Shown: positions 1 through 64,000 of the stretch, piece after piece
How positions within the stretch are numbered: the stretch's first letter is position 1
Layout: each line of letters starts with the position of its first letter
Virus record (IMG/VR): IMGVR_UViG_3300047585_000133
Coordinates: 1-64,000 of that record
Direction: 5' to 3' (one strand)
DNA length: 64,000 nucleotides
From: a virus
Translations under genes and position numbers: made by a program
The notes under the pieces: model-generated
What the model was told of the DNA's origin: nothing
The model's input: the letters and a program-made list of their open reading frames with translations, nothing else
The model's database searches: none

Positions 1-249
1 CGGCATGTTGGTAACGGTGACGGCCACGTTGGAAGCCATCGAACCGCCCGAGGCCGAAGCGAACGTTACCTGCGGGGCCCCGGTCCCGGAGGTGTAGCCG
101 CCGCCGGTCGCCAGCTCGGTGCCGTTGCTGGTGTTAGTGCCCACCGCCGTGTCCAGGCGGCAGGTGATCGGCGTGGTCGGAGCCGTGAAGCTGCCGCCCA
201 CGCTGGCCTGGAGCAGGCCGTTGCTGAAGGTCTGGTCGAGGTTAGACAC
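1..249 (-). CDS. Virion structural/tail fibre-type protein, N-terminal part (runs off the window)
   Basis: Read by hand: GTG at 249, MSNLDQTFSNGLLQASVGGSFTAPTTPITCRLDTAVG...GTELATGGGY..., open to position 1, high GC3. Confidence 0.65.
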   Translation of the reverse strand, partial: MSNLDQTFSNGLLQASVGGSFTAPTTPITCRLDTAVGTNTSNGTELATGGGYTSGTGAPQVTFASASGGSMASNVAVTVTNMP

Positions 250-442
250 TGGCTCCCCTGAGGATCACGTCGCAGCTTCCATCGGGGCACCCGTTCGCCG
301 CGCAGCACCGGAAGTGACGGCTGACGACGGTCATGCTGCCGTCGCCGCCCGGCACCACCACCTGGTGGTGGCCGAGGTCGTCGACGGTCTTGCACTCGTC
401 GCACTCGCGCAGAGCACGGACAGACTCAGGCTGCACGGACAC
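242..442 (-). CDS. Small Cys/His-rich hypothetical protein
   Basis: CxxC, HH and HxxCC..C..C residues; RBS GGAG upstream; coupled to the next gene. Confidence 0.6.
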   Translation of the reverse strand: MSVQPESVRALRECDECKTVDDLGHHQVVVPGGDGSMTVVSRHFRCCAANGCPDGSCDVILRGASV

Positions 443-470
443 GGGGGGCTCCCTCCTGATCCTTCTGGGC

Positions 471-1469
471 TCAGAACCGGACGAAGGCAGAAGCGCCGAG
501 CGTCGTCTTGGTGTCGCTGCGCTGGAGCCGCACCGTAGCGACGTCGCTCCAGGTCTTGCGGAAGACGAGACTGGCCGCCTTGCCGTTGTGCAGGGCAGAA
601 GTGAGCACCTGGGCGGCCGACCCGTCGGTGAACCAGGCGGTGGCCGTCAGGACCGCCCCGGTGTCCCCGGTGACGATCACCTGGAAGTCAGTGCCGGGGA
701 CGGTCGCCGCCACCGGGATGTCGACCGGGGCATCCCCGGGACGGACCTGGATCAGGGTGCCGGGTCCGGCCACAGCCGCCTCCTGGATGGTCGTGACGGT
801 CGTGATCTTGACGGGGGCGGCAGCTTTCGCGGGAAGAACGTGCGCGGCGAGCCCGGCGGCGGTCCCGGCGAAAGCAGAGCAGTCCGCCGGGCCGCTGATT
901 CCCGCGATAGAAGCACTGGAGGTGAACTGGAGCAGCAGCGGGGCCTTCCCGCCGTACGGCGCCCACCAGGCAGCCGGGACCTGGGCGTACAGCAGTGCAG
1001 GATCCCCGGTGCCGTCGACGTACTCGCTGGCCCACAGCCAGTCGCAAAAAGACAGGTTCTCCCCGCCCGTGTACCAGTGCGGCGCGTACCCGCCGACGGG
1101 ATGCCCCGGGTAGAGTTTGCGCAGCTCGGCCGCGCAGTCCTGCGCCTGGGCGAGGGTGGGGCTGCCAGAGGACCGCTCCATGTCGATGACGACCCCGCAC
1201 CCGGTCAGGTCCCCGGCCTCGGAGGAAAAGTACTGGGCCTGAGAGCTGCCGGACGGCCCGGCGTCCAGGAACAGGTAGGCCAGCGGGACGAACCCGTGCG
1301 CGGCCACCTGCTTCAGCCCGGCCTTCGACTTGTCCCAGTCCGGGTTGGTATAGGTGGTGCCCTCGGTGACCTTCTCCGCCCCGCCGATGCAGACCGCAGC
1401 CGTCCTGGCCCAGGCGGGAACGCCCTGGAAAGAGGAGCAGTCGACGACGTAAGAGGTTGTCCCGGTCAC
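471..1469 (-). CDS. GH25 muramidase (endolysin)
   Basis: N-terminal DCSSFQG, KVTEG, AYLF, catalytic DxE (IDME), LWASEY and LLQFTS motifs of glycoside hydrolase family 25. Confidence 0.85.
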   Translation of the reverse strand: MTGTTSYVVDCSSFQGVPAWARTAAVCIGGAEKVTEGTTYTNPDWDKSKAGLKQVAAHGFVPLAYLFLDAGPSGSSQAQYFSSEAGDLTGCGVVIDMERSSGSPTLAQAQDCAAELRKLYPGHPVGGYAPHWYTGGENLSFCDWLWASEYVDGTGDPALLYAQVPAAWWAPYGGKAPLLLQFTSSASIAGISGPADCSAFAGTAAGLAAHVLPAKAAAPVKITTVTTIQEAAVAGPGTLIQVRPGDAPVDIPVAATVPGTDFQVIVTGDTGAVLTATAWFTDGSAAQVLTSALHNGKAASLVFRKTWSDVATVRLQRSDTKTTLGASAFVRF

Positions 1470-1493
1470 ACCCCTTCCGGGGGCGGAACGGGG

Positions 1494-1844
1494 CTAAGGG
1501 ACGATCAGCCCGCCCGGGGACTTGCCGTGGCCGTTGGCCGTGGCCCGCACCTTGCCGGAGATGGCGGACACCTGCTTCGCTGCGGCCTGGTGGAGGGCGC
1601 CGACGACCCGGGCCACTTCGTCCTTACTGTGCGGGTCACCCACCGGGGCGAACGGCATGATGCTGTCCCCGGTCTCCGGGACGGGCAGCCCGATACCGAC
1701 CACCCAGCTGACGGTGCCGCCGTCGAGCATGTTGACGAACGGGAGGACCTCCCACTCGATCACCTCGCGCTCGGCCTCCAGGACGGGCAGGCCCGCGACG
1801 GCCTCCTGGACGTACATGGCCACGATGTCAGCCAGCCTCTTCAT
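1494..1844 (-). CDS. Hypothetical protein
   Basis: High-GC3 ORF coupled to the upstream helicase stop. Confidence 0.65.
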   Translation of the reverse strand: MKRLADIVAMYVQEAVAGLPVLEAEREVIEWEVLPFVNMLDGGTVSWVVGIGLPVPETGDSIMPFAPVGDPHSKDEVARVVGALHQAAAKQVSAISGKVRATANGHGKSPGGLIVP

Positions 1845-3418
1845 TACCCCGCCTTCCTCGGCCGCGCCTGGGCGTACATCTCCCGGCGGTCATCGGCCGT
1901 GACGAACCCGTCTGCCTCGTCATCATGCAGCATGAAGTCCTGGTCCGCATTACGGGCCAGGACACTGCTCATATGCGAAGCGCTCTCCACGGACGACTCC
2001 AGTACGAACGTGACGAAAGTCAGCGGGTCGAGGCGGCCGAAACGGTGGCCCCGGCTGGCCCGCTGCACCCGCGTGGAATGCTTGGTAGCCGGCTCGTACT
2101 CGGCAATCACCTGGACGTAGGGGACGTTGATGCCCTTGGAAGCGGCGTCCGAGCACACCAGGACGGCCCCGCCGGAGCATGTCTCGAACCCGTGAAGCTG
2201 GCGGTCGCGCTCGTCCTGGGTCATGCCGCCGTGGTAGGTGAACACCGGCCGGCCGTCCAGGCGCCGCTTCAGTACCGGCAGGACCGTGTGCGCGAACCAG
2301 GTGAAGACCATGAGCTTGCCGCCGGACGACATCACGATATCCGCCATGGAGACCAGCTCCTGGGCCTTGGCGGACGAGCACTTCTCCAGCTCTCCGCCCA
2401 GCTCCTCGGCCACCATGACGGCCAGGGCCGACTCCCCGGTTCTGGCCGATTCCAGGACCGCCAGCGGATCCCCGGCCAGGATGCGCAGCAGCACCGCGAG
2501 ACCCGGCACGTCCTGCCGTTCGCCTTCAGGCGTCCAGGCCAGGTCCTCCAGCTGCTGGTAGAGCCGGTACTGGTCGGCGTGCATCCGGATACGGCGGAAT
2601 TCCTCCAGCAGCGGCGGGAACGACTCGCGGACATCGGGATCGGACTTGCGCTTGCGCAGGATGTAAGGATCGCACTGCGCGCGGAACCACGCCATTCCCT
2701 CGGGCCGGTAGCTCGGGCGGCCGTAGATATCCCGGCTCCTGACCACCGTGCGCTCGTACTCGGCGACCGTAGGCATGGCGTGCGGCACGACCACCCGCAT
2801 CAGGTTGAGCATCCCGTCCAGGTCGGTTTCCATCGGGGTGCCGGTCAGCCCGAGGACCCAGGTCTCCTTCGAGGCGGCACGGAGCTGCCGGGCCAGCCAG
2901 TGGTGGGCCTTGTAGAGTTTGGAGTCGCGGCCGTGACCGACCTTGGTCACCTCGTCGTAGACGACCAGCACCCGCTTGCCGAGGAGGGCTTCCGCGAGAG
3001 GGCCGGGAGCGATGGTGCGGGACCGGCTCTTTTTCGGCGGGAACACAGCCGCGTCGTCGCGGGCCGTCTCGTAGGTCGTGATCAGCGCCTGGGGGAGATC
3101 TTCGAGGAATTTCCTGCGCCTCGGGCCGTGGTAGACCGCAGCGCCCAGCCGGGTGAACCGGGCGAAGTCTCGCTTCCACTCCGACAGCTTGTTCGCCTCG
3201 CACACGACCAGTACGAGGTCGACGGCTTCGTACTCGAATGCCGCGCCTGCCACTCCGAGTGCGACCACAGTCTTGCCCAGCCCCATGTCAGCGGCGATGA
3301 CAACGTTATTCGTCAGGTAGGACCGGGCGATGTAGTCGTACTGCCAGTCGATGTGGAAGCCCGGCTTGAAGAAGATGCCCGGAGGCCACTCGGGGTGCGG
3401 TTCTCCCAGTTCAGGCAT
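1844..3418 (-). CDS. SNF2/Rad54-family helicase
   Basis: Motif I ADMGLGKT, motif II DEVT, motif III LTGTP, ILRKRK, SKGIN and QRASRGHR; likely start ATG 3418. Confidence 0.9.
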   Translation of the reverse strand: MPELGEPHPEWPPGIFFKPGFHIDWQYDYIARSYLTNNVVIAADMGLGKTVVALGVAGAAFEYEAVDLVLVVCEANKLSEWKRDFARFTRLGAAVYHGPRRRKFLEDLPQALITTYETARDDAAVFPPKKSRSRTIAPGPLAEALLGKRVLVVYDEVTKVGHGRDSKLYKAHHWLARQLRAASKETWVLGLTGTPMETDLDGMLNLMRVVVPHAMPTVAEYERTVVRSRDIYGRPSYRPEGMAWFRAQCDPYILRKRKSDPDVRESFPPLLEEFRRIRMHADQYRLYQQLEDLAWTPEGERQDVPGLAVLLRILAGDPLAVLESARTGESALAVMVAEELGGELEKCSSAKAQELVSMADIVMSSGGKLMVFTWFAHTVLPVLKRRLDGRPVFTYHGGMTQDERDRQLHGFETCSGGAVLVCSDAASKGINVPYVQVIAEYEPATKHSTRVQRASRGHRFGRLDPLTFVTFVLESSVESASHMSSVLARNADQDFMLHDDEADGFVTADDRREMYAQARPRKAG

Positions 3419-3533
3419 GTTTTGACAATACCCCCTGGTATTCTCGGGAGGGACGTTGAAATACAGGATTTCTTGATAGTAGTATAGGGGTACAGCCCGG
3501 CACCGGGGCGCACCTGACAAGCAGGAGGACCAG

Positions 3534-5582
3534 ATGACCGTAACGCCAGAGCAGGCCCCGGCGAACTTCGCCGACGTCCAGGCGATCTTCGAGGAGAAAC
3601 TCCCCGGCTACACCCGCCGGCCGCTCCAGGTGTCACTGGCCGGGCAGGTCGAGGGACTGCACCGGAACAAGAAGCACGGGCTGGTCGAAGGCGGTACCGG
3701 AATCGGCAAGTCCTTCGCCATCATGATCCCCGCGATCCTCTCCGGTCAGCGCACCGTCATCGCCACCGCCACGAAAGCACTTCAGGGACAGTACGCGGCC
3801 AAAGACCTGCCGTTCCTCCAGGAGAACCTCGGAGTCCCGTTCACCTGGGCGATCCTGAAGGGCCGGTCCAATTACCCGTGCCTCGCCAAGCTCGCCGAGG
3901 TAACGCACCCCAGCCCGGCGCAGCAGACGGTCATCGCCCGGATCGAAGAGCTGAGCACCCCCGAGGCCCAGAGGGACCTGGAGGTCACCGACCGGGAAGA
4001 CTTCCCCGCGCTGCGGGACGAGGAGTGGCGCGACCTGTCCATGGCGGCCGGGGAGTGCCCCGGGGCCAGCTCCTGCCCCTTCGGGGAAAAGTGCATCGCC
4101 GAGCGGGCCAAGGCCAAGGCCGCCGGCTCGGCGATCGTCGTGACCAACACGGCCTACCTGCTGCTGGACCTGCTGCTGCGGGCGAACACCGAAGGCAACG
4201 TGGCGCTGCTGGGCGACATGGACCGCATCGTTATCGACGAGGCGCACACCCTCCCCGATGCCGCTACCTCGGCCCTGGAGGAGACTCTGAGCGAAAGCGC
4301 CTTCCTGCGGCTCGGCCGCGATATGGCCGCGTACCTGGAGCGCGAAGAACTCAACGCGGAGCTGGCCCTGGACATCGAGCGGGCCGTCGCCGCCCTGTGG
4401 CAGGCTGTCAGCTCGCAGTACCGGGCCTTCGCCGCGCGGGAGAAGAGCAACGACCCGATGCCGCTGCCGCAGAAGAAACTGATGGACCTGCTCGGCCCGC
4501 TGTTCGTCGGCGTCACCCAGGCTGTCCGGACGGCCCGGCAGGAAATCCTCGGCCACCGGGTATGGGATGAAGACGTCAGGCTGGTCCGTTCCCGGCTGCT
4601 GAACCGCTCGGCCAAAGCCCTCGCCCAGATCGAGGACTACTGCCTCGAATCCGACGACACGACCGTCCGCTGGGCGGAAATGACCGTCACCCAGTGGAAA
4701 GGCGAGAAGAGGGAGCGCATCTCCATGCGGTCGGCCCCGGTCAGCGTCGCACCGTTCCTGCGCCGGGCGCTGTGGGACACCGTCCCGACGACACTGGTGT
4801 CCGCGACACTGACCAGCGGCGGGGACTTCGGCTACATCGCCGAGACGGTCGGCCTGAACCAGAACAGGAAGGGCGCAGACGGCAACCCGGATCCGGAGGC
4901 AGTCGAATACAGCGCGGGTTCCCCGTTCGACTTCCCGGAGCAGGCAGTTCTGTTCACCCCGGACAAGGACCAGCCGGCGCCGTCCGGCACTTCGAAGTCG
5001 GCCTGGCTTGCCTACGCCCAGTCCGCCACGAAGTGGCTGGTCGAGCAGAGCCAGGGCGGCGCACTGCTGCTGTTCACCAGCCGCCTGGCAATGAACGAGG
5101 CGTACAAGTCTCTTGCGGCAGGCTTCCAGGCCCAGGGACTGCACGTCATGCGCCAGGGCGATGCTCCCAGCGGGGAGCTGGTCCGGATGATGAAAGAAGA
5201 CGGCAACTCGGTCCTGTTCGCCCTGCGGACCTTCTTCGAAGGGATCGACATACCGGGAGACGCCCTGCGGCTGGTCGTCATCGACAAGCTGCCGTTCGCG
5301 GTGCCCACCGACCTGGTCTACAAGGCGCGGGCCGAGGCGATCGTGCGCAGATACGGAAAATGGGCGGACTTCAACAAGATCATGGTCCCGCAGATGGCAC
5401 TGATCCTCACCCAGGCGTTCGGGCGGCTGATCCGCCACGCGGATGACAAAGGCGTAATCGCCATCCTCGACCCCCGGCTGAACAGCAAGGGATACGGGAA
5501 GCAGATCCTGAAGGCGCTGCCCCCGGCCCGGCAGACAACGGACCCGAGGATCGCGGGAGAGTTCCTCGCCCGGTCCCGGTAG
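3534..5582 (+). CDS. dinG: DinG/YoaA-family Fe-S DNA helicase
   Basis: GGTGIGKS, KGRSNYPC, Fe-S Cys cluster, DEAH, SATL, EGIDIPG, QAFGRLIR; RBS AGGAGG. Confidence 0.93.
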   Translation: MTVTPEQAPANFADVQAIFEEKLPGYTRRPLQVSLAGQVEGLHRNKKHGLVEGGTGIGKSFAIMIPAILSGQRTVIATATKALQGQYAAKDLPFLQENLGVPFTWAILKGRSNYPCLAKLAEVTHPSPAQQTVIARIEELSTPEAQRDLEVTDREDFPALRDEEWRDLSMAAGECPGASSCPFGEKCIAERAKAKAAGSAIVVTNTAYLLLDLLLRANTEGNVALLGDMDRIVIDEAHTLPDAATSALEETLSESAFLRLGRDMAAYLEREELNAELALDIERAVAALWQAVSSQYRAFAAREKSNDPMPLPQKKLMDLLGPLFVGVTQAVRTARQEILGHRVWDEDVRLVRSRLLNRSAKALAQIEDYCLESDDTTVRWAEMTVTQWKGEKRERISMRSAPVSVAPFLRRALWDTVPTTLVSATLTSGGDFGYIAETVGLNQNRKGADGNPDPEAVEYSAGSPFDFPEQAVLFTPDKDQPAPSGTSKSAWLAYAQSATKWLVEQSQGGALLLFTSRLAMNEAYKSLAAGFQAQGLHVMRQGDAPSGELVRMMKEDGNSVLFALRTFFEGIDIPGDALRLVVIDKLPFAVPTDLVYKARAEAIVRRYGKWADFNKIMVPQMALILTQAFGRLIRHADDKGVIAILDPRLNSKGYGKQILKALPPARQTTDPRIAGEFLARSR

Positions 5583-5600
5583 TCCCCCGGAAAACGCACA

Positions 5601-5630
5601 GAGGCCCCTTCTGCCGCAAGAAGGGGCCTC
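5601..5630. terminator. Intrinsic terminator hairpin between convergent genes
   Basis: 12-bp stem GAGGCCCCTTCT / AGAAGGGGCCTC. Confidence 0.8.
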
Positions 5631-5693
5631 TTCAGCGCTAACACGGTTCCTCGCGTTGAGAATACAGGCAGTAAGCGGGATAAATCCAGCCGG

Positions 5694-7295
5694 TCACGCG
5701 GCGAGGATCTGAATAGCCTTCCCGGCCGACCCGGCGGTGCCCGCAGACCCGGTCCCGGTAGCGCCCCCGCCAGTCCCTGCTGTCACCGTGACGGACCCGC
5801 CGCCGGACAGCGGGACCAGCGTCACGGTGATCACGATGCCTCCGCCGCCTCCGCCGCCTCCGCCGCAGTTCCCGGCGATCGGAGTAGCTCCCGGGCCGCC
5901 GATCGCCGAGATCACGCCGTTGTTAGCGATCGAACGGGCGAAGACGGCGACCACTCCGCCGCCCGACCCGCCCGCCGCTCCCGGGTTAGCCCCGTCACCG
6001 GACCCCGATCCCCCGCCGGCGCCGCCGCCGAGGAGAACCAGCGCTCCGGCCAGGACAGCAACTCCGGTAAGGACCGAGTAGGGGTTGCGCCACGCAACGG
6101 TCCCTGAGGACGACGCCACGGTCCCGCCGCTGCCGCCCGCCCCCTTGGCCGGGCTCGCGCCGCCGTTGCCGCCCGCGCCTGCTGCGGTAGAAGAAGCAGC
6201 AGGGGCAGCAGCCCCCGCATTAGTAGTGCCCGAAGCCCCTGCCCAGGCGGCGTACAGCAGGTTGCCCGCGAGCGGGCCCGGGGAGGAACCCGACGCCGGG
6301 CTCCCGTTGTTGACGATCGAGCCGTTGTTGACCAGCGCGCCGTTAACCTGGAGCGGCAGCCCGGCGGTATTGAGGGTGACACCGGAGTTGACTGTCAGCG
6401 ACGACGGGGGGTTCTCCAGGAACACTTCGGTCATCGTGTAGGTCGAGCCGGACAAGGTCAGCCCGGTGTAGGAGGTCGTCCCGTTCAGGACGACGGCACC
6501 ACCGGAACCGCTGCCGAAAATGCCGTAGAAGGCGATAGCACCGGGCGCGGACAAGGAGCCGGGGATTACGACTGTCTGGCCGGAGGTGCCGAGGACGACC
6601 TGGTTGCTGCCGCTGGCGGAGGCGCCCTGGCCGATCGCCACGGAGTTCGTCCCACTGGCGCTGGCTCCCTGGCCGACGGCAACCGACCCGGTCCCGCCTG
6701 CGACGGCACTGCCGCCGAGCGCGACCGAGTTGTTGGCTGCCGCGCTGGCGGCGGTACCCAGGGCGGTCGCCTGCTGCCCGGCTGCCGCCGCACGCTGGCC
6801 GACCGCCGTAGAGGAGTTCCCGGTCACGGCTGCCTGCTGTCCGACAGCTGTCGAGGAAGTACCGGAGGCCGAGGCCGCCTGCCCGGCGGCGAACGAGGCG
6901 GTTCCGGACGCAGTGGAGGAATCGCCGTAGGCGACCGCCTGGTTCCCCGGAGCCGTGGAGTCGTTGCCGACGGCAGTGGACTGGGTTCCGGCTCCCGTGA
7001 AGACCAGGCTGACGGTGGTGAGGGAGCTGACCTGGACGTCGATGTCGGGAATGATCACCGACGTCTCGCCGGGCGGGGCGATCTGGATGTCCACCCGCTG
7101 CGGGGCGTCCATGTAGAAATCAATCGTCCCGTCCTGGGTGATGAACGGGTTGGCCAGCAGGTCGCTGGAAGTGCCGTCCACGTACAGGGGCAGGCCCACG
7201 GGGGTACTGGTGCCGTTGACGAGGATCGTCACCGCCGTCCCGGCCAGGTAGTCGCCCATAGTGTCGGTGACGGGGGCGCGGTAGTGAGCGCGCAC
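5694..7295 (-). CDS. Tail fibre with YadA-head-like repeats and Gly-rich C-terminus
   Basis: 14-aa repeats of the S.A.G..A.A.G type; poly-Gly C-terminal domain; end of the baseplate operon. Confidence 0.8.
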   Translation of the reverse strand: MRAHYRAPVTDTMGDYLAGTAVTILVNGTSTPVGLPLYVDGTSSDLLANPFITQDGTIDFYMDAPQRVDIQIAPPGETSVIIPDIDVQVSSLTTVSLVFTGAGTQSTAVGNDSTAPGNQAVAYGDSSTASGTASFAAGQAASASGTSSTAVGQQAAVTGNSSTAVGQRAAAAGQQATALGTAASAAANNSVALGGSAVAGGTGSVAVGQGASASGTNSVAIGQGASASGSNQVVLGTSGQTVVIPGSLSAPGAIAFYGIFGSGSGGAVVLNGTTSYTGLTLSGSTYTMTEVFLENPPSSLTVNSGVTLNTAGLPLQVNGALVNNGSIVNNGSPASGSSPGPLAGNLLYAAWAGASGTTNAGAAAPAASSTAAGAGGNGGASPAKGAGGSGGTVASSSGTVAWRNPYSVLTGVAVLAGALVLLGGGAGGGSGSGDGANPGAAGGSGGGVVAVFARSIANNGVISAIGGPGATPIAGNCGGGGGGGGGIVITVTLVPLSGGGSVTVTAGTGGGATGTGSAGTAGSAGKAIQILAA

Positions 7296-7304
7296 GGTTC
7301 TCCC

Positions 7305-10300
7305 TTAGTCGAAGGCCTCGGCCATGCTTCGCCAGGCGGCAAGCACCCCGGACGGGGCGGTCAGGACGGAGTAGTTCCCGGTGCCGAGCCAGATCAGGTC
7401 GTAGTTCTGCTTCGCGGCCTGTTTGCGGCCCGTGAAGAACTTCTGCACGTAGGCGATGAACGCCTCGCACTCCTTCGCGGAGTAGGCGACGTGGTCGGCC
7501 CCGAAACTGGACAGGCCGAGCGGCATGCCGTGCGCGTCGGCGAAGGCGGCGGCCCCGGCCAGGGTGGGCGCCCACGAGCCCGGCGCCGGCCCGGAGCAGT
7601 AGAACGTCGGGGCGATGACGTCCACCAGGTCGTCACCCGGGTACCAGGTGTTCAGCCACCCGCTGGTCATCGCCGCATTCGAGACAGCCAGGACGTGCTG
7701 GTAGCCGTTGAGCCGGATCGCGTTGACGTAGCCGGGCAGCAGGGCCAGCCAGTCCGCCGGGTTGGCCATGGCGGTGTCCGTGCCCGCCCAGATGGAGACG
7801 GATGCTTCCAGGTTGCCTGCCTGGCAGCTCTGGAGGAACGCCTTGAGCTGCGCCGGGGTAGTGGTGGCGTCCGGCTGGACGTCGAACAGCACCCGGCGCA
7901 GCCCGGCGTCCCCGGCTGCGTCAGAGGCGGCGAGGCTGGCGGGAATCTGGTTGCCGAGGGCGATGCGCCGGGCCGGGATCTGCTGGCCGGTCCCGGAGAC
8001 CCACGCGGTGACCAGGGAGTTCGAGGAACTGACCGGGCCGAGGTCGGCGCCGGCCCCGAATTCTGGCAGCGGGATGCGGATAGCGGTGATGTTCACGCTG
8101 GCGGCGGCGCTGAAGGCCGCCGCCCCGGACCGTTCCGTTCCGGTGATGACCGGGTTGTTGATCCCGTAGACGTCGCAGAACGTATCGGTGTAGACGTCGC
8201 CGCCGTCGGCGGGCGCGTAGGAATCGGTGTAGACGTCGATGTAGATATCGGTCCAGGTCTGGTCGAGGACCACGACCTCCGCCGGCTCCCAGGCGAAGCC
8301 CGCGCCGATCTCAGCGGCCGGGGGCAGCGGCAGCCCGGCCGGGAAGTTGTTCGGCGCGACGGACACCCCGAGTATCTGCCGGACCGCGAAGTACCAGTCG
8401 TCCGGCACCGGACCGGACGACATCTGCCAGCGGGGATCGTCCTCCACGGACGTGTACTGGTCGGCGGGGGACATGTTCGGGCCGTGGCCGATCCCGGCCG
8501 GGCGCGGCGGGATGCCGCGCGGCCAGGTCTGGTACCAGGGGCGGATCACCAGCCCGGATATCACCAGGCCGGGCCGGTAGCCGGTCACCCGCCACATGAG
8601 CTGGGTGCCCTGCCCGGAGGCGGGAGCCGGGAAGACCAACGCACCGCGCGGGTTGTTGCGGATGTCGTAGGCGTCCTGCCAGCTGGTGCCGCCGTCGTTG
8701 CTGAACTGCCAGGTGATGGCGTCGTCGAACACCGATATGTTGTCGACGCCCCACGTGTCGGTGGTGGAGTCCTTCTGGATCACCTGGGCGGTGACCGTCT
8801 GGCCGAGCGGCGTCACCGTAGTATCGGGAGTACTCCAGGCCAGCCCCTCCAGATCGCTCCAGTCAGGGTAATCCCCCTGGACAGCAGTCCAGTCGTTAGC
8901 AGAAACTGACACCTGGCCGACGGTGAACCCGGCGTACCACTCGGTAACCGACCCTCCCGCTACCGACTGCTCGGCCTCGGCGATCACCGTGCCGGTCGCC
9001 CCGTCCAGCAGCTGGAGGTACAGCGGAGCGGACAGGGCAACCGGGGTAAATACCCGGGCGGCGGCGTACAGCCGGCCGCCTGGTGACACGGCGACGGGGA
9101 TACCGGCATAGGCGATTCCGCCGAAGGACGAAGAGACGGGCGGCAGCCCGAAGTCGATCCATTCAGGGACGAGGGTCTCCAGGTTCTCCCAGGACGAGTA
9201 GGAAGTCTCCAGGTAGGCCCAGCTCCCGGGGACATAGGCGGTACTGAGCGCGGGCGCGCCGCCGCGTGTCACCGCGACCATAGTGCCGAGCTGGGAGTCC
9301 TCGGCGGACAGAGCCAGCGGCATCGCGTCGCCGACCGGGGCCCAGTCCGGGAATCCGGGCAGGGAGAAGTCAGAGTCGGACAGCAGCTGGACCGGGTTGG
9401 ACTGGACGCTGGCAAACTGAAGGCCGGTAACCGCGTGCGAGGAGGACAGGACGACGCTCTGCGCAGTCGCCCCGGCCGTGGAGAGGTTGGACGGGGTGAA
9501 CAGCCCGGTGCCCGGCAGCAGGTCCCAGCCGCCGAAGGTGAACTCGCTGACGTCGACGTTGTCCAGGTTCGCGAAGGTCTCGGTGTACTGGGCGGTGTCG
9601 TCGGCCTGGGTATAGTCGGTCGCGTACATGCTGATCGAGGAGACCGCGACGAAGTACGCGATCCGTCCGGTAACGGGGACGTTCTGCTGCTGGTAGGCGC
9701 TCGGGCCGGCGGCGGCCGGGATAGCCTGCGCCGGCTGCCACTGCTGGAAGCCGTACAGCGCGCCGCCGGCCTGGGACATCCTGGCGGCTGACAGCGGGTC
9801 GGCGGCGTACAGCGCCTCGGTCGGGAGCACGGTGCCCGTCGAGGGGGGCGCGGGAACGGGCGGCGGGGCGTCCCCGAGATTGAAGGCCGCCGCGATCGAG
9901 GTGGCGACGGCGAGTCCGGCATCAAGCTGCGCCGGGGTGGTCGGACTGGCCTGCGCGGCGGTCGGCTGCGCCTGCGGCGGGAAGTACTGGCCGGCCGCCG
10001 TGGTGGGCTGGAGGTAGTCGTAGGGCTCAGCCTGAAGGCAGGTGAACTCGAATTTCCAGCAGCTCGCCGTTACCGGGTCGAACTCGGCGTACCCGGCGGA
10101 CAGGGTGAAGCTGCGGGGGACCTGGACCCAGTTGCAGGCCTCGAAGCTGGCTCCGGGGCCGCCGACGAAGCCCCAGGGGCAGACGGCTCCCAGGACCCAC
10201 TGCGGGTGGAACCGGGCCACCGCGTTCTGAACGGAGGGGGCTCCGGCGGGGGCGGTGACGTACGCCGGGGGACCGGCGGCGAAAGCCGTGAAGTCCGCCG

Positions 10301-11762
10301 GGATGCCTCCGGTCATGGTGATCTGCTGCTGCTTGAGGATGAAGCTGGTCAGGATGTAATTGCCGCTCAGCACTTCCTGCGACGGGTCGACAGCCTGGAT
10401 TCCGCCGAAGCGGAACAGCGGTGACGGCGGCGGGACGGTAGCGGCCGACTGGCTCAGCCCGCCCTGCGGGTTCCAGGCGAACAGGCTGCTTCCGTCCCAC
10501 CCGAAGCAGAACTGAAGCCGGTCTCCCCGGCTGTGCGGGAACTGCCACTGGCACAGCACGCCGCCCGACGGGATGTTCTGCGGACTGTCCGGGTCGGGAA
10601 CGGTCACCGACCAGGTCCCGGCGGAGAACGAGAGCTGGAGGCACCCGGCGTCCGCGACAATGTAGGTCCCGCTGTCGCCCGAACCGAAAGACGGCATGAT
10701 CTCGCAGGCGCCCCACCAGGGGCTGGCCGAGGTAGTCCCGGCCGCCTGGTTGGACAGGTCGAGCCATCCCGGGGCCGTCCCGAAGGAGATTCCCTGGGAG
10801 GCGGTTACCGGAAACTGGGAGCCGCCCGGGTTGAGCAGCCCGGCGGAGACCGGGTCGTCCAGCGCGGGGAAGCTGGTTCCGGCGGGCGGCGGATCGGCGG
10901 AGTAGTAGAGGTTGTAACGTACTCCGCTGGTTACGGGCTGGAGGCTGAACGCACTGACCGTCTGAGCGTTGCCTTCGGCGTCGCGGCCGTCCAGGTAGAG
11001 GTTGACGACAGAGGAGGAGCTGGGCTGCGGGGCACAGCGCCAGGTACCGCCCTGGAGCAGGTCGGCGGCCCTGTTCTCCCGCACCGCGACCTGCACCGGG
11101 GAGCCGTTGACGTCAGAGCTGGTAGTGAACGGCTGCCGCTGACTGAGCGTCACCGGGCTCCGCAGGGTCGGCGGGACCTGGTCCCGGGTGGTGACACGGC
11201 AGCCGATGTCGAGGTTCCGGCAGCCCAGCGGGTACGGTACCGGGACCCCGGCTGCGTTGCAGGGCACCGACTGCCCGGCCGGGCTGCCGGGGCGCAGGCA
11301 GTGGATGAGGATCTTGCTGGTGGTCACCGGGACGATGGGCTCGTCGTGCTTGACCCAGTGGCCGTTGCCGTAGTGGTAGGGGTTGAGCCCGGCGTTCAGC
11401 GCGGCGGGACTGTCCACCAGCGGCGGCACCGACCCGCTGGTGACGATCATGAGCTGCATGCCGCTGGGAGTAGTCAGGTACTGCCACTGGGCGCCGTCCC
11501 ACCACCAGAAGTACGCGGCGTGGGGGAAGTGCGGCAGTTCCAGGGACAGGTAGCTGACGTACCGGGCCTGGCCGAGGGAGACGGTCAGCTCCTCAGCGGT
11601 CGGGTCTCCGGCGTAGCGCGGCTGCGACGACCAGAACTTCTGCTGCGACTGGGCAGTGGAAGAAACAGGGACAACGGACGCGGCCGGGATGCCGTCGATA
11701 TAGACCTGCGCTGTCGCGGGGATCGCGAAGCCGCCCGGGGACCGGAGCGTGTTCGCAGCCAT
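7305..11762 (-). CDS. Large baseplate/minor tail protein with a C-terminal glycoside-hydrolase-like domain
   Basis: True start MAANTLRS at 11762 (ATGA overlap); WYPGDDLVDVIAPTFY recalls GH26. Confidence 0.7.
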   Translation of the reverse strand: MAANTLRSPGGFAIPATAQVYIDGIPAASVVPVSSTAQSQQKFWSSQPRYAGDPTAEELTVSLGQARYVSYLSLELPHFPHAAYFWWWDGAQWQYLTTPSGMQLMIVTSGSVPPLVDSPAALNAGLNPYHYGNGHWVKHDEPIVPVTTSKILIHCLRPGSPAGQSVPCNAAGVPVPYPLGCRNLDIGCRVTTRDQVPPTLRSPVTLSQRQPFTTSSDVNGSPVQVAVRENRAADLLQGGTWRCAPQPSSSSVVNLYLDGRDAEGNAQTVSAFSLQPVTSGVRYNLYYSADPPPAGTSFPALDDPVSAGLLNPGGSQFPVTASQGISFGTAPGWLDLSNQAAGTTSASPWWGACEIMPSFGSGDSGTYIVADAGCLQLSFSAGTWSVTVPDPDSPQNIPSGGVLCQWQFPHSRGDRLQFCFGWDGSSLFAWNPQGGLSQSAATVPPPSPLFRFGGIQAVDPSQEVLSGNYILTSFILKQQQITMTGGIPADFTAFAAGPPAYVTAPAGAPSVQNAVARFHPQWVLGAVCPWGFVGGPGASFEACNWVQVPRSFTLSAGYAEFDPVTASCWKFEFTCLQAEPYDYLQPTTAAGQYFPPQAQPTAAQASPTTPAQLDAGLAVATSIAAAFNLGDAPPPVPAPPSTGTVLPTEALYAADPLSAARMSQAGGALYGFQQWQPAQAIPAAAGPSAYQQQNVPVTGRIAYFVAVSSISMYATDYTQADDTAQYTETFANLDNVDVSEFTFGGWDLLPGTGLFTPSNLSTAGATAQSVVLSSSHAVTGLQFASVQSNPVQLLSDSDFSLPGFPDWAPVGDAMPLALSAEDSQLGTMVAVTRGGAPALSTAYVPGSWAYLETSYSSWENLETLVPEWIDFGLPPVSSSFGGIAYAGIPVAVSPGGRLYAAARVFTPVALSAPLYLQLLDGATGTVIAEAEQSVAGGSVTEWYAGFTVGQVSVSANDWTAVQGDYPDWSDLEGLAWSTPDTTVTPLGQTVTAQVIQKDSTTDTWGVDNISVFDDAITWQFSNDGGTSWQDAYDIRNNPRGALVFPAPASGQGTQLMWRVTGYRPGLVISGLVIRPWYQTWPRGIPPRPAGIGHGPNMSPADQYTSVEDDPRWQMSSGPVPDDWYFAVRQILGVSVAPNNFPAGLPLPPAAEIGAGFAWEPAEVVVLDQTWTDIYIDVYTDSYAPADGGDVYTDTFCDVYGINNPVITGTERSGAAAFSAAASVNITAIRIPLPEFGAGADLGPVSSSNSLVTAWVSGTGQQIPARRIALGNQIPASLAASDAAGDAGLRRVLFDVQPDATTTPAQLKAFLQSCQAGNLEASVSIWAGTDTAMANPADWLALLPGYVNAIRLNGYQHVLAVSNAAMTSGWLNTWYPGDDLVDVIAPTFYCSGPAPGSWAPTLAGAAAFADAHGMPLGLSSFGADHVAYSAKECEAFIAYVQKFFTGRKQAAKQNYDLIWLGTGNYSVLTAPSGVLAAWRSMAEAFD

Positions 11763-13123
11763 CAGGCGGTCGCCGCCGGGACACGGGGGCCGGAGTAGGG
11801 CGCGCACTTGACCGCGACGCTGGAGGCGGCGCGGGCGGAGACGGCGCGAGCGGGTGTCATTGCCGCCTGAGAGGCCTGGTACTGGGCGAGGGTGCCGTTC
11901 GGGAAGGAGACGGCCTGGAAGTTCTGCCCGTCGGTGATCCGGGACTGCCCGGGGATGAACCCCTGGACCGCCTGGGAGGTCACGGCGGTGATCTCCCCGG
12001 CGTAGCTGTACTGGCCGGAGCCGGACCGGGACAGCGGGGGTGCCGGCTGGACGTAGGAGCCCGCAGGGAGCTGCCCGGCGTTCACTCCCTGGTAGGAGTT
12101 CGTTACCGCCGAGTAGGCATCTGACGAGGGGTTCACCGGGGTCACGGTGTGGGTCAGCTCCCAGTTCTGGCTGTCGGCCCATGCCCCGGCGATCGGCAGC
12201 GGCACCATCGTGGCCAGGCCGCCCGGAGCGAAGCTGACGATGGAGGCGGCCGGGCGGAGTACCTCGACGACCGACAGCACCCCGAACATGTCCGCCCCCT
12301 GCTCGGCGAGCCCGGCTGCCGTTGAGGCATACTGCTTGCGGGGCTCGATAACCACCTCGGACGGGATGCCGTTGACGTTGATGTACGGCACGTAGCCTTC
12401 AAGAGCCGACCAAGTCTGCCCGATAGTGGCCGACCAGGGGGTATATGTCGCGGTGACCTCCTCCCAGGTCCGGAAAGAGGGTGACGTGTCGCTGGTGCCG
12501 AGCCGCCAGGCTTCCCATGCCTGGCAGGTAACCCCGGTGATGGCCTCGGCCAGGGCGGTCATGCCCGGCATGGTGCCGCCGAGGGTGATCGCGCGGGCGA
12601 GCTGGATGATGCGCTCGCGGAACACCGCGTCGGCCGCCTGCACCTCGTCCCAGGCGTCAGGAGAAGCCAGGTCGGTATAGGGGGACACCGGCTGGTTCGT
12701 GTTGGGATTGGCGGGCAGAGAACCCGAGGGGCCCCTCTGCGCCCCGAACAGCGCCCCGTAGAAGCTGTCCAGGTCGTAGAAATTAGTCGAGGTGATGGCC
12801 TGCTGGAGACGGGAGATCATGCTTCGCTTGAGGAGCTGCCCGGTGCCCGCATCGCCCAGCAGCGCCGCCATGAAGTGGTACAGCATGGACGTCGGGGCGA
12901 CGTCGTAGACGTTGCTCGGGAAGTTGGGAAGCTGGGCGGCTACCTGGAGGGGCGGCGACAGCAGGTTGGTGGCGGTGGAGGTGCCCGCCGGCAGCGGCTG
13001 GGTGGAGGGAGTCTGGAGTCCCAGCACCGAAGCCTGCTGCACGTTCGGGTAGCTGAACAGGTCGTTTCCGCCGTTGGTGATAACTCCGGTGCTCAGCGTG
13101 GGATCCGTCAGAACCTGGGGCAT
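11762..13123 (-). CDS. Baseplate wedge protein
   Basis: Follows baseplate J; FYDLDSFYGALFG and FRERIIQLARAITLGGT segments. Confidence 0.7.
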   Translation of the reverse strand: MPQVLTDPTLSTGVITNGGNDLFSYPNVQQASVLGLQTPSTQPLPAGTSTATNLLSPPLQVAAQLPNFPSNVYDVAPTSMLYHFMAALLGDAGTGQLLKRSMISRLQQAITSTNFYDLDSFYGALFGAQRGPSGSLPANPNTNQPVSPYTDLASPDAWDEVQAADAVFRERIIQLARAITLGGTMPGMTALAEAITGVTCQAWEAWRLGTSDTSPSFRTWEEVTATYTPWSATIGQTWSALEGYVPYINVNGIPSEVVIEPRKQYASTAAGLAEQGADMFGVLSVVEVLRPAASIVSFAPGGLATMVPLPIAGAWADSQNWELTHTVTPVNPSSDAYSAVTNSYQGVNAGQLPAGSYVQPAPPLSRSGSGQYSYAGEITAVTSQAVQGFIPGQSRITDGQNFQAVSFPNGTLAQYQASQAAMTPARAVSARAASSVAVKCAPYSGPRVPAATA

Positions 13124-14952
13124 CAGGCGTAACTCCCCATCGTGTTGTTCGCCTTCGCGACGACGACTACCCCGCCGAAGGTGGGAAGCTGCGCCGCGCC
13201 CAGGACGATATCCACCGGGTTCCCGCCGCTGTCTACGTAGCTCTGGGTGACGACTCCCTCGTAGACCTGCTGGATGCCGACATTGAAGGCATTCGGGTCG
13301 GAAGAGGACCAGGTGGAGTAGTCGGCTCCGGTCAGGAACCGCGAGGCGGTAACGCCCGTAGTGCTCTCCACCGCCTGGATCACCGAGGAGGGGTAAATAC
13401 GGCTGTTGAAGCCGAGCTGGGACAGATAGGTCTGGAGGCTGGTGTTGATCGCGGTCAGGGTAACCGACTGGGTGACGCCCGGGTCGAAGATCACGGCCAG
13501 GCTGAACTGGAGGTCCACTTCGATCCCCTGGTGGGCCAGCACGTCCTGTCCGGCCAGGCGCCAGCTCTCGAAGTTAGCCTGGATCGCGGCGGGCACGTCG
13601 TTGTAGGTGTAGTCCTCGGACAAGGTCACCGGGCTGCGGGCCGGAGGCTGGTAGGAGGCATCCCATTCGAGGCCGAAGTCCGAGTACGGGCTCCAGCCGA
13701 ACGCGCCGCTGCGGTGCACTACCTGGTAGGCGTAGGTGACGCCGCCGGACACGGCACCGAGCGGGTACTGGGGGGTGGCCTGGCCGTAGGTCACGCCGTC
13801 TACCACCAGAACGGGAGGCACGGTGAGGATCGGCCCCCACGGCAGCGCGAGGAAGACGTTCCCGGCGACCGGCAGGGTCCCGTCGGGCCGGATGAAGTCT
13901 CCGGCGTACCAGCTGGACCCGGTACTGGCCGAGAACACCGTGGCGCTGGTGTAGTTGACCGTCGTGGCAGCAGCAGCGGGACGGCTGCCGGCGCACCAGA
14001 CGTCCACCCGCGTGTAAATCCCTTCTTCGGGGGAATTCCGGGAGTAGGTGTCCATGTAGAGGAAGCTGAGGTCGATCAGCTCTCCGTTCGGGAAGTAGCT
14101 GGAGTCGATCACCGAGATACTCGGCGGGTCGTCCTGGTAGTTCCACGTGTACTGGGTGCCGGGGGCGGCCACGTTCCCGTTGTCGATATCGGTCCCGCAG
14201 ACCTGGCCGGACGGGTACGTGTACTGCGCATCTGACACGGTGGAGGTCGCCGATCCGCTGGTGACCTGGAGCTGCTCGCGGAACCGGGTGGCCCCGTCCA
14301 CCACGTTGGCGGCGGTGCAGTCCGGGTCGTTGGTAGCCAGGCCGAGAAACATCTGGCTGGTCCCGGCCATGTTCTTGAAGACGGTGGCACTCCACCTGGC
14401 CTGGAGCTGGGCGTCGGTCTCCTGGTTGGCCCCGCCGGTCAGCGCGGTGACGTTGGTGCAGGCGGTGACCTCGGCGACCGGCGTCTGGATCTGGGTGAGA
14501 GTGCCGGTGCTGACGTTTCCCTGCGGCCCGGCGGTAACTGCCTGGACGGGCGCGGCCCCCGTGAGAGCGGCCGGGTCGAGGATCGCGGCCGTCAGCGTCT
14601 GCACGACGACCGACCCGTTTTCCGAGGCGATCTGGGTGCCGACCGGGACCGAGACGGTATCGACGGCGGTACCACGAGTGAAGGAGACGGTCCCGACTGA
14701 ACGGGTAGCCGGGTAGCGTGACATACCGAAAAGCTGAACGAAAGAATCCAGCGCAGAGCCTGTCATCGAATTAATATCATATTGGTAGGAAAGCATCTGG
14801 CTGTTCAGCGATGCCGAAGAGATACTCGCAGCTACCGCGTCGATGATCTTCCTGGTGACCGACCCGACCGTGGTGTCCAGGTCGGGCTCGCTGGCGGCGA
14901 GTACCGCGATGATCTGGCTGGAGATGTCCGACTGCGAGGTAGGAGTTGTCAT
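13123..14952 (-). CDS. Baseplate J/gp47-family protein
   Basis: Start MTTPTSQ at 14952; LDSFVQLFGMSR, GPQGNV and GGANQETDAQLQAR hallmarks. Confidence 0.88.
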   Translation of the reverse strand: MTTPTSQSDISSQIIAVLAASEPDLDTTVGSVTRKIIDAVAASISSASLNSQMLSYQYDINSMTGSALDSFVQLFGMSRYPATRSVGTVSFTRGTAVDTVSVPVGTQIASENGSVVVQTLTAAILDPAALTGAAPVQAVTAGPQGNVSTGTLTQIQTPVAEVTACTNVTALTGGANQETDAQLQARWSATVFKNMAGTSQMFLGLATNDPDCTAANVVDGATRFREQLQVTSGSATSTVSDAQYTYPSGQVCGTDIDNGNVAAPGTQYTWNYQDDPPSISVIDSSYFPNGELIDLSFLYMDTYSRNSPEEGIYTRVDVWCAGSRPAAAATTVNYTSATVFSASTGSSWYAGDFIRPDGTLPVAGNVFLALPWGPILTVPPVLVVDGVTYGQATPQYPLGAVSGGVTYAYQVVHRSGAFGWSPYSDFGLEWDASYQPPARSPVTLSEDYTYNDVPAAIQANFESWRLAGQDVLAHQGIEVDLQFSLAVIFDPGVTQSVTLTAINTSLQTYLSQLGFNSRIYPSSVIQAVESTTGVTASRFLTGADYSTWSSSDPNAFNVGIQQVYEGVVTQSYVDSGGNPVDIVLGAAQLPTFGGVVVVAKANNTMGSYA

Positions 14953-15386
14953 CAGGCGGTGACCGTCCTCGACGCCTGCACCTGCGTGCCCCCCATCGTG
15001 GTAAGGGTGACGGTAACCTGCACCGCGTCCGGCCGGGTCCCCGCTGAGGCCGTGATGCTGTTGACCACGGAGATCACGTCGGCGGCGTTGAGCTGGCTCC
15101 GGGTGTTGGTCATGGACGCGGACTTGAGCACGAGCTGCTGCGCCGCCATGAGCGCGTTGAGCACCCGCTGTGCCTCTGAGGCAACCATCGCCTGGGTGCC
15201 GGAATTCTGCGGCGCACCGAGATAGCCCGTCAGCGCCGAGCCCCAGTTCGGGTTGAACGGGTCGCTTCCGTAGGGCTCGGACAAGGCGCAGGCTGTCCGC
15301 TGGCGCACGTAGTCGGCCCCGGTCACCGTAGCGAAACCGCGCCCGGAAGCGAGGAGATCGCCGCCAGTGAGCTGTAGGTCTTTCAA
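14952..15386 (-). CDS. gp25/GPW-like baseplate sheath-initiator protein
   Basis: EPYGSDPFNPNWGS motif; directly upstream of baseplate J; TTG start with GGAGG. Confidence 0.8.
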   Translation of the reverse strand: MKDLQLTGGDLLASGRGFATVTGADYVRQRTACALSEPYGSDPFNPNWGSALTGYLGAPQNSGTQAMVASEAQRVLNALMAAQQLVLKSASMTNTRSQLNAADVISVVNSITASAGTRPDAVQVTVTLTTMGGTQVQASRTVTA

Positions 15387-15422
15387 GTCCGCCTCCCTTT
15401 CTTCCGGGCCATCGGGAGAGGG

Positions 15423-17163
15423 CTAAAACCGGGAGTACGTCGAGGAAGGAGTAAGCCCCCACCTGGAACCCGTCGCCGGAAGTCACGCAGGCTGCCTCGA
15501 TCGCGAATGTTCCGGTAGATGTAAAGGCCACGGCCCCGTCGATGGTGACGACGTACACGTCCCCGCTGACCATCGTGATACCGAAAGTGGCGGCGCTCCC
15601 GGCTGCCTTCGCCCCGGCCGACCACGTATTAGCCCCTTCGGCTGCAACGAAACTGATCAGGCCGCCGGGCGATCCCGGGCCGGCCCACTGGAAGCCGAGG
15701 TCCCCGCCGTTCTGGCTGGCGACCACGTAGAGCTGCCCGTGGATCCGGTAAGTCCGCGCACCCACGGTGCTGGAGAAGACCGATCCGAAAGTGGTCGAGG
15801 TAATCGGCTGGGCGCTGGTGCTGACGAGGGAACGCCGCTGGGTGCTGTAGGCCTGCTCGTCGACCCCGTCTACCACCTGAAGGGTCCCGGCCGTCGTCGC
15901 GTAGACCGAAGCGGACCCGGACACCGCCGCCGGGGTGCCGCCGCCGGGCAGGACGATGCCTGTCTTGGTGATCTGGGAGAAGACCGCCCCGCCGAACTCG
16001 AAGACGATCTTGGCAGGAACGGTACTGTCGGCCGATTCGGAGAAGAGCTGGATCGCGGCGTCGTCGCCGCCTTCCTTGCCGGACGTCATGATCAGGCCGG
16101 CATACTCGTTGACGTCCCCGGCGTTGGTCACCGTGCCGAAGATCTGGCCGTTGAGGGTGGCGTGAGTCCGGCCGCCGGCTGTCAGCGCCAGAATGGCATC
16201 GCCGTCGGAGACGAGCAGTCCGGCGGAGGAGTTACCGCTCCCCCACACCCACAGGCCCTGCGCGTAGACGTTGCCCTCGGCGTCGATGCCGGAAGCGGCG
16301 GCTATCGAGGCGATCAGGTTGCCGGAAGCAGGAGTGCCTGAGTAGAAGAAGGAGCCGGCCGGGTTGATGACGAAGTCGGTGCCCTGGAAGACCGAGCCGG
16401 TGAAGGTGGCAGCATCGACGAAGGTGCCGTCGATGATCCCCGCGATGACGATCCCTGCCGCTATCTGCTCGGCCGTGATCGTGTTGGCGGCGATCAGCTC
16501 GGCGGTCACCGACCGGGCAGCGATCGCCTGGGTGCCCCACTGGTAGGGAGTCCACTCGACTCCGGTCCACTGGTTGAGCTGGTAACCGTCTTCGGCGTTG
16601 TACCACAGGTCCCCGTAAGAGGGATCTTCTGGTGCGGTGCCGGAGATGGTGGTGGTGACGCCGCCGATGTCGCTGGCAGTGAAGTTCACCTGGCTGGCGG
16701 CGATGTTCGCCTGAGCGGCGATCTGCGCGGCAGTGATCGCCTGGGGCGCAATGGCCTGGGACGAGAACTGGAGCGGTACCCAGGAGGTTCCGTTCCAGGT
16801 GGAGACGGAATTGCCCTCTGACGGGTTGATCCACACCTCGCCGACAGACGGGGCAGCCGGTGCGGTCGCGTTGACGATGATGCCGACGGCCTGGGCCGAG
16901 GGGAACTGCCCGGCTGAGGTCGCCACGACGGCGGAGAAGGTGTACTGTCCGGCGTCCGCCTGGGTAACCATCCAGGTTTCGCCGGGCTGCGGGAGCTGGC
17001 TCTTGCTCCGCTGGATCATCATCGGGACGGAGACCTGGGTGTTCTGCCGGTCCACGGCGACAGCGGTTTTCCCGTCCGGGCTGATCGCCTGGACGGTGAC
17101 CAGTTTGCTGGTGAACCCGACGGAGTTGGTGGACCCGTTGACCGCCTGGCGCGGCGCCGCCAT
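15423..17163 (-). CDS. Baseplate spike/minor tail protein; natural stop is out of frame (GTT TTA G)
   Basis: Start MAAPRQ at 17163; OB-fold-like N-terminus LPQPGETW; coding character ends at ...DVLPV, where TAG lies in the +1 frame. Confidence 0.7.
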
Positions 17164-19817
17164 CAGCCGCCCGCCGCCGTGGTCCCGGTGGCCGCTGTTC
17201 CCGTGGCCGCGTTCGGCAGGTTGGTCCCTGAAACGAGCCCGCCGGCGACGGGCAGGCCGATAAGCTGGCCGCCGGAGTCGTTTCCCGAGCCCGGGATGCG
17301 CGCCGGAGCGGCGATGTTGGCGGTCGTGTTGAAGTAACCGCCCTCGCCCAGCTGGAACGTGTGGGTGACGGTCGTGCAGTAAGCCTGGAAGCTGAAGTCC
17401 GGAACCTGGATCAGCATCCCGGGCCACAGCTCCGGCATGAATGTCATGGGGACGTCGGCGTCGTACTGGTAGGCCCAGCTGCGCATGAACAGGAACAGCG
17501 CGCCGAAGAACTCGCCCTGCGGGCCGACGATCCCCGACAGCTGCTCCATGTCGGGCCGGGCGCCGAACCTCTTGTAGACGTAGTCGGTGAACGTCTTGGC
17601 CGCCGCCGTCGTGGGGTCCAGGCCGAACAGCGCGTACATGATCGCCGGGATATCGATGCTGGCGATGCCCATGGTCGTCATCGCGAACAGCAGGTCCTGG
17701 GGGATCGACTGGTCCCCGGTGGAGCTGGTGATGGAGATCGAGGAGACCTGGCCGCTGCCCAGGTCGATCTGGTCCTGCGGGGCGGCGGTCACGAACTGGT
17801 GCGTCACCAGCTGCTCGTCGTCCCAGTAGACCGTGAAGTCCTGAAGTTCGATCGATTCGATCTGCATGACGGCGGCGGTCCCCCAGATGCCGTAGAAATC
17901 CGGGAACCAGGCGATCAGGTCGCCGTTGGGAGCCGAGCAGAAGGACCGCATGCAGGATCCGAACATGTTTTTGACGTACGGCAGGAGAGGACTGTCGGCC
18001 ATCAACGCGCGGGGGCCGGTAAGGATCTGCGCGATGTTCATCGCGTCGGTGTCGAAGGTCGGGATCCACGGGGAGCTGCCGAACAGCGCGTCGAACGGGT
18101 CGCTGGGGTTGTACCAGGGCTGGGTGGAGGCGGAGGTGACCTGGAGGCCGCCGTTGGCCAGCTCCGAGCTGGGCGAGACCGACGTGGTGGTGCCGGCGGA
18201 GGCGGGCGAGCCCGCCGCCATGGCCGCCCCGTTGGCCGGAACGGACTTGTAGGCCGGGGAGGTGCCCGGAGTACCCGAGTAGTCGACGTTCGGGGCCAGG
18301 CCGCCGAAAGAGAACCCGTAGGGGTTGGCGTTGCTGTAGGGCCCGGCGCTGACGACGGCGGCGTAGGTGCCGGTGGTGTGCTCCCCTACTGAGTTGGCGC
18401 CGGTCCCGCAGCTGATCTCGACGTGGGAAGAAGAACCGGGCGCGCCGTAGAACAGCAGCGCACCCGGCGTGTTGAGTGCCTGGGTGACGGAGATCTCGCT
18501 GACCCAGGTGCTCTGCTCCTCCGAGGTACGCGGGCAGCCGCCGATCGACCCGGTGGTGTGGTAGTACACCCACTGCACGAAGCTGGAGCAGTCCAGGACA
18601 GTCGGCACGGCGACGGTGTAGGCGGAGTCGTTTCCCTCCTGGTAGGGAACCGAGTAGGTGTCCACCAGGTTCAGGGCAGTGCCGAGGAGCTGCGTCCCGG
18701 TAGCCTTCCCCGTCTTGGTAGCGGAGGTAGAAGAGGTGGAGGGGACGTTGGCCAGGGACGAGGTCCCGTCAGCCGACAGCTGGGTGACGACAGCGGTGGC
18801 CATCGTCTGCCACTGGGCGTAGGGGGACCCGTCGGCGTAGGCGGACCGCTGCACCGCCTGGGCCTGCTGCGCGTCAGTCATCGTCGAGCGGTTGGACAGG
18901 GCCAGCAGGGTCTTGGTGAACGCCTGGGTCGCGTAGGTGTCGTTGGCGACCTGGGCGGCAGTCCCCCAGCCGTCGGCCGGGTTCTGCTGGAAGAGCCCGA
19001 TAGCACTGGCAGAGCTGCCCTCGTTGGCTCCCAGGCGCGACTCCTGGTAGGCGGTCATGATCGCCACGACCGCGTCGTTGGCCGTGCCGCCCATCTGCAT
19101 CACGACGTTGTAGATCAGGGTGGCCGTCTGCGCCTGGGCGGTGGTGAGCGCCACGCCGCCGTAAGTCGCGGCTTTCAGCGCGCCGGACGGGACGGTGACG
19201 CCGCCGCCGGTCACGCCGCCTACGATGCCGCCCGCGCCGAGGCTGGCGTAGAACTGCTGGGCGAGACTGTCGGCGTCGGCGGCATCCGACTGGATCTCCT
19301 GGGCGATCTTGTAGGCCCAGGCGGACCAGGCCTGCGGCATCCCGGCGATGTGGACCTTGGACGACGGCCAGCCGACGACGTTCTGGAGGACGGCGATGAT
19401 GGCGGCCGAGGTTCCGCCGTCGTCGGGATTAGCCGCACTGGCCATGGCCTGGGCGACCATCGTCTGACTGGCGGGCAGGCCCGGGTCCCAGAACCAGTAC
19501 TGGAGTCTTTTCAGCGAGCAGGAGGCGGTGATCTGCACCGAGCTTGGCCAGGCGGTGACCAGCGGGACCTGGTTCAGGTAGCCGGTGAAAACGCGGACCC
19601 AGGAGACGCGCTTCATCATCACGATGATCCGGTCGTTGGGGGTGAAGACTCCCGCGTACTTCCGGAACGGATTCTGGAGGGTGAAGCTGAAGGTGGAGAC
19701 CCCGTCGCTGCGGCGGACCATCGTGCCCTGGGTGAGGTCGTCGCTGACGTCGATGATCCCGTTGTTCTGCGTCGCTATGTAACATTTAATCCCGGGAGCG
19801 TACATAAATACGGCCAA
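17163..19817 (-). CDS. Baseplate hub/tail lysin with lysozyme-like and NlpC/P60 domains
   Basis: AYQES...GLFQQ...QAVQRSAY lysozyme-like domain; LDCSSFVQW...HVEI NlpC/P60; TTG start after GGAGG. Confidence 0.85.
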   Translation of the reverse strand: MAVFMYAPGIKCYIATQNNGIIDVSDDLTQGTMVRRSDGVSTFSFTLQNPFRKYAGVFTPNDRIIVMMKRVSWVRVFTGYLNQVPLVTAWPSSVQITASCSLKRLQYWFWDPGLPASQTMVAQAMASAANPDDGGTSAAIIAVLQNVVGWPSSKVHIAGMPQAWSAWAYKIAQEIQSDAADADSLAQQFYASLGAGGIVGGVTGGGVTVPSGALKAATYGGVALTTAQAQTATLIYNVVMQMGGTANDAVVAIMTAYQESRLGANEGSSASAIGLFQQNPADGWGTAAQVANDTYATQAFTKTLLALSNRSTMTDAQQAQAVQRSAYADGSPYAQWQTMATAVVTQLSADGTSSLANVPSTSSTSATKTGKATGTQLLGTALNLVDTYSVPYQEGNDSAYTVAVPTVLDCSSFVQWVYYHTTGSIGGCPRTSEEQSTWVSEISVTQALNTPGALLFYGAPGSSSHVEISCGTGANSVGEHTTGTYAAVVSAGPYSNANPYGFSFGGLAPNVDYSGTPGTSPAYKSVPANGAAMAAGSPASAGTTTSVSPSSELANGGLQVTSASTQPWYNPSDPFDALFGSSPWIPTFDTDAMNIAQILTGPRALMADSPLLPYVKNMFGSCMRSFCSAPNGDLIAWFPDFYGIWGTAAVMQIESIELQDFTVYWDDEQLVTHQFVTAAPQDQIDLGSGQVSSISITSSTGDQSIPQDLLFAMTTMGIASIDIPAIMYALFGLDPTTAAAKTFTDYVYKRFGARPDMEQLSGIVGPQGEFFGALFLFMRSWAYQYDADVPMTFMPELWPGMLIQVPDFSFQAYCTTVTHTFQLGEGGYFNTTANIAAPARIPGSGNDSGGQLIGLPVAGGLVSGTNLPNAATGTAATGTTAAGG

Positions 19818-19833
19818 TATCAAGCACCTCCGG

Positions 19834-20598
19834 TCACGACTGGGGAATAGCGATACCCGGAGACGAAGCAGCATCGGCCGCGTTCGTCACCCCCGGGGAC
19901 GGGTACCCGGCCGCTGCGATGGCGGCAGCGGAGGACACGCCGGGGACCAGGGCCGAGGACGTCGTGCCGGGCGCGGCGGTGAGCTGCGTGAAAGTGCTCT
20001 GCGCGGTCCCGTTGACGGCCGGAGCGGTCCCGCTGACGGGCAGGATCGTGCCGTAGTCAGTCGGTACCTGGCTCGCCTCCAGCTGGGTGGAGAACGGGTA
20101 GAAGTACTGAACGGCCGGGTCGCTGGCGTAGGCGCTGGTGGTATCGATCACCGAGCTGGTCACCACCGAAGCAGAGTTCTGCCCCGGCGACTGGGCGGCC
20201 TCGAAGACGAAGACCGGGCTGAACGCCATCATCCCGGTATGCGCGCCCCACTCGAATCCGGACAGCGGCATGCCCTGCTGATTGAAGTTCCGGACCGGAA
20301 TGAGTACCTGCATGAACGGGAAGACCGTGCGGACCGCGTTGGGGTCCAGGGCGTACTGGGCGTAGGCAGACATCCAGTTGACGAAGTCCGACCGCTCGTC
20401 CCAGCTCTTCAGCAGCACCTGGAGAGAAAACTGCTGGTTGGCGCTCCGGTGCGGGTAGTAAGCCCGGCTGATACGCGCCTGGTCCTCGGCGTACACCATG
20501 TCCACGCCGTAGCCCACGATCCCGGCCCGCACCGAGTAGGTGTAGGCCGTGGTCCCGTCGGTGTACGACAAGGTGCAGTTGAGTCCCTGTCTGGGCAT
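19834..20598 (-). CDS. Tail/baseplate structural protein
   Basis: High-GC3 ORF between tape measure and hub genes. Confidence 0.65.
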   Translation of the reverse strand: MPRQGLNCTLSYTDGTTAYTYSVRAGIVGYGVDMVYAEDQARISRAYYPHRSANQQFSLQVLLKSWDERSDFVNWMSAYAQYALDPNAVRTVFPFMQVLIPVRNFNQQGMPLSGFEWGAHTGMMAFSPVFVFEAAQSPGQNSASVVTSSVIDTTSAYASDPAVQYFYPFSTQLEASQVPTDYGTILPVSGTAPAVNGTAQSTFTQLTAAPGTTSSALVPGVSSAAAIAAAGYPSPGVTNAADAASSPGIAIPQS

Positions 20599-20846
20599 CA
20601 GCCGGAGTACTCCCCGGTGGCGTCAATAGCCGCGTCCCCGGCGACCGTCTGGCCGGTGGGATTAGCCGGGGCGTAGACGGGCACGGCCAGAGACTCGTAG
20701 TCGGCCCGGGACAGGTCGTGCACCAGGCGGTACTGAGTCATCCCGAACCCGTACATCTCGACCATGACGGGCTCGCCCGCCGGGACCGGCTGCGGCATCG
20801 AGATCGGTACGTCTGCGCCCCAGGCGGGGGGAATGTTGAACGGCAT
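20598..20846 (-). CDS. Small tail-region protein
   Basis: RBS GGAGG; coupled to the next gene. Confidence 0.6.
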   Translation of the reverse strand: MPFNIPPAWGADVPISMPQPVPAGEPVMVEMYGFGMTQYRLVHDLSRADYESLAVPVYAPANPTGQTVAGDAAIDATGEYSG

Positions 20847-20879
20847 GAGTGTCTTTCCTCCGGTGCTTCCGGGGGAAGA

Positions 20880-21482
20880 TCAGGTGCCCGGCGTCAGGGT
20901 CCCGGTGTAGATGCCGGTGTATTTGTTGGCCGTCCAGCCCACGCCGTCGCTGATCCGGGCCATGAACGCGGCGACCGCCTGCGACGACTGCTGGGCCAGG
21001 GCGCCGTCCACGGTCCCGGCCGGGATCAGGGCGGAGGATTCCTGGACGATGAACAGGGTGAGGGAGTACCGCTGGTTGGACTTGCCCGGCTTGAGGATCA
21101 GGGAGTTGCCGCCGTCGGGGTCCATCAGGGCCTTGACGTAGACGTTCCAGCGCCAGCCCTTCGGCGGGTAGGTAAACACCGCCGGCGGGTGCATGAGAGC
21201 CTGGGTGTTGCTGTCGGCGCTCTGCGCCTCCATAATCGCGGTAACGGTAGTGAGAAACGCCTGGGCCAGTTCCCAGCTCTCCCCGGCGGAAACGGCGCGG
21301 TCCTCGCCGAGGCTGCCCTGGACGGTGAGGTCGTCGAGCCGGGCGCCGAGGACCTGGATCACCCGGCCGCCGATGGTCTCCACCACGTTGGTTTGCACGG
21401 CCCATGTCCAGTCGATCATGTCCGGATCGATCCTGAACGCGATCGAAGGCCCTCCCGGGTACCCAAGCGTCGCTGTTCCCAT
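20880..21482 (-). CDS. Tail tube initiator-like protein
   Basis: ETIGGRVIQVLG motif; position downstream of tape measure. Confidence 0.65.
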   Translation of the reverse strand: MGTATLGYPGGPSIAFRIDPDMIDWTWAVQTNVVETIGGRVIQVLGARLDDLTVQGSLGEDRAVSAGESWELAQAFLTTVTAIMEAQSADSNTQALMHPPAVFTYPPKGWRWNVYVKALMDPDGGNSLILKPGKSNQRYSLTLFIVQESSALIPAGTVDGALAQQSSQAVAAFMARISDGVGWTANKYTGIYTGTLTPGT

Positions 21483-21559
21483 GACATCACCTCCCCTGGA
21501 CGTACTTCTGTTACTTCCAGGGGTAGCGGTGCATTATCAAGAAAAGCTATAATCAAGGC

Positions 21560-21931
21560 ATGAGGACGAGAACAGCACTGGCGCTCAGCTCGGTAGCCGG
21601 ATCCCTGGGATGCTTCACCGGGTGGGCCGTGATGTGGCTGCGGTACTCCCCGTGGGGAGACACCGGGGCACTCACTATCGGGGTACGGCTCGGCCTGGCC
21701 GGGCTGCTGCTCTTGATCTATCCGGTGCTCCTCGTCGTGACCGCTATCGCGAGGTCGGCCCACCGGGAGCTGCGCGCCCTCGGGCTGTCCGACCGCCAGG
21801 CCAGGACAGTCGAACTGGGGGCGCTGGCAGTAGCGGACGTCGCCTGGTACGAGCACAACCGGAAGGTTTCCGAGCGTCTCACCGAGAGCGTGATGGGACC
21901 GGAGCGAGGAGATAACCCGTGGACTCCCTGA
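21560..21931 (+). CDS. Hypothetical membrane protein (probably leaderless)
   Basis: Two hydrophobic segments; TATAAT just upstream of the ATG. Confidence 0.6.
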   Translation: MRTRTALALSSVAGSLGCFTGWAVMWLRYSPWGDTGALTIGVRLGLAGLLLLIYPVLLVVTAIARSAHRELRALGLSDRQARTVELGALAVADVAWYEHNRKVSERLTESVMGPERGDNPWTP

Positions 21932-22263
21932 GGGCTACCGGCCTAAACGGCAGGAAGATACTCCAAGTCATCGAGACGCACTGCCCGGTCCACTGCCCGG
22001 GTTGCCTGGAATGCCAGCATGGAGAAGCCGTGGGAGTCAGTAACCCGAAGCCGAGGAGCATATGGCACTTCACCTGCCCGGTCTGCAAGCGGGTGATCGC
22101 CGCCAGGGGAGGGATCCTCAAGTTCTGCCTGCACATGCCCTACGATCCGGGCAGGGCCCTCTTCACCGAGAAGGGACGGCCCTGCAAGACGTCCGGGAAG
22201 ACCCTCCGGGAAGCAGAGGTCCTGGCAGCAGAGATCGAGCAGCGCCGTAAGTACCAGCCTTGA
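21919..22263 (+). CDS. Cys-rich putative Zn-binding protein
   Basis: Several CxxC/CxxH motifs. Confidence 0.55.
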   Translation: MDSLRATGLNGRKILQVIETHCPVHCPGCLECQHGEAVGVSNPKPRSIWHFTCPVCKRVIAARGGILKFCLHMPYDPGRALFTEKGRPCKTSGKTLREAEVLAAEIEQRRKYQP

Positions 22264-22931
22264 GCCTCCTCGTGCGCCCAAGCCGCACACGGTGACCCGT
22301 ACTCCGGGTCGATGTAATCGAGTATCCCCCAGCGCACCTGTACGTCCGGGTCAGTAGCCCAGTCAGGCCCTGCCGAGGCCATCTTGTCCCCCGGCAGGGC
22401 CTGCGGTATCCCGTACGCGCCCGACGCGGGATTCTCGGCGTAGGCGTTCCATCCGCTCTCGCGCTCCCACAGCTCGTACAGGCAGGAGTACTGGCCTGAT
22501 CCCACCAGGGACTCGGCGTAGGCCTGCGGGGAGCCGTAGGAGGCCGTCTGGGTCGCCGGGGACGGTGCAGCGGAGTACGAGGGGTACGGCGCCGCCGCAG
22601 GCGCCGAGGACGCAGTCTGAACCGGGTGCGGGGCGGCCTTGACGGTCTTCGGCTCCGGCGGCGGGATCAGCCGGGCCGCTGACAGGTCGTCGGTGACACG
22701 GGGGGCGGCAGTCCCCGCGACCGGAACACGACGGGGGATCCGGGCCCGGTAGGAGGCGAAGGCGCGCGGCGCGGAAGCGGCCTGCGGGGAAACCGGGGTC
22801 TTCAGGTAGTCGGCCGTAAGGGACGGCGGGGAAGAAGGCCAGCGGACGGACGGCTGGACCAGGGCGATGGCCGCTGCGGTCAGGGCGACGGAAGCAAAAA
22901 CCTGGTGCGGTTGCGGTGAGCCGGGGTGCAT
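22140..22931 (-). CDS. Secreted lytic-transglycosylase-like protein
   Basis: N-terminal hydrophobic segment; CLYELWERESGWN, AYGIPQALP and YGSPCAAWAHEEAQGWY domain; start uncertain. Confidence 0.8.
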   Translation of the reverse strand: MHPGSPQPHQVFASVALTAAAIALVQPSVRWPSSPPSLTADYLKTPVSPQAASAPRAFASYRARIPRRVPVAGTAAPRVTDDLSAARLIPPPEPKTVKAAPHPVQTASSAPAAAPYPSYSAAPSPATQTASYGSPQAYAESLVGSGQYSCLYELWERESGWNAYAENPASGAYGIPQALPGDKMASAGPDWATDPDVQVRWGILDYIDPEYGSPCAAWAHEEAQGWYLRRCSISAARTSASRRVFPDVLQGRPFSVKRALPGS

Positions 22932-23055
22932 CGGGCTCCAGACCTCGCGGGGACGGCCTCGGGGCCGGCGCTCCCGCGAGCGGGGCCGGGGCCTAGCCGG
23001 CTGCAAGGCAGCAAAGTAACACGAGAGTAACGAGATGCACACGGGATCCGGGTAA

Positions 23056-25308
23056 TCAGCGGCTCGCCTGGGTGGTGTAGGTGTTAGCCGGGACAGTCGC
23101 GGTAGCCGCCGCCTGGTCGCTGGTGGACGGCAGCAGCTTCAGCAGCTGCGCCGCCTCCGTCGTCAGGCTGAACGTCCCGCCGATCGTGCCGCTCGATCCC
23201 GGGTGAGCCTTCTGGAACGCGGACATCGAGGTACCCAGCGTCGAGCCGGCCTTCTGCTTGACTTCCCCGGCCGTGGAGGCTCCCGCATTGACCAGGCCGC
23301 CGGTCAGGTCGGAGGTGTTCCCGATCGCCTTGCCCGCGCTGTTGTAGAACTCGACCGAGCCGGCCGCCATCTCGTTCGGGTAGTACTTCATCGCATCCTG
23401 CATGCTCATCACCCGCTGCCCGGTTGAAGTCTGCACCGCCACCTGGTCGCTGGAGCTGGTGTTCTGGAGGAGGCTTTCCAGCACGGGGGAGCGCTGGCCG
23501 CTCTGCTTCTCCGCCGCCAGGTAGGGCGCGGCGGCCGAGTTGTCACCCTGGAGCACCTGCTGCCAGGACTTGGACTGGTCGCCGATGATCTGCCCCCACA
23601 GACCCGGCTGGCTCGCGGTGGCCAGGCCGCCCTTCCCGGTCGGGGCATTGCCCAGGTTCTTCGCGGAGACGCTCGCCCCGGTGTTGTTGGCGATCGAGGA
23701 GTTCGAGCTGGCTTCGTTGACGCCGGCCATCTGCTGGACGATGTACTGCATCGCCTGGGTATTGGTCATGTTCGAGCCGGTCATGCTGTTGACGTAGCCG
23801 GCCCAGACGTTCTCGTTGATGTTGCCGCTGGTCTGGTACTTGTTCAGGAACTGGCTCACGATCGAGCTGTACAGGTCGGGGTTGGCCTTCAGCGCGGACG
23901 TGCCGCCCGCCTGCTGGATCATCTGCTGCATGCCCTGCTGCTCGGTCTTGGTCATCAGGCCGCTGGAGGTGATCTCCGAAAGGCCCTGGCCGGACAGCAG
24001 CTGGTTGTACTTCGCCGGGTCGGTCCGCTGGATCTGCTGAAGCTGGGGCACCGACAAGCCGCTCTGCCCGGCCAGCAGGTACTGGTTCTGGGACGACAGC
24101 AGCCCGGAGAAGTTCGCCGAGGACATCTGCTTTCCCCCGGCCGCCTGCATCCCGGCAACGCCCTGCGCCACCCCGGTCGCCCCGTTTCCGGCCCCCTGGC
24201 CGAGCACGGTGGAAAAGTAGGAGGTGAACTGCTGCCGCGCGGTCTCCGCGTTGGTGCCCGCCTCCCCGGCGGCCTTGGACAGGTCGTTGAGGGCGCTGGA
24301 GAGCTGGTCGAGATTAACAACCGGGTTCTGGCTGGCGGCTCCGAGAACCTGAGTGGACTCGTTCACGCTCATCCCGGTCTTCGTGTAGTTCCCGTAGATG
24401 AAATTGAGGGCCGACTGCCGGTTCTGCTGCTCCCCGCCCTCGTCGGACGCCGCCTGGTTGTACCCCATCTGGGTGACCGCGCCGAAAGCCTGGCTGGCGG
24501 CCCCCGACGGCATCCGGCCGAACATGGACGCCTGGTAGGCCAGCGCGTGCAGCCGTTCGGTCTGCGCCCCCAGGTTGGAGCCGCCCTCCACGTTCTGGTA
24601 CATCCTCCCAGCCTCGCGCTGGGTCAGGTACTGGTTGGCGCCCCAGTTGACAGCGTCGATCGCCGTTCCGACACCCGGGATGGAACGGACCGCGTTCATG
24701 ACGGTTCCGGGACCACCGCCGGAAGCCGCGACCTGCGCGCCGAGGTTCTGCAAGACGTAGGCGGTCCCGGCGGCGACCGGGCCCCGGCTGCCCCGCGTGC
24801 CGGTGCCGAACAGGAACCCCGTCAGGCCGCCCTGCGGCCTGACCGGGCCCGGCTGCGGTCCCTGCGGCGCGTTCGGGTTCTGCTGGGCCCCCTGGTTGCC
24901 TCCCCCGCCGCCAGCGGGACCGTTCTGGGTGCCGTAGAGCGGGACCCCGGCGATCCACTGGCCGATCTGCTGCGCCAGGTAAGCCTGCATATTGGATGCC
25001 GACGAGCCAGCGCTGAGAACCGACTGCTGGGCCATGCCGGGGCCGCCGATATTCTGGCCGAGCGCCTGGGCATTAGCGACGAACTGCGGGTTGATCTGCG
25101 GGGTATTGGAGCCGGCACCGCCCTGGTTGCCGCCCATCTGGTAGCGGGCCGAAGCATTCAGGCTGCGCTGGATCATCTGGGTCTGCGCGGTGAGGGCCTG
25201 GTTGAGTCCCCGCAGCTGCTGGGACAGCTGGGACAGAGCCTGCGCATTCGGGTCCGGCTGGTTCACCGACTGCTGCGCCTGCGGGCCGCCCGGCCAGGGG
25301 ATCGTCAT
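23056..25308 (-). CDS. Tape measure protein
   Basis: 750 aa, Ala/Gly/Gln-rich, directly after the frameshifted chaperone pair. Confidence 0.8.
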   Translation of the reverse strand: MTIPWPGGPQAQQSVNQPDPNAQALSQLSQQLRGLNQALTAQTQMIQRSLNASARYQMGGNQGGAGSNTPQINPQFVANAQALGQNIGGPGMAQQSVLSAGSSASNMQAYLAQQIGQWIAGVPLYGTQNGPAGGGGGNQGAQQNPNAPQGPQPGPVRPQGGLTGFLFGTGTRGSRGPVAAGTAYVLQNLGAQVAASGGGPGTVMNAVRSIPGVGTAIDAVNWGANQYLTQREAGRMYQNVEGGSNLGAQTERLHALAYQASMFGRMPSGAASQAFGAVTQMGYNQAASDEGGEQQNRQSALNFIYGNYTKTGMSVNESTQVLGAASQNPVVNLDQLSSALNDLSKAAGEAGTNAETARQQFTSYFSTVLGQGAGNGATGVAQGVAGMQAAGGKQMSSANFSGLLSSQNQYLLAGQSGLSVPQLQQIQRTDPAKYNQLLSGQGLSEITSSGLMTKTEQQGMQQMIQQAGGTSALKANPDLYSSIVSQFLNKYQTSGNINENVWAGYVNSMTGSNMTNTQAMQYIVQQMAGVNEASSNSSIANNTGASVSAKNLGNAPTGKGGLATASQPGLWGQIIGDQSKSWQQVLQGDNSAAAPYLAAEKQSGQRSPVLESLLQNTSSSDQVAVQTSTGQRVMSMQDAMKYYPNEMAAGSVEFYNSAGKAIGNTSDLTGGLVNAGASTAGEVKQKAGSTLGTSMSAFQKAHPGSSGTIGGTFSLTTEAAQLLKLLPSTSDQAAATATVPANTYTTQASR

Positions 25309-25360
25309 AGCTCTGCCTCCTGTGCTTCCGGGGGAAGGCCAGCCGTCCTCCGCGTCTCCC

Positions 25361-25822
25361 TCAGGTCCACTCAGGATGCGGTACGTACTGGTGGCCGCTC
25401 TCCGGCGCCGTCACGCGCGGCATGATCGGCGGGGCCTCCTCGCGGATGACAACCGTCTTGGAAGCCTCGACCAGCGCGGCCATGTCGGCGGCGTACGATT
25501 CGGGAGTAGCCTCTTCCAGCCGGAACCCGGTCATGTCGGACCCGGTGGACGGGAAAGCCGTCTCGTCGCCCTGGTCCGGGCCGGAGAAGAACTCCGGCCA
25601 CGCCTGCACCGGACTGGCCGCGCCGGAAGACACAAGCGAGGCCAGCACGATATCGCGCCTGCGCTGCTGGTCGCCGAGGCCGTCGAGGAAGTACAGGATC
25701 TCCAGGCATGCTTCCTGGACCTTGCTGAGCGACGGCCCTGCTAGGATTCCCCGGCGCTCGGCGATGCGGATCTGGCGCTCAGCCCAGGGTTCGCAGCGTC
25801 CCCCGGGACCGATGATTTTCCC
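25361..25822 (-). CDS. Tail assembly chaperone, -1 frameshifted C-terminal part
   Basis: Entered through slippery G GGA AAA at 25816-25822. Confidence 0.75.
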   Translation of the reverse strand, partial: GKIIGPGGRCEPWAERQIRIAERRGILAGPSLSKVQEACLEILYFLDGLGDQQRRRDIVLASLVSSGAASPVQAWPEFFSGPDQGDETAFPSTGSDMTGFRLEEATPESYAADMAALVEASKTVVIREEAPPIMPRVTAPESGHQYVPHPEWT

Positions 25823-26286
25823 AGCTCCGTCATCACCTCGCGCTGCCTGATCTCCAGCTGGAGGTAGGCGCCGAAGATCGCATCGATGGTCGGGGGAAAC
25901 CAGCGCTTGGCGTAGTTGAAGCGCTCCAGGGCCCACTTGTACGGCTGGCCCGGGTGCTCGCCGAGCGGGACCGGCATCGGCTGGTGGTCGATCGAGTCCA
26001 CGCACAGCCCGCAGATCGCGGTGGCGTACGCCTTGGTACCGCCGATGCCGCCCTCGTACTCGTGAGTGAGCTGGGCGACCAGCAGCTCCTCGTCGGTGGT
26101 GAGAGAGCGGACTGCGATCCGGTGGCCGCACCACTCGAACCAGCCCCGGATGAACCCCAGGGACAGCAGCCCGGAGAAGTCCTCGCGCCAGGCCGCGTCC
26201 TCGGTCTTCTCGAAGTGCACTTCGAGTTCGGCGTCCGTCGGGCCGTCGCCGGCCGGGACTTCCTCGTCCGGGAAAGTGTCGGTCAC
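25741..26286 (-). CDS. Tail assembly chaperone
   Basis: Upstream of tape measure; carries the canonical GGGAAAA slippery site. Confidence 0.8.
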   Translation of the reverse strand: MTDTFPDEEVPAGDGPTDAELEVHFEKTEDAAWREDFSGLLSLGFIRGWFEWCGHRIAVRSLTTDEELLVAQLTHEYEGGIGGTKAYATAICGLCVDSIDHQPMPVPLGEHPGQPYKWALERFNYAKRWFPPTIDAIFGAYLQLEIRQREVMTELGKSSVPGDAANPGLSARSASPSAGES

Positions 26287-26459
26287 GCCTGGTTTTTCCC
26301 GGATTCGGGAATCGTCAGGGTAATGTCGCCGTCAGCGGACGCCACCTTCAGGGTGACCTCGCCGTCAGCGAAAGTAACCGCCGCCTTGCCCTGGTCTGTC
26401 TTGATGCGGCAGGTCACCGAGCCGTCGGCCCCGGCCTCTGCCTTGACGTCGATGTTCAC
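26283..26459 (-). CDS. Hypothetical protein (58 aa)
   Basis: Read by hand: MNIDVKAEAGADGSVTCRIK...; GTGA overlaps at both ends. Confidence 0.55.
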   Translation of the reverse strand: MNIDVKAEAGADGSVTCRIKTDQGKAAVTFADGEVTLKVASADGDITLTIPESGKNQA

Positions 26460-26623
26460 GCGCGGTTCGTCCCCCAGCGCAGCTCCCGTGAGCGCTGCGT
26501 CATCTCCTTGTTCACGTCGCCCGGCGCTGTCCGGGCTGCGGGCTCTGCGACGTCAACCGCCACCGACCCGGACGCGGTCGTGCCGTCCGGGTTGGTGACA
26601 GTGACGTCGATCTGGAGGATCAC
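26456..26623 (-). CDS. Hypothetical protein (55 aa)
   Basis: Read by hand: MILQIDVTVTNPDGTTASG...; shares VTNPDGTTAS with the upstream gene. Confidence 0.5.
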   Translation of the reverse strand: MILQIDVTVTNPDGTTASGSVAVDVAEPAARTAPGDVNKEMTQRSRELRWGTNRA

Positions 26624-26934
26624 GACGCCGGCGGGGTCCCCACCGTGGAGGTGAACACGGCAGTGCCGGCCACGTTGGACGTCTGGGTGTAGGAATCGCC
26701 GAAGCTGTCGGTGACCGAGACGGGGAACGGGGTAGCGGGAGCGCCGCCCACCTGCGCGGTCGCGGTGCTGCTCGCCGTCGTCCCGTCGGGGTTGGTGACG
26801 ACGGCGGTCACCGTCAGGGTGCTCCCGGGGTTGGCCGGGTCGGTATAGGCGACGGTGACCGTGATCGGGTCGCCCGGCTGGTACGAGGGCTGGTCCGTGG
26901 TGACGACGGGAGCCGTCGGAGCGGGGGTAGTCAA
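26620..26934 (-). CDS. Small Ig-like Thr-rich virion protein
   Basis: TDQPSYQPGDPITVTV motif; RBS GGAGGAGG. Confidence 0.6.
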   Translation of the reverse strand: MTTPAPTAPVVTTDQPSYQPGDPITVTVAYTDPANPGSTLTVTAVVTNPDGTTASSTATAQVGGAPATPFPVSVTDSFGDSYTQTSNVAGTAVFTSTVGTPPAS

Positions 26935-26988
26935 GGAGGTCCTCCTCCGGAAGGAAAGTCTGTCTTACCTTCCGGGGGAGGACCGGGG

Positions 26989-27327
26989 TCAGCCGGAGAT
27001 TCTCTTCAGCTCGTCGTACTCGGCGACAATCCGCCCCGGGACGCGGCCCCGGTCCTTGACCTCGTAGCCGCGCTCCCGGGCGTAATCCCGGATTTCCGGC
27101 AGGTCCCGGCGGACGGTACGGCTGCGGCGCGTCCGGGCCGCCGGACCGGACTTCGGTGCCTTGCGGCCCTTCTCGACGAACAGCCGAAGCTCCTCCCGCA
27201 GGTTCCCCGCCTGCTCGTCACTGAGATCGATCTCGTAGTTCGTCCCGTCCAGGCCGAACTGCACAGTCTCAGAGGCCTCGCTTTCGTCGAGGTCGCTGAC
27301 CAGCTCGGTGACTAGCTTCTGTACCAC
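26989..27327 (-). CDS. lsr2: Lsr2 nucleoid-associated protein
   Basis: VQFGLDGTNYEIDL and IRDYARERGYEVKDRGRVP; GTG start after AGGAGG. Confidence 0.92.
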   Translation of the reverse strand: MVQKLVTELVSDLDESEASETVQFGLDGTNYEIDLSDEQAGNLREELRLFVEKGRKAPKSGPAARTRRSRTVRRDLPEIRDYARERGYEVKDRGRVPGRIVAEYDELKRISG

Positions 27328-27401
27328 AGTCTTCCTCCTTGCGCGCGAATGCACTGACCAAGGAGGAATTCTACAGCAATACAGCTTTTCTTGACAGAAC
27401 G

Positions 27402-27944
27402 CTAGTTGGTCAGGGTGCCCGCCACGTACTGGTTGGAGTTCAGCGGCAGGTAGTGGGTGTAGGCGAACGTGATGCCCTTGGTCACCGCGAGGGCCCCGAC
27501 CGTCACCGTCTCGCCGTCGTTGATGTCGACGACGGTGACGTTCTGGTACACCTTGCCGCGCCAGGCACTGGGATTGCTCTCCGTCCCCGGCGGCTTGATG
27601 ATCATCGACGCGGTGACGTAGTTCGGGTCGGCGGCCAGGGCGGTGAAGATGTCCACCATGTCCCAGGTGCCGGTCAGCCCGGCGAGCTGCCACCACACCG
27701 GCTGGCTCCACAGCTCCCGGATGGTGATCATCACCGTCCCGCCGGAGATCACACGGGACGTGGCGATCTCCACCGGGTGCTCGGCACCGATGGGCTGGAT
27801 AAAAACTGGTAAGGCTGTCCAACGTCAGAGAATGCTCTCTGCCCGCTGTCCTCCCACCCCTCGTAAACAGTAGGCGATCGGCTGCGAATTGTAACTAAGT
27901 ACCGTATAACCGCTGCCTACGACCCTTGCTTGGGTTGTTGCCAT
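27402..27944 (-). CDS. Tail tube protein, interrupted by two frame disruptions at UUA codons
   Basis: MATTQARVVGSGYTVL...IAYC / EGWEDSGQRAFSDVGQPYQF / IQPIGAEHPVEIATSRV...; downstream of sheath. Confidence 0.75.
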
Positions 27945-28068
27945 ACCAGGCACCACCTCCCCTCCACTACCGGGCGCTTCCGCGCAAGCCTGCGTCTCTA
28001 GGCCTTCTGGGGGCGCGATGGCTATGTCAATGCTGGCTACACTGATAATCTTGGATCATGGCCCAGGC

Positions 28069-28203
28069 ATGGATCGAGATCGCGCTGCACGGAGCGGGCT
28101 GGACCTCAGCGCGATCGGCGAGGACGGGCACGCCGTCGCCAACCTGCTGTGGAAGATCTCCGGGTACCTGAAGGGCCGGGCCGGCGGCCGGGAGAAATCA
28201 TGA
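28069..28203 (+). CDS. Hypothetical protein
   Basis: Short high-GC3 ORF; start uncertain. Confidence 0.4.
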   Translation: MDRDRAARSGLDLSAIGEDGHAVANLLWKISGYLKGRAGGREKS

Positions 28204-28433
28204 AACGCGCGGTCCGGGTGTGCGCCGTCGTGATGACCGGCGACGGGGACACCGACGAGGACGCCGCCGCAGCCTACGATGCGGTCGCCCGCGCCCTGCA
28301 AGACTGCGCGGCAAGGAAACGGCGCGGAGAGACCAGGCTGCTCCTCCCCATCGAGTACCCGCTGGTCAGGTTCGAGCTGGACAGCGCCCCGCTGGACAGC
28401 GCCCCGCTGGACAGAGCAGAAAGTCATGAATGA
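28200..28433 (+). CDS. Hypothetical protein
   Basis: ATGA coupling; RBS GGAG; C-terminal LDSAP tandem repeat. Confidence 0.5.
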   Translation: MKRAVRVCAVVMTGDGDTDEDAAAAYDAVARALQDCAARKRRGETRLLLPIEYPLVRFELDSAPLDSAPLDRAESHE

Positions 28434-28454
28434 GGGGCCGGGCCGGATCCCGCA

Positions 28455-29207
28455 TCACAGACCAGTGACAGCCGAGGACTGACGCTCATCATCTTTAGAC
28501 AGTCGAAGCGCTGCCTGCTCGCACCACCGCTCATCAGACTCAATTCCGACCGCAGGCAGCCCGAGTTCCCTTGCGGCCAGCAGAGCAGACGCTGATCCCG
28601 CAAACGGGTCAAGCACCGGCAGGCCAGGCGGGGCAACCACGGACAGCAGGTCACGGAGCAGCGGAAGCGGCTTCTCGGTCGGGTGCGCCCCTCCCCGCAC
28701 CGGGGCGCAGCGAAGAACATTCCCCATGTCACGACGCTGCGGGGGAAGCGGGGAGCCGAGCGACATGTGCACGACGAACTCATGCTGATTACGGAAGACC
28801 GCGCCCATCCCGAACATCGTCTTGTCCCATACCAGGGTCGGGTGCTGGCGGAGGTCAGCGCTCTCCAGTGATGCGGCAAGGCTCGCCGCCATGCGCCAGT
28901 CGATAAAGCTGAGCACGTGACCGCCCTGGACGAGCAGCCTCCGCCACTGGAGCCCGCACTGCCGCATGAGCCAGGTAAATCCCTGGGTGCTCATGGCATC
29001 CCCGTGAATCCAGTCGCCGTCCCCTTGCGACCGGATCATTGACTTGCGAAGGCTGCGGGAGTTCTCCCTTCGCCCTCCGCTTGAGTAAGGAGGGTCGGCC
29101 AGGACCGCGCCGACAGTGCGAGGCTGCATTCCTTCCATGATTCCGAGGCAGTCTCCGTAATAAAGAGTAACCAGGTCATCACGGTAATACGGCTCCGGGA
29201 GCAGCAC
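28455..29207 (-). CDS. DNA N6-adenine/N4-cytosine methyltransferase (beta class)
   Basis: YYGDCL, ADPPY, HPTEKP and VLDPFAGS motifs. Confidence 0.9.
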   Translation of the reverse strand: MLLPEPYYRDDLVTLYYGDCLGIMEGMQPRTVGAVLADPPYSSGGRRENSRSLRKSMIRSQGDGDWIHGDAMSTQGFTWLMRQCGLQWRRLLVQGGHVLSFIDWRMAASLAASLESADLRQHPTLVWDKTMFGMGAVFRNQHEFVVHMSLGSPLPPQRRDMGNVLRCAPVRGGAHPTEKPLPLLRDLLSVVAPPGLPVLDPFAGSASALLAARELGLPAVGIESDERWCEQAALRLSKDDERQSSAVTGL

Positions 29208-29209
29208 GG

Positions 29210-30751
29210 CTAGCTGCCCGTCCCGGTCGCCGAGGCGTTCTGCTGCGACTGGATCGCCGTCAGCCCCCCGGACAGGTCGATCGACATCTGCACCGTGATG
29301 TAGTTCAGCGGCATCGCCGGCAGGTACGTGAACACCACCGTGATGATCGTCGGGTTGCCGCCCGGGTAGGCCTGCTGGGTCACCGTCAGGTTCTGGTAGG
29401 AGATGATCACGTTCCCCGTGACCGCCGCCTCCAGGATGCCCAGCACCGACTCCTGCACCGCGCTGACCGTGTTCGCGGTGATCGGCGACCCGATCAGGCC
29501 GCTGGACTGCAATCCCTGGCTGACCGCCACCAGCAGGGAATCCGCCTGGCGGACCACCGAGATCTCCTGGTGGTTGATCGCGCTCATGTCCGTCGTCAGG
29601 CCCTGCCGGCAGATCAGCGCCCCCGTGTAGTTCACCGCGCAGACACTCACCCCGTAAGCGGCAATCGAGTTCATGAACGCGTTGGTCATCGAACTGACCT
29701 CGGCCTGCGGCAGGCCCGCCGTTCCCCGGATCACCTGGTTGGTCGTCCCGGTGTTCACCGGCAGGGACGACAGGACGGCCCCCAGGGCTACCGCCAGGTA
29801 ACATCCGCTGGCCTGGAACGTCGTACTGGTCGCCGTGTTGTACAGCTGCACGATCTCCGGGTAGGCCAGCACCAGGCGCCGCGACGCGATAGCGGAGGCG
29901 AACGTCGGAACCGGGATATCGGACTCGCTGTAATTGCGCGGCAGCCCGAAGAACCCGATCCGGGGGAAACCGTCGTTGTAGGCGGTCACCATCGCGGTGT
30001 TCAGCGCCTGCGCCATCGACATCGCCTCCGCCGCCACCGTCCCCGATCCCGGGGTCAGGTCGTCGGTGAACACCGGCACCACGATCGTGCACGCCGCCGT
30101 GGTAGCGACCTTCGCGTAGGCGGCGGTGAACTGCTGCTCCAGCGAGCCGTCCGCCGGGTTGCAGGCCACCATGAGCAGGGTCGTCGCCCCGTTGGAGAAG
30201 GCGATCTGCGCGGCGCACGACAGCGGGTTGGCCACCTGGGAGGCGTTCACGGTCACGGGGACCGTCGACAGGAACGGCTGCCCGTAGGCGTTGATCACCG
30301 ACTGCTGGTCGGTGAAGACCTGCGGGGCGTAGTAGGTCGCGTCCGCGTAGTTGTAGGTGATAGCGACCTGCTGGCCGTCGGAAACATTCGGGCTGCCGCT
30401 GACCCGGACGATGGTTGCCGAGGCCAGGCCCGGGTTCCCCGACGGGCTGGCAACCACCGTCAGGGTGTAGTCCGTCCCCGGGGTCAGGATCGTCCCGGCC
30501 AGGGTGGTCACTACGGGAGCGGAGATTGCGGGCGGCCCGGATACGGCCGTAGTGAAAATCCCCGTGTAGGTCAGGGCGGTGGCGCTGGCGGCCGAGATGA
30601 TCAGCGACTGGATCGCGGTGCGGTAGCCGAGGGCCGGGCCGATCAGGGTGACGACCTGGGACGGCACCAGGGGAGTGACGACGACCGGGATGGAAGTGTC
30701 CTGAACGTACACCTGCGGAGGGGTGTACGACGTAAAGGATGGGATTGTCAC
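29210..30751 (-). CDS. Tail sheath protein
   Basis: YTPPQVYV N-terminus; RQGLTTD, EISVVRQAD and YLPAMPLNYITV C-terminus. Confidence 0.9.
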   Translation of the reverse strand: MTIPSFTSYTPPQVYVQDTSIPVVVTPLVPSQVVTLIGPALGYRTAIQSLIISAASATALTYTGIFTTAVSGPPAISAPVVTTLAGTILTPGTDYTLTVVASPSGNPGLASATIVRVSGSPNVSDGQQVAITYNYADATYYAPQVFTDQQSVINAYGQPFLSTVPVTVNASQVANPLSCAAQIAFSNGATTLLMVACNPADGSLEQQFTAAYAKVATTAACTIVVPVFTDDLTPGSGTVAAEAMSMAQALNTAMVTAYNDGFPRIGFFGLPRNYSESDIPVPTFASAIASRRLVLAYPEIVQLYNTATSTTFQASGCYLAVALGAVLSSLPVNTGTTNQVIRGTAGLPQAEVSSMTNAFMNSIAAYGVSVCAVNYTGALICRQGLTTDMSAINHQEISVVRQADSLLVAVSQGLQSSGLIGSPITANTVSAVQESVLGILEAAVTGNVIISYQNLTVTQQAYPGGNPTIITVVFTYLPAMPLNYITVQMSIDLSGGLTAIQSQQNASATGTGS

Positions 30752-30822
30752 TAAATGTCCCTTTTCCCGGTCCGGGCCCTGAAGTGGTCATCTCTTCCGG
30801 GGCAGCACGAGACAATGACCGC

Positions 30823-31068
30823 ATGCCGAAACTCCCCTGGCCCGAGGGCCTCCCGGCCGAGCCGTCGCACGTGGCGAAAGAGGTCCCCCTGCGCACCTGG
30901 TACCGCTCCCTGAAAGACGGAAAGCTGTGGTGCGAGAGCAGCGACCCGGACGAAGTGAGGACCAGCGGAGGCGACGCCCTCCAGGTACTGCGGTACTACG
31001 CGGTGACCAGCGGCTGGCAGCCCTGGGACCCGGATGAGATCCGCCCGGACGAGATTCCCCGGGTCTAG
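30823..31068 (+). CDS. Hypothetical protein
   Basis: High GC3; LWCESSDPDEV motif. Confidence 0.55.
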   Translation: MPKLPWPEGLPAEPSHVAKEVPLRTWYRSLKDGKLWCESSDPDEVRTSGGDALQVLRYYAVTSGWQPWDPDEIRPDEIPRV

Positions 31069-31718
31069 TCCGGCGGCGTCGTGATGATCTCCCCCGACGG
31101 GATATCGATGATCGTCTGGTCGGGGAAACCCTGCACGTCCATCACCACCTGGATCTCACTTAGGTTGACCAGCGCCTGGGTGTACGGGTCGGTGACGAAC
31201 TCCCCGATCACCTGGACCGCGAAGCCCCGCTCGTAGATCACGTCCATCGTGCCCCACGGCGTACCAGGTGCAGCCGCGCCGCTGCGGTCCTCCACCGTGT
31301 CGAAACTCCACACGCTGGCCACCAGCGGGGCGTTCTCCGTGATCTGGCGGAAGTGAGACGGGAAACTCGACTGGGCGGCGAACGCGGTCAGGGAGATCAG
31401 CTGGTCGTAGATCATGTCCCGCTCGTTGGAACTCAGCGCCACGATCGTGAACACGACATGGCCGGCGAACCGCCAGCGGGCGTAGGAATTGTTCTGCGCG
31501 TCCGTCTGGGTATAGGCGATCCCCACCGTCCGCAGCTCGGCGCCCTCGTAGTCCACCCAGATCGCCGGGTACTGCGCCTGCTCCACCGGGTACTCAATCG
31601 ACACAAACGGCTGCCTCGAAGTGCCCCCGTCGGCGTCAGGCGGCGGGTAGCGGGAGGTGAACGACTGCTGGATCGCGTTGACCGCAGTCGTCTTGATTGT
31701 CCTCAGGTACCCGGTCAC
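31065..31718 (-). CDS. Tail terminator/neck protein
   Basis: VSIEYP...YPAIWV and ALSSNERD; upstream of sheath. Confidence 0.7.
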   Translation of the reverse strand: MTGYLRTIKTTAVNAIQQSFTSRYPPPDADGGTSRQPFVSIEYPVEQAQYPAIWVDYEGAELRTVGIAYTQTDAQNNSYARWRFAGHVVFTIVALSSNERDMIYDQLISLTAFAAQSSFPSHFRQITENAPLVASVWSFDTVEDRSGAAAPGTPWGTMDVIYERGFAVQVIGEFVTDPYTQALVNLSEIQVVMDVQGFPDQTIIDIPSGEIITTPPD

Positions 31719-31790
31719 ACTGCTTCCGGGCTCGCCCGCACCAGATCCGGCCCGGCCGGATACTAACCAGTGTCACCGCAGCGGGTGAGG

Positions 31791-31820
31791 GCGGCGCCTC
31801 CAGGGGTCAGGGGGCGCCGC
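31791..31820. terminator. Hairpin terminator
   Basis: GCGGCGCCTC / GGGGCGCCGC stem. Confidence 0.5.
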
Positions 31821-31977
31821 CGCCGCTCAGGCGTCCCAGAGCCCGGTGTCATGGCGGCTGATGCGTTTCCCCTTACGCGAGGGAAACTGCTTCCGGACCC
31901 GGTACGGCATCCGCTCGGCGTCCCCGTGGCCCGCGATCTTGTGGGACTTGCACATCGGGCAGCCCTTCCAGCGGCGG

Positions 31978-32286
31978 CTACTCGTCCTGGCCAAAGTCTG
32001 TCACTCCCCGCTTACCGCAAACAGAGCACCGAACGTTCTCCATCCACCAGGCGTACGCCTCGTCCGGGTCCATGTCGGTCAGCTCACCGGGGAACGCGAC
32101 GCAGGTGACCCCGTACTCCTTCTCGCCGCACGAGCAGACCGTCCTCGTCCCGTCCAGGTGAACGTGATGATCGCGGTGCGGGTCGTTGGCTTCCTCCCAG
32201 GCCAGCTCCTGGAGTTCATCCGCCTCGCGGATCTCCCGGCGCACGGCAGCTTTAGCAGCCATCCGGCCTTCCCAGGTGTCAGTCAT
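31978..32286 (-). CDS. Hypothetical Zn-binding protein
   Basis: Start MTDTWEG coupled to the upstream stop; CSC and CSVC motifs. Confidence 0.6.
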   Translation of the reverse strand: MTDTWEGRMAAKAAVRREIREADELQELAWEEANDPHRDHHVHLDGTRTVCSCGEKEYGVTCVAFPGELTDMDPDEAYAWWMENVRCSVCGKRGVTDFGQDE

Positions 32287-33689
32287 CAGAACCGGCTCCT
32301 CCAGGTTCGGTCTGCCGCGTAGATCCGGTTGGGGACGATACCGCCCTGCTGGGCCGCCAGGGACACCGCATGGTTGAGGAACTTGCGCGGCGCCAGTCCC
32401 GGGTGCCGCCACTTCACCCCGACGTTGCCCTTGGCGACGGCCCCGGCCACCTTGCCCGGCGTCGTGAACGGGCGGCTCGTCTCCCGTTTGGAGATCCGGC
32501 CGGGAGCACCAGGCTGGACGGCCTTGCGGAAGATCAGCACCTGGGTCTTCCCGGACAGGGTCAGCCGGGTCTTCGCCTTCGGGTTCTTCGCCCGCTCGCT
32601 GCCGTCCAGGTCGTCGACCCACATCGGGATCGTCTTGCCCTGGAGGGCGAACATGGTGAACGGCCGGATGCCCTGTTCCTGGAACCAGACGTAGCTGTTG
32701 TGACTTGCCATCCCCTCAGACATGTAGGTGTGCTCGCTTGTCTCCATAAGCATCACCATCCGCTCTCCGACATCTCGGACTGCCACTACCCGGCGTTCTC
32801 TGGTCGCTCGCATGTACCTGTTTTCGTAGCGCAGCTTGGGAAGCAGCCGGAGCGGACGAATAGACCCCAAGAATCTGGCTTGCTCTGAAAATCCGCCCAG
32901 GATGTCAAGATGCCAAGCGGTACCCGTACCCTGCCAGGCTCTGTAACGGAAGCCCCGAGATTCCAGCAGACGCTTGATCTCATCAAGCACAGGGCCAGCA
33001 TTCTGGGCTACTACCAGTCCTCCTGCGTTGGTCCACGACTCGCTTCGAGAGCCGTTGTAGAACATCGATCCTTCACCGTCGTAAATCCCAGCGAGCCACC
33101 CAGCCTCTCGCGACTTGTCTTCGTCCCAGGTAGGCAGGTAGTAGCCGATCCGGTCTCCGGGTCGCAGCTCGGCCGCCTTCATCCACTTCCTCGGATGACC
33201 ATCATGGCGAGATCCGAGGAGCGGGTGAGTCCGGGTACACGTGAAGCGGAATCCGTCGTCGAATTCGACCTCTACGCACTGGCGCGGCGCAGGAACAGCA
33301 GCGAGAACCTCGGCAGTACGGAAGCGACGACCTCGACCCCGGTATCCGTCTGGAGTCGGGACAACATCCTCGTCCACTGCGATGAGCTTGTCTCCGGCGA
33401 CGATCTTTTCGACTGGAACCCACTGCCAGTCTGATCTCAGGACACGCATACCAAATGATACACAGTCTGCCCAGCCGAGGCCGAAGAAGCCCTGGCCGTA
33501 CAAGGGGAACAGGCGGCTGGCCGAGGCCCCGGTCAGCTTCGGCATGACCCGCCGGGCCTCCTTGACGGCGACGTTGGCCAGGGTCCGGGCCCGGGACCCG
33601 GACAGGCCGTCCACCCGCATGATCAATCGATCGGGATGGGCGGCGATCACCATCTCCTGCGTCTCGACCAGAGCGACCATGCTGCCCAT
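32286..33689 (-). CDS. Neck/tail-completion protein containing an intein
   Basis: Exteins ...GFFGLGWAD and SYVWFQEQGIRPFTM...WRHPGLAP. Confidence 0.75.
   Translation of the reverse strand: MGSMVALVETQEMVIAAHPDRLIMRVDGLSGSRARTLANVAVKEARRVMPKLTGASASRLFPLYGQGFFGLGWADCVSFGMRVLRSDWQWVPVEKIVAGDKLIAVDEDVVPTPDGYRGRGRRFRTAEVLAAVPAPRQCVEVEFDDGFRFTCTRTHPLLGSRHDGHPRKWMKAAELRPGDRIGYYLPTWDEDKSREAGWLAGIYDGEGSMFYNGSRSESWTNAGGLVVAQNAGPVLDEIKRLLESRGFRYRAWQGTGTAWHLDILGGFSEQARFLGSIRPLRLLPKLRYENRYMRATRERRVVAVRDVGERMVMLMETSEHTYMSEGMASHNSYVWFQEQGIRPFTMFALQGKTIPMWVDDLDGSERAKNPKAKTRLTLSGKTQVLIFRKAVQPGAPGRISKRETSRPFTTPGKVAGAVAKGNVGVKWRHPGLAPRKFLNHAVSLAAQQGGIVPNRIYAADRTWRSRF
32697..33464 (-). mobile_element. Intein (256 aa) with LAGLIDADG endonuclease
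   Basis: Starts CVSFGMRVL, block B CTRTHP, WLAGIYDGEG, ends ASHN followed by Ser; lower GC3 than the exteins. Confidence 0.92.
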
Positions 33690-33699
33690 GGTAGGCCCG

Positions 33700-34300
33700 G
33701 ATAGGCTACCGGCGGGTAAGCTACCGGCGGGTAACCGGCTTAGAAAACTAATTCCACTAGTGCAACCTAAATACCCTAACTACTACTATAGACAATAAAT
33801 TTTTTCTAAAAATTATTAGTAGTTAGTACTTATAGGTGTTGCAGTTAGCGAACGCCACGCGGCTACTGATAGTCACTACGCGGCCACTTAAAGTGATAGT
33901 GCAATTCTTCCGAGAGCCAGTGCAATTCTTTGTGCACTGAAAGTGCGATTCTTTTGTTCGATATACGCGGCTGACCTGGAGTTAGTGCAATAGTGCAGTT
34001 CTTTTGCCCTGGTATGAGCTACGCGCGATGCTAAGGCTAAGTTACGTAATCGTCAGTTCACTCTTAGTCACTACGCGGCCGGTCTCCCCGTGATGTCCGA
34101 TTTGACTTATTTGAGAGCTTCGTCCCTCCGCAGATTTTCTCAGAGGATCCGGGCAAAAATAACTGCACTATTGCACTTCTTGCAGCTAGCATTACTTAAA
34201 TCGAATACAGGTTCTGCACTTTTAATTGCACGGGTCTGCACCAGACGGCCGAGAATTGCACGGATCTCCGTCACGACCCGGACTCGGTTATGGTGACTGC
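33700..34300. repeat. AT-rich non-coding region with direct and inverted repeats (origin-like)
   Basis: AGTGCRRTTCTT at 33898, 33919, 33942, 33992; 26-bp inverted repeat 33984-34009/34151-34177; TAGTCACTACGCGGCC at 33870 and 34065. Confidence 0.75.
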
Positions 34301-34368
34301 TACCCTGGCCAGCCTCTTTGCGGCAATCTGGCCTAGTCAGTCCCGTGCGTCACCATAAGGAGTCTTCC

Positions 34369-34611
34369 GTGAGCGTTACTGCGCCCGTACCCAGAGAGGG
34401 CGGCGACCGCCTGTTCACCCCGGCCGAGGTGGCGGCGATCTTCCGGGTCGACCCCAAGACGGTCACCCGCTGGGCAGCTGCCAGACCTCCCCGGATCCGC
34501 TCAATGCGTACCCCGGGCGGCCACCGCCGGTTTCCCGAGTCCGAGGTCTACCTGCTGCTGAACGGGCAGGTCGCGGGCACCGCCCAGCAGTTATCAAGAA
34601 AACCTGTATAA
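34369..34611 (+). CDS. bldC: BldC-family MerR-like transcriptional regulator
   Basis: LFTPAEVAAIFRVDPKTVTRWA...RTPGGHRRF; RBS AAGGAG. Confidence 0.9.
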   Translation: MSVTAPVPREGGDRLFTPAEVAAIFRVDPKTVTRWAAARPPRIRSMRTPGGHRRFPESEVYLLLNGQVAGTAQQLSRKPV

Positions 34612-34616
34612 AAGTC

Positions 34617-34646
34617 TTGCTGGTTGGCGAGAGAGGATGGTACGGT
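34617..34646 (+). promoter_or_regulatory. Putative housekeeping-sigma promoter of the tRNA array
   Basis: TTGCTG-18 nt-TACGGT with a TGG extended -10; ATG at the predicted start site 34653. Confidence 0.55.
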
Positions 34647-34706
34647 TTGAACATGCCGCCGGGGAACCGGCGGACAGCAGACCCCAGCAGTCCAGGACAA
34701 GGAAGC

Positions 34707-34823
34707 ATGGAACTCTCCGCCTCACCCGTTTACCAGCCGTCGTGCTGGCTGAAGGCGCATGACGCCGTCAGCTTCCAGCCCGCGACTGGAAGGGGCAGTG
34801 AGCGCCGGGGGCTCCCCGGGTAG
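34707..34823 (+). CDS. Putative leader peptide of the tRNA array (alternative leaderless start 34653)
   Basis: RBS AAGGAAG; 38 codons, 31 distinct; stop lies inside the antiterminator arm. Confidence 0.6.
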   Translation: MELSASPVYQPSCWLKAHDAVSFQPATGRGSERRGLPG

Positions 34824-34844
34824 GACCTTACGAGGAACTTGCCC

Positions 34845-34888
34845 AGGAGCCGCCAGCGGAGAGAAAACCGCAGGCGGCTCCTCTGGTT
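34845..34888 (+). terminator. Attenuator-type terminator before the first tRNA
   Basis: AGGAGCCGCC/GGCGGCTCCT stem plus inner GCGG/CCGC; weak U tract. Confidence 0.65.
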
Positions 34889-34906
34889 CCCGGGTACAAC
34901 TGAACA

Positions 34907-34976
34907 TGCGAGTAGCCGCTGGGCGGTAGCCGGTCTCCAAAGCCGGCAAGCTGGGTTCGACTCCTGGTACTCGTGC
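34907..34976 (+). tRNA. tRNA-Trp(CCA), atypical D arm
   Basis: CCGGT-CTCCAAA-GCCGG; T loop TTCGACT. Confidence 0.75.
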
Positions 34977-35405
34977 TGGTCCGCGAGGACCTTGCCACCG
35001 GCTGACGGGCGAGAGCCCCGAGGACGGCAACCGGCTCGACTTTTCTCATCTCAACAGCGGAACACGATGCGGCAGGGTGCCAACCTGCCGCACGGTGACC
35101 AGCGGACTGGCCCCTGCCCCGGTATGGTGGCGGAGGAGATCTCCGTACGACCTTTACGGATGGTTCAGGGCACGAAACAAACGGGGCAGGAGCCAGCCTG
35201 CCGGTCACCCAGATTTCGGCGCGGTGAAAGACAATGCAGCTACTCCCGGGGAGCAGCGGCCGTTAAAGGCCGGGGACGTACCGTCAAGGATGGTTCCTGT
35301 ACCGGGCACCGCGCCAGCAAGACTCCCCTCCTCCCGGTGTGCTCACACCCGCCGGGACAAGGGAGCCGTGGGCCCGTCCCTGCTTGCGGGGTCGGGCTCC
35401 ACCAC

Positions 35406-35478
35406 GGGGCCTTGGCGCAGCTGGTAGCGCGTCTGCATGGCATGCAGAAGGTCAGGAGTTCGACTCTCCTAGGCTCCA
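35406..35478 (+). tRNA. tRNA-Ala(GGC)
   Basis: Cloverleaf, G3:U70. Confidence 0.95.
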
Positions 35479-35557
35479 CGAGGGGGCGGTGCGGGTTCGA
35501 ATCCTGCCCGGCGGGAGAAATCCCAACGGTAGCTCAATGGCAGAGCAGCCCCCGTCA
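35479..35557 (+). ncRNA. Permuted tRNA-like RNA (YrlA/Y-RNA-like topology)
   Basis: Order: T arm, loop-closed acceptor, D arm, enclosed by GGGGGC/GCCCCC. Confidence 0.7.
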
Positions 35558-35790
35558 GTTTGGGCAGGATAAACCGGGCGAAACGTAGATGATCCCGGTG
35601 GAGCGGGGACGGCAGGCCGGCGGAACATCGTGCCTGTGGTACTTGGTTGTCCTGGACCGGGAGGGTACCCCGGACGCAAACCTGGTAGGTGCCGTCGTGA
35701 AACACGGCCGTGAGTAGCGGCGGCAACTGCCCGGCGGGCGCCGCGAGCCCGTTAATAGGAAACCGGACCGAGGATTCCGGACGCGGACCT

Positions 35791-35865
35791 GGGCTGTTAG
35801 CTCACCGCAGGTAGAGCACTGCACCCGCAATGCAGAGGTACCCGGTTCGAGCCCGGGACGGTCCA
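35791..35865 (+). tRNA. tRNA-Ala(CGC)
   Basis: Cloverleaf, G3:U70, C33. Confidence 0.9.
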
Positions 35866-35989
35866 CGGGAGGAAGACGCAGGGTTCGATTCCATGCCCGG
35901 CCGCTTGGGAGGCCGGCGCTCATGCGAGTACGCGTTGCGGAAAGCCTGCGCCGGCCGCGTCCGGTACCTCAGGGCAGAGGACTCCGTCA
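35866..35989 (+). ncRNA. Second permuted tRNA-like RNA with an enlarged acceptor insertion
   Basis: T loop TTCGATT first; D arm CCTC-AGGGCA-GAGG last; closing GGAG/CTCC. Confidence 0.55.
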
Positions 35990-35990
35990 C

Positions 35991-36063
35991 GGGGAAGTAG
36001 CTCAGCTGGAAGAGCACCCGCCCTGCAAGCGGGATGTCAGGGATTCGAGTTCCCTCTTCTCCA
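35991..36063 (+). tRNA. tRNA-Ala(TGC)
   Basis: Cloverleaf, G3:U70, C33. Confidence 0.9.
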
Positions 36064-36114
36064 CGTCGGCCTCTGGAATCCCCGGGAGAATGATCTCCCG
36101 CCATGCCGGCTCCA

Positions 36115-36188
36115 CGGGATATTGCGTAGTGGTAGCGCGCCTGGTTTGGGACCAGGCGGCTGGGGTTCGATTCCCTGTATCCCGACCA
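36115..36188 (+). tRNA. tRNA-Pro(TGG)
   Basis: Cloverleaf with encoded CCA. Confidence 0.92.
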
Positions 36189-36434
36189 GTCGCCTGGAGC
36201 TGGCTCAAGCTCCCTGGTTTCCCCCGAGCAGGGAGCTGGTCCCGGAAGCACCGGGAGGGCGGCGTTAAGTCCGGTACACGGCTGCGGCGCACGGGACATT
36301 CCGGTTCGACTCCGGATCGCCGCAGTGCAGTAGGCCGCGTTGCCCCTAGCAAGCGGGCGCCGAAAAACCGCCTGGAGCGGCAGTAGCTTGCAGGTGACCG
36401 GGACGCGATCGCGACGTGAGCCCGGCACCGTCAA

Positions 36435-36508
36435 CGGAGCGTAGCTCAACTTGGCAGAGCACTCGGCTGGGGGCCGAGCGGTTGCGCGTTCAAATCGCGC
36501 CACTCCGA
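36435..36508 (+). tRNA. tRNA-Pro(GGG)
   Basis: CTCGG-CTGGGGG-CCGAG. Confidence 0.92.
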
Positions 36509-36584
36509 CGTGAGGGCCTAGGGCCGGGTAACCGGCTGGCGCGATATACGACCTAGGGAGCGGGAGCACTGGTACCCCGCATAT

Positions 36585-36659
36585 CTGGCTATGGCGCAGC
36601 TTGGCTAGCGCGCTGCCTTCGGGAGGCAGAGGTCCCCAGTTCAAATCTGGGTAGCCAGA
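36585..36659 (+). tRNA. tRNA-Pro(CGG)
   Basis: CTGCC-TTCGGGA-GGCAG. Confidence 0.95.
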
Positions 36660-36879
36660 CGAGACCCAAAGGCCACGGGTCTGCTGGAACGCGGGTTCGC
36701 TACCTGCGTTGGATGCAAGGTGTAGGGCGCACAGGGGCGCGCGGACGCCCAGAGCCGGGGGAAACCCGGTAGCTGGGTGGTCACGGGCCTCGGGGCCGGG
36801 TTCAACTCCCGGGGCATCGCTGGATCTCAAAGGCCCAAGTGAGGCGGAAGATAGGGCCACGCCCTGCCGGAGATCTTAT

Positions 36880-36953
36880 GGTCGCTTAGCTCAGTTGGAA
36901 CGAGCGCCTGATTGAAACCCAGGAGGACCCCCGTTCGGCTCGGGGAGTGACCA
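36880..36953 (+). tRNA. tRNA-Phe(GAA)
   Basis: Cloverleaf; A:C mismatch at 31:39. Confidence 0.88.
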
Positions 36954-37203
36954 CGGTGACGGAGTACTACGTCACTTGGGCCCTGTGGTAAGCGCACCAC
37001 AGGGAAAGCGGTTGGCAGGCTACGCCAGCTCCTCCGGGGGCGAGCCGGGTTCAAAACCCGGGACCGTGCGATGCCGTGACCCTGTCGATCGCAGGATCAC
37101 CACGGCAGCCGGGAAAGAACTTTCCCGGCGCGAAGGTTGCCGGTAACCCCTGCGTTAAAGGGAGGCAGTTCCGTTGCAACGGACTGCCGTGGAACTGGAC
37201 CAT

Positions 37204-37274
37204 GCGGATGTCGTCCAACGGCAGGACAGCAGCCTTCCAAGCTGCTGATGCGGGTTCGAGTCCCGTCTTCCGCT
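37204..37274 (+). tRNA. tRNA-Gly(TCC)
   Basis: GCAGC-CTTCCAA-GCTGC. Confidence 0.92.
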
Positions 37275-37471
37275 CTACGGCACGACGCCCCGCCTGGCTC
37301 CGCCCAAATGGTACCCAGGGGGATACGGCCGGGAGAGTAGCGCTCCTCCCGGTAAGCCGGCCTGTTGCAACGGGCCGGACTTCGTGCCGCCCGGGTGATC
37401 CTGCCGGAGCCCCTGTGAGCCCTGCCGCAAGCGGGGCAATACCAGGCTCCCCGGCGGGACTCCGGGACCCT

Positions 37472-37544
37472 GCGCCGCTAACTCAACTGGCAGAGTACCG
37501 TCCTCTTAAGTCGGGAGTTGGGGGTTCAAGTCCCTCGCGGCGCA
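37472..37544 (+). tRNA. tRNA-Lys(CTT)
   Basis: Cloverleaf; U:U mismatch in the anticodon stem. Confidence 0.9.
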
Positions 37545-37622
37545 CTGAAGGAATGCTGAAGGCCAAACCCGGGGCTGGTGCCGACGAAGAGGCCTCCTGC
37601 CACCAGCAGCATTCCTTCTCAC

Positions 37623-37696
37623 GGGCAAGTAGCAGAACGGCATATGCGGCGGATTCAAGCTCCGCGCTCTTACGGGTTCGAATCCCGTCTTGCCTA
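37623..37696 (+). tRNA. tRNA-Leu(CAA), short variable arm
   Basis: GCGGA-TTCAAGC-TCCGC. Confidence 0.85.
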
Positions 37697-37776
37697 CGTG
37701 CCGGGTCGCTCCCGGCGGAGCAGGGGATCGTGCACAGGACCCGTCCTGCCCAGTGGACCGGGGAAGTGCTCACCAT

Positions 37777-37848
37777 TGGAGTATGGCGTAATCGGCAGCG
37801 CGCCGGGTTCTGGTCCCGGCGGTCTAGGTTCGAGTCCTGGTACTCCAG
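37777..37848 (+). tRNA. tRNA-Gln(CTG)
   Basis: CCGGG-TTCTGGT-CCCGG; U1:A72. Confidence 0.95.
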
Positions 37849-37916
37849 CGTGATCGTCGGAGTTTCGTTGGCAGGATCCCAGTCCTGCACCTGGGCAACT
37901 TCGCCGGCGGTCTTAT

Positions 37917-37989
37917 GCCCCTGTAGCTCAGACGGAAGAGCAGTGCACCCGTAATGCACAGGCCAGCGGTTCGAAGCCGCTCGGGGGCT
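37917..37989 (+). tRNA. tRNA-Thr(CGT)
   Basis: GTGCA-CCCGTAA-TGCAC; C33. Confidence 0.9.
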
Positions 37990-38189
37990 CGTAGTGCAAC
38001 ACCGGAGACCTCGGTCTCGCATGCACGTCCGGGTAGCGCAAGGTGGAACCGTCCGGCGGTTAGAAGGAGCGAGGTACAGGCGGGGCTCCCGCGACGGCTA
38101 GGGATGAGGCCGTCACCACGATCGTGATCCTGGTCAGGCCCAGGTGTGCGAGTGGCCATAGGCATGAGGGCCGCCGCCAGGATCACCAT

Positions 38190-38274
38190 GTCCGTGTGGC
38201 GAAATGGCATACGCGCCAGCTTGAGGTGCTGGTGCCCCGCGAGGGGTGTGAGGGTTCGAGTCCCTCTTCGGACA
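38190..38274 (+). tRNA. tRNA-Leu(GAG)
   Basis: Class II with long variable arm. Confidence 0.92.
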
Positions 38275-38449
38275 CATGGTGGGAGATCCCGGTGACGGGC
38301 TAACCGGGGCGGATTGCGTCCAGCGGTCTGCTAGCTCAGGGCCGCTTCTGGACAGAAGAGCCCCACCTTACACGCCTCTGGCTCCAACGAGCGGGCGTCC
38401 CCTGTACGGACACCAGCCCGGGGTGGCACCGGGTGGAGGCTCCATTCGA

Positions 38450-38520
38450 TCCGGGATCGTTTAACGGCAGGACGCGGTATTTTGAGTGCCGCTGTGTTGG
38501 TTCGAGTCCAGCTCCCGGAA
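38450..38520 (+). tRNA. tRNA-Gln(TTG)
   Basis: CGGTA-TTTTGAG-TGCCG. Confidence 0.9.
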
Positions 38521-38532
38521 CGAAAGTCACAT

Positions 38533-38605
38533 GCCCGGATAGCTCAGTTGGCAGAGCATGCGCATGGTAAGCGCAAGGTCATCGGTTCAAATCCGTTTTC
38601 GGGCT
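38533..38605 (+). tRNA. tRNA-Thr(GGT)
   Basis: TGCGC-ATGGTAA-GCGCA. Confidence 0.92.
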
Positions 38606-38617
38606 CGCATTAAATAT

Positions 38618-38689
38618 GTCGGCGTAACTCAGCGGTAGAGTGCGGCGTTGCCAACGCCGTTGTCGCGGGTCCGAATCCCGTCGCCGACT
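38618..38689 (+). tRNA. tRNA-Gly(GCC)
   Basis: CGGCG-TTGCCAA-CGCCG; T loop TCCGAAT. Confidence 0.9.
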
Positions 38690-38911
38690 CTATGGGGTAC
38701 CAGATCTCTGCTGGCCCAAAGCCCGAGCCATGGCACAGAGCATCCTCCGAGGCCGGACGCGGCCGACGGGGACCCCATTTCAGGCAGGTACAGGATCAGT
38801 ATGGTCTGGCAAAGCGGCGGAAGTCGCCATTCTCCGGAGAACGCAACCTGACCTGACTCCCTATCCGACTCCCGGGACGGATCCAGACAAGGGGGATAAG
38901 TCCCGGGGCAT

Positions 38912-38983
38912 GCGACCGTAGTGTCAAAGGCAGCACACGACCTTCCCAAGGTCGGTGAGCCGGTTCGAATCCGGTCGGTCGCT
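38912..38983 (+). tRNA. tRNA-Gly(CCC)
   Basis: CGACC-TTCCCAA-GGTCG. Confidence 0.92.
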
Positions 38984-39100
38984 CACCTGACACCAGCATC
39001 AGGCTCCGCGAGCCGCCTGCCCCAAGGTTTCCGGGCAGATGAGACTACGGTTGCCCAAAGGTATCTTCAAGCGGACTCCGGGCTGGCGGGGTCCGTCCAT

Positions 39101-39185
39101 GGGCGTGTGGTGGAACGGCAGACACGCTGGCCTCAGGTGCCAGTGGCCCGGAAGGGCCGTGAGGGTTCGAATCCCTCTTCGCTCA
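39101..39185 (+). tRNA. tRNA-Leu(CAG)
   Basis: Class II with long variable arm. Confidence 0.92.
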
Positions 39186-39288
39186 CAAAGCCGCTGGCGA
39201 CGCGGCGGCCTGGCATGGCGGGATCAGCATTTCCAGGATGCCCGCCTGACCATTTACCCCAAGCCTGGACCCGGGGGAGCGTCGTAAT

Positions 39289-39373
39289 GGAGAGTGAACC
39301 GGACGGGCGTCCGGGCTTCGCTGCTAACGAATGCGCGCTGTGAAGGCGTGGGTTTCGAGTACTCCGCTCTCCG
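39289..39373 (+). tRNA. tRNA-Ser(GCT), 8/4 acceptor/T-stem type
   Basis: Acceptor GGAGAGTG/CGCTCTCC (8 bp); T stem GGGT/ACTC (4 bp); G73. Confidence 0.8.
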
Positions 39374-39806
39374 CTCGACGGGCTGTAAGGAACGGGTTGT
39401 TCCGGCCGGCAAGACGGGTTCGAGTCCCGTACAGTCCACGCGGGGTTCGATTCCCCGCTACGGGTGCTGCGACCCGTGCCAGGCTCCGGCCGCGAAGCGC
39501 TCCCAGGGGCGACCGCAGATTATGGAGAGGTCGCCTAGTCTGGCCTATGGCGCCGCGTCGGAAGCGCGGTCGGGGTAACCCTCGCGAGTTCGAATCTCGC
39601 CCTCTCTGCCACTCGCCGGCAGCCATGTCCAGAGTGAGCACCTCCTGCTGGCCGGGGGTCGTGAAGATGATCTCCACGCCGAACTCCCCGTGCTTGCCCT
39701 CCACCATGAAGAGGGCCCTCTTGATCATGGTCACCACAGGGAGCGCAGCCGCGTCTGGATTCTTCAGCCCCCGGACCGTCACGGTCACCTTTATCTCGCC
39801 TTCCAC
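39324..39806 (-). CDS. Hypothetical protein inserted antisense in the tRNA array
   Basis: Coding-like GC3 only over 39612-39806; the frame then runs antisense through tRNA-Ser genes. Confidence 0.45.
   Translation of the reverse strand: MEGEIKVTVTVRGLKNPDAAALPVVTMIKRALFMVEGKHGEFGVEIIFTTPGQQEVLTLDMAAGEWQRGRDSNSRGLPRPRFRRGAIGQTRRPLHNLRSPLGALRGRSLARVAAPVAGNRTPRGLYGTRTRLAGRNNPFLTARRAESGVLETHAFTARIR
39380..39438 (+). ncRNA. Anticodon-less tRNA-Ala-like RNA
   Basis: Acceptor GGGCTGT/ACAGTCC-A with G3:U70; perfect T arm; no anticodon arm. Confidence 0.7.
39524..39611 (+). tRNA. tRNA-Ser(GGA)
   Basis: Class II; C33; encoded CCA. Confidence 0.92.
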
Positions 39807-39821
39807 CCCGGAAGGCTATCT

Positions 39822-39904
39822 GGCGAGGTCGCACAGTGGCCTAGTGCGCTTGCTTCGAAAGCAAGTGGGGGCGACCCCCGTGAGTTCGAATCTCACCCTC
39901 GCTG
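39822..39904 (+). tRNA. tRNA-Ser(CGA)
   Basis: CTTGC-TTCGAAA-GCAAG; class II. Confidence 0.92.
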
Positions 39905-39988
39905 CTCTGTCCCGGCCGCTCACTTCGCGTGCTTCGAGGTTTCGTGAGCCTCCCTCTTTTAGGTCGCACACGAGCCGGGACAGGTCAT

Positions 39989-40071
39989 GGCGGGGTCGCC
40001 TAGCGGCCTAGGGCGCCGGCTTTGAAACCCGGTGAGGGGAACCTCCGTGGGTTCGAATCCCACCTCCGCTG
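39989..40071 (+). tRNA. tRNA-Ser(TGA)
   Basis: Class II; C:C at 31:39. Confidence 0.88.
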
Positions 40072-40269
40072 CTAGACGCCCGTGCGGGTGCGCCTGGTGT
40101 TCCAGTTGCCCGCGCCCCAGCCGGACCCGAACCCGGCGGCGGCGAGCGCGAAGAAGGCGAGCCCGATGGCGATGATCCCGACGACGACGGTCAGCGAGAT
40201 GCTGTGGACGCCGACGATCGCGATGATCGCGGCGACGATGAAGGCGAGGACGGCAAGGCCGTAGGTCAT
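40072..40269 (-). CDS. Small two-TM membrane protein
   Basis: Two hydrophobic helices, basic tail, RBS AAGGAG. Confidence 0.75.
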   Translation of the reverse strand: MTYGLAVLAFIVAAIIAIVGVHSISLTVVVGIIAIGLAFFALAAAGFGSGWGAGNWNTRRTRTGV

Positions 40270-40328
40270 GACATGCTCCTTCTACTGGAGGAGCATGCGC
40301 TCCCCGGTGCTTCCGGGGCGCGCACCAC

Positions 40329-40402
40329 GGGCGTGTAACTCAGATGGTCAGAGTACTTCCCTGATAAGGAAGAAGGCGCTGGTTCAAGTCCAGCCTCGCC
40401 CA
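40329..40402 (+). tRNA. tRNA-Ile(GAT)
   Basis: CTTCC-CTGATAA-GGAAG. Confidence 0.92.
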
Positions 40403-40472
40403 CCGGCACGCAGCGATCATCTGAGCCAGGACGTTCCGGAGACACGGCTGTACCGGGCGCTGCGAGCCTCAC

Positions 40473-40545
40473 GGCGGTGTAGCTCAGTCGGCAGAGCACC
40501 CGACTCATGATCGGGTTGCCGGTGGTTCGATCCCACCTACCGCTA
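40473..40545 (+). tRNA. tRNA-Met(CAT), elongator type
   Basis: CCCGA-CTCATGA-TCGGG; unusual G37. Confidence 0.88.
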
Positions 40546-40547
40546 CC

Positions 40548-40623
40548 GGGGGCGTATCCCCTCTGCCTTATAAGCAGTCGAAAGGGTAACCGGTGCAAGC
40601 GGGTTCAAGCCCCGCCGCCCCTA
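40548..40623 (+). tRNA. Non-canonical tRNA-Ile(TAT)-like RNA without a normal D arm
   Basis: Acceptor GGGGGCG/CGCCCCT-A; CTGC-CTTATAA-GCAG; T arm GCGGG-TTCAAGC-CCCGC. Confidence 0.7.
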
Positions 40624-40624
40624 C

Positions 40625-40695
40625 GCCTCTCTAGCACAATGGAATGCAGCGGGCTTTTACCCCGTGGAGTCAGGGTTCAAGTCCCTGGGGAGGCA
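40625..40695 (+). tRNA. tRNA-Lys(TTT)
   Basis: GCGGG-CTTTTAC-CCCGT. Confidence 0.85.
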
Positions 40696-40699
40696 CTGA

Positions 40700-40773
40700 G
40701 CGCCAGTAGCTCAGCGGAACAGAGCGGCTGGCTTCTATCCAGCTGGTCGGGGGTTCGATTCCCTCCTGGCGTA
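40700..40773 (+). tRNA. tRNA-Arg(TCT)
   Basis: GCTGG-CTTCTAT-CCAGC. Confidence 0.92.
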
Positions 40774-40857
40774 CGTGAACGGCCGCGCTTAAAGACGGCC
40801 CCGTGGACCCGCAGCTAGCGGCGGGGACTCAGAGACTCGTCGGTCAAGCAGTCCTAT

Positions 40858-40929
40858 GGTCCTATCGTCTAGCGGTCAGGACGGCTGCTTCTCAGGCAGC
40901 TGACGCGGGTTCGACTCCCGCTGGGACTA
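40858..40929 (+). tRNA. tRNA-Glu(CTC)
   Basis: GCTGC-TTCTCAG-GCAGC. Confidence 0.92.
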
Positions 40930-41109
40930 CGAACACGGGTAAGCGCGCTTGGCCTTTACCGGACCGATCATCCGGGTAACGGCCTGGAGACCCTGAAGGG
41001 CGAAGCCTCGGCTATGAGGGCTTGTTATGATCCTCCTGTGAAGCAGGGAAATCGCCCTGGGACCGGCGGTACATGGCACGCCCGGGGACCCGCCTGCAAC
41101 GCGCACCAA

Positions 41110-41181
41110 GCCCCCATCGTCTATTGGTTAAGATCGCGGCCTTTCAAGTCGCGGAACGGGGTTCGAATCCCCGTGGGGGAG
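41110..41181 (+). tRNA. tRNA-Glu(TTC)
   Basis: GCGGC-CTTTCAA-GTCGC; 1:72 mismatch. Confidence 0.88.
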
Positions 41182-41212
41182 CAAGGCCGGGACTGTTATC
41201 CTGGTCGTGCGA

Positions 41213-41287
41213 CGCGGAGTGGGGAAGTTCGGTGTTCCCGCTGGCCTCATAAGCCAGAGATCGCTGGTTCAAATCCAGCCTCCGCTA
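41213..41287 (+). tRNA. tRNA-fMet(CAT)-like
   Basis: C1:U72 mismatch as in initiators; anticodon stem CTGGC/GCCAG lacks the third G-C pair. Confidence 0.85.
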
Positions 41288-41567
41288 CGAGAGAAGCAGG
41301 TGCTAGCGCTCTTACGTCCGGACGTACTGGGGGCCTGTTCGCTAGCACCGGACCGTGACCGGCTGCCCGGCCGGCTCTCGCAACGGGCAGGCCCATCCGG
41401 ATGGCAGTACGGGTGTCAGCAGACCCCCTCGCGCTGCGGGCCGAAGCGGGGGACCAGAATCTTCTAGTGCGAGGAGAAATCATGCGAGAAAAAGACCCGG
41501 CTCCGTGCGGCGCCTGCGGGCAGGTACACGACGGGCCGTGCCCTGGCCAGGGCGGCTGAACGAACGA

Positions 41568-41641
41568 TCTCCGGTAGCTCAATCGGCAGCAGCAGCGTCC
41601 TGTTAAGGCGATGGTTCCAGGTTCGAGTCCTGGTCGGAGAG
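41568..41641 (+). tRNA. tRNA-Asn(GTT)
   Basis: Loop CTGTTAA; U1:A72; G73. Confidence 0.88.
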
Positions 41642-41718
41642 CTGTGCGGTCCTGCCCGCGCCGACACCACCCGGGATGCACGGGGAGGGAAGCACCCGGC
41701 GGGGTGCAGCAGGATCAT

Positions 41719-41792
41719 GGTTGTGCAGAGCAGACGGAGTGCTCGCCTCCCTGTCAAGGAGGAGATCACGGGTTCGAGTCCCGTCACGACCG
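41719..41792 (+). tRNA. tRNA-Asp(GTC)
   Basis: CCTCC-CTGTCAA-GGAGG; G73. Confidence 0.92.
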
Positions 41793-42006
41793 CTGAGGGG
41801 AAGGTCATTACCGGGCGGCAGGACACCTTCCCCTTCAGTCCAGCCCGGCGCGGCGCCGGAGTTCGCGGTGGGCAACCTGGCTGACGTTCAGGATGGCGCG
41901 CCAGCCGCCGTACCACTTGCCGACGGCAAGTCCGACAAGTAGACCGACGACCAGGCCTGCGAGGAACATACCTTCAACGGTACCTCCGGCCGAAGTGCCT
42001 GACTAC

Positions 42007-42081
42007 GGGTGTTTAGCTCAGCGGGAGAGCGCTGTCTCGACAAGGCAGAGGCCGCAGGTTCGATCCCTGCACCACCCACCA
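42007..42081 (+). tRNA. tRNA-Val(GAC)
   Basis: C33; encoded CCA. Confidence 0.9.
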
Positions 42082-42209
42082 GCAGCATGGGCTCTACCCG
42101 GTGATCTCCAGGGGCCGGCAGTTTCGTTCTAGACTCCGGGGCGGCTGGCGGAAGGTCCGAAGGCGGTAATCCTGGTTAAGCCGCCCGAATAGCCCATGCT
42201 GCTGTACAT

Positions 42210-42283
42210 GCCCTCATAGCTCAGCGGACAAGAGCGGCGCGCTACGGACGCGCAGGACGGGAGTTCGAGTCTCTCTGGGGGTA
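42210..42283 (+). tRNA. tRNA-Arg(ACG)
   Basis: GCGCG-CTACGGA-CGCGC. Confidence 0.92.
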
Positions 42284-42450
42284 CGCGAAGGTGGTGTAAG
42301 AGGCCGGCTCCGGCCGGGTCCGTGCGCACGGGCCCGGCCGGACAGGGGACCTCAAACGGAAGGAGGCGGAACCATGGATAACCGCGCTCCGGACAGCACT
42401 CCCCGGTTCCACCCGGGGCAGTCCTGGCAGAATCCAGGCCTTCGTGCCAC

Positions 42451-42522
42451 GGGCAATTAGCTCAGCGGGAGAGCGCTTCGTTCACACCGAAGAAGTCGGC
42501 GGTTCGAGTCCGTCATTGCCTA
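42451..42522 (+). tRNA. tRNA-Val(CAC)
   Basis: CTTCG-TTCACAC-CGAAG. Confidence 0.93.
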
Positions 42523-42524
42523 CC

Positions 42525-42600
42525 GGGTCGTGATCCATATGGCTGAGGAAACGGTTTGTGAGACCGTTATTGACGGGTTCGAATCCCGTACGACCCTCCA
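42525..42600 (+). tRNA. tRNA-His(GTG), atypical
   Basis: ACGGT-TTGTGAG-ACCGT; U73 and no encoded G-1; encoded CCA. Confidence 0.8.
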
Positions 42601-42601
42601 T

Positions 42602-42686
42602 GGCAGGTTACTCAAGCGGCAACGAGGGCGGCCTGTAAAGCCGCTGGCCCAGTCCTGCGCTGGTTCGAGTCCAGCACCTGTCACCA
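42602..42686 (+). tRNA. tRNA-Tyr(GTA)
   Basis: Class II; encoded CCA. Confidence 0.92.
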
Positions 42687-42687
42687 T

Positions 42688-42761
42688 GCACCTGTAGCTC
42701 AGCGGACAGAGCGCCGGTTTCCGGAACCGGGTTGCCGGGGGTTCGAGTCCCTCCAGGTGCA
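42688..42761 (+). tRNA. tRNA-Arg(CCG)
   Basis: CCGGT-TTCCGGA-ACCGG. Confidence 0.92.
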
Positions 42762-42915
42762 CGTGCATCCCCAGGGCCGCCGGCTAACCATTGGCCGGTT
42801 ACAACAGCCCCCTGCTCAGTCCTCATGGACATACATGGCCGGATGAAGGGAGTCCTGGTACCAGGCGGCACCTCCAAGTGCCCGGTACCGGCGGATAGGC
42901 CCGGGGATGCACCCT

Positions 42916-42987
42916 GACGGGATGGCCGAGCGGCTCAGGCACGCCCCTGCAAAGGGCGATACACGGGTTCGAATCCCGTTTCCGTCT
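42916..42987 (+). tRNA. tRNA-Cys(GCA)
   Basis: CGCCC-CTGCAAA-GGGCG; U73. Confidence 0.93.
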
Positions 42988-43022
42988 CGGGGACCTGGTC
43001 CGGTGCACCGACGCAGATGCTA

Positions 43023-43095
43023 AGCCCGGTAGCTCAGCGGACAGAGCCGCCGTTTCCTAAACGGAAGACCGAGAGTTCGAATCTCTCCCGGGCCG
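43023..43095 (+). tRNA. tRNA-Arg(CCT)
   Basis: Loop TTCCTAA; canonical D and T arms. Confidence 0.88.
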
Positions 43096-43135
43096 CCTGA
43101 ACGTGTTCCGCTGCTGAGCTGCGCCGGGAAGGGTC

Positions 43136-43468
43136 ATGAGCACGCCGATCCCGCCCGATACCGTCGCCCAGGGGCAGACCGGGCACATCGCCGCCCACAA
43201 CTCGATCTCCGACGTCCTGACCCAGTTCGAGAACCAGCTGTCCGCCATTCCCGGCCTCAGCTACGGGACTGCCACCCTCGTCGCCGGGTCGGTGAACGTC
43301 ACCCTGCCGTCGGTGACCACGGGCGTACCCATCCTCGTTTCACGGATGACCCCGGGCGGGACCGTCGGCCACCTGGCCGTTCCTGTCGTCAATAACGGCA
43401 GCGGCTTCACCATCACCTCCAGCTCGTCCGCCGACACCTCCGTGATCGCCTGGCTCGTCCTCGGCTAG
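43136..43468 (+). CDS. Small virion protein
   Basis: GTATLVAG...FTITSSSSADTS fibre-type C-terminal motif. Confidence 0.7.
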   Translation: MSTPIPPDTVAQGQTGHIAAHNSISDVLTQFENQLSAIPGLSYGTATLVAGSVNVTLPSVTTGVPILVSRMTPGGTVGHLAVPVVNNGSGFTITSSSSADTSVIAWLVLG

Positions 43469-43496
43469 CGGCCACGGAAGGACTAGGAGGAAATCA

Positions 43497-44051
43497 ATGT
43501 CCGTCATGGAATCCGACCTGCCCTCGGCAGGCGACGCGCTGTCCGTCATGTGCCAGAACCAGATGTCCGGCCGTACCGTCATCGCGGCCGATGCCAAGCG
43601 GAACTACGAGGTCGTCTGGGAAGGGAAAGGGGACCCGGACGGCAACGACGTCCAGCCGATCCCCGACGCCCTGCTGCGCACCATCCAGTTCCAGCGGGCT
43701 ATCAGCCGGGGGGTAATCCGCGTCGTCGAGGGAGCCGACCACCCGGTGGTGAAGCAGGCCCTGGCCCGGCAGAACGACTCGTTCGCCAGGCGGATGGCCG
43801 CCTCCGACATGGCCGCCCGCGAGGTGATCGACGCCCCTGCCGCGAACGACATCACCGTGGTCAACTGTTTCGGCCCCGGCAGCCGTGAGGGAGCCGTCTG
43901 CGGGGAGCAGGTGCCGGTCCGCTCCGGGGACACCGGCAAGCCGCCGCTGTGCGACCGCCACGCGGGACTGAAGGACCGCTGCGTCAAGCGCGGCGACGGC
44001 CCCTGGGTCCTGGAGGACGACGGCCTCGCATTCGAGGGAGGGCAGTTCTAG
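43497..44051 (+). CDS. Conserved phage hypothetical protein
   Basis: WEGKGDPDGNDVQPIP; C-terminal Cys/His; RBS AGGAGG. Confidence 0.7.
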   Translation: MSVMESDLPSAGDALSVMCQNQMSGRTVIAADAKRNYEVVWEGKGDPDGNDVQPIPDALLRTIQFQRAISRGVIRVVEGADHPVVKQALARQNDSFARRMAASDMAAREVIDAPAANDITVVNCFGPGSREGAVCGEQVPVRSGDTGKPPLCDRHAGLKDRCVKRGDGPWVLEDDGLAFEGGQF

Positions 44052-44088
44052 ATGGACGCGCTCAGCGCTGCGGCAGCAGGGACCTGAA

Positions 44089-44511
44089 ATGACCAGGGGG
44101 CACGTCGACCCGGCGATGATGACCGGGACCTATGACACCTCGGACACCGCCGGGCCGTCGGCTCCGCATACCGAGCTGCGCGGAGTGACCCCGGCCTTCG
44201 ACATGGCCCGTGCGTCCGACCTGGCCTGGGCGCTGCGCGCCATGGACCCGGATGACGAGGACGTCTCCCCGAACGTCGTGCAGACCAGTCCGGGGCTGAC
44301 CGTCAACCGGGGAGACCCGGACGGCGACCGCCAGCGGGTAGCCGACGCTGCGCAGCGCGCCAGGCAGGCCCTGGAAGAGGCGGGCATGGACCTGGACGCG
44401 AAGACCGGGGCGATCCGGACCAGAGACCACTCCGCGCCCTGGGAAAACCACGCCGCCGCGATCGGGCCGATGACCGTTGTTGACGAGAATACTGACCGGA
44501 GTGCCGGATGA
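44089..44511 (+). CDS. Hypothetical virion-region protein
   Basis: High GC3; ATGA coupling to the next gene. Confidence 0.65.
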   Translation: MTRGHVDPAMMTGTYDTSDTAGPSAPHTELRGVTPAFDMARASDLAWALRAMDPDDEDVSPNVVQTSPGLTVNRGDPDGDRQRVADAAQRARQALEEAGMDLDAKTGAIRTRDHSAPWENHAAAIGPMTVVDENTDRSAG

Positions 44512-46850
44512 CCGTCCCCGCTGACTTCTACGGCGTCCCCCTGATCGGGGTCACCGAGCAGACCGACTCGATCACCCTGACGGCGAGCCCGTCGGCCCTG
44601 TCGAAGAAGGGAATCGTCTCCTACCCGTCGCTGGAGACCGCCGGGGCATCTCCGACCGCCGACGTGATCACTGTCTACGACGTCACCGCGAGCAAGACCC
44701 TGGTACTGAACACCGACTACACGCTGACCGCTTCGGGCAGCTCGCCGGAAACGCAGACGTACTCGGTAACCTGGGTCAGTTCCTCGTCGAACGCCGCCAG
44801 CGGCGACACCTGCCGGGTCACCTACCGCTGGGGTACTGTCCCGGACACGTCCTTCAACGCGGGCGACTTCGAGGGCGAGCCCGGTGCCGCCCCGACGGGC
44901 ACCGCGTTCGAGGCGTCTAACCAGGCGACCACCGGATCCACGGTCGCGGGCATCGGCGACCAGGCAGCGGGCGGCTCCCTGACCGACCCGGCCATGGGTA
45001 CCCAGTCCAGCTCGGAGACAGGTGCTCCCGGCAGCGAGTACAAGGTTACCGGGGTTTCCCCGGGGCCGTTCGGGTGGACCGGGCCCGGCGCCCCCGACTC
45101 CGAGGGCGTCTACGGCGGGGACCTGCCGGAGAACTTCACTCCGTCCACCAACTACGAGTCCGGCACCCTGGACACCACGTACGCGGGCGGCGGCGACCTG
45201 GTGCCGTCGATGTACTCCAGCCCGAACGGCTACCGCGCCCCGTCAGCCGGAGTGGCCGCAGCGAACAAGGACACGACGCTGACGGACATCCTGGGCAACC
45301 AGGTTAACGACACCCCGGTCTTCGCCGACGCCTCGTACGCGGCGGCGGTCATCGACACCAGCTACATCGGCGCCCCGGCTAAGCCCACTCCGCTGCTGAC
45401 GCAGACGGACGCCTTCGCCGCCGCCCAGGCGGGCTCGCCGCAGTACCTGAGCCAGTCCGGGATCGTCCCGTCCACCATCGTGGTGACGGACACCAGCACC
45501 TCGGCGACGCTGGTACTGACCACCGACTACACGGTGACCACCGCCGGAAACGGGCCGACGCTCGCCGCCTATATCACGCCGGCCAGCGGGACGAACTTCA
45601 CCAGCGGGAACAACATCTCGGTGGCCTACTCCTACGGGGACGCCACCTACTGGGACTCCAACCCCCCGGCGAGCGTCCCGGGCGCGCCGACGATGAACTC
45701 CGTCACGGCCGTCAACCGGGGCGCGAAAGTCAGCTGGTCGGCGCCTTCGACGGACGTCTACGTCCAGTACTACCTGCTCCAGGCCAGCGACCTGGGTACG
45801 ATGTACGTGCCCTACACCGGCCAGCCGGTCTCCTACGGGCAGCCGTCTCCCTCGGGCGGCGCGGACGTGGGCCAGCCGACTTTCCAGTCCGACGCGCTGA
45901 CCCTGCTGGCCGCCGCCCTGGCGGTTCCGGCCTCGGCGCCCTCCCTGGCCACCGCGACAACCGGCGGCACCGTCCTGGCCGGGACCTACCACGCCGTCGT
46001 CACGTACGTGAACGCCAACGGCGAGACCACCGGGTCGGCAGCCGGGTCGGTCACCACCACCGGGTCCACTTCGACGATTACGGTCCCGTCCCCGGCGGCC
46101 GAGACCGGGACGACCGGATGGTACGCCTACGTCACCCAGGCCGGCGGCTCGACCTACACCCGGCAGCAGGCCGCCGGATCCCCCACGGCGGTCGGCACCG
46201 CTCTTACCCTGACCGCGCCGCCGACCAGCACCGGGGCGAATCCCCCCACCTTGAACACCACCGTCCCGACTCTGTCCAGGACAGGCATCCTCACCCCGCC
46301 GGGACAGCTCATCGTCCGCGACATCACTTCCTCGGGGCAGTCGATCCTGACGTCGGGGGAGATCGCGGGCGGCGAAGCCGACCCGCTCCAGGCGGACGGC
46401 CAGGTGCTGGAGTACGGCTACGACTACACGGTTACGACGATCGGGACAGGACCCTGGACCCAGTACCAGGTCGCGTTCGTGGCCAGCTCGGTCAACGCCA
46501 GGGCGGGCGATTCCATCACGGTGGACTACTGGTACGGCGCGGACCCGTCGTCGGTGGCTGCGGTCTTCACCCAGGGCCTCCTTCAGAACACCCCGGTCAT
46601 CTACCGGCCGGACGGGACAACTCCCTACAACCAGGGCTACCGCTTCAAGGTGGCCGCCGGGAACCAGGCCGGGCTCGGGCCTTTCAGTGCCTGGTCGTCC
46701 TACGTGGTGCCGCTGAACTACAACGAGGCCCAGCCCGGGTCGGAAGGCTCGATCACCGTGGGCACCGGGTCGCTGGATCCGGCCAACGCGACCAATCCCA
46801 TCTACCGTCCCGACGGCACGGTCAAGTCCGGCACCGGACTCGGAGGCTGA
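44508..46850 (+). CDS. Large virion protein with Ig/fibronectin-III-like domains
   Basis: VPGAPT...VSWSAP and YRFKVAAGNQAGLGPFSAWS FN3 segments; repeated LxxDYTV units. Confidence 0.75.
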   Translation: MTVPADFYGVPLIGVTEQTDSITLTASPSALSKKGIVSYPSLETAGASPTADVITVYDVTASKTLVLNTDYTLTASGSSPETQTYSVTWVSSSSNAASGDTCRVTYRWGTVPDTSFNAGDFEGEPGAAPTGTAFEASNQATTGSTVAGIGDQAAGGSLTDPAMGTQSSSETGAPGSEYKVTGVSPGPFGWTGPGAPDSEGVYGGDLPENFTPSTNYESGTLDTTYAGGGDLVPSMYSSPNGYRAPSAGVAAANKDTTLTDILGNQVNDTPVFADASYAAAVIDTSYIGAPAKPTPLLTQTDAFAAAQAGSPQYLSQSGIVPSTIVVTDTSTSATLVLTTDYTVTTAGNGPTLAAYITPASGTNFTSGNNISVAYSYGDATYWDSNPPASVPGAPTMNSVTAVNRGAKVSWSAPSTDVYVQYYLLQASDLGTMYVPYTGQPVSYGQPSPSGGADVGQPTFQSDALTLLAAALAVPASAPSLATATTGGTVLAGTYHAVVTYVNANGETTGSAAGSVTTTGSTSTITVPSPAAETGTTGWYAYVTQAGGSTYTRQQAAGSPTAVGTALTLTAPPTSTGANPPTLNTTVPTLSRTGILTPPGQLIVRDITSSGQSILTSGEIAGGEADPLQADGQVLEYGYDYTVTTIGTGPWTQYQVAFVASSVNARAGDSITVDYWYGADPSSVAAVFTQGLLQNTPVIYRPDGTTPYNQGYRFKVAAGNQAGLGPFSAWSSYVVPLNYNEAQPGSEGSITVGTGSLDPANATNPIYRPDGTVKSGTGLGG

Positions 46851-46851
46851 G

Positions 46852-47511
46852 ATCGCCACCTACTCGACTGTCCTGGGGCTGAAACTCAACGACGAGTCCG
46901 ACCCGTTCCAGCTCAGCGACTTCATCCAGAACTGGGAGACGCTCGACGCCTCCCCGGGGACCTACATCTGCACGTCCACGTCCCGGCCGAGCTGGGGCAC
47001 CGGGCAGGCCGGGCGGCTGATCTTCATGAGCGACCTGAAGCAGCTGTCCTACTGGTCCGGGACGACCTGGAACGACCTGCGGGACGCCGCCCCGGTGTTC
47101 GCCGGCGGCTACTACATCAACGCTGCCTGCAACCCGGGCTCGACCGGGGTCTTCAACGTGCTGACGCTGACCACTCCGCGCCCGTCGGCGCTGAGCATCT
47201 GGATGGGCGCGACCTTCACCTACCCGGCCAACGGCTGGCAGATCGCCGCGCAGGCGATCACCTTCGACGGCACCGCCTCGCTGATGGGAAGCTTCCAGGA
47301 GGAGGTCCGGTTCGCCGGGGACCCGTACTCGACGGGCGGCGAGGGAGCGACCAACGCCACGAGCATGACGCTGATCCCGGACTGCACCGCCGGGCAGCAC
47401 CAGATCGGGGTCCGGGTGCAGGTCAGCAACACCTACTTCACGACCGTGACGCTCGTCGGGGTGAAGATCCTCGCGATGCTCTCGACTTACGCTTCGGGTA
47501 ACAGCCTGTGA
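46852..47511 (+). CDS. Virion structural protein with an apparent ATC start
   Basis: Coding-like frame from ATC GCC ACC TAC, 5 nt after GGAGG; first ATG is 58 codons later. Confidence 0.65.
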   Translation: MATYSTVLGLKLNDESDPFQLSDFIQNWETLDASPGTYICTSTSRPSWGTGQAGRLIFMSDLKQLSYWSGTTWNDLRDAAPVFAGGYYINAACNPGSTGVFNVLTLTTPRPSALSIWMGATFTYPANGWQIAAQAITFDGTASLMGSFQEEVRFAGDPYSTGGEGATNATSMTLIPDCTAGQHQIGVRVQVSNTYFTTVTLVGVKILAMLSTYASGNSL

Positions 47512-47520
47512 GGTGACCTG

Positions 47521-48420
47521 GTGAGCATCACCGACCCCGGCCTGGTCGACTGGACCGAGCGCACGTACCTGAGCCAGTTCTCCCAGCCGCCGCTTACCTT
47601 CACGGTCTACATCGGCGGGGCACCTGCCGACCCGGACGGCTCCTCGGTAACCGGGCGGCTGCTGATGCAGAACCCGGACGGCACCGAGGCCCTGGTGAAC
47701 ACCTACACGGCGGTCCGGGAGGCGCCCGGCACGTACGTGATCACCCCGTCCAGCTCCGACACGCAGACGCCGGGGTACGCCGAGCTGGACTGGATCTACG
47801 CGATCAGTGCCGTGCCGCAGCAGTACGCCACCTACCTTCAGATCGGCCCGGCCAACCCGTACTACGACGCACTGCCGCCGGAGACGCAGGACTTCCTCAA
47901 CGACCAGGTGTGGGTCCGGTTCGCCGACCTCTTCGACTCAGCCGGGGGCGGCCCCAACCTCCAGGAATATTTTCAGGCGCACTGGTCACGAGGCCGGATG
48001 GCGCAGATGATGAACATCGCGCTGCACAAGATCAACGCGGTCGCCCAGCCGTGGAGCAACTACACCCTCGACGGGGTGGACGGCCCGATGTACGCCTATC
48101 ATTTCTGGGGCGGCCTCCTGGCTTCCTACACCTACGTGGAGTGCTGCAAGCAGCTGATCCGCTCCTACACCGAGCAGCCGCAGTTCTCCGGGCCGCCGGT
48201 CGCCCGGATGGACCGCCGCGACTACACCGACCGCTGGCGGGCCGCCCTCCAGGACGAGCAGGCGGAGCTGAAGTCCCTGCTGGACGTGTTTAAGATTCGT
48301 CACATTTTGAATGGGTCACCTCGGGTGCTAGTTTCGGGAGGCAGCTATGGACGTTACGCCCCGACCAGGATCGCAGGCAGTGTGGCGGCTCGTCCGAGGA
48401 TGTATGCCAGGTGGTATTGA
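47521..48420 (+). CDS. Head-tail adaptor/neck protein
   Basis: WVRFADLFDS.GGP, LIRSYTEQP, RMDRRDY..RW and LVSGG.YG. Confidence 0.7.
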   Translation: MSITDPGLVDWTERTYLSQFSQPPLTFTVYIGGAPADPDGSSVTGRLLMQNPDGTEALVNTYTAVREAPGTYVITPSSSDTQTPGYAELDWIYAISAVPQQYATYLQIGPANPYYDALPPETQDFLNDQVWVRFADLFDSAGGGPNLQEYFQAHWSRGRMAQMMNIALHKINAVAQPWSNYTLDGVDGPMYAYHFWGGLLASYTYVECCKQLIRSYTEQPQFSGPPVARMDRRDYTDRWRAALQDEQAELKSLLDVFKIRHILNGSPRVLVSGGSYGRYAPTRIAGSVAARPRMYARWY

Positions 48421-48446
48421 TCCAGTCTGCGTCCACGGTCACGGCA

Positions 48447-48655
48447 TGAACGGCTGGCCCGACGGCCAGCCGGTCACCCCCTGGGCCGACCCGTGGCATG
48501 ACATAGCCGGGGACATCAGGAGTCTCTACATCCTGGATTCGTTCACGCTGCCGCTGCCGACGAAGCACAGCCGCGAGCGCGAGCGCTGGCGCGAGTCCGG
48601 CACCCTCACCCGGGAGATGATCGCCCGGCTGCTGGCGGGCGAGTTCAGGGAGTGA
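48447..48655 (+). CDS. Hypothetical protein
   Basis: High GC3; start uncertain. Confidence 0.4.
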
Positions 48656-48861
48656 CGCCGCCCCCGGGTACCTGCCAGTGTTCCCGGTCCCCGTTCCGCT
48701 CGTGCAGCTCTGCCATCACCCAGGAAGACCTGCTGTGCGACACCTGCCGGGCCGTCCGGGACGCGGGGGCGGCCTGCTGGGTAATGCCGGTTCTCCCGGA
48801 CGAGTACGTGCACTTCGGCGTCATCCTGGCTGACAGCGGGTTCTCCGTCCTCTGGCCGTGA
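48652..48861 (+). CDS. Small Zn-finger protein
   Basis: TCQC...C...TQEDLLCDTCR. Confidence 0.6.
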   Translation: MTPPPGTCQCSRSPFRSCSSAITQEDLLCDTCRAVRDAGAACWVMPVLPDEYVHFGVILADSGFSVLWP

Positions 48862-49244
48862 GGGAAAGGCAGATAATAACCGTCATGCCCTCTTCTCCCT
48901 GGATCCGCGACATCCTCGACGTCTACTGCCCGGCGTGCGGCGAGCCGAAGCTGCACCTGATGCAGTCCGACGTCATCCACTGCCTCGCTCCCGGCTGCCC
49001 AGACCCGGACGCGGCCCACAAGATCCTCGCCGAGCGGGAAACCCTCGACATCGTGACGTTCGACGACGGCCACTTCAACGTGCTCCACCCCCTGCGGGAG
49101 CGGATCGGCGGGGCGCTGCTGGACTGCCCGGTGGCCGAGGCGCTGGCTAGCACCCCGACGGCGGCGCAGCGGGCCGGGGGCCGGTACCGCGTGTGGCTGG
49201 ACGAGGACGGAAAGCTGATCTTGAAGCAGATCGAGGAGACGTAG
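48858..49244 (+). CDS. DUF6085-like Zn-binding protein
   Basis: CPACG...CLAPGCPDP and HPLRER motif. Confidence 0.65.
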   Translation: MRERQIITVMPSSPWIRDILDVYCPACGEPKLHLMQSDVIHCLAPGCPDPDAAHKILAERETLDIVTFDDGHFNVLHPLRERIGGALLDCPVAEALASTPTAAQRAGGRYRVWLDEDGKLILKQIEET

Positions 49245-49465
49245 TGACCTGCCAGTGCGACGTCATCCCGGAGCGGCCGTGCCCGGCGCAGGTCACCCAG
49301 GAGGACCTGCTGTGCGACACCTGCCGGAAAGCCAGGAGACCCGGCATGATCCACGCCGCCTCCACGATCTTCGGCGGGAGCATCGTGCGGACCTCGCACC
49401 TGGCCATCGACGCAAGGGTGTTCGCCCCGGAAGGATTACAGGCGGCAGCGGGGGAGGACGCATGA
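49244..49465 (+). CDS. Small Zn-finger protein, paralog of 48652-48861
   Basis: TCQC...C...TQEDLLCDTCR. Confidence 0.6.
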   Translation: MTCQCDVIPERPCPAQVTQEDLLCDTCRKARRPGMIHAASTIFGGSIVRTSHLAIDARVFAPEGLQAAAGEDA

Positions 49466-49779
49466 TCGTCTTCCCGCTGGTCAGCCGGTTCTTCCGGGCG
49501 GTGCTGGGCGAACCCCGTGCGCAGAACGTCATGAACAAGTGGCTGATGTACTTCTGGGTCGCCAACCTCGTCGGCGTGCACCTGGTGTTCTTCTTCGCCA
49601 ACAGCTTCTGGCAGAAGGCCTCGATCCTCTACCTGGCCGACATCTCCGTGTACGCCTGCATCGGCCAGCACTACACCGGGATGACCGCGTCCCTGACCGG
49701 GCTGAAAGCCGATGACCGGGCCGAGGCCCTGGAAGCATCAGGAGGCGATGACAGTGACCAGACGCGAACAGGAACTTGA
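49462..49779 (+). CDS. Membrane protein
   Basis: MIVFPLVSRFF...; two hydrophobic segments; GGAGG. Confidence 0.6.
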   Translation: MIVFPLVSRFFRAVLGEPRAQNVMNKWLMYFWVANLVGVHLVFFFANSFWQKASILYLADISVYACIGQHYTGMTASLTGLKADDRAEALEASGGDDSDQTRTGT

Positions 49780-49990
49780 AACCGAGAACCGGATGCTGCG
49801 CGAGCAGGTGGTCACCCTGGTGAAGTTCGTCGAGCAGGCGACCCGGCCGGTGATCCGCCTGGACTCCGCCCCGGCTTACCCGGTGTACATCCCGGACGGC
49901 AACCCTCCCTACTGGTACTGGAACCCGGTCGTCAACTACGGCAGCTGGATCTCTCCTGAGGTAAGCGTCTCTACTTTGACGTTCTCCTGA
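49748..49990 (+). CDS. Hypothetical protein
   Basis: GGAGG before MTVTRREQEL; coiled-coil start. Confidence 0.55.
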   Translation: MTVTRREQELETENRMLREQVVTLVKFVEQATRPVIRLDSAPAYPVYIPDGNPPYWYWNPVVNYGSWISPEVSVSTLTFS

Positions 49991-50143
49991 GCTATCCTGG
50001 CGGCGTGAGGGGCTGCCCCCGTGCCCCCGCGTCCGAATGAAGGCCCGGTTCCCCGCCCGGCCTCTTCAGGAGCCCGCCTGCGTTCAGAGCCCGCAGGCGG
50101 GCTCCCTCTTTTCCCCCGGAAGACGTGAGACCGGGGAGGAATC

Positions 50144-50525
50144 GATGACGGAAGACAGCGCCGGACTGGGAATGGCGGTGAACCCGTCGCGGTTCGAGAA
50201 GATCCTGGGCCTGATCCCCCGGTTCCTGTCCAGTCACGTCCACGTGATCTGGCTGCTGGGTCTCGGGATCTACCTGATTGTCCTGCCGCTGTGCGGGGTG
50301 AACGTCAGCGCCAAGTCCGAGCTGATCGGCGGCAACTACACCAACGTGAGCGGTGATATCGGCGCCTGCATCGCCGCCGGGGGAACAGTCCACCTGGTGA
50401 AGCAGCAGCGCAAGCGGAACAGGGTGACTGACGCCACCCACAAGATCATGGCCGATCTCTACCGCGAGCGCACAGGCGAGGCTCACCCGGCGGCGGTCAC
50501 GGAGATCACCGAGCCCCAGGGGTAG
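50144..50525 (+). CDS. Membrane protein (holin candidate)
   Basis: GGAGG before MTEDS; two hydrophobic segments and a basic tail. Confidence 0.55.
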
Positions 50526-50528
50526 CCG

Positions 50529-52745
50529 GTGCCCACCCAGAACGGCGCCGCCGCGTTCTCGGCCGGCCCCAGCGGCACCCAGGAGCTGCTGGACCAGGCT
50601 GGGAACGTCTTCCTGGACCAGGCGGGGAATCCTCTTCTCCTCCAGGGCGGCTCGGTACCCGGGGCGTCGATGGCCGTTACGGCTTCCTCGTTCACGCCCG
50701 ACCTGCACGGAGCAGCCGCCCTGTCCGGTACGGGAGAGCTGGCTTTCGGGACCGCCCCCGGCGCCGCCGCCCTGTCCGGGTCGGGTTCCCTGGCGGGCGG
50801 CGCGGCCGTCGTCAACCCGAACCCGTCGGCCGGCCTTTCGGCCGCTGCTTTCCTGACGGTTCCGGCACGGGTCATCAAGAACGCCTCGGCGTCGCTTTCG
50901 GCTGCCACGGTGATGACCGTCTCCGGGTTCGTCCCGCTGCTGACCGCCCGCCCGGTCATGGGCGCGACCGCCGTGGTCCACCAGGCTGCCGCCGCGCACC
51001 TGGCGGCCGGGGCGGTGCTGAGCGCCGCGACGTCGGCTTCGGCTGCGCACCTGAGCGCCGGGGCCGTGCTGCTCGCGCCGGGCCGGGCGGCGGCGGCCAG
51101 GCTCCTGGCGGGCACCAGCCTGCGGGTGTCCGGCAGCTACTTCATGCCGGGCCAGGCGGCCCTGTACGCCGCGCCCGCCCTGGCCGGGGCCGCGCACGTC
51201 ACCGAGCCCGGCTCTGTGCACCTGGCCGCCTCCACGGCGCTGGCGGCGGCGGCGCTGCTGCACGTCTCCGGCGGTGCCGCACTGCACGGGTCGGCGGCAC
51301 TGGCGGCAGCCCCGTTTACCGCTTCCGCTCACCTGGCCGCTGCCCCGCAGCTCGCAGCAGCGGGCGGGAAGACCGCACAGGCCGCTGCCGGCCTGCACGC
51401 CCCCGGTTCCGTCACGGCCGCCGCAAAGGTCACCGAGCATGCCAGGAGCGCTCTGGGGGCCGCTGCGGTGCTGTCGCCCCGTGCGGTCGTGGCCAAGACC
51501 GCCAGGGCCGCCCTGGGGGCTTCTGCCGTGCTGCACGCGGCGGGGATCCGCAGCGTTACCGGGCACGCTCCGTTCACGGCGGCCACGGCTCTGACGGCAC
51601 ACGGCGCCCGCACGGCCGTGGCCGCCGCCGCACTGTCCGCACCGGGCACTGCCGGGACTGCCGGCCACGTGTTCCCGGGCGCCCGGATGCACGCTTCCCC
51701 GTCGCTGGCGGCCGGGGCGGTGCTGTCCCGGCCGGGGCGGGCGGCGCTGGCGGCTACGGCGCGGCTGACCGGGACGGCGCACGGGACCGTGTTCCCGTCA
51801 GCTGCCTTTACGGCACCCGGTGCCTTCCTGCCTACTCCGCTGGGAGTAGTCCGGGCCCAGGCCGGATTCACCGCCCGGCCGTGCCTGCACGCCGCTGCGG
51901 AGACCAGGCCCGGAATCCCGCTTCCGGTCCGCCCGGCGGGGCAGCAGCCCGCCTGGCAGCGGGACGTCCAGCGGTTCGCAATTGTCCAGGAACGGCAGCG
52001 GCACGCCCAGGCGCTGTGGCAGTACGGGGAGCTGGCGGTGTTCGCCCTGCTGTGGCGGCCGGAAGACATCGGGCCCGGTCTGGCGCAGCGGTGCACCCGC
52101 TGCTGGAATCCCTCGGCGGTGATCGCCGGCCTGCCGCCGGATACCGTCCCGCCGGCGGGCTACTACACGATCCCCGGGGTGGAGGACCAGATCAGCGCCG
52201 CCTACGGGCAGGGGAACCAGTACCGCTGCACCCTGTGCTACGGCACCCAGCTCATCGCGGCCGGCCAGGTGAAGGTCCCCGGGGTCCGGGCCCTGCTGGT
52301 GCGCCCGGCTGTCCTTACCGACACCGACCAGAACCAGCAGCGTACCGCGAAGGGCACGGTGAACACCGGGTCGGTGTCGGTGCAGAGCACCCCGGACTTC
52401 CGGGTGAACACCCTGGACTACTTCTTCCGGTCCGACGGGCGCCGCTACCAGCTCCAGGTCCCGGCCCGGACCACCTTGCGGACCGGGTTCGGTTCCCCGT
52501 GGCAGGCTTCGGCTGCGATCAGCTACAACCTGGCGAACGCGTCCCTGGAAGACCCGAAGGCGTCGGTGGCGTACATCATCCCGCCGCTCAAGGGAGAGCT
52601 GGAGCGGGTACTGGGCACCTATACCCGCATCCCGGCTGACTACGCGTGGATCGAGCAGGTCAACGGCCCGCTGATCCCCGGAGAAGACCCGCCTCCGGCC
52701 GCCTCGGGGCTCTACCAGCCGCCGGTCAGTCTCGGGATCCGCTGA
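50529..52745 (+). CDS. Ala-rich repeat protein fused to a head-closure/neck-like domain
   Basis: About 450 aa of Ala-rich repeats, then RHAQALWQYGE, CTRC and CTLCYGT. Confidence 0.7.
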   Translation: MPTQNGAAAFSAGPSGTQELLDQAGNVFLDQAGNPLLLQGGSVPGASMAVTASSFTPDLHGAAALSGTGELAFGTAPGAAALSGSGSLAGGAAVVNPNPSAGLSAAAFLTVPARVIKNASASLSAATVMTVSGFVPLLTARPVMGATAVVHQAAAAHLAAGAVLSAATSASAAHLSAGAVLLAPGRAAAARLLAGTSLRVSGSYFMPGQAALYAAPALAGAAHVTEPGSVHLAASTALAAAALLHVSGGAALHGSAALAAAPFTASAHLAAAPQLAAAGGKTAQAAAGLHAPGSVTAAAKVTEHARSALGAAAVLSPRAVVAKTARAALGASAVLHAAGIRSVTGHAPFTAATALTAHGARTAVAAAALSAPGTAGTAGHVFPGARMHASPSLAAGAVLSRPGRAALAATARLTGTAHGTVFPSAAFTAPGAFLPTPLGVVRAQAGFTARPCLHAAAETRPGIPLPVRPAGQQPAWQRDVQRFAIVQERQRHAQALWQYGELAVFALLWRPEDIGPGLAQRCTRCWNPSAVIAGLPPDTVPPAGYYTIPGVEDQISAAYGQGNQYRCTLCYGTQLIAAGQVKVPGVRALLVRPAVLTDTDQNQQRTAKGTVNTGSVSVQSTPDFRVNTLDYFFRSDGRRYQLQVPARTTLRTGFGSPWQASAAISYNLANASLEDPKASVAYIIPPLKGELERVLGTYTRIPADYAWIEQVNGPLIPGEDPPPAASGLYQPPVSLGIR

Positions 52746-52968
52746 GGTTGCCGGAATCGTCGAACTCGCCGTTCCGCACCCCGCCGAGGAAGTCGTGCCA
52801 CTCGCCGGGCGTGAAGCACAGGATGCCTTCCTCCGGCCTGCGGCTGTTGCGCACGTTCACGGAGCCGTCGAGGAGGAACTGCACCTCGACGCAGTTGCCG
52901 TTGGCGTAGCTGAAGGAGGACTTGATCCATTCCGGCTCTGATGTAACTCTTTGTGCCATACCAGTCAT
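52726..52968 (-). CDS. DUF397 domain protein
   Basis: WIKSSFS..GNCVEV..VRNS..FTPGEWHDFLGGVRNGEF. Confidence 0.9.
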   Translation of the reverse strand: MTGMAQRVTSEPEWIKSSFSYANGNCVEVQFLLDGSVNVRNSRRPEEGILCFTPGEWHDFLGGVRNGEFDDSGNLSGSRD

Positions 52969-53062
52969 CCTATGTAGTAACGTGGTCGTGTGCTCCGGGT
53001 ACGTGCGGCCCACCTGCCCGCAGGCACGGTGAGGCCCCGGCCTGGAGGCGGGCCGGGGTCCC

Positions 53063-53290
53063 TCACTGCCAGATAGAGATCGCCGCCCGGATCTTTCCGT
53101 CGTCCGGGTTGCCGAGCACTTCGGTCAGGTCTTCCTGCGTCGGCCGGGCTTCCTCGTCCAGGGGCATGCGCACGATCAGGTCAGCCAGCCGCTCACGGCG
53201 GCGCTCCTTCTCGTCCAGTTCCCCGGTGACCCGCTCCTTCGCCAGCTTCAGCGCGCCGATGATGACCGTTCCCGCCTCTTCGATGTCCAT
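53063..53290 (-). CDS. Hypothetical protein
   Basis: High-GC3 ORF MDIEEAG... Confidence 0.55.
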   Translation of the reverse strand: MDIEEAGTVIIGALKLAKERVTGELDEKERRRERLADLIVRMPLDEEARPTQEDLTEVLGNPDDGKIRAAISIWQ

Positions 53291-53327
53291 GCCCCGCATC
53301 ATAAAGCGTCCCGGTAAAGTCACGGAC

Positions 53328-53504
53328 ATGGACGTAATGCGCGCCGGGCGCAGCCTGAGCCAGGTTCCGGAGAGCCTGTGCACCCTCTACCGGGTCACCG
53401 GAGAGGACTGGCAGGACCACGAGTGCATCGGCATCGTGAAGTCTCCGGAGATAGCGGCAGCCGTCTGCGAGGCTGTCAACGCACGGGGTATACCGCTGCC
53501 ATGA
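53328..53504 (+). CDS. Hypothetical protein
   Basis: IGIVKSPEIAAAVCEAVN motif; leaderless-type start. Confidence 0.55.
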   Translation: MDVMRAGRSLSQVPESLCTLYRVTGEDWQDHECIGIVKSPEIAAAVCEAVNARGIPLP

Positions 53505-53691
53505 CGCAGCCGGAGTGAGAACCCCGCTCCGCTGGTGGCGCGAGGTCTTCATGGCAGACCTGCGGCGCGAGCTGCCCGTGATCGTCCGGGCCCAGCGCGA
53601 GATGCCGTTCGTCCGCGATGCCGGCGGCGTGCCGGTTGCCGTCGCGGCTATCCCCCGGAAGGAGCAGGATCAGCCTCCGGGGAGGTGAACC

Positions 53692-54282
53692 GTGCCGGAC
53701 GAGGAGCACACGTCCGCCTGGGGGCAGCGTTCCTCTCCGTCCGGGGACTGGCGGCCGGTCCCTGACCCGACCTCCCTGACCACAGAAGCCGTACGTCTCG
53801 CCACGGAGCAGTTCCGGCGGGAAATGGCCGCCGAGCGCGAGTTCATCCTCTCCCGGATCGCGCTCGGCACAGCGGAAACGCGCCGGGTAGAGGAAGTCAT
53901 CCGGGAGAGATTTTCCGCGATCGAGGGCACGTTCTCCTCCAACGCCCTGGCCCTGACCGCCGCCCTGGCCGCGCAGAAGGAGGCGGCGGCCGAGCAGAAC
54001 AAGTCGAACTCCACCGCGATCGACAAGTCCGAGGAAGCCACCAAGGAGACGATCGCGGCCAACGCGGCACAGACCTCGGCCGGACTGAGTTCCCAGGCGG
54101 CGATAGTCGCCGACCTCAAGGAACGGGTGGTGCGCCTGGAGACCGCCGGCCCGGTCCGCCTGGAGGAACGGTCGGAGCGGCGCCTGGACCGGGGCGTCAG
54201 CATGGCAACGCTCATGGCGGTGATTGCCGTCGTCTCGGTGGTCGCCGCTATTGCCCTCGGCCTGGCGGCTGCTCTCAGGTAG
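53692..54282 (+). CDS. Coiled-coil protein with a C-terminal TM helix
   Basis: AALAAQKEAAAEQ...AIDKSE; GGAGG. Confidence 0.7.
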   Translation: MPDEEHTSAWGQRSSPSGDWRPVPDPTSLTTEAVRLATEQFRREMAAEREFILSRIALGTAETRRVEEVIRERFSAIEGTFSSNALALTAALAAQKEAAAEQNKSNSTAIDKSEEATKETIAANAAQTSAGLSSQAAIVADLKERVVRLETAGPVRLEERSERRLDRGVSMATLMAVIAVVSVVAAIALGLAAALR

Positions 54283-54341
54283 TCCCGAATGTCGGACCCC
54301 TCCGGTAAAATACAAGGTAATCAGATAAACCGGAGGATTAC

Positions 54342-55445
54342 ATGGCCGCGTACGCGCCCGCAGGACAGCCCGCCAATATCATCAACCACTTCGTTTTCGT
54401 GGTGGACGAGTCGTACTCGATGAAGCACCTGAAGGACACCACGATCCGGGTGTTCGACGCCTTCATCTCGCGGCTGGCCGCCAAGTCCAGGGCCAAGGAG
54501 CAGGAGACACGGGTCACCGTGTACTTCTTCAACTCCTACGGCACCGAGCGGTGCGTCATCTACGACATGGACGTGCTCCGCGTTCCCTCTCTCGCGGGAA
54601 TGTACCGCCCGGACGGCAACACCGCGCTGCTGCGCACTTTCCTGCTGGCCATCAGGGACCTGCGGGAGCTGCCGCAGAAGTACGGCGACCACTCGTTCGC
54701 CGTCTTCGGGTTCACCGACGGCCAGGAGAACGACAGCGCCCGGCCGCGTACCCACCAGGCGCAGTCGAAGGTGATCGCCGAGCTGCACCAGGCTATCCTT
54801 ACCGCTCCCGGCAACGAGACGTACGGCCTGTTCGTGCCCGACCAGGAAGGCGTCCACGACGCTAAGAGCTTCGGGTTCCCGGCCGGCAACATCAGTATCT
54901 GGAACCCGAACTCAGCTGAGGGCATCGAGGAAGTCGGCCGGCTGCTCGACGACGTGACCGAAGGCTACATGGAGGGCCGCAAGCACGGCGTGCGCGGCTA
55001 CAGTGCCAGTTCCAGCGCACGAGGCGGCGGCCTGTTCAGGATGCGGGACTTCACCGCCAGCGACGTCCAGCACTCGCTTACCCCGGTCACTCCCGGCAGC
55101 TTCTTCTACCTGGACGTCGAGCAGCAGCACCGCGACCCTGGGTCCGACGGTGCCCGGCTCGACTGGTTCGTCGAGAAGGAGACGAAGAAGCCGTTCCAGC
55201 GGGGACGCTACTACTACCAGTTCACCAAGAAGGAGAAGGTCCAGGGCTACAAGCAGGTTGCCATCGAGGTCGGCGACGTCCTGTACTCCGGGACGCTGGA
55301 CGAGACCCGGGAGCTGCTCGGCCTGCCGTCTGACCACGCCGTGGCGCTGAGCCCCGACCAGAAGCCGGGCGCCACTATCTTCATCCAGTCGACAAGTAAT
55401 AACAGGAAGCTGATGCCGGGGACGCGGCTGCTGGTGCTGCGGTAG
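54342..55445 (+). CDS. von Willebrand factor A domain protein
   Basis: MIDAS VVDESYSM, GNTAL and FTDGQENDS. Confidence 0.88.
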   Translation: MAAYAPAGQPANIINHFVFVVDESYSMKHLKDTTIRVFDAFISRLAAKSRAKEQETRVTVYFFNSYGTERCVIYDMDVLRVPSLAGMYRPDGNTALLRTFLLAIRDLRELPQKYGDHSFAVFGFTDGQENDSARPRTHQAQSKVIAELHQAILTAPGNETYGLFVPDQEGVHDAKSFGFPAGNISIWNPNSAEGIEEVGRLLDDVTEGYMEGRKHGVRGYSASSSARGGGLFRMRDFTASDVQHSLTPVTPGSFFYLDVEQQHRDPGSDGARLDWFVEKETKKPFQRGRYYYQFTKKEKVQGYKQVAIEVGDVLYSGTLDETRELLGLPSDHAVALSPDQKPGATIFIQSTSNNRKLMPGTRLLVLR

Positions 55446-55454
55446 CTTCTCTCC

Positions 55455-55646
55455 GTGCCGGAAAATCCTGCCCCCGAGGGCTACCGCGACGCCGGGAACC
55501 TGACGATCACCGTCAGGTTCCCGGCTGGCCCGTTCGTTATCCAGGGCCTGGTTCTGGAACACGAGGAATGCGGGCGGCTGGTAGCCCCGGACGGGGTCGG
55601 GAAGCACGAGCGGCTGCACCCGGAAGGCGGGAAGGAGGCAACATGA
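55455..55646 (+). CDS. Hypothetical protein
   Basis: Short ORF coupled to the next gene. Confidence 0.5.
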   Translation: MPENPAPEGYRDAGNLTITVRFPAGPFVIQGLVLEHEECGRLVAPDGVGKHERLHPEGGKEAT

Positions 55647-55915
55647 TCCAGGACAGCGACGCAAAGGTGCTCGCCTGCCTGCGCGAGCACGGGCCCGGCA
55701 CCATCACGGTGAAGCAGCTCGCGCAGATGACGGGCCTGCCCCGGATCACCGTCCGGACGTCGGTGGATACTCTCGACTTCGACGGCCTGATCTGCCTTCT
55801 GACTAACGGGCCGGAGACGACGTACATGATCCGCCACCTGCACGCGGATCCGGGAGAGTGCGGGCAGCCGCTGGGAATGACGGTCCAGGAGGTCCACCCG
55901 GACGGGCAGCGCTAG
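55643..55915 (+). CDS. Winged-HTH protein
   Basis: ITVKQLAQMTGLPRITVRTSVDTL..GLI; AGGAGG. Confidence 0.7.
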   Translation: MIQDSDAKVLACLREHGPGTITVKQLAQMTGLPRITVRTSVDTLDFDGLICLLTNGPETTYMIRHLHADPGECGQPLGMTVQEVHPDGQR

Positions 55916-55920
55916 CGGCA

Positions 55921-56115
55921 CTATTCCGGCAGGTCCGGCGAGAGAGGCTCCGCGCGGCCGTCCCGCATGTCGGCTTCGGCTTCCTCGACCAGCTTGCCGA
56001 GCTGCCCCGAGAAGCGCCGGACCTGGCCGGCCGCCTCCTGGACTTCGAACCTGACGGGCCCGTTCACGTAGGAGACGGTGACGACCTGGCCGCTGCGGGA
56101 TGCGGAGAATGGCAT
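55921..56115 (-). CDS. Hypothetical protein
   Basis: High-GC3 short ORF. Confidence 0.55.
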   Translation of the reverse strand: MPFSASRSGQVVTVSYVNGPVRFEVQEAAGQVRRFSGQLGKLVEEAEADMRDGRAEPLSPDLPE

Positions 56116-56196
56116 AGGACGAGGCTACTGCGTGATCTCGCCCAGGTCCCGGACAATCCTGGCGGCCTCGGCCAGGATGCGGTTCCCTCAGATCAG

Positions 56197-56742
56197 TCAG
56201 GCAGGGTCGTGCACGTCCGGCTCCTGCTTGACGTAGCGCCACCCCTCGGTCAGCGGCGGCCGGTCCGGGCCCTCGTAGCTGCTCTTCACCTCGTCGGCGC
56301 GGCCCTGGGCCGCCTCAGCCTCGTCGGCAGCCTCCTGTGCACGGATCTTAGCGTCGTCGGCCAGCCGCTGGGCGACATGAGGACGGGAGGCATCCTGGTA
56401 TTCGGCTTCCGCCTGCCGGCGGGCGTCCTCGGCTTCGGGCTGGTCGCGGGGGAGCCGGAACCCGTCCACGGCCTCGACGGCACTGAGGTCTACTCCGGCG
56501 GGGACAGCGGCGACCGGGGTATCCCGCTCGCGCTTCTCCTCCTCGGTGAGCGGGACGCCGTTCTCGTCCAGGTCCTCCTCCGGGACGGCCTCGTCCGAGG
56601 CCTCCGGGGACCGCGTGCCGTCGGCCGCGTGCACGGTGCCCTGTCCGGGCTCGTCCTTGATCCTGCCGGTCACTTCGCCGGTCACTTCGCCGGTTACCCG
56701 GCCGGTGACCTCGCGGTCGTCCTCGTCCCTGTTCCTGCTCAT
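56197..56742 (-). CDS. Acidic hypothetical protein
   Basis: N-terminal (E/R)VTG tandem repeats; RBS AGGA. Confidence 0.6.
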   Translation of the reverse strand: MSRNRDEDDREVTGRVTGEVTGEVTGRIKDEPGQGTVHAADGTRSPEASDEAVPEEDLDENGVPLTEEEKRERDTPVAAVPAGVDLSAVEAVDGFRLPRDQPEAEDARRQAEAEYQDASRPHVAQRLADDAKIRAQEAADEAEAAQGRADEVKSSYEGPDRPPLTEGWRYVKQEPDVHDPA

Positions 56743-56793
56743 ACGGTATTCCTTCCTCTTTTTATAGCCCTTTATGTTCTTCTGGCCGGAATG

Positions 56794-56871
56794 CTAAAGG
56801 ATTCCGAGCACGAACAGCACGATAAGTACGATAACGATCAGGAGGATCAGGCTCCACGGAAAATACGGCAT
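56794..56871 (-). CDS. 25-aa single-TM peptide
   Basis: Read by hand: MPYFPWSLILLIVIVLIVLFVLGIL. Confidence 0.55.
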   Translation of the reverse strand: MPYFPWSLILLIVIVLIVLFVLGIL

Positions 56872-56918
56872 GTGCTATGACTGCCCTTTAAGTAACAGCC
56901 TATTCACTGCCTTCTGAA

Positions 56919-57296
56919 TTACCAGGTCTTTTCGTCCAGCAGCCGGCTGCTGTCGATCGCTTTCAGCCGGGCGGCGAACTGGGCCGGGCGGCTGGCTTCC
57001 CGCAGGGTGTCCAGTTCCTCGCGGTACAGGACGACCAGAGAGCCGCTGTGCTGAGCGCGCCAGGCCGCCCGGTAGGGGCGCATCGCGGAGTCAGTCAGGT
57101 CGCTGCCGATCTCGACGTGCACGGTCAGGATCCTGGGGACGGCAACACGGAGCGCAGTCCACTGCCACGCAGGCATATCTCCTGCCGGCCGCGCTTCCAT
57201 GACGACGCGCAGGACAGGGACCTCGTGAAAATGGCACAGCCCGTAGAACAGGGCCTCCATCGGCGAGTCCAGCACGATCTCAGAGGATGCCTTCAC
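56919..57296 (-). CDS. Degenerate nuclease-fold protein, paralog of the 60419-61423 C-terminus
   Basis: EALFYGLC...AWRAQH.GSLVVLYREELDTLR. Confidence 0.6.
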   Translation of the reverse strand: MKASSEIVLDSPMEALFYGLCHFHEVPVLRVVMEARPAGDMPAWQWTALRVAVPRILTVHVEIGSDLTDSAMRPYRAAWRAQHSGSLVVLYREELDTLREASRPAQFAARLKAIDSSRLLDEKTW

Positions 57297-57496
57297 GCGA
57301 GCCACGACAGCGTGTCCTTCCTGGTAACGGTAAGCATGGATACCGCGTCCCACATCGGCCGGCACCCGCGCGGGTCGCCGGGATGCCCGGACAGACGGCC
57401 GCCGTCGTCGTGAATCCACCAGCCCGGGTTCGGCATCCAGCCCAGCTTCCGGCGGTGCGCCGTGCAGTAGAAGACAGGCAGCTCGGTCTCTTTCAC
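57293..57496 (-). CDS. Hypothetical protein
   Basis: GTGA-coupled ORF. Confidence 0.5.
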   Translation of the reverse strand: MKETELPVFYCTAHRRKLGWMPNPGWWIHDDGGRLSGHPGDPRGCRPMWDAVSMLTVTRKDTLSWLA

Positions 57497-57762
57497 TGCT
57501 CCTCCGGGTACAGGTGGCCGTAGGCGGCGATCATGTCGCGGGCATGCATGAGCTTCTCAGACCTGTAACTCGGCTGCTGGTAAGCGATCCCCGGCGGCGG
57601 CCCGCTGGCGATCAGGTCTTCCTCGAACTCGGTCCGGACCTCCCGGCAGTGGACGATGAGGCACCTCATGCACAGCGGGGTGTCCGGGTCGCAGTCCATG
57701 CAGACGTCGCAGGCCTGGTACCCAGAGTCGGCGTTCCCGCACCGGCTGCACGGCGATGTCAT
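57493..57762 (-). CDS. B-box-like Zn-finger protein
   Basis: CxxC, CDVCMDC and LCMRCLIVH. Confidence 0.6.
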   Translation of the reverse strand: MTSPCSRCGNADSGYQACDVCMDCDPDTPLCMRCLIVHCREVRTEFEEDLIASGPPPGIAYQQPSYRSEKLMHARDMIAAYGHLYPEEQ

Positions 57763-57764
57763 AA

Positions 57765-58298
57765 TCAGCTGCCTCCTTCGTCATCCTGGAACCGGAAACC
57801 GAGCGCGTGCGAGTGACCGCGCAGCAGCTCCCGGACCATGGTGGTGAACTCCGGGTCGCCGGAGACCCTGGCGGTCATCTCGGCGACGATCTCGTTGAGG
57901 CTGGCCAGGTTGGCGGCGACGGCGTCCAGGCGGGTGCTATCGGCAGCTTTGTCGTCGGCTCCGAACGGAGACCAGGCCGGGAATCCGGGCAAGTGACCGC
58001 TGAGAGACTCTGCCCCGAACTCGACGGTGATGATGTCGCCGGGGTCTACGGTCGTCAGCTCGATGGAGGCCCGCAGGACATATCCGGTGTCCTGGTTGAT
58101 CACGGCGACGCGGTGCACGGTCCTGCGCGGCGAGGTTACCGGATAGGGAATGTCGACCTTGAGCTTGCCGGCGGTCGCCGGGGGAGGAAAAGGCACGTCG
58201 GGTACTTCCACGGTGACGCGGTCAGTGGTGAACAGCCGGGCCGTCAGCCGGGGCGCCTTGGTCTCTAGTGCGGGACGGCGGTTGATCTCGGTGCCCAT
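57765..58298 (-). CDS. Hypothetical protein
   Basis: High-GC3 ORF in the operon. Confidence 0.6.
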   Translation of the reverse strand: MGTEINRRPALETKAPRLTARLFTTDRVTVEVPDVPFPPPATAGKLKVDIPYPVTSPRRTVHRVAVINQDTGYVLRASIELTTVDPGDIITVEFGAESLSGHLPGFPAWSPFGADDKAADSTRLDAVAANLASLNEIVAEMTARVSGDPEFTTMVRELLRGHSHALGFRFQDDEGGS

Positions 58299-58299
58299 G

Positions 58300-58503
58300 T
58301 CAGCAGCTCCCGAAGAAGAACGAAGTGAATCCCAGGCCGGACTCGTCCGGGGTGAAGTGCAGTTCTTCCAGCCGGACCAGGTCCTGCGGCGAGACGAGGT
58401 CCGGGCTGACGTCCACGTAGAGCAGGTCGTGCGTGCAGTTGGTGGGAATCTCAGGGTTGGCGTACTTGCGCATGATGACCAGCGCTTCGATCAGAGCATC
58501 CAT
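58300..58503 (-). CDS. Conserved small phage protein
   Basis: LIEALVIMRKY..PTNCTHD.L..VSP.DL.RL.EL.F...SFFFGSC. Confidence 0.7.
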   Translation of the reverse strand: MDALIEALVIMRKYANPEIPTNCTHDLLYVDVSPDLVSPQDLVRLEELHFTPDESGLGFTSFFFGSC

Positions 58504-58504
58504 G

Positions 58505-58714
58505 TCAGTGCACTCCCGGCCAGGAAAAGGTGTGCCCGTCCTGGATGAAGTGCAGCTTCGCCAGCCGGGTCAGGTTTTCCGGCGTGACGACCGTCGGGTC
58601 TACCTCGACGCAGAGGACGTCCTCTCCGGTGTATACGTCGTGAGCGGGATACGCGCAGGTACCAGGCTGCGCGTACCAGTGCAGAATCATCAGTCCCTCG
58701 ATCAGTTCTTCCAT
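58505..58714 (-). CDS. Paralog of 58300-58503
   Basis: LIEGLMIL..Y...HD...VDP..VTPENL.RL..LHF. Confidence 0.65.
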   Translation of the reverse strand: MEELIEGLMILHWYAQPGTCAYPAHDVYTGEDVLCVEVDPTVVTPENLTRLAKLHFIQDGHTFSWPGVH

Positions 58715-58715
58715 G

Positions 58716-58880
58716 TCAGTGTTCTCCTGGCACTTCGGTGTCCAGATTGACGGTGACCGCGATTATGCTGTCGCACAGCAGCACGCGCAGGATGCCTTCC
58801 GCGTCGGTTGCCCCGCATTTCACGCCGTACGCGGCCAGCTTCTCTGCCAGCGATGCGATCTCCTGTGCTAGTTCGCTCAT
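58716..58880 (-). CDS. Hypothetical protein (54 aa, leaderless)
   Basis: Read by hand: MSELAQEIASLAEKLAAYGV...; TAAGAT 6 nt upstream. Confidence 0.55.
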   Translation of the reverse strand: MSELAQEIASLAEKLAAYGVKCGATDAEGILRVLLCDSIIAVTVNLDTEVPGEH

Positions 58881-58918
58881 GGATGCATCTTATCAAGAAA
58901 AGCCGTAATGTATAGCCT

Positions 58919-59302
58919 ATGAGACGCACCGTCAGCGCAGCCAAGGTCCAGTGGGAAGTCCAGGACCTCCGCGAGCAGCTCGTCATCGCTCAGGCCGAGC
59001 TGGTCAAGACAGAACGGGTCATCCGCGAGATCGTGCGGCACCCGCGCAACAGGGCCGGGGTCTTCGGAGCAGGGGACGCTCCTCTCTACACCGACCCGGC
59101 CAGGGCGGTAGACGCACTGCGCGAAATGGGCCGGCTCGCCTACCTGGTCTACCCGGGCCGGAAGAACCGGATTAAGCCGGGAGTGCTGCTGCGCCAGTAC
59201 GAGGGCAGGATCACGGCAGTAGTGAGCCTGGAGGGCCGGCTGGAAGCACTGGAGGCCGCGCTGCGCGAGGCCGGGGTGAACCTGGACGTACTGCCCGGGT
59301 AG
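58919..59302 (+). CDS. Hypothetical protein
   Basis: High GC3; coiled-coil segments. Confidence 0.6.
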   Translation: MRRTVSAAKVQWEVQDLREQLVIAQAELVKTERVIREIVRHPRNRAGVFGAGDAPLYTDPARAVDALREMGRLAYLVYPGRKNRIKPGVLLRQYEGRITAVVSLEGRLEALEAALREAGVNLDVLPG

Positions 59303-59342
59303 TTCTAGCCCTGCTTCCGGCCGGTCTTCATGAGCCCCTCCC

Positions 59343-59585
59343 TCAGGCGTATGCGATCCAAGCGGCCATCGGCGCGGTACCTGGCTCCGGGCCGTACCAG
59401 ACGACGATCCGGATGTTCGTGACCGGGCCAGTCTGGATGCCCTCTTCCAGGCAGTTGCCCAGGACGGCGTTCGCGAACTCCTCGGGGTCGTCGTCATAGT
59501 CGTCGTTCGTGCCGGTCATGTCGTCGACAGGCACCCAGGTCTGGTCGTCGTCGGTGGCCTCGACTGCGTAGGTGAAGGTCGTCAC
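59343..59585 (-). CDS. Hypothetical protein (leaderless)
   Basis: TAGACA-16 nt-TAAGCT promoter 7 nt upstream of GTG. Confidence 0.65.
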   Translation of the reverse strand: MTTFTYAVEATDDDQTWVPVDDMTGTNDDYDDDPEEFANAVLGNCLEEGIQTGPVTNIRIVVWYGPEPGTAPMAAWIAYA

Positions 59586-59629
59586 GAGAAGCAGCTTATC
59601 AAGGAAAGCTGTATTGTCTAGCGCCAGGT

Positions 59630-60097
59630 CTAGAACTGCTCAGGGTCGTAGATAACATCCGGGTGAAAAGGGATCTTGCGGCCTGTCACCACCGGGTCAC
59701 CGGAGTAGTCCACGGGCGGCTCCGGCGGCATCCTCCCGCCGAGCATCAGCACCTCCTCGGTGACGATCACCAGCCGCCAGCCGTCCTTGTCCAGGTCCGG
59801 GTTCACCTTCACCGGGACGGGGAACCAGTCCCCCGCCGTGGTCTCCCAGCCGGAGCGCTCCCACAAGTCAGCATCCATGTGCAGCAGGTGGCGTACCGCA
59901 GGGTGCATCTCCAGGCGCAGCCCGTCCGGCAGCCGCTGGCCTGGCATCCAGTGCTCGTGCACGTACTCGTTGACGCTGGTGACCAGGTGACGGACCAGCT
60001 GCTGCTCTTTCCTCCAGCCGGGGCAGTCGTGGCCGGTGGACCCCTGGTGGGCAGGATGGGGTTCTTCGTTGCCGCAGCGCGGCCAGGGGATGCTCAC
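59630..60097 (-). CDS. Hypothetical protein
   Basis: C....PHPAH....CPG motif. Confidence 0.6.
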   Translation of the reverse strand: MSIPWPRCGNEEPHPAHQGSTGHDCPGWRKEQQLVRHLVTSVNEYVHEHWMPGQRLPDGLRLEMHPAVRHLLHMDADLWERSGWETTAGDWFPVPVKVNPDLDKDGWRLVIVTEEVLMLGGRMPPEPPVDYSGDPVVTGRKIPFHPDVIYDPEQF

Positions 60098-60330
60098 TGA
60101 CCCGGATCCCGCAGCACTAGCCGGCCTTGCATGGCCAGTCTGACCAGCACGTCTTCCCAGTCAGTGCCGCCGATCACCTCGACTCCGAGGACCTGGCCGT
60201 CTGAATCCACGTCGATCATCTCGGAGTCGCTTACCTCAAAGGTCCGGGCCACCTTGCCTTCGCGCAGCTTCGCGTAGCAGGCGTTCACCTGGGGGTCGTG
60301 CCTGAATTCAAGTACCTTCGCTTCGCCCAT
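60094..60330 (-). CDS. DUF2283 domain protein
   Basis: DPQVNACYAKL..GKVART.EV..IDVDSDGQVLGVEV. Confidence 0.8.
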   Translation of the reverse strand: MGEAKVLEFRHDPQVNACYAKLREGKVARTFEVSDSEMIDVDSDGQVLGVEVIGGTDWEDVLVRLAMQGRLVLRDPGQ

Positions 60331-60418
60331 GACAGCAGGCTAACGGACCGGGCAGGGCCTCCCCAGGCTCTTGGTCACTCGGGAGACCGTGCCTTACTGC
60401 ACCGGCCGGAGTACCAGG

Positions 60419-61423
60419 TCACCGGAGAAGAGAAGAACCGCTTGTCGCCCGGTAGCGCAGCATCGCCCAGAACTGGTCGGCCGACGGTGCCGTCCGCAAG
60501 GTCTGGAGATCCTCCTCGAAGAGCACGGCCAGCAGGCCGCGCTGGACTCGCCAGGCTGTGTGCTTCGGCTCAGTGTCTTCTTTCACCCAGTGGTCGCCTT
60601 TGGTCTCTACGGCGATCACTTCTCCGCGCCACTCGCAGATAAAATCAGGCGCGTAGGAACCGCGATCACCCCAGGGAATCTGCTCATCGCCCTCCGGGCG
60701 GCGGCAGCCGATCTCCATCAGGTAGCAGAGTCCCTTGAAGGCTGATTCGAGTCCGTTGAGCTGCTCGTTCGGCCGGGTGTGCTCCTGCGAGCACTTGTCG
60801 GAGCAGTAGCGGCGGTGACCCTGGGATTTCGGGTAGGTGAACTGCCGACCCTCGCGCGGGCAGCCAGGGTTCTGGCATACAGCGATGAGGGTATTGGCGG
60901 GGTCGGCCTGCCGCCTGAGCGCATACTTCTCACGGCACTCGTCAGAGTGGTACTTCTTCGGGTAAGGACTGTAGAAGACCTCGCCGCACGGGCAGGTGGT
61001 CATCTTCCGCTTGTCGGCCCAACGGTCCTTGTTGTCTACGGACCGGGCGCACGTCAGTCCACAGAACCGCTGCGGAGAGTTGACCGGGGCCTCGAATATC
61101 TCCTCGCACGCCGGGTTCTCGCATGACCTCGCCTCGCGAGCGATAACCCGCTTGCGTCCGCCGTGCTGGCCGCCGGAGCCGATCCGGTTTCGCTGGCTTG
61201 CTGCGATCCGCTCGTTGATCTCCCGCTGGTAGTCCTCGCTGCGCCCGGCGTTCGGGTTCCTCGGCCGGGCGGCCAGTTCGATTCCCTCTTCACCGAGCCA
61301 CCGGGAGAGAGTCTGGACGCTGGGACCCAGAAGCTGGCTGATCTCGCTGAGCGACTTCAAGTTCTCGATGTAGAGACGCTTGACCTCGTCGATGTACTGG
61401 CTTTTCTTAGATGTTCTAGACAT
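60419..61423 (-). CDS. Putative homing endonuclease (HTH, Zn fingers, PD-(D/E)xK)
   Basis: N-terminal HTH; repeated C...C...(F/Y)CS..C units; YAPDF...AVETKG; free-standing after the capsid gene. Confidence 0.75.
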   Translation of the reverse strand: MSRTSKKSQYIDEVKRLYIENLKSLSEISQLLGPSVQTLSRWLGEEGIELAARPRNPNAGRSEDYQREINERIAASQRNRIGSGGQHGGRKRVIAREARSCENPACEEIFEAPVNSPQRFCGLTCARSVDNKDRWADKRKMTTCPCGEVFYSPYPKKYHSDECREKYALRRQADPANTLIAVCQNPGCPREGRQFTYPKSQGHRRYCSDKCSQEHTRPNEQLNGLESAFKGLCYLMEIGCRRPEGDEQIPWGDRGSYAPDFICEWRGEVIAVETKGDHWVKEDTEPKHTAWRVQRGLLAVLFEEDLQTLRTAPSADQFWAMLRYRATSGSSLLR

Positions 61424-61516
61424 GAAACACTCACCTCCTCCGTCATCGTATCGGAAGAAGTGAGTGTTATGCAAGCTTGCTAGTCAAGATACACTTAAGT
61501 CATGACTAGCTAAGAC

Positions 61517-62542
61517 TCAGCTTTTCGTGATCGACGCCAGCCCTCTTGGATTGAGCACCGACATAGCGATCATTTCATCGAAGACCCAGCCCTTCCAGAA
61601 CGCCTCGACGTTGTGGTTCTCTTCGACATCCAGGCTGTAAAGAATCGGGAAAACTCCGAGGAAGTTGGGTTCGGGAGCCAGGAAGATCTTCGCCTGGGGC
61701 ACGATGATGGACCGCTGGATCTGGAACTCGCCGAAGGACGTGATGGTCTCGCCGGCGACCACCCGGTCCTTGAACGCCCATCCGGTTTGGTTTATATCCC
61801 ACCGGAACATGTCCCGGTAGTCGAACGGGTTGATCAGGATGCGGGCCGACGGCAGCTCGTGCAGGTCGGTCATGGCGACCGCGCTGTACAGCGAGCCGGG
61901 GGTCAGGTACCCCGACGCCTCGGTGATGTTGTGGTTGGGCGTGACCACGTGGTCCGGGCGGGTGGCGTAGTCGGTGATCGCCGCCTGAAGCAGGACCAGC
62001 AGCCGGGCGTCCTCCTGCTTGAGGATGGCCTGCTTGGTCTCGTCCTGGGCCTGCTCGACGGCGTTGATCCGCAGGTAGAACAGGTCTTCCTTGCGGATGG
62101 CCGGGCGCGACGCGATCCGGAAGAACCGGACCGGGATCCGCTTGCCCTCGAACGGGGTGACCCGGACTTCGCCTTCAGTCCCGGACAGGATGTAGGCCTG
62201 GCCGAGGTCGTCCCAGACGTCGTACTCCACCGGGGTACCGGGGGTGACCGGGTCCTCCACCAGGACGTTGCGGACGATGCCCTGGTACCGGAGCTTCAGC
62301 TGGATCGGCCCGACCATGCCGACACCCAGGCGCCGGAAGCCGTGCATCTCGTCGGAGAGGATCAGGGCCATCTTCCGGACCTTGGCCTCCCTCGTAAGAG
62401 AGACGCCGTTGGTCCGTGCCCGCCGGGCCTCGATCTGGGCGATGTAGTCGTCGGACTTCCGCGAGGCCACGCGGGGCCGCAGGCCGCCGCCCGGAGCCAG
62501 CGCCAGCTGCCCGCCGGCCGAAGTGGTCGCCAGCTCGTTCAT
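61517..62542 (-). CDS. Major capsid protein
   Basis: GMVGPIQLKLRYQGIVRNVLVED, EQAQDETKQAILKQED and MSVLNPRGL, as recalled for cluster C-like actinophage capsids. Confidence 0.9.
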   Translation of the reverse strand: MNELATTSAGGQLALAPGGGLRPRVASRKSDDYIAQIEARRARTNGVSLTREAKVRKMALILSDEMHGFRRLGVGMVGPIQLKLRYQGIVRNVLVEDPVTPGTPVEYDVWDDLGQAYILSGTEGEVRVTPFEGKRIPVRFFRIASRPAIRKEDLFYLRINAVEQAQDETKQAILKQEDARLLVLLQAAITDYATRPDHVVTPNHNITEASGYLTPGSLYSAVAMTDLHELPSARILINPFDYRDMFRWDINQTGWAFKDRVVAGETITSFGEFQIQRSIIVPQAKIFLAPEPNFLGVFPILYSLDVEENHNVEAFWKGWVFDEMIAMSVLNPRGLASITKS

Positions 62543-62594
62543 GGGTTCCCTTTCCTGCGTTCCCGCGTGTTTTCTGTTTCTCGCTGCCCGGTCG

Positions 62595-63224
62595 TCAGAC
62601 CTTGGCCGCAGTCAGGTTGCCGGCGGTGCCGGAGGTGAAGGCGGGCAGGCCGCCGATGGTGAGCTTGGTGCTGGAGTTGACCTTCAGCAGCCGGGCCACC
62701 GGGGAGGAGATCGTGACGCTCGACGACCAGGGGACGAGCATCCCCTGGTTGGAGGTCGCCGTGGACACCCCGACCAGCTCCGAGCCGGAACCGTCCGTCG
62801 GGTCCGTCCACGTCTGGGTGGCGTCGAACGCGGGAGCCAGGATCTCGAACTCCGAGTCGGGGCCCAGCACCCACACCGCGAAGGCGTTGATGCCCGCGTA
62901 GAGCAGCTCGTCGATGCCGTCGCCGCCGACGTACAGCGCACCGAGGCCGTAGACCGGCTGGACGCCCGCTGTCGCCAGGGTGGTGCCGGCGTTGCCCGAG
63001 TAGGCGGTGCCGGTCATCGTCTTGGAGCCCATCTGGGTGGTGTTCGCGCCCACCGGGGCCACCAGGTCGCCGCCGGTCCGCATGTAGCCCATCCCGGGCC
63101 ACAGCGGGATCGCACGGGTCCAGGCCGGGTCGAGGAAGCACGACTTGGGCGTGGCCTGGGTCCAGGAATAGAGCGGGCGAATTGTCCTTTTGACGTAATC
63201 ATTTGAAAGGTACGTTCTGATCAT
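62595..63224 (-). CDS. Capsid decoration protein
   Basis: KRTIRPLYSWTQATP and GINAFAVWVLGPDSEFEILAPAF; directly upstream of the capsid gene. Confidence 0.8.
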   Translation of the reverse strand: MIRTYLSNDYVKRTIRPLYSWTQATPKSCFLDPAWTRAIPLWPGMGYMRTGGDLVAPVGANTTQMGSKTMTGTAYSGNAGTTLATAGVQPVYGLGALYVGGDGIDELLYAGINAFAVWVLGPDSEFEILAPAFDATQTWTDPTDGSGSELVGVSTATSNQGMLVPWSSSVTISSPVARLLKVNSSTKLTIGGLPAFTSGTAGNLTAAKV

Positions 63225-63475
63225 AGTATGTATGCCTCCTGATACTCGAACGCACTTTCCATGAGAAGAGCGGCCGAATGGTACTCGCCGAGATATAGAG
63301 AGGACGAATCGTCTACCTGAAGCCCAGCCCGGAGCAGCTCGCCGAGGTGATCGCCCTGCTGGAGGCAGCGCAGCAGCGAGCCGCACATCTGCTCGAATAG
63401 CGGGCTGCTCATCTGCTGCCTCCTCTCACCGGGTTCCTGCTATTCCTTCTGGGGCTGCGGACGCAAAAGGCACCG

Positions 63476-63826
63476 TCATGACAGCGTCGTCGTGTTAGCG
63501 GAGAACAGCGCACTCAGCGCCGTGGCCGGGATCAGCGAGTACTCCGCGTCCGAAAGCACCGCGACGGCGCCGCCGGAGTAGCGGATCCCGTTGGGCAGCA
63601 CCACGTTGGACAGGTCCGCCGTGATCGTCACCTGATGACTCACGTCCCCTCCCAGGGAGCCCGTGGAAGTGCCCCCGGCACCCGCCGTCAGAAGTGCCTT
63701 CGCCCCCGCCGTCAGCAGTCCGAACTGATCGTCCGGGAGCGTGAAACCGGCTCCCGCCGCATAGCGGATGCCGTTCGGCATGACAATCGAGTCGGTGCCG
63801 GAGTTGACGACGAGGGAGTAGGTCAT
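63476..63826 (-). CDS. Small virion-region protein with an internal duplication
   Basis: V(M/L)PNGIRY occurs twice. Confidence 0.65.
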   Translation of the reverse strand: MTYSLVVNSGTDSIVMPNGIRYAAGAGFTLPDDQFGLLTAGAKALLTAGAGGTSTGSLGGDVSHQVTITADLSNVVLPNGIRYSGGAVAVLSDAEYSLIPATALSALFSANTTTLS

Positions 63827-64000
63827 CAGTCGAACAGGTCCGAAGCGTCCAGGTCGTCCATGACCGCCGGGGCGTAGGAAGCCGACGCCCCCACCGAGGC
63901 GAGCGACGGAACCGACCGGGACGCGGTGCGCGCCACCGGGCGGGCCGCCTGCCGCTGCTGGACGACCGGAGTCTGCGACAGGACGCTGATCTCCCGCTCG
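63826..64000 (-). CDS. C-terminus of a probable capsid scaffolding protein (partial)
   Basis: ...ARTASRSVPSLAS...DDLDASDLFD*; upstream of decoration and capsid genes. Confidence 0.55.
   Translation of the reverse strand, partial: EREISVLSQTPVVQQRQAARPVARTASRSVPSLASVGASASYAPAVMDDLDASDLFD

Follow-up and report, generated by a model that had tools for sequence, protein, structure and literature searches.

The question raised by this locus is how a phage can keep a gene for a major virion protein whose reading frame is broken twice. The DNA analysed was a 64,000-nucleotide stretch (hereafter the window) from an uncultured soil phage, whose clade has members in peat and soil samples. Programmed bypassing has been described in T4 gene 60 and in yeast mitochondria, and has been proposed, with partial experimental support, for three terminase genes of Streptomyces phages or prophages. 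Comparison of metagenomic assemblies leads us to favour, at a probability of about 0.7, a reading in which ribosomes would hop at UUA over two short gaps in the tail tube gene, the gaps themselves being probable footprints of HNH endonuclease cassettes.

A tube gene in three pieces

The gene lies on the minus strand, from an ATG at 27944-27942 to a stop at 27404-27402, and falls into three pieces separated by two inserts (Table 1). An earlier note, made from the sequence of the window, had claimed that two frame jumps are needed, each at an in-frame UUA; frame reading and alignment to relatives bore this out. The +1 frame reads YEGWEDSGQRAFSDVGQPYQF and then meets the second TTA. Normal decoding of UUA would lead to a stop 13 codons later at site 1 or 17 codons later at site 2. 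Pieces 1 and 3 are in one frame, the inserts adding 4 + 2 = 6 bases; this identity of the first and third frames is absent from the earlier note. Two further details given there also hold. At site 2, a +2 slide of tRNA-Phe from UUU to UUU is supported by the take-off codon TTT (27805-27803), the landing codon TTT (27803-27801) and the occurrence of TTT[TT]ATC in 6 distinct sequences, and at site 1 the landing codon is indeed only partly matched, TAC agreeing with the take-off codon TGT at two of three positions.

Table 1. Features of the tube-gene region and of the tRNA array; positions are those of the window
Feature	Position	Strand	Description
Tube piece 1	27867..27944	-	Codons 1-26, MATTQARVVGSGYTVLSYNSQPIAYC; take-off codon TGT at 27869-27867
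Insert 1	27863..27866	-	TTAC, 4 extra bases; in-frame TTA 27866-27864; triplet before resumption TAC
First-frame TGA	27825..27827	-	13 codons past TTA if TTA is decoded normally; frame of 39 codons
Tube piece 2	27803..27862	-	Codons 27-46, EGWEDSGQRAFSDVGQPYQF, +1 frame
Insert 2	27801..27802	-	2 extra T in a TTTTT run; in-frame TTA 27802-27800
Tube piece 3	27402..27800	-	Codons 47-178 and stop; starts IQPIGAEHP; frame of piece 1
Region upstream of tube	27945..28092		Resembles boundary of L083 type C HNH cassette; blastn 74%, 148 nt, E 5e-18
ORF	28058-28171	+	Holds the roughly 12 codons that resemble the start of the L083 HNH gene
DNA methylase gene	28455..29207	-	Pfam N6_N4_Mtase, E 1.8e-19; occupies most of the 1268-nt sheath-tube spacer
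Tail sheath gene	29210..30751	-	PHROG 2839, tail sheath, E 2.9e-42
tRNA array	34908..43097	+	39 tRNA genes (ARAGORN); Leu-CAA, Leu-GAG and Leu-CAG present

Piece 3 matches PHROG 2756 (E 3.2e-22) and is up to 94% identical to relatives of 172-179 aa. Sheath and tube genes lie directly side by side (-15 to +88 nt) in 56 of the 65 insert-free sequences with a measurable spacer, and Rhodococcus phage E3 has the same order, with gp111 as the sheath and gp112 carrying the annotation 'tail tube protein'. A tblastn search against L002-L112 gave no methylase between sheath and tube elsewhere. AF2 models of the tube protein were weak (pLDDT 51.5 and 60.3); the best BFVD match of a weak model was 'Tail tube protein [Mycobacterium phage Spud]' (E 5e-10, TM 0.57/0.63), and the PDB structures matched by a weak model were Hcp and tube proteins, with E values no better than 3.7e-3. 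Searching PDB sequences with a profile gave nothing relevant.

Reality of the inserts and state of the gene

All 16 full-length relatives (of 18 proteins fetched) are uninterrupted at both break points. Their residues are IAYC-EGW at site 1, with the variants IAFC, IMFC and IAFL and EGL, EGV and EAV, and QF-IQP or QF-IHP at site 2, and the length of the junction is invariant at both sites. Compared with them, the window contains 4 additional bases following TGT and 2 additional T following TTT. The contig of one relative lacks exactly the 4 bases of insert 1, and contigs of relatives lack the 2 bases of insert 2. Alignments of the inserts were made with a home-made aligner, and the gene sets were likewise home-made.

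A cause at the nucleic-acid level, be it a mistake of assembly, slippage of transcription on TTTTT or excision of the inserts from mRNA, is hardly credible. TTTTT is a short homopolymer, and the assemblies were compared at contig level, where contigs could hide minor variants, but two assemblers agree: in the independent Logan assembly of the probable source run, one 9722-nt contig spans 27400-28000 with 0 differences and 0 gaps. Assembly error, one of the outcomes named beforehand as fatal to the proposal, was thus not upheld, a second assembler having reproduced both inserts. Furthermore, TTA-headed inserts of 2-16 nt that are not homopolymers are found in 16 distinct sequences from many samples, and we know of no process that removes 4-16 nt from bacterial mRNA. 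Among 50,697 phage records, blastn found nothing that matched the gene region.

It is also very unlikely that the gene is dead, i.e., that indels have recently inactivated it in a phage that is defective or decaying, even though the record is linear and rated 76% complete and the insert at site 1 is poorly matched and unique to the window. All three tube pieces appear to be under purifying selection. Codons 27-46 of the window, the out-of-frame piece, show 5-13 synonymous and 0 non-synonymous differences from 13 close relatives, and in the 16 insert carriers described below the non-synonymous divergence is 0.064 per codon in the 5' part and 0.073 in the 3' part. Both indels start with TTA and together make exactly 6 nt; the tube gene is the only one in the 120-kb record; and like inserts are present in G001 and G003, whose insert-bearing records are rated 100% complete and have terminal repeats. 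Genome scans found no other internal frame break in the genome of the window, so the second outcome named as fatal, a decayed element with random frameshifts elsewhere, was not upheld either. We infer that the tube gene is functionally intact and is broken by two short non-coding gaps, of 4 nt and 2 nt. Translation from an internal GTG (27773) was set aside as an alternative, since the N-terminal 46 codons share the purifying selection of the rest of the gene.

The genome-wide scans for TTA used two thresholds, of which the first missed the known sites and the second recovered site 2; the second returned 109 places, mostly out-of-frame TTA inside ordinary genes, and no new clear case. At one scanned site of the window (15426) the counterpart gene in relatives is non-homologous and ends at ordinary stops. 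A query round another (22250) had a match in 1 of 5 relatives, upstream of the TTA only.

TTA-headed inserts in related phages

The suggestion that relatives of the tube gene should be searched for TTA-containing insertions proved fruitful. Of 85 distinct tube-gene sequences (112 loci including the window), 16 carry such inserts, 20 frame-breaking inserts in all, although these frequencies are biased because the collections were searched with peptide patterns spanning the F46 and Q45 sites. The inserts measure 2-16 nt and lie at 7 sites, all within codons 11-46. TTA stands at the head of every one (20/20), compared with 0/5 ordinary in-frame indels; in the genome of the window, which has 67% GC, TTA makes up 0.22% of trinucleotides. 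A stop follows 3-36 codons after the UUA in 19 of the 20. Insert 2 of the window is shared with L081, L087, L097, L098 and L099, and the insert after codon 26 (site 1) is found in the window only among the 85 sequences.

In a tree of 80 sequences, all 16 carriers fall within one clade of 33, the other 17 members of which are insert-free, and at least 18 changes are required when summed over the 7 sites. This distribution indicates that the inserts arose repeatedly and are probably gained and lost among close relatives. Such inserts also occur outside the tube gene, in a baseplate-J-like gene of G001 (CAA[TTAGCAA]TAC) and in a PHROG 2786 gene of G002 (CTC[TT]ACC). Three frame junctions without TTA were seen in relatives, within poorly conserved stretches.

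Candidate ribosomal hops at UUA

Short ribosomal hops at starved UUA, as proposed for the phiHau3 terminase gene, would seem to be the best reading of these breaks. In outline, UUA, for which the phage has no tRNA and which it essentially does not use, would enter the A site and the ribosome would pause; the P-site peptidyl-tRNA would then detach and re-pair a few bases downstream. At site 1, tRNA-Cys would pass from UGU across 4 nt to an imperfect UAC, and at site 2 tRNA-Phe would move by 2 nt from UUU to UUU. Decoding would continue after the hops and give a tube protein of normal length. Consistent with such re-pairing, the tRNA of the take-off codon also reads the landing codon in 14 of the 20 inserts, namely in 8/14 of those of at least 4 nt and in 6/6 two-base slides, and in 5 further inserts the landing codon matches the take-off codon at two of three positions. 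The least convincing case in the family is site 1 of the window, with a unique position and with UAC mismatching tRNA-Cys at the middle base.

In frame terms, however, 4 nt equals +1 and 2 nt equals -1, and plain single-step shifts at the window's sites (+1 at UGU UUA C and -1 at UUU UUA) would also restore the frame, adding one Tyr and one Phe and making the protein two residues longer. A hop at site 1 would lack a well-matched landing codon, and +1 shifts were likewise left standing on sequence grounds by the authors of PMC10732093. Such shifts are nonetheless improbable. The junctions are length-invariant in relatives; a -1 slip at site 2 would set tRNA-Phe on GUU, whereas a +2 move keeps it on UUU; cognate landing codons are the rule; and L083 and L087 carry the identical TTAC insert, there with TAT landing on TAC. 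Moreover, TTAG or TTAA heads 9/20 inserts and so makes a stop in the +1 frame, and an in-frame 15-nt insert in L004 contains TAG; neither a plain +1 shift nor read-through would therefore be a rescue in these cases.

Classical -1 or +1 frameshift signals were not found at either site: TGT TTA C at site 1 has no re-pairing option at +1, and G TTT TTA at site 2 does not fit X XXY YYZ. The RNA fold of 27770-27910 (minus strand) was no more stable than those of shuffled sequences (z 0.02). Quadruplet decoding of TTAC was rejected as a mode of reading because it fails to account for inserts of 2, 7, 8 and 14-16 nt. Because the tube protein is required in hundreds of copies, recoding twice in series would seem expensive unless both events are efficient.

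HNH genes beside the tube gene

The sheath-tube spacer measures 269-2144 nt in 13/13 carriers in which it could be measured versus 9/65 insert-free sequences (Fisher p 2e-9, a value that overstates independence because the sequences are related). Nine of 10 spacer ORFs tested match PHROG HNH-endonuclease families, at E 1e-15 to 1e-31. An HNH gene or remnant lies directly upstream of the tube gene, on the opposite strand, in 11 of the 16 carriers; no upstream HNH ORF is present in the other 5, the window included. Type A HNH genes correspond to W29 inserts (5/5), type B to S11 inserts (3/3), and type C (HNH-AP2) to Y13, Q45 and F46 inserts (3/3). Eight of 69 insert-free sequences also have an upstream HNH gene, so that a gap is not required for carrying one.

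The 5' end of the tube gene is mosaic. L003 and L059 are 93% identical in codons 2-46 and 85% identical in codons 60-165, and type A carriers have a common 5' segment (79-93% identity) and other nearest neighbours downstream. Synonymous change is 2.2 times more frequent in the 5' than in the 3' part of carriers, compared with 1.3 times in controls. The 5' GC3 is below that of the nearest insert-free relative in 16/16 carriers; in the window it is 0.58 for codons 2-46 versus 0.97 downstream. These patterns point to the element and its flanking coding sequence having moved together between genomes.

Whole HNH proteins gave nothing significant by tblastn against the window. Nevertheless, about 12 codons from 28058 (plus strand) are like the start of the L083 HNH gene (MAQAWIEIALHG versus MAEDYVEVPLHG), and these codons, with the 148-nt similarity upstream of the tube gene (Table 1), suggest that the window keeps a remnant of about 12 codons of a type C HNH gene. 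The gaps would then be footprints of a free-standing HNH homing-endonuclease cassette that once lay between sheath and tube. Together with the dense synonymous recoding of the first ~46 codons, they would most likely spoil the target of the endonuclease in its own genome and, the gene being essential, only gaps headed by a starved codon would survive. In the window the endonuclease gene would since have been lost, with a short remnant left and the gaps kept.

Codon usage, tRNAs and the idea of a host-dependent switch

The five genomes examined have 1-8 in-frame TTA per 33,811-50,864 codons. ARAGORN found no tRNA-Leu(UAA) in the window, as had been stated at the outset; the accompanying statement that the array is otherwise near-complete did not stand, since Leu(UAG), Val(UAC), Thr(UGU) and Ser(GCU) are missing too. 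None of 8 large phage arrays has tRNA-Leu(UAA), insert-free relatives (4/4) lacking it too. The large arrays do supply readers for other rare A-ending codons.

The closest cultured relatives infect Rhodococcus, Gordonia and Mycobacterium, at identities of 36% or less. There is no Streptomyces among the 80 bacterial relatives of the window's Lsr2 gene that were kept; these relatives have 51% identity or less and are scattered over many actinobacterial genera. The host is some actinobacterium. Members of the clade look like lytic myoviruses with terminal repeats.

On a regulatory explanation, the two UUA sites would owe their presence to selection for making tube protein only under scarcity of host tRNA-Leu(UAA), which would couple assembly to the developmental state of the host. 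The same logic is in print for phiHau3 (PMC10732093), stops follow closely upon UUA both in the window and in nearly all family inserts, and none of the eight large phage arrays supplies the tRNA. Yet the insert-free relatives are just as devoid of it, and 17 of the 33 clade members manage without an insert. The inserts also come and go between close relatives and track the type of HNH cassette, which fits the footprint of a selfish element better than a conserved regulatory device. In addition, there is no sign that the host is Streptomyces, and the lysis-lysogeny logic of phiHau3 is not applicable to phages that look lytic. The purpose-built double switch of the bldA type that the earlier note had put forward was therefore not borne out, the inserts instead accompanying HNH genes type by type, and we regard selection for such a switch as unlikely. 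It is, however, compatible with an origin of the gaps as HNH footprints.

Relation to known systems

The published precedent for UUA bypassing that had been invoked does exist. UUA-headed coding gaps were described in the large-terminase gene of Streptomyces phage phiHau3 and in two prophages by Antonov et al. (2023; PMC10732093), who build on Smith et al. (2013). According to that paper, the gaps were present in 3 of 100 terminase genes examined, measured 10 or 7 nt, belonged to temperate R4-like phages and prophages, and were interpreted as a sensor for lysis versus lysogeny, a stem-loop and an internal Shine-Dalgarno signal being proposed as well. On that description phiHau3 and the window are alike in that an in-frame UUA heads the insert, the flanks are contiguous in relatives, the unshifted frame soon runs into a stop, the phage otherwise avoids UUA, a gene may hold two gaps, and a hop by peptidyl-tRNA re-pairing is proposed. 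Unlike the phiHau3 case, the affected gene here is the tail tube, plus baseplate genes in relatives, and the carriers are roughly 160-kb myovirus-like phages of an actinobacterial host, with gaps of 2-16 nt at 7 sites, no evident RNA structure and a link to HNH genes. The words 'tail' and 'HNH' have 0 occurrences each in PMC10732093.

In T4, the gap in gene 60 accompanies the HNH homing endonuclease MobA and shields the carrier from its own nuclease (bioRxiv 10.1101/2022.08.31.505936). As described there, it resembles the tube-gene system in being a non-coding gap in an essential gene beside a free-standing HNH homing-endonuclease gene (here a gene or remnant in 11 of the 16 carriers), in its repeated acquisition among close relatives with recoding of the flanking coding sequence, and in the persistence of the gap when the endonuclease decays or vanishes. 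The T4 gap is 50 nt long, with matched GGA codons, both a UAG and a stem-loop at take-off and a nascent-peptide signal, and is always found at one site of one gene, which is also split. In contrast, the gaps described here are of 2-16 nt and are triggered by a starved sense codon, the gene is not split, and several HNH families each have their own sites; protection from cleavage is what we infer here. The tube-gene system works like the T4 gene 60 cassette but is not a member of it. The original work on mobA is reportedly that of Bonocora et al. in 2011.

Weiss, Gallant and colleagues reportedly saw E. coli ribosomes hop or shift at codons that were 'hungry' or slow: with the A site vacant, the P-site tRNA could slide by +2, +5 or +6 or jump to a codon that matches. 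This vacant-A-site mechanism is the one proposed for the tube gene. The E. coli events, however, were reportedly low-level and seen in laboratory constructs under starvation, whereas in the tube gene they would be the normal route to a major virion protein.

A more general proposal, which we hold tentatively and at somewhat less than even odds, is that UUA has become an effectively unassigned 'stall' codon in this clade, and that free-standing HNH endonucleases carry UUA-headed gaps of 2-16 nt into the conserved 5' ends of essential virion genes (tube and baseplate), thereby eliminating the sites that they themselves cleave while the protein is hardly affected. If so, homing elements would have a third means, besides introns and inteins, of making an essential coding target immune, and natural short-gap bypass sites would number in the dozens, with diverse pairs of take-off and landing codons. 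The 20 natural gaps at 7 sites, with pairs from perfect to imperfect, form a comparative series on what a ribosome hop requires, and the HNH link offers a concrete, testable reason for UUA gaps, unlike the published idea of a 'host-state sensor'. Relatedly, such breaks in high-GC phage genomes need not be pseudogenes or assembly errors. Gene callers shorten these essential genes, and the tube genes of several relatives are on record as fragments of 104-119 aa.

Layout and identity of the tube gene

The window forms the first 64 kb of a metagenomic virus record that is linear, 120,290 bases long and rated 76% complete, and holds a single copy of the tube gene. On re-reading the sequence, the coordinates in the earlier note and its account of this gene as a frame broken twice, each time at a TTA, proved correct; that note did not mention that the two breaks sum to six bases. 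The gene lies 1268 nt from the sheath gene. Its 3′ piece matched PHROG 2756, 'virion structural protein' (E 3.2e-22), and the intact homologue P0001 shared 35% identity with gp112 of Rhodococcus phage E3, which is annotated 'tail tube protein' and directly follows the sheath gene. The tube gene abuts the sheath gene in 56 of the 65 relatives that lack inserts and have a measurable spacer. Two AlphaFold models of the protein were both weak (pLDDT 51.5 and 60.3); the better one nevertheless matched 'Tail tube protein [Mycobacterium phage Spud]' best in BFVD (E 5e-10) and, in the PDB, Hcp and tube proteins, at best with E 3.7e-3. The proposed label of tail tube gene is accepted chiefly from synteny and sequence similarity.

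Features of the tube gene region (window positions)
Feature	Position	Strand	Remarks
Sheath gene	29213-30751	-	PHROG 2839, E 2.9e-42
N6/N4 DNA methylase gene	28455-29207	-	in sheath-tube spacer; Pfam E 1.8e-19
Tube piece 1	from ATG 27944	-	26 codons, C-end ...IAYC
First TTA	27866-27864	-	its frame closed by TGA 27827-27825
Tube piece 2	between first and second TTA	-	+1 frame, reads EGWEDSGQRAFSDVGQPYQF
Second TTA	27802-27800	-	directly after piece 2
Tube piece 3	up to stop 27404-27402	-	IQPIGAEHP..., first frame again
Lsr2 gene	26992-27327	-	directly downstream of tube gene; Pfam Lsr2 dimerisation and DNA-binding domains

Inserts in related tube genes

Among 5.8 billion proteins searched, 302 were candidates, including 285 relatives at E ≤ 0.001 with identity up to 94%; all 16 full-length homologues (18 fetched) were contiguous across both break points. 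Assembly error was checked at contig level against an independent Logan assembly of the probable source run, in which one 9722-nt contig spans 27400-28000 with 0 differences and 0 gaps, leaving both inserts unchanged. Relatives' contigs from other runs lack precisely the 4 and the 2 bases.

We collected 111 related loci and aligned an intact protein to each with our own frameshift-aware aligner. Together with the window, these 112 loci represent 85 distinct tube-gene sequences, 16 of which (the carriers, window included) bear 20 frame-breaking or stop-bearing inserts; the inserts are genuine and occur beyond the window's contig. All 20 are confined to codons 1-46 of a gene of ~175 codons. In the four genes with two inserts (loci L069, 14+7; L083, 4+8; L087, 4+2; and the window, 4+2) every sum is a multiple of three; independent hops do not require this, and its chance is estimated at ~2% from the observed length classes.

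Inserts by position in the tube gene
Insert after	Number	Length (nt)
Ser11	3	14-16
Tyr13	2	4
Thr14	1	7
Cys26	1 (window)	4
Trp29	5	7-8
Gln45	2	8
Phe46	6 (window among them)	2

The broken gene is under selection. Over codons 27-46, the window's out-of-frame piece, comparison with 13 close relatives gave 5-13 synonymous and 0 non-synonymous changes, and the 16 carriers showed the same non-synonymous divergence from their nearest insert-free relatives in both parts of the gene (5′, 0.064 per codon; 3′, 0.073).

TTA heads and landing matches

TTA was the first in-frame codon past the last normal (take-off) codon in 20 of 20 inserts, compared with 0 of 5 ordinary in-frame indels of the tube family; TTA makes up 0.22% of trinucleotides in the window's genome. 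In 14 of the 20, the landing triplet just ahead of resumption is one read by the take-off codon's own tRNA (TCT to TCT or TCC, TAT to TAC, TGG to TGG, CAG to CAG, TTT to TTT); five more match at two of three positions, the window's TGT to TAC included, and one is poorly matched. This pattern is what peptidyl-tRNA take-off and landing would leave: stalled at UUA, the peptidyl-tRNA would leave the take-off codon and re-pair at the landing triplet. Random damage as the origin of the inserts does not fit the TTA heads and the landing matches. Single-step shifting fares no better across the family, given the same landing matches, a 15-nt in-frame insert that holds TAG, and the nine of 20 inserts that open TTAG or TTAA and therefore bring a +1 slip immediately to a stop. 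At the window's own two sites, +1 and -1 shifts are not distinguishable from hops. The site after Cys26 was seen in no other sequence of the 85, and its landing is poorly matched. RNA structure at the window's inserts was nothing above background (z 0.02).

HNH genes beside the inserts

The sheath-tube spacer measured 269-2144 nt in 13 of 13 measurable carriers versus 9 of 65 insert-free sequences (Fisher p 2e-9). Inside the spacers, the opposite strand carries an ORF. Ten such ORFs were tested, of which nine matched PHROG HNH-endonuclease families (E 1e-15 to 1e-31); in Pfam, HNH_3 remained below cut-off, HTH_38 exceeded it in five ORFs, and AP2 matched two, below cut-off. HNH type and insert site matched completely for three families: type A accompanies Trp29 inserts (5/5, one remnant), type B Ser11 inserts (3/3), and type C (HNH-AP2) Tyr13, Gln45 and Phe46 inserts (3/3, one remnant). 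An upstream HNH gene was present in just 8 of 69 insert-free sequences, and none of the six of these placed in the tree fell inside the carriers' clade. Four spacers (loci L015, L055, L098 and L099; 606-928 nt, 70-72% GC) had neither an HNH match nor a convincing ORF; L098 and L099 have a 2-nt insert, L015 and L055 none.

No type A, B or C HNH gene was found anywhere in the 120 kb of the window's record. Its spacer instead holds the methylase gene, which among the loci compared occupies this position in the window alone, relatives having an HNH gene or nothing there; it might be cargo in place of a lost nuclease. Over the 148 nt immediately before the window's tube start, identity to the matching stretch of L083, a locus with an intact type C HNH gene, is 74%, and on the opposite strand about 12 codons (ORF 28058-28171) resemble the start of that gene. 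The window's pair of 4 + 2 nt also resembles the pairs of type C loci (L083 and L087). From these short similarities, we read the window as a cassette that may have lost its nuclease gene and kept its gaps.

The 5′ part of the tube gene is mosaic. The tree holds 80 sequences, 33 of them in the single clade through which the carriers are scattered, with at least 18 changes over seven sites. Loci L003 and L059 share 93% identity over codons 2-46 and 85% downstream, where each is nearest to a different sequence (95-97%). In all 16 carriers 5′ GC3 is below that of the nearest insert-free relative, and the ratio of 5′ to 3′ synonymous change is about 2 in carriers versus 1.3 in controls.

Relation to known systems

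In PMC10732093, whose text does not contain the words 'tail' or 'HNH', UUA-headed gaps are reported solely from terminase genes, 3 of the 100 examined. According to bioRxiv 10.1101/2022.08.31.505936, the T4 HNH enzyme MobA makes up a single mobile element together with the gap in gene 60, the gap shields DNA that bears it from nicking, and in some phages the gap persists although the nuclease is gone. The association seen here matches that description. The tube inserts resemble the phiHau3 gaps in their proposed manner of reading and the T4 mobA cassette in their probable origin, but miss the stricter features of each, and by these belong to neither. No paper among the matches listed in the full-text literature described UUA gaps in tail genes or tied them to homing endonucleases in actinophages. 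Beyond the published terminase cases, UUA-headed gaps occur in a tail tube gene, associated with HNH genes.

Host, tRNAs and other TTA codons

The host is probably an actinobacterium. Among cultured phages, the closest relatives have Rhodococcus, Gordonia and Mycobacterium as hosts (identity ≤ 36%), and relatives of the phage Lsr2 gene come from a wide range of genera; Streptomyces is not represented in the 80 retained. The missing tRNA-Leu(UAA) of the earlier note held for all eight large arrays (33-41 tRNAs), from four insert-carrying and four insert-free phages; Leu(UAG) and Val(UAC) are likewise missing from all eight. The bldA-type developmental switch proposed in that note is not needed, though it might still operate. 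Otherwise related phages of 147-166 kb differ sharply in tRNA content: genomes G002, G003 and G008 have 0, 2 and 3 tRNA genes versus 33-41 in eight others. Two relatives, L118 (G011:54000-62500) and one of L122/L123 (G008), have a tRNA with anticodon CTA (ARAGORN label 'Pyl') that could be amber-suppressor-like.

Crude gene sets of five clade genomes contained 4, 3, 8, 1 and 3 in-frame TTAs among 33,811-50,864 codons, 12 of these 19 no more than ten codons from the end of their ORF. Comparison of the five genomes added two clean inserts outside the tube gene, CAA[TTAGCAA]TAC (G001, a baseplate-J-like gene) and CTC[TT]ACC (G002, a PHROG 2786 gene). Three junctions without TTA from the same comparison, in stretches poorly conserved against homologues in other genomes (G001 ~21150, G002 ~105860, G003 ~89010), are preferably put down to divergence or noise, although they could be real frameshifts or assembly errors.

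The two in-frame TTAs left in the crude gene set, at 49436-49438 (+) and at genome position 110268 (+, beyond the window), stand in small ORFs, 9 codons and 1 codon ahead of the stop, respectively. In a spike-like gene (from 17163, -), the C-end ...FLDVLPV is followed by GTT TTA G, with the TTA at 15424-15426 and a TAG stop that is out of frame by one base. A 1-nt insert ahead of the stop, creating the TTA, could account for this. Past it the original frame is open for 767 more codons, to 13123, crossing a non-coding-like frame of a gp25-like gene and entering a baseplate-J-like ORF. Genes in the corresponding place in five relatives are non-homologous and have ordinary stops. In the gene for a transglycosylase-like protein, the codon next to the natural C-terminus (...AWAHEEAQGWY) is a TTA, at 22248-22250 (-); the PHROG 12661 profile stops at that terminal residue, the frame continues for 36 codons, and the site reads TAC TTA CGG, the shape of the tube-gene insert TAC[TTAC].

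Follow-up and report, generated by a model that had tools for sequence, protein, structure and literature searches.

A conserved leader precedes a long array of tRNA genes in the phage DNA studied here, and within it a short open reading frame (ORF) ends inside one of two mutually exclusive RNA helices. We tentatively favor, with somewhat less than even confidence, the reading that this leader is a ribosome-sensing transcription attenuator of the leader-peptide type that heads the phage tRNA array. The window, that is, the whole stretch analyzed, comprises 64,000 nt of viral DNA (positions 1 to 64,000 of IMGVR_UViG_3300047585_000133, a record of 120 kb in full). The same layout was seen in the window and in 11 more distinct leaders from phages or metagenomes, which make up a high-GC soil phage family (the window, L153, L163, L132, L138, L199, L002, L135, L145, L238, L251, and L253), and all 12 share a promoter, the ORF, the overlapping hairpins A and T, and a tRNA-Trp gene. 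The ORF, the mutually exclusive helices, and their spacing are conserved; that the ORF is translated, that transcripts end at T, and which way the switch works are what we infer.

The surroundings of the leader in the window are as follows.

34369 to 34611, plus strand: gene for an excisionase-like regulator of the HTH_17/MerR type (Pfam HTH_17, E 2.7e-09; PHROG 66; alignment of 8 homologues)
34591 to 34608, plus strand: A-rich element, conserved in the leader alignment and in four further relatives, adjoining the -35 hexamer on its 5' side
34617 to 34646, plus strand: promoter-like element with TTGCTG (34617-34622), an 18-nt spacer, and TACGGT (34641-34646), of the actinobacterial TTGnnn / TAnnnT type
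34908 to 43097, plus strand: tRNA array of 39 genes by ARAGORN, headed by tRNA-Trp, with 36 Rfam tRNA matches

All tRNAs detected by ARAGORN lie on the plus strand and cover 20 of 20 amino acids; the array had been counted at 41 tRNAs before, a number that has to be lowered to the 39 detected. The regulator gene, which we take to be BldC-like, lies directly 5' of the leader and is syntenic in every relative that extends that far. The A-rich element may be an operator or resemble an UP element; some relatives have it within coding sequence and others outside, and the HTH frames stop 5' of it in five relatives. The promoter-like element was confirmed, its position and type being kept in all relatives, and a simple sigma-70 scan of the E. 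coli type did not flag it in the window. The TAnnnT consensus is the one given in PMC8079986.

Outside this set, a DNA search of named phage genomes with positions 34300 to 35400 gave zero matches. A total of 22 matches to the T pattern in genome contigs were dismissed as chance because they had neither tRNA-like sequence on the 3' side nor leader-like flanks, and 27 of 36 such matches in metagenomes were judged unrelated on the same grounds. A query of viral contigs with nothing but the 14-mer of the T 3' arm was too unspecific, and its loci were left out. Two more distant phages (L005/L006, identical to L268/L269) have the promoter but neither such a leader ORF nor hairpin T; there, the HTH gene is followed by tRNA-Pro and tRNA-Lys. 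Hairpin T and tRNA-Trp are present in L144, from which the leader ORF is absent.

Within the leader, the predicted transcript starts with two features.

34653 to 34706, plus strand: 5' stretch of the predicted RNA, in which a 7-bp hairpin with a GGAA loop (34656-34673) comes after an ATG
34707 to 34823, plus strand: leader ORF of 38 codons with the stop codon TAG at 34821-34823 and an apex hairpin at 34748-34772

The ORF exists as the earlier note had described it, with 38 sense codons, and forms the 3' part of a 68-amino-acid frame (34617-34823). In all 12 leaders it is 33 to 40 codons long and its stop codon (TAG in three, TGA in one, and TAA in eight) lies 18 to 24 nt 5' of T. The ribosome-binding site AAGGAAG proposed for it is indeed found at 34699-34705, but merely 1 nt separates it from the ATG; among the leaders, the gap between Shine-Dalgarno (SD)-like purines and the ATG is 1 to 3 nt, and these purines lie base-paired within a rod, the helix that joins the 5' and 3' halves of the ORF. 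The upstream ATG at 34653, 7 nt 3' of the -10 hexamer and in frame with the ORF, is a candidate leaderless start from which the leader would be read as 57 codons. As an extension of the leader, it had to be given up: it is present in the window, L002, L135, and L145 and absent in L153, L163, L132, L138, and L199; five relatives have ATA, GTA, or no such codon at this site, and in three the ATG opens a separate 11-codon ORF. That 5 of the 12 leaders have no leaderless start counts against the attenuator reading. In L238, L251, and L253, the -10 hexamer ends 6 to 7 nt 5' of the ATG of the ORF itself; judged by sequence, this start has the leaderless arrangement that PMC8079986 reports for leader peptides of Streptomyces.

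The ORF carries several marks of coding DNA. In the first 8 leaders, the 311 codons of frame 0 are free of stops, whereas the other frames contain 12 and 6, and indels within groups measure 6, 3, and 3 nt. The pooled GC1/GC2/GC3 contents are 0.63/0.61/0.84, and GC3 exceeds GC1 and GC2 in 12 of 12 leaders, which matches the pattern of the phage's genes; among stop-free windows from the array spacers, 6 to 10% have a GC3 excess as large as that of one leader taken singly. The dN/dS ratio is about 1 (0.46 to 2.04 in 28 pairs), and substitutions are spread evenly across codon positions. While the peptide drifts, the leaders retain the reading frame, the start, the place of the stop codon, and a GC3 of the coding type. 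Apparently, the ORF would be translated into a peptide that is not itself under selection. Retention of the ORF with its coding-type GC3 could also mean that it encodes a small functional peptide and that the hairpins are its terminator, leaky enough for tRNA synthesis. This is very improbable: dN/dS of about 1 led us to downgrade a peptide function, no peptide motif is common to the three groups, Pfam gave no match, and the conserved residues fall on RNA helices and loops.

The main rival to an attenuator is a structured non-coding leader, self-closed and nuclease-resistant (rod, small hairpin, and T), which RNase P would free from the tRNA precursor. It would act in precursor processing or stability or as a stable small RNA; the frame would be incidental, and T would protect or process the 3' end rather than terminate transcription. 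We consider it rather unlikely. The evenness of substitutions over the codon positions fits it, as does the poor spacing and pairing of the SD-like element, whereas the facts that frame 0 alone is open in all leaders, that length changes are multiples of 3, and that GC3 ranks top in 12 of 12 leaders are hard to reconcile with an incidental frame. The same is true of the three kinds of stop codon at one homologous site and of the ATG at the predicted transcription start in three relatives. Contigs of about 200 nt spanning just this element would agree with a stable RNA: in two soil metatranscriptome runs of one study, RNA contigs cover 34700-34896 and 34700-34922 with 5 mismatched letters each. 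They are a weak hint of expression, given as contigs that reveal no RNA ends and from libraries that can contain DNA; since the runs are contigs, it is uninformative that they leave 34505-34699 and the tRNA uncovered.

The attenuator reading depends on the 3' part of the leader, which has three elements.

34803 to 34858, plus strand: hairpin A, candidate antiterminator, with the 5' arm at 34803-34824, a small inner hairpin, and the 3' arm at 34838-34858
34845 to 34882, plus strand: hairpin T, candidate terminator, whose 10 + 4 bp are interrupted by a 1x1 internal loop, 26 nt 5' of tRNA-Trp
34883 to 34907, plus strand: tail up to the start of tRNA-Trp, carrying a weak U-run, CTGGTTCC, and a conserved motif, ACAACTGAAC, at 34896-34905

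The sole conserved promoter lies 5' of T and T lies close to the first tRNA; therefore, transcription of the array must pass T. A pairing around the stop codon had been predicted before, and it folds as claimed, spans further (34803-34858), and takes up the entire 5' arm of T. The 5' arm of A consists of the last six codons plus the stop codon and is a near-copy of the 3' arm of T; the 3' arm of A overlies the 5' arm of T. The attenuator geometry, in which a helix with the 3' end of the ORF and its stop codon as its 5' arm captures the 5' arm of T, was in fact found in 12 of 12 leaders. Hairpin A has a predicted energy of -34.9 kcal/mol (z -3.31; 2 of 200 shuffles were equally good), and hairpin T has one of -29.1 kcal/mol (z -6.65; 0 of 200 shuffles) and ranges from -27 to -32 kcal/mol across the leaders. 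For T, 97.4% of cells are paired and 3 pairs covary; for A, 81.9% of cells are paired, versus 31.6 to 49.0% with sliding. Both helices are thereby backed by covariation and pairing counts. A is present in the nascent-RNA folds of all 12 leaders, and T is present in the full folds. In 7 of 12 leaders, region 2 (the last codons and the stop codon) pairs with the 5' arm of T more strongly than its shuffled versions do (p <= 0.05); in L199, L238, and L251, this pairing, taken alone, does not exceed that of the shuffled sequences (p 0.28 to 0.44). We ruled out that T is a generic terminator module of the phage, as it occurs once in the 120-kb record. Also, the U-tract after T has at least 5 T in 8 positions in 3 of 12 leaders and 3 T in 8 in the window, and a terminator scan of the window left T uncalled.

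Two mutually exclusive and conserved hairpins might equally form an RNA switch that is set by an effector other than the ribosome, such as a protein (e.g., the HTH regulator or a phage antiterminator), a small RNA, or a tRNA, with no sensing role for the ORF. The regulator gene that always adjoins the leader would be in line with this. However, we regard it as quite unlikely. At the gathering score, Rfam matches between 30000 and 46000 were to tRNAs only, without a T-box, and even at E up to 10 nothing meaningful appeared between 34560 and 34980, with no T-box, riboswitch, or leader family among the matches. HTH_17 proteins are DNA binders by family. Moreover, the stop codon lies within the 5' arm of A and at a fixed distance from T in 12 of 12 leaders, which argues for the ribosome as the effector.

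Folding with a masked ribosome bears on how such a switch could work. Masking the stop codon yields T in 8 of 8 leaders. With the mask in mid-ORF, T still forms in equilibrium folding and no antiterminator arises, again in 8 of 8 leaders. Since T wins at equilibrium, read-through must be kinetic, i.e., it must depend on kinetic trapping, and minimum free energies alone cannot argue for the switch. The rod, which resembles the 1:2 pairing of trp leaders, is predicted in the first 8 leaders and in 4 later ones, and the rod, the apex hairpin, and T are kept with compensatory changes. The full leader closes into a multi-helix fold of -125.8 kcal/mol (z -4.31). That the entire leader closes in this way and that the rod, apex hairpin, and T carry compensatory changes would suit the structured non-coding leader, as would the weak U-run and the conserved motif between T and the tRNA. 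However, region 1 resembles region 3 and region 2 resembles region 4, which would be needless for a static fold.

What the leader would sense depends on its codons. In the window, the sampling claimed in the earlier note was found, with 31 distinct codons, 18 amino acids, and first 19 codons that are all different, but the run of 19 did not recur elsewhere: the corresponding runs are 4, 4, 4, 4, 18, 6, 6, and 15 in the eight other leaders listed, which include L142, whose ORF is a repeat of that of L132. The all-different first 19 codons, confined to the window among the nine leaders computed, were thus ruled out as a design feature. As for the 29 array tRNAs said to be matched, wobble rules give 28 ARAGORN-detected anticodons and leave AGC/AGT without an ARAGORN-detected reader; 29 holds only if a tRNA-Ser(GCT) missed by ARAGORN is real. 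Codon diversity did stand out from chance, as at least 31 distinct codons occur with a P of 0.0019 in real genes (n 1595) and of 0.014 to 0.039 in 38-codon stop-free windows of non-coding-like nulls. In 38-codon stop-free windows, the P values are 0.004 to 0.039 for at least 18 amino acids, 0.002 to 0.017 for at least 19 different first codons, and 0.005 for at least 27 anticodons (n 1346). Sampling at the isoacceptor level is only moderately above chance. At the amino-acid level, each of the 12 leaders contains 17 to 20 of the 20 amino acids, compared to means of 12.8 to 14.9 in the general nulls; the strictest null leaves a modest excess (p 0.0008 to 0.31). All 20 are found in L153 and L251, whereas the 38-codon leader of the window lacks Ile and Asn codons and L002 lacks a Trp codon. 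What is left of the pan-tRNA sampler is, hence, the amino-acid richness repeated in 12 of 12 leaders and a moderate isoacceptor signal, without the 19-codon run and the leaderless ATG. No leader has a run or enrichment of codons for one sensed amino acid, and most amino acids occur one to three times. Therefore, we describe the leader as a variant that works like the attenuator family and refrain from classing it as an ordinary member.

If the leader is an attenuator that senses the ribosome, transcription would begin at the conserved promoter and the short ORF would be translated, from a leaderless start in some members of the family. Region 2 could pair either with region 1, the start of the ORF, to give the rod or with region 3, the 5' arm of T, to give A. 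A ribosome that reaches the stop codon would cover region 2; T (3:4) would then form, and most transcripts would stop before tRNA-Trp. A ribosome that stalls early would cover region 1 and leave region 2 free; A would form first, and RNA polymerase would enter the tRNA genes. The products of the array would relieve the stalls, which would make the loop homeostatic. A more specific version is that the leader serves as a decoding gauge for all amino acids: selection would keep nearly every amino acid in it, any shortage of an aminoacyl-tRNA would open the array, and the whole would act as a closed-loop viral tRNA homeostat. This version is possible but doubtful. Starvation, host shut-off, or a host anticodon nuclease that cleaves a tRNA might cause the shortage; the stall would open a full replacement tRNA set, and the new tRNAs would reclose the switch. 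That anticodon nucleases induce the array is something we infer, and purely so.

The leader-peptide transcription attenuators of amino-acid operons, trpL, hisL, leuL, thrL, and ilv, are the obvious systems for comparison. Like them, the phage leader has a short leader ORF and four regions with alternative 1:2, 2:3, and 3:4 pairing; as in trp-type attenuators, a terminating ribosome at the stop codon would cover region 2 and the antiterminator 5' arm mimics the terminator 3' arm. Unlike them, it precedes tRNAs rather than enzymes, contains 17 to 20 amino acids with no regulatory codon run, has a weak U-tract, and matches no leader family in Rfam. T-box riboswitches work without an ORF, through direct binding of a single uncharged tRNA. 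They also are leader RNAs in which an antiterminator/terminator choice reports the charging state of tRNA, but the phage leader has an ORF and no T-box match was found in it.

Another high-GC case is that of the leaderless leader peptides of Streptomyces lividans TK24, which, according to PMC8079986, precede leuS, trpS, alaS, thrS, trpE, ilvB, leuA, and metN, comprise 12 to 29 residues, and are enriched in the cognate amino acid. The same paper describes several Streptomyces attenuators that also lack a U-rich stretch and whose hairpins follow the ORF. The phage leaders share with them a high GC content, TAnnnT promoters, hairpins 3' of the ORF, and targets in the aminoacyl-tRNA supply chain, and in L238, L251, L253, and possibly the window (34653), the ORF likewise begins at the transcription start; they differ in being phage-borne, in having 33 to 40 codons with no amino acid enriched, and in standing before tRNA genes. 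In logic, the phage array resembles the trn operon of Anabaena sp. PCC 7120, in which translational stress likewise turns on a set of supernumerary, horizontally mobile tRNA genes: PMC8421152 describes a long tRNA array that is silent and induced under impaired translation, and PMC10272220 describes its repression by the RHH protein TrcR. In contrast to the phage array, this one is cellular and controlled by a DNA-binding repressor; the main text of PMC8421152 contains neither attenuat- nor leader nor terminator.

We found no printed account of a leader-ORF switch before a phage tRNA array. Control of tRNA genes is generally placed at the promoter, in the form of growth-rate and stringent control, and at processing. 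The element is self-contained and about 250 nt in size, and the 12 natural variants differ in the amino acids missing from the leader; thus, the idea can be tested directly, with reporters and tRNA-synthetase inhibitors. A leader-ORF switch before tRNAs, if true, would extend attenuation from amino-acid synthesis to the adaptors themselves. The phage would then express its costly set of about 40 tRNAs only upon failure of the host decoding capacity, which would bear on the question of what large phages have their tRNA sets for and under which conditions they use them.

The IMG/VR record comprises 120 kb with about 67% G+C, of which the window is the initial 64 kb, and the window carries phage genes for a virion structural/tape-measure protein, a DNA methyltransferase and a helicase. 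The sequence items listed in the earlier note were all present.

Features of the window
ends at 34611, plus strand: small HTH_17/MerR-type regulator gene (Pfam-type domain match)
34617-34622 and 34641-34646, plus strand: promoter-like element, TTGCTG and TACGGT with an 18-nt spacer (sequence)
34908-43097, plus strand: tRNA array of 39 genes for all 20 amino acids (ARAGORN)
35491-35507, 36691-36707, 36797-36811, 37046-37060, 39408-39456 and 40600-40614: T-arm-like motifs in array spacers

Rfam confirmed 36 of the 39 tRNAs and matched no other family. The T-arm-like motifs, of the GGTTCGAATCC type, lie outside the ARAGORN tRNA calls; their sites include the spot where relatives have tRNA-Ser(GCT), and possibly they represent tRNA-like elements of a degenerate or unconventional kind. 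An RNA-library contig from a close relative lacks 119 nt at 35091-35211 of the window, and since this gap matches the position of a 28-nt inverted repeat (35094-35121 / 35182-35209), a rod-like spacer element is present in some relatives and missing in others. A 467-aa ORF at 32286-33689 on the minus strand has a weak mid-ORF match to LAGLIDADG_3 (E 0.0065, below the cut-off) and a C-terminus belonging to a PHROG without known function; an intein or homing-endonuclease insertion may be present in this ORF.

The leader ORF between promoter-like element and array runs from 34707 to the TAG at 34821-34823 and indeed has 38 codons; 31 different codons occur in it, and no codon repeats among the initial 19, as had been claimed. 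AAGGAAG is located 1 nt upstream of its ATG, and a further ATG at 34653, 7 nt past the -10 hexamer, is in frame with it. The codons correspond to 28 anticodons detected by ARAGORN; for AGC and AGT, ARAGORN detected no tRNA that would read them. With stop-free windows of 38 codons as the null, at least 31 distinct codons occurred with a P of 0.0019 in real genes and 0.014 to 0.039 in non-coding-type nulls, at least 18 amino acids with 0.004 to 0.039, a run of at least 19 different first codons with 0.002 to 0.017 and at least 27 called anticodons with 0.005. The codon statistics of the window leader are unusual compared with stop-free windows, but not extreme. An A-rich element (34591-34608) adjoining the -35 hexamer is kept in all relatives, whether it forms the end of the HTH coding sequence, as in some, or is non-coding, as in others; it may serve as an UP element or as an operator for the adjacent regulator.

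The same layout was found in 11 further distinct leaders. In viral contigs, the HTH protein retrieved 10 loci, one of them syntenic (L002), and a pattern of hairpin T, the candidate terminator before tRNA-Trp, retrieved 2, of which L132 was new. In metagenome contigs the pattern matched 36 loci, 9 with a tRNA-Trp-like sequence after T. A profile built from 8 HTH homologues matched 80 loci; Trp-Ala-Ala tRNAs were downstream in 8, which yielded 4 new distinct leaders. Repeats were dropped (L152 is the contig of L132, L142 has the ORF of L132, and L167, L200 and L254 equal L145, L199 and L251, respectively), and the final set comprised 12 leaders: the window, L153, L163, L132, L138, L199, L002, L135, L145, L238, L251 and L253. 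Pattern matches in bacterial genomes (22) looked like chance and were rejected. In L005/L006, from a more distant phage, the HTH gene and the promoter are present without such a leader. In metagenome contig L144 (1904-2008, plus strand), T and tRNA-Trp directly follow what appears to be the C-terminal part of a repeat protein (...GTVFKLTP...), whose frame continues through T; no leader ORF or promoter element was found at this locus, which may be a chimeric assembly or a case of T and tRNA-Trp captured elsewhere.

Judged from its sequence, the leader ORF is likely translated. A homologous start codon is present in 12/12 leaders (ATG, but GTG in L002), the length is 33 to 40 codons, and the stop codon (TAA in 8, TAG in 3, TGA in 1) precedes T by 18 to 24 nt in all 12. 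In the 311 codons of the first 8 leaders, stops were absent from frame 0 and numbered 12 and 6 in the other frames, and the unambiguous within-group indels in the ORF were of 6, 3 and 3 nt. Pooled GC1/GC2/GC3 was 0.63/0.61/0.84, with GC3 the highest in 12/12 leaders, as in the phage's genes; the GC3 excess of a single leader is modest and was equalled by 6 to 10% of stop-free array-spacer windows. The dN/dS values ranged from 0.46 to 2.04 (28 pairs) and the codon positions differed about evenly; therefore, the leader peptide is not under selection. The start signals vary. In L238, L251 and L253, the end of the -10 hexamer is 6 to 7 nt from the ORF ATG, a leaderless form; the window's in-frame ATG at 34653 occupies the equivalent place. 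In L002, L135 and L145, the ATG past the -10 hexamer begins an 11-codon ORF of its own, with about 10 nt left between its end and the leader ORF. This small ORF opens at the predicted transcription start (L002:4256-4291 and the homologous L135 and L145 sites) and is possibly a leaderless upstream ORF passing ribosomes to the leader ORF. No leaderless ATG was found in L153, L163, L132, L138 and L199, whose sole start signal is a purine-rich element 1 to 3 nt from the ATG, a spacing that the usual rules would count as too short; the element is paired in the predicted fold.

The earlier note had also proposed a switch between T and an antiterminator, hairpin A. Both were found to fold, A with -34.9 kcal/mol (z -3.31) and T (34845-34882) with -29.1 kcal/mol (z -6.65), and A extends further than had been described (34803-34858), taking up the entire 5' arm of T. 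In minimum-energy folds lacking the 3' arm of T, the last codons and the stop pair with the pre-T region and the 5' arm of T; this nascent-type pairing was found in 8/8 of the first leaders and 4/4 of the later ones. In full-sequence folds, T formed in 7/8 short segments (the exception was L002), in 8/8 longer segments and in 4/4 later leaders, and also in 8/8 with a ribosome-sized mask over the stop codon. The 5' arm of A is nearly a copy of the 3' arm of T, with 13/14 identical letters in L002. On the 12-sequence alignment, 97.4% of T cells were paired (37.2 to 59.0% when slid), with 3 covarying pairs, and 81.9% of A cells (31.6 to 49.0% when slid), with 2 pairs changed on both sides; much of A is unable to vary because its 3' arm is shared with T. 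Pairing of region 2 (last ORF codons and stop) with the 5' arm of T beat shuffles (p ≤ 0.05) in 7/12 leaders; no advantage over shuffles was seen in L199, L238 and L251, where A depends more on its CTGGG/CCCAG part. The stems of the apex hairpin vary among relatives and its loop is constant. In every leader the two halves of the ORF, 5' and 3', are predicted to pair with each other, giving a 1:2 element. A trp attenuator has the pairings 1:2, 2:3 and 3:4 and a stop codon that lets the terminating ribosome cover region 2 but not region 3. From the mutual exclusion of A and T, the 1:2 rod and the stop position, the phage leader has the same stop placement and, as predicted, the same pairings. 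Thus, the attenuator geometry claimed for the window is present there, and an attenuator-like anatomy, as predicted by folding, is conserved across the phage family (12 leaders).

Several points speak against a working terminator or attenuator. The tail of T has at least 5 T in 8 nt in only 3/12 leaders, and 3 in the window; the mycobacterial polymerase requires a U-tract, and a terminator scan tool did not flag T. T is a candidate terminator with a weak U-run. With a mask on codons 6 to 15, T still won at equilibrium in 8/8 folds, and therefore read-through would need kinetics. Moreover, a stable, processed non-coding RNA would look like this too: the entire leader has a closed, very stable fold (-125.8 kcal/mol, z -4.31), the post-T tail pairs with upstream sequence in predicted folds, and the motif ACAACTGAAC (34896-34905), in the gap from T to the start of tRNA-Trp, is kept with minor differences in almost all relatives and may be a processing signal. 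No Rfam family matched the leader. As for expression, contigs from two soil metatranscriptome runs of one study span 34700-34896 and 34700-34922, each differing at 5 letters, and a third contig spans the spacer after tRNA-Trp; neither the ends nor the strand of an RNA can be read from contigs, and DNA may occur in such libraries, so they give a weak hint that the leader is expressed.

Searches of literature listings on tRNA-gene attenuation found no account of it. Nearest to the phage leader in mechanism are the Streptomyces leader peptides, which are reported to be leaderless in all but a few cases (PMC8079986), as in L238, L251 and L253, and some of which precede synthetase genes; several published Streptomyces attenuators have a poor U-run, as at the phage T. 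Nearest in logic is the trn array of Anabaena, which is switched on by translational stress (PMC8421152) but differs in being under repressor control (PMC10272220); the terms "attenuat", "leader" and "terminator" are all absent from the main text of PMC8421152.

The leader had further been proposed to probe nearly all tRNAs of the array by its codons. At the level of amino acids this was partly supported: the 12 leaders encode 18, 20, 18, 18, 18, 17, 19, 18, 19, 18, 20 and 18 different amino acids, compared with null means of 12.8 to 14.9 for 38 codons, and frame 0 was the most diverse of six frames in 11/12 leaders and tied in 1. The excess was modest when bases were permuted within codon positions (means 15.3 to 16.8; per-leader p 0.0008 to 0.31; joint p about 0.01 by Fisher combination with one value per group), since much of it stems from the even base composition of the first two codon positions. 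The leaders do not sample rare codons, because their codons are mostly G/C-ending and gene-like, and on inspection of the peptides by eye the positions of rare amino acids differed among leaders. The amino-acid diversity is real and conserved, and it is consistent with an array whose tRNAs cover all 20 amino acids.
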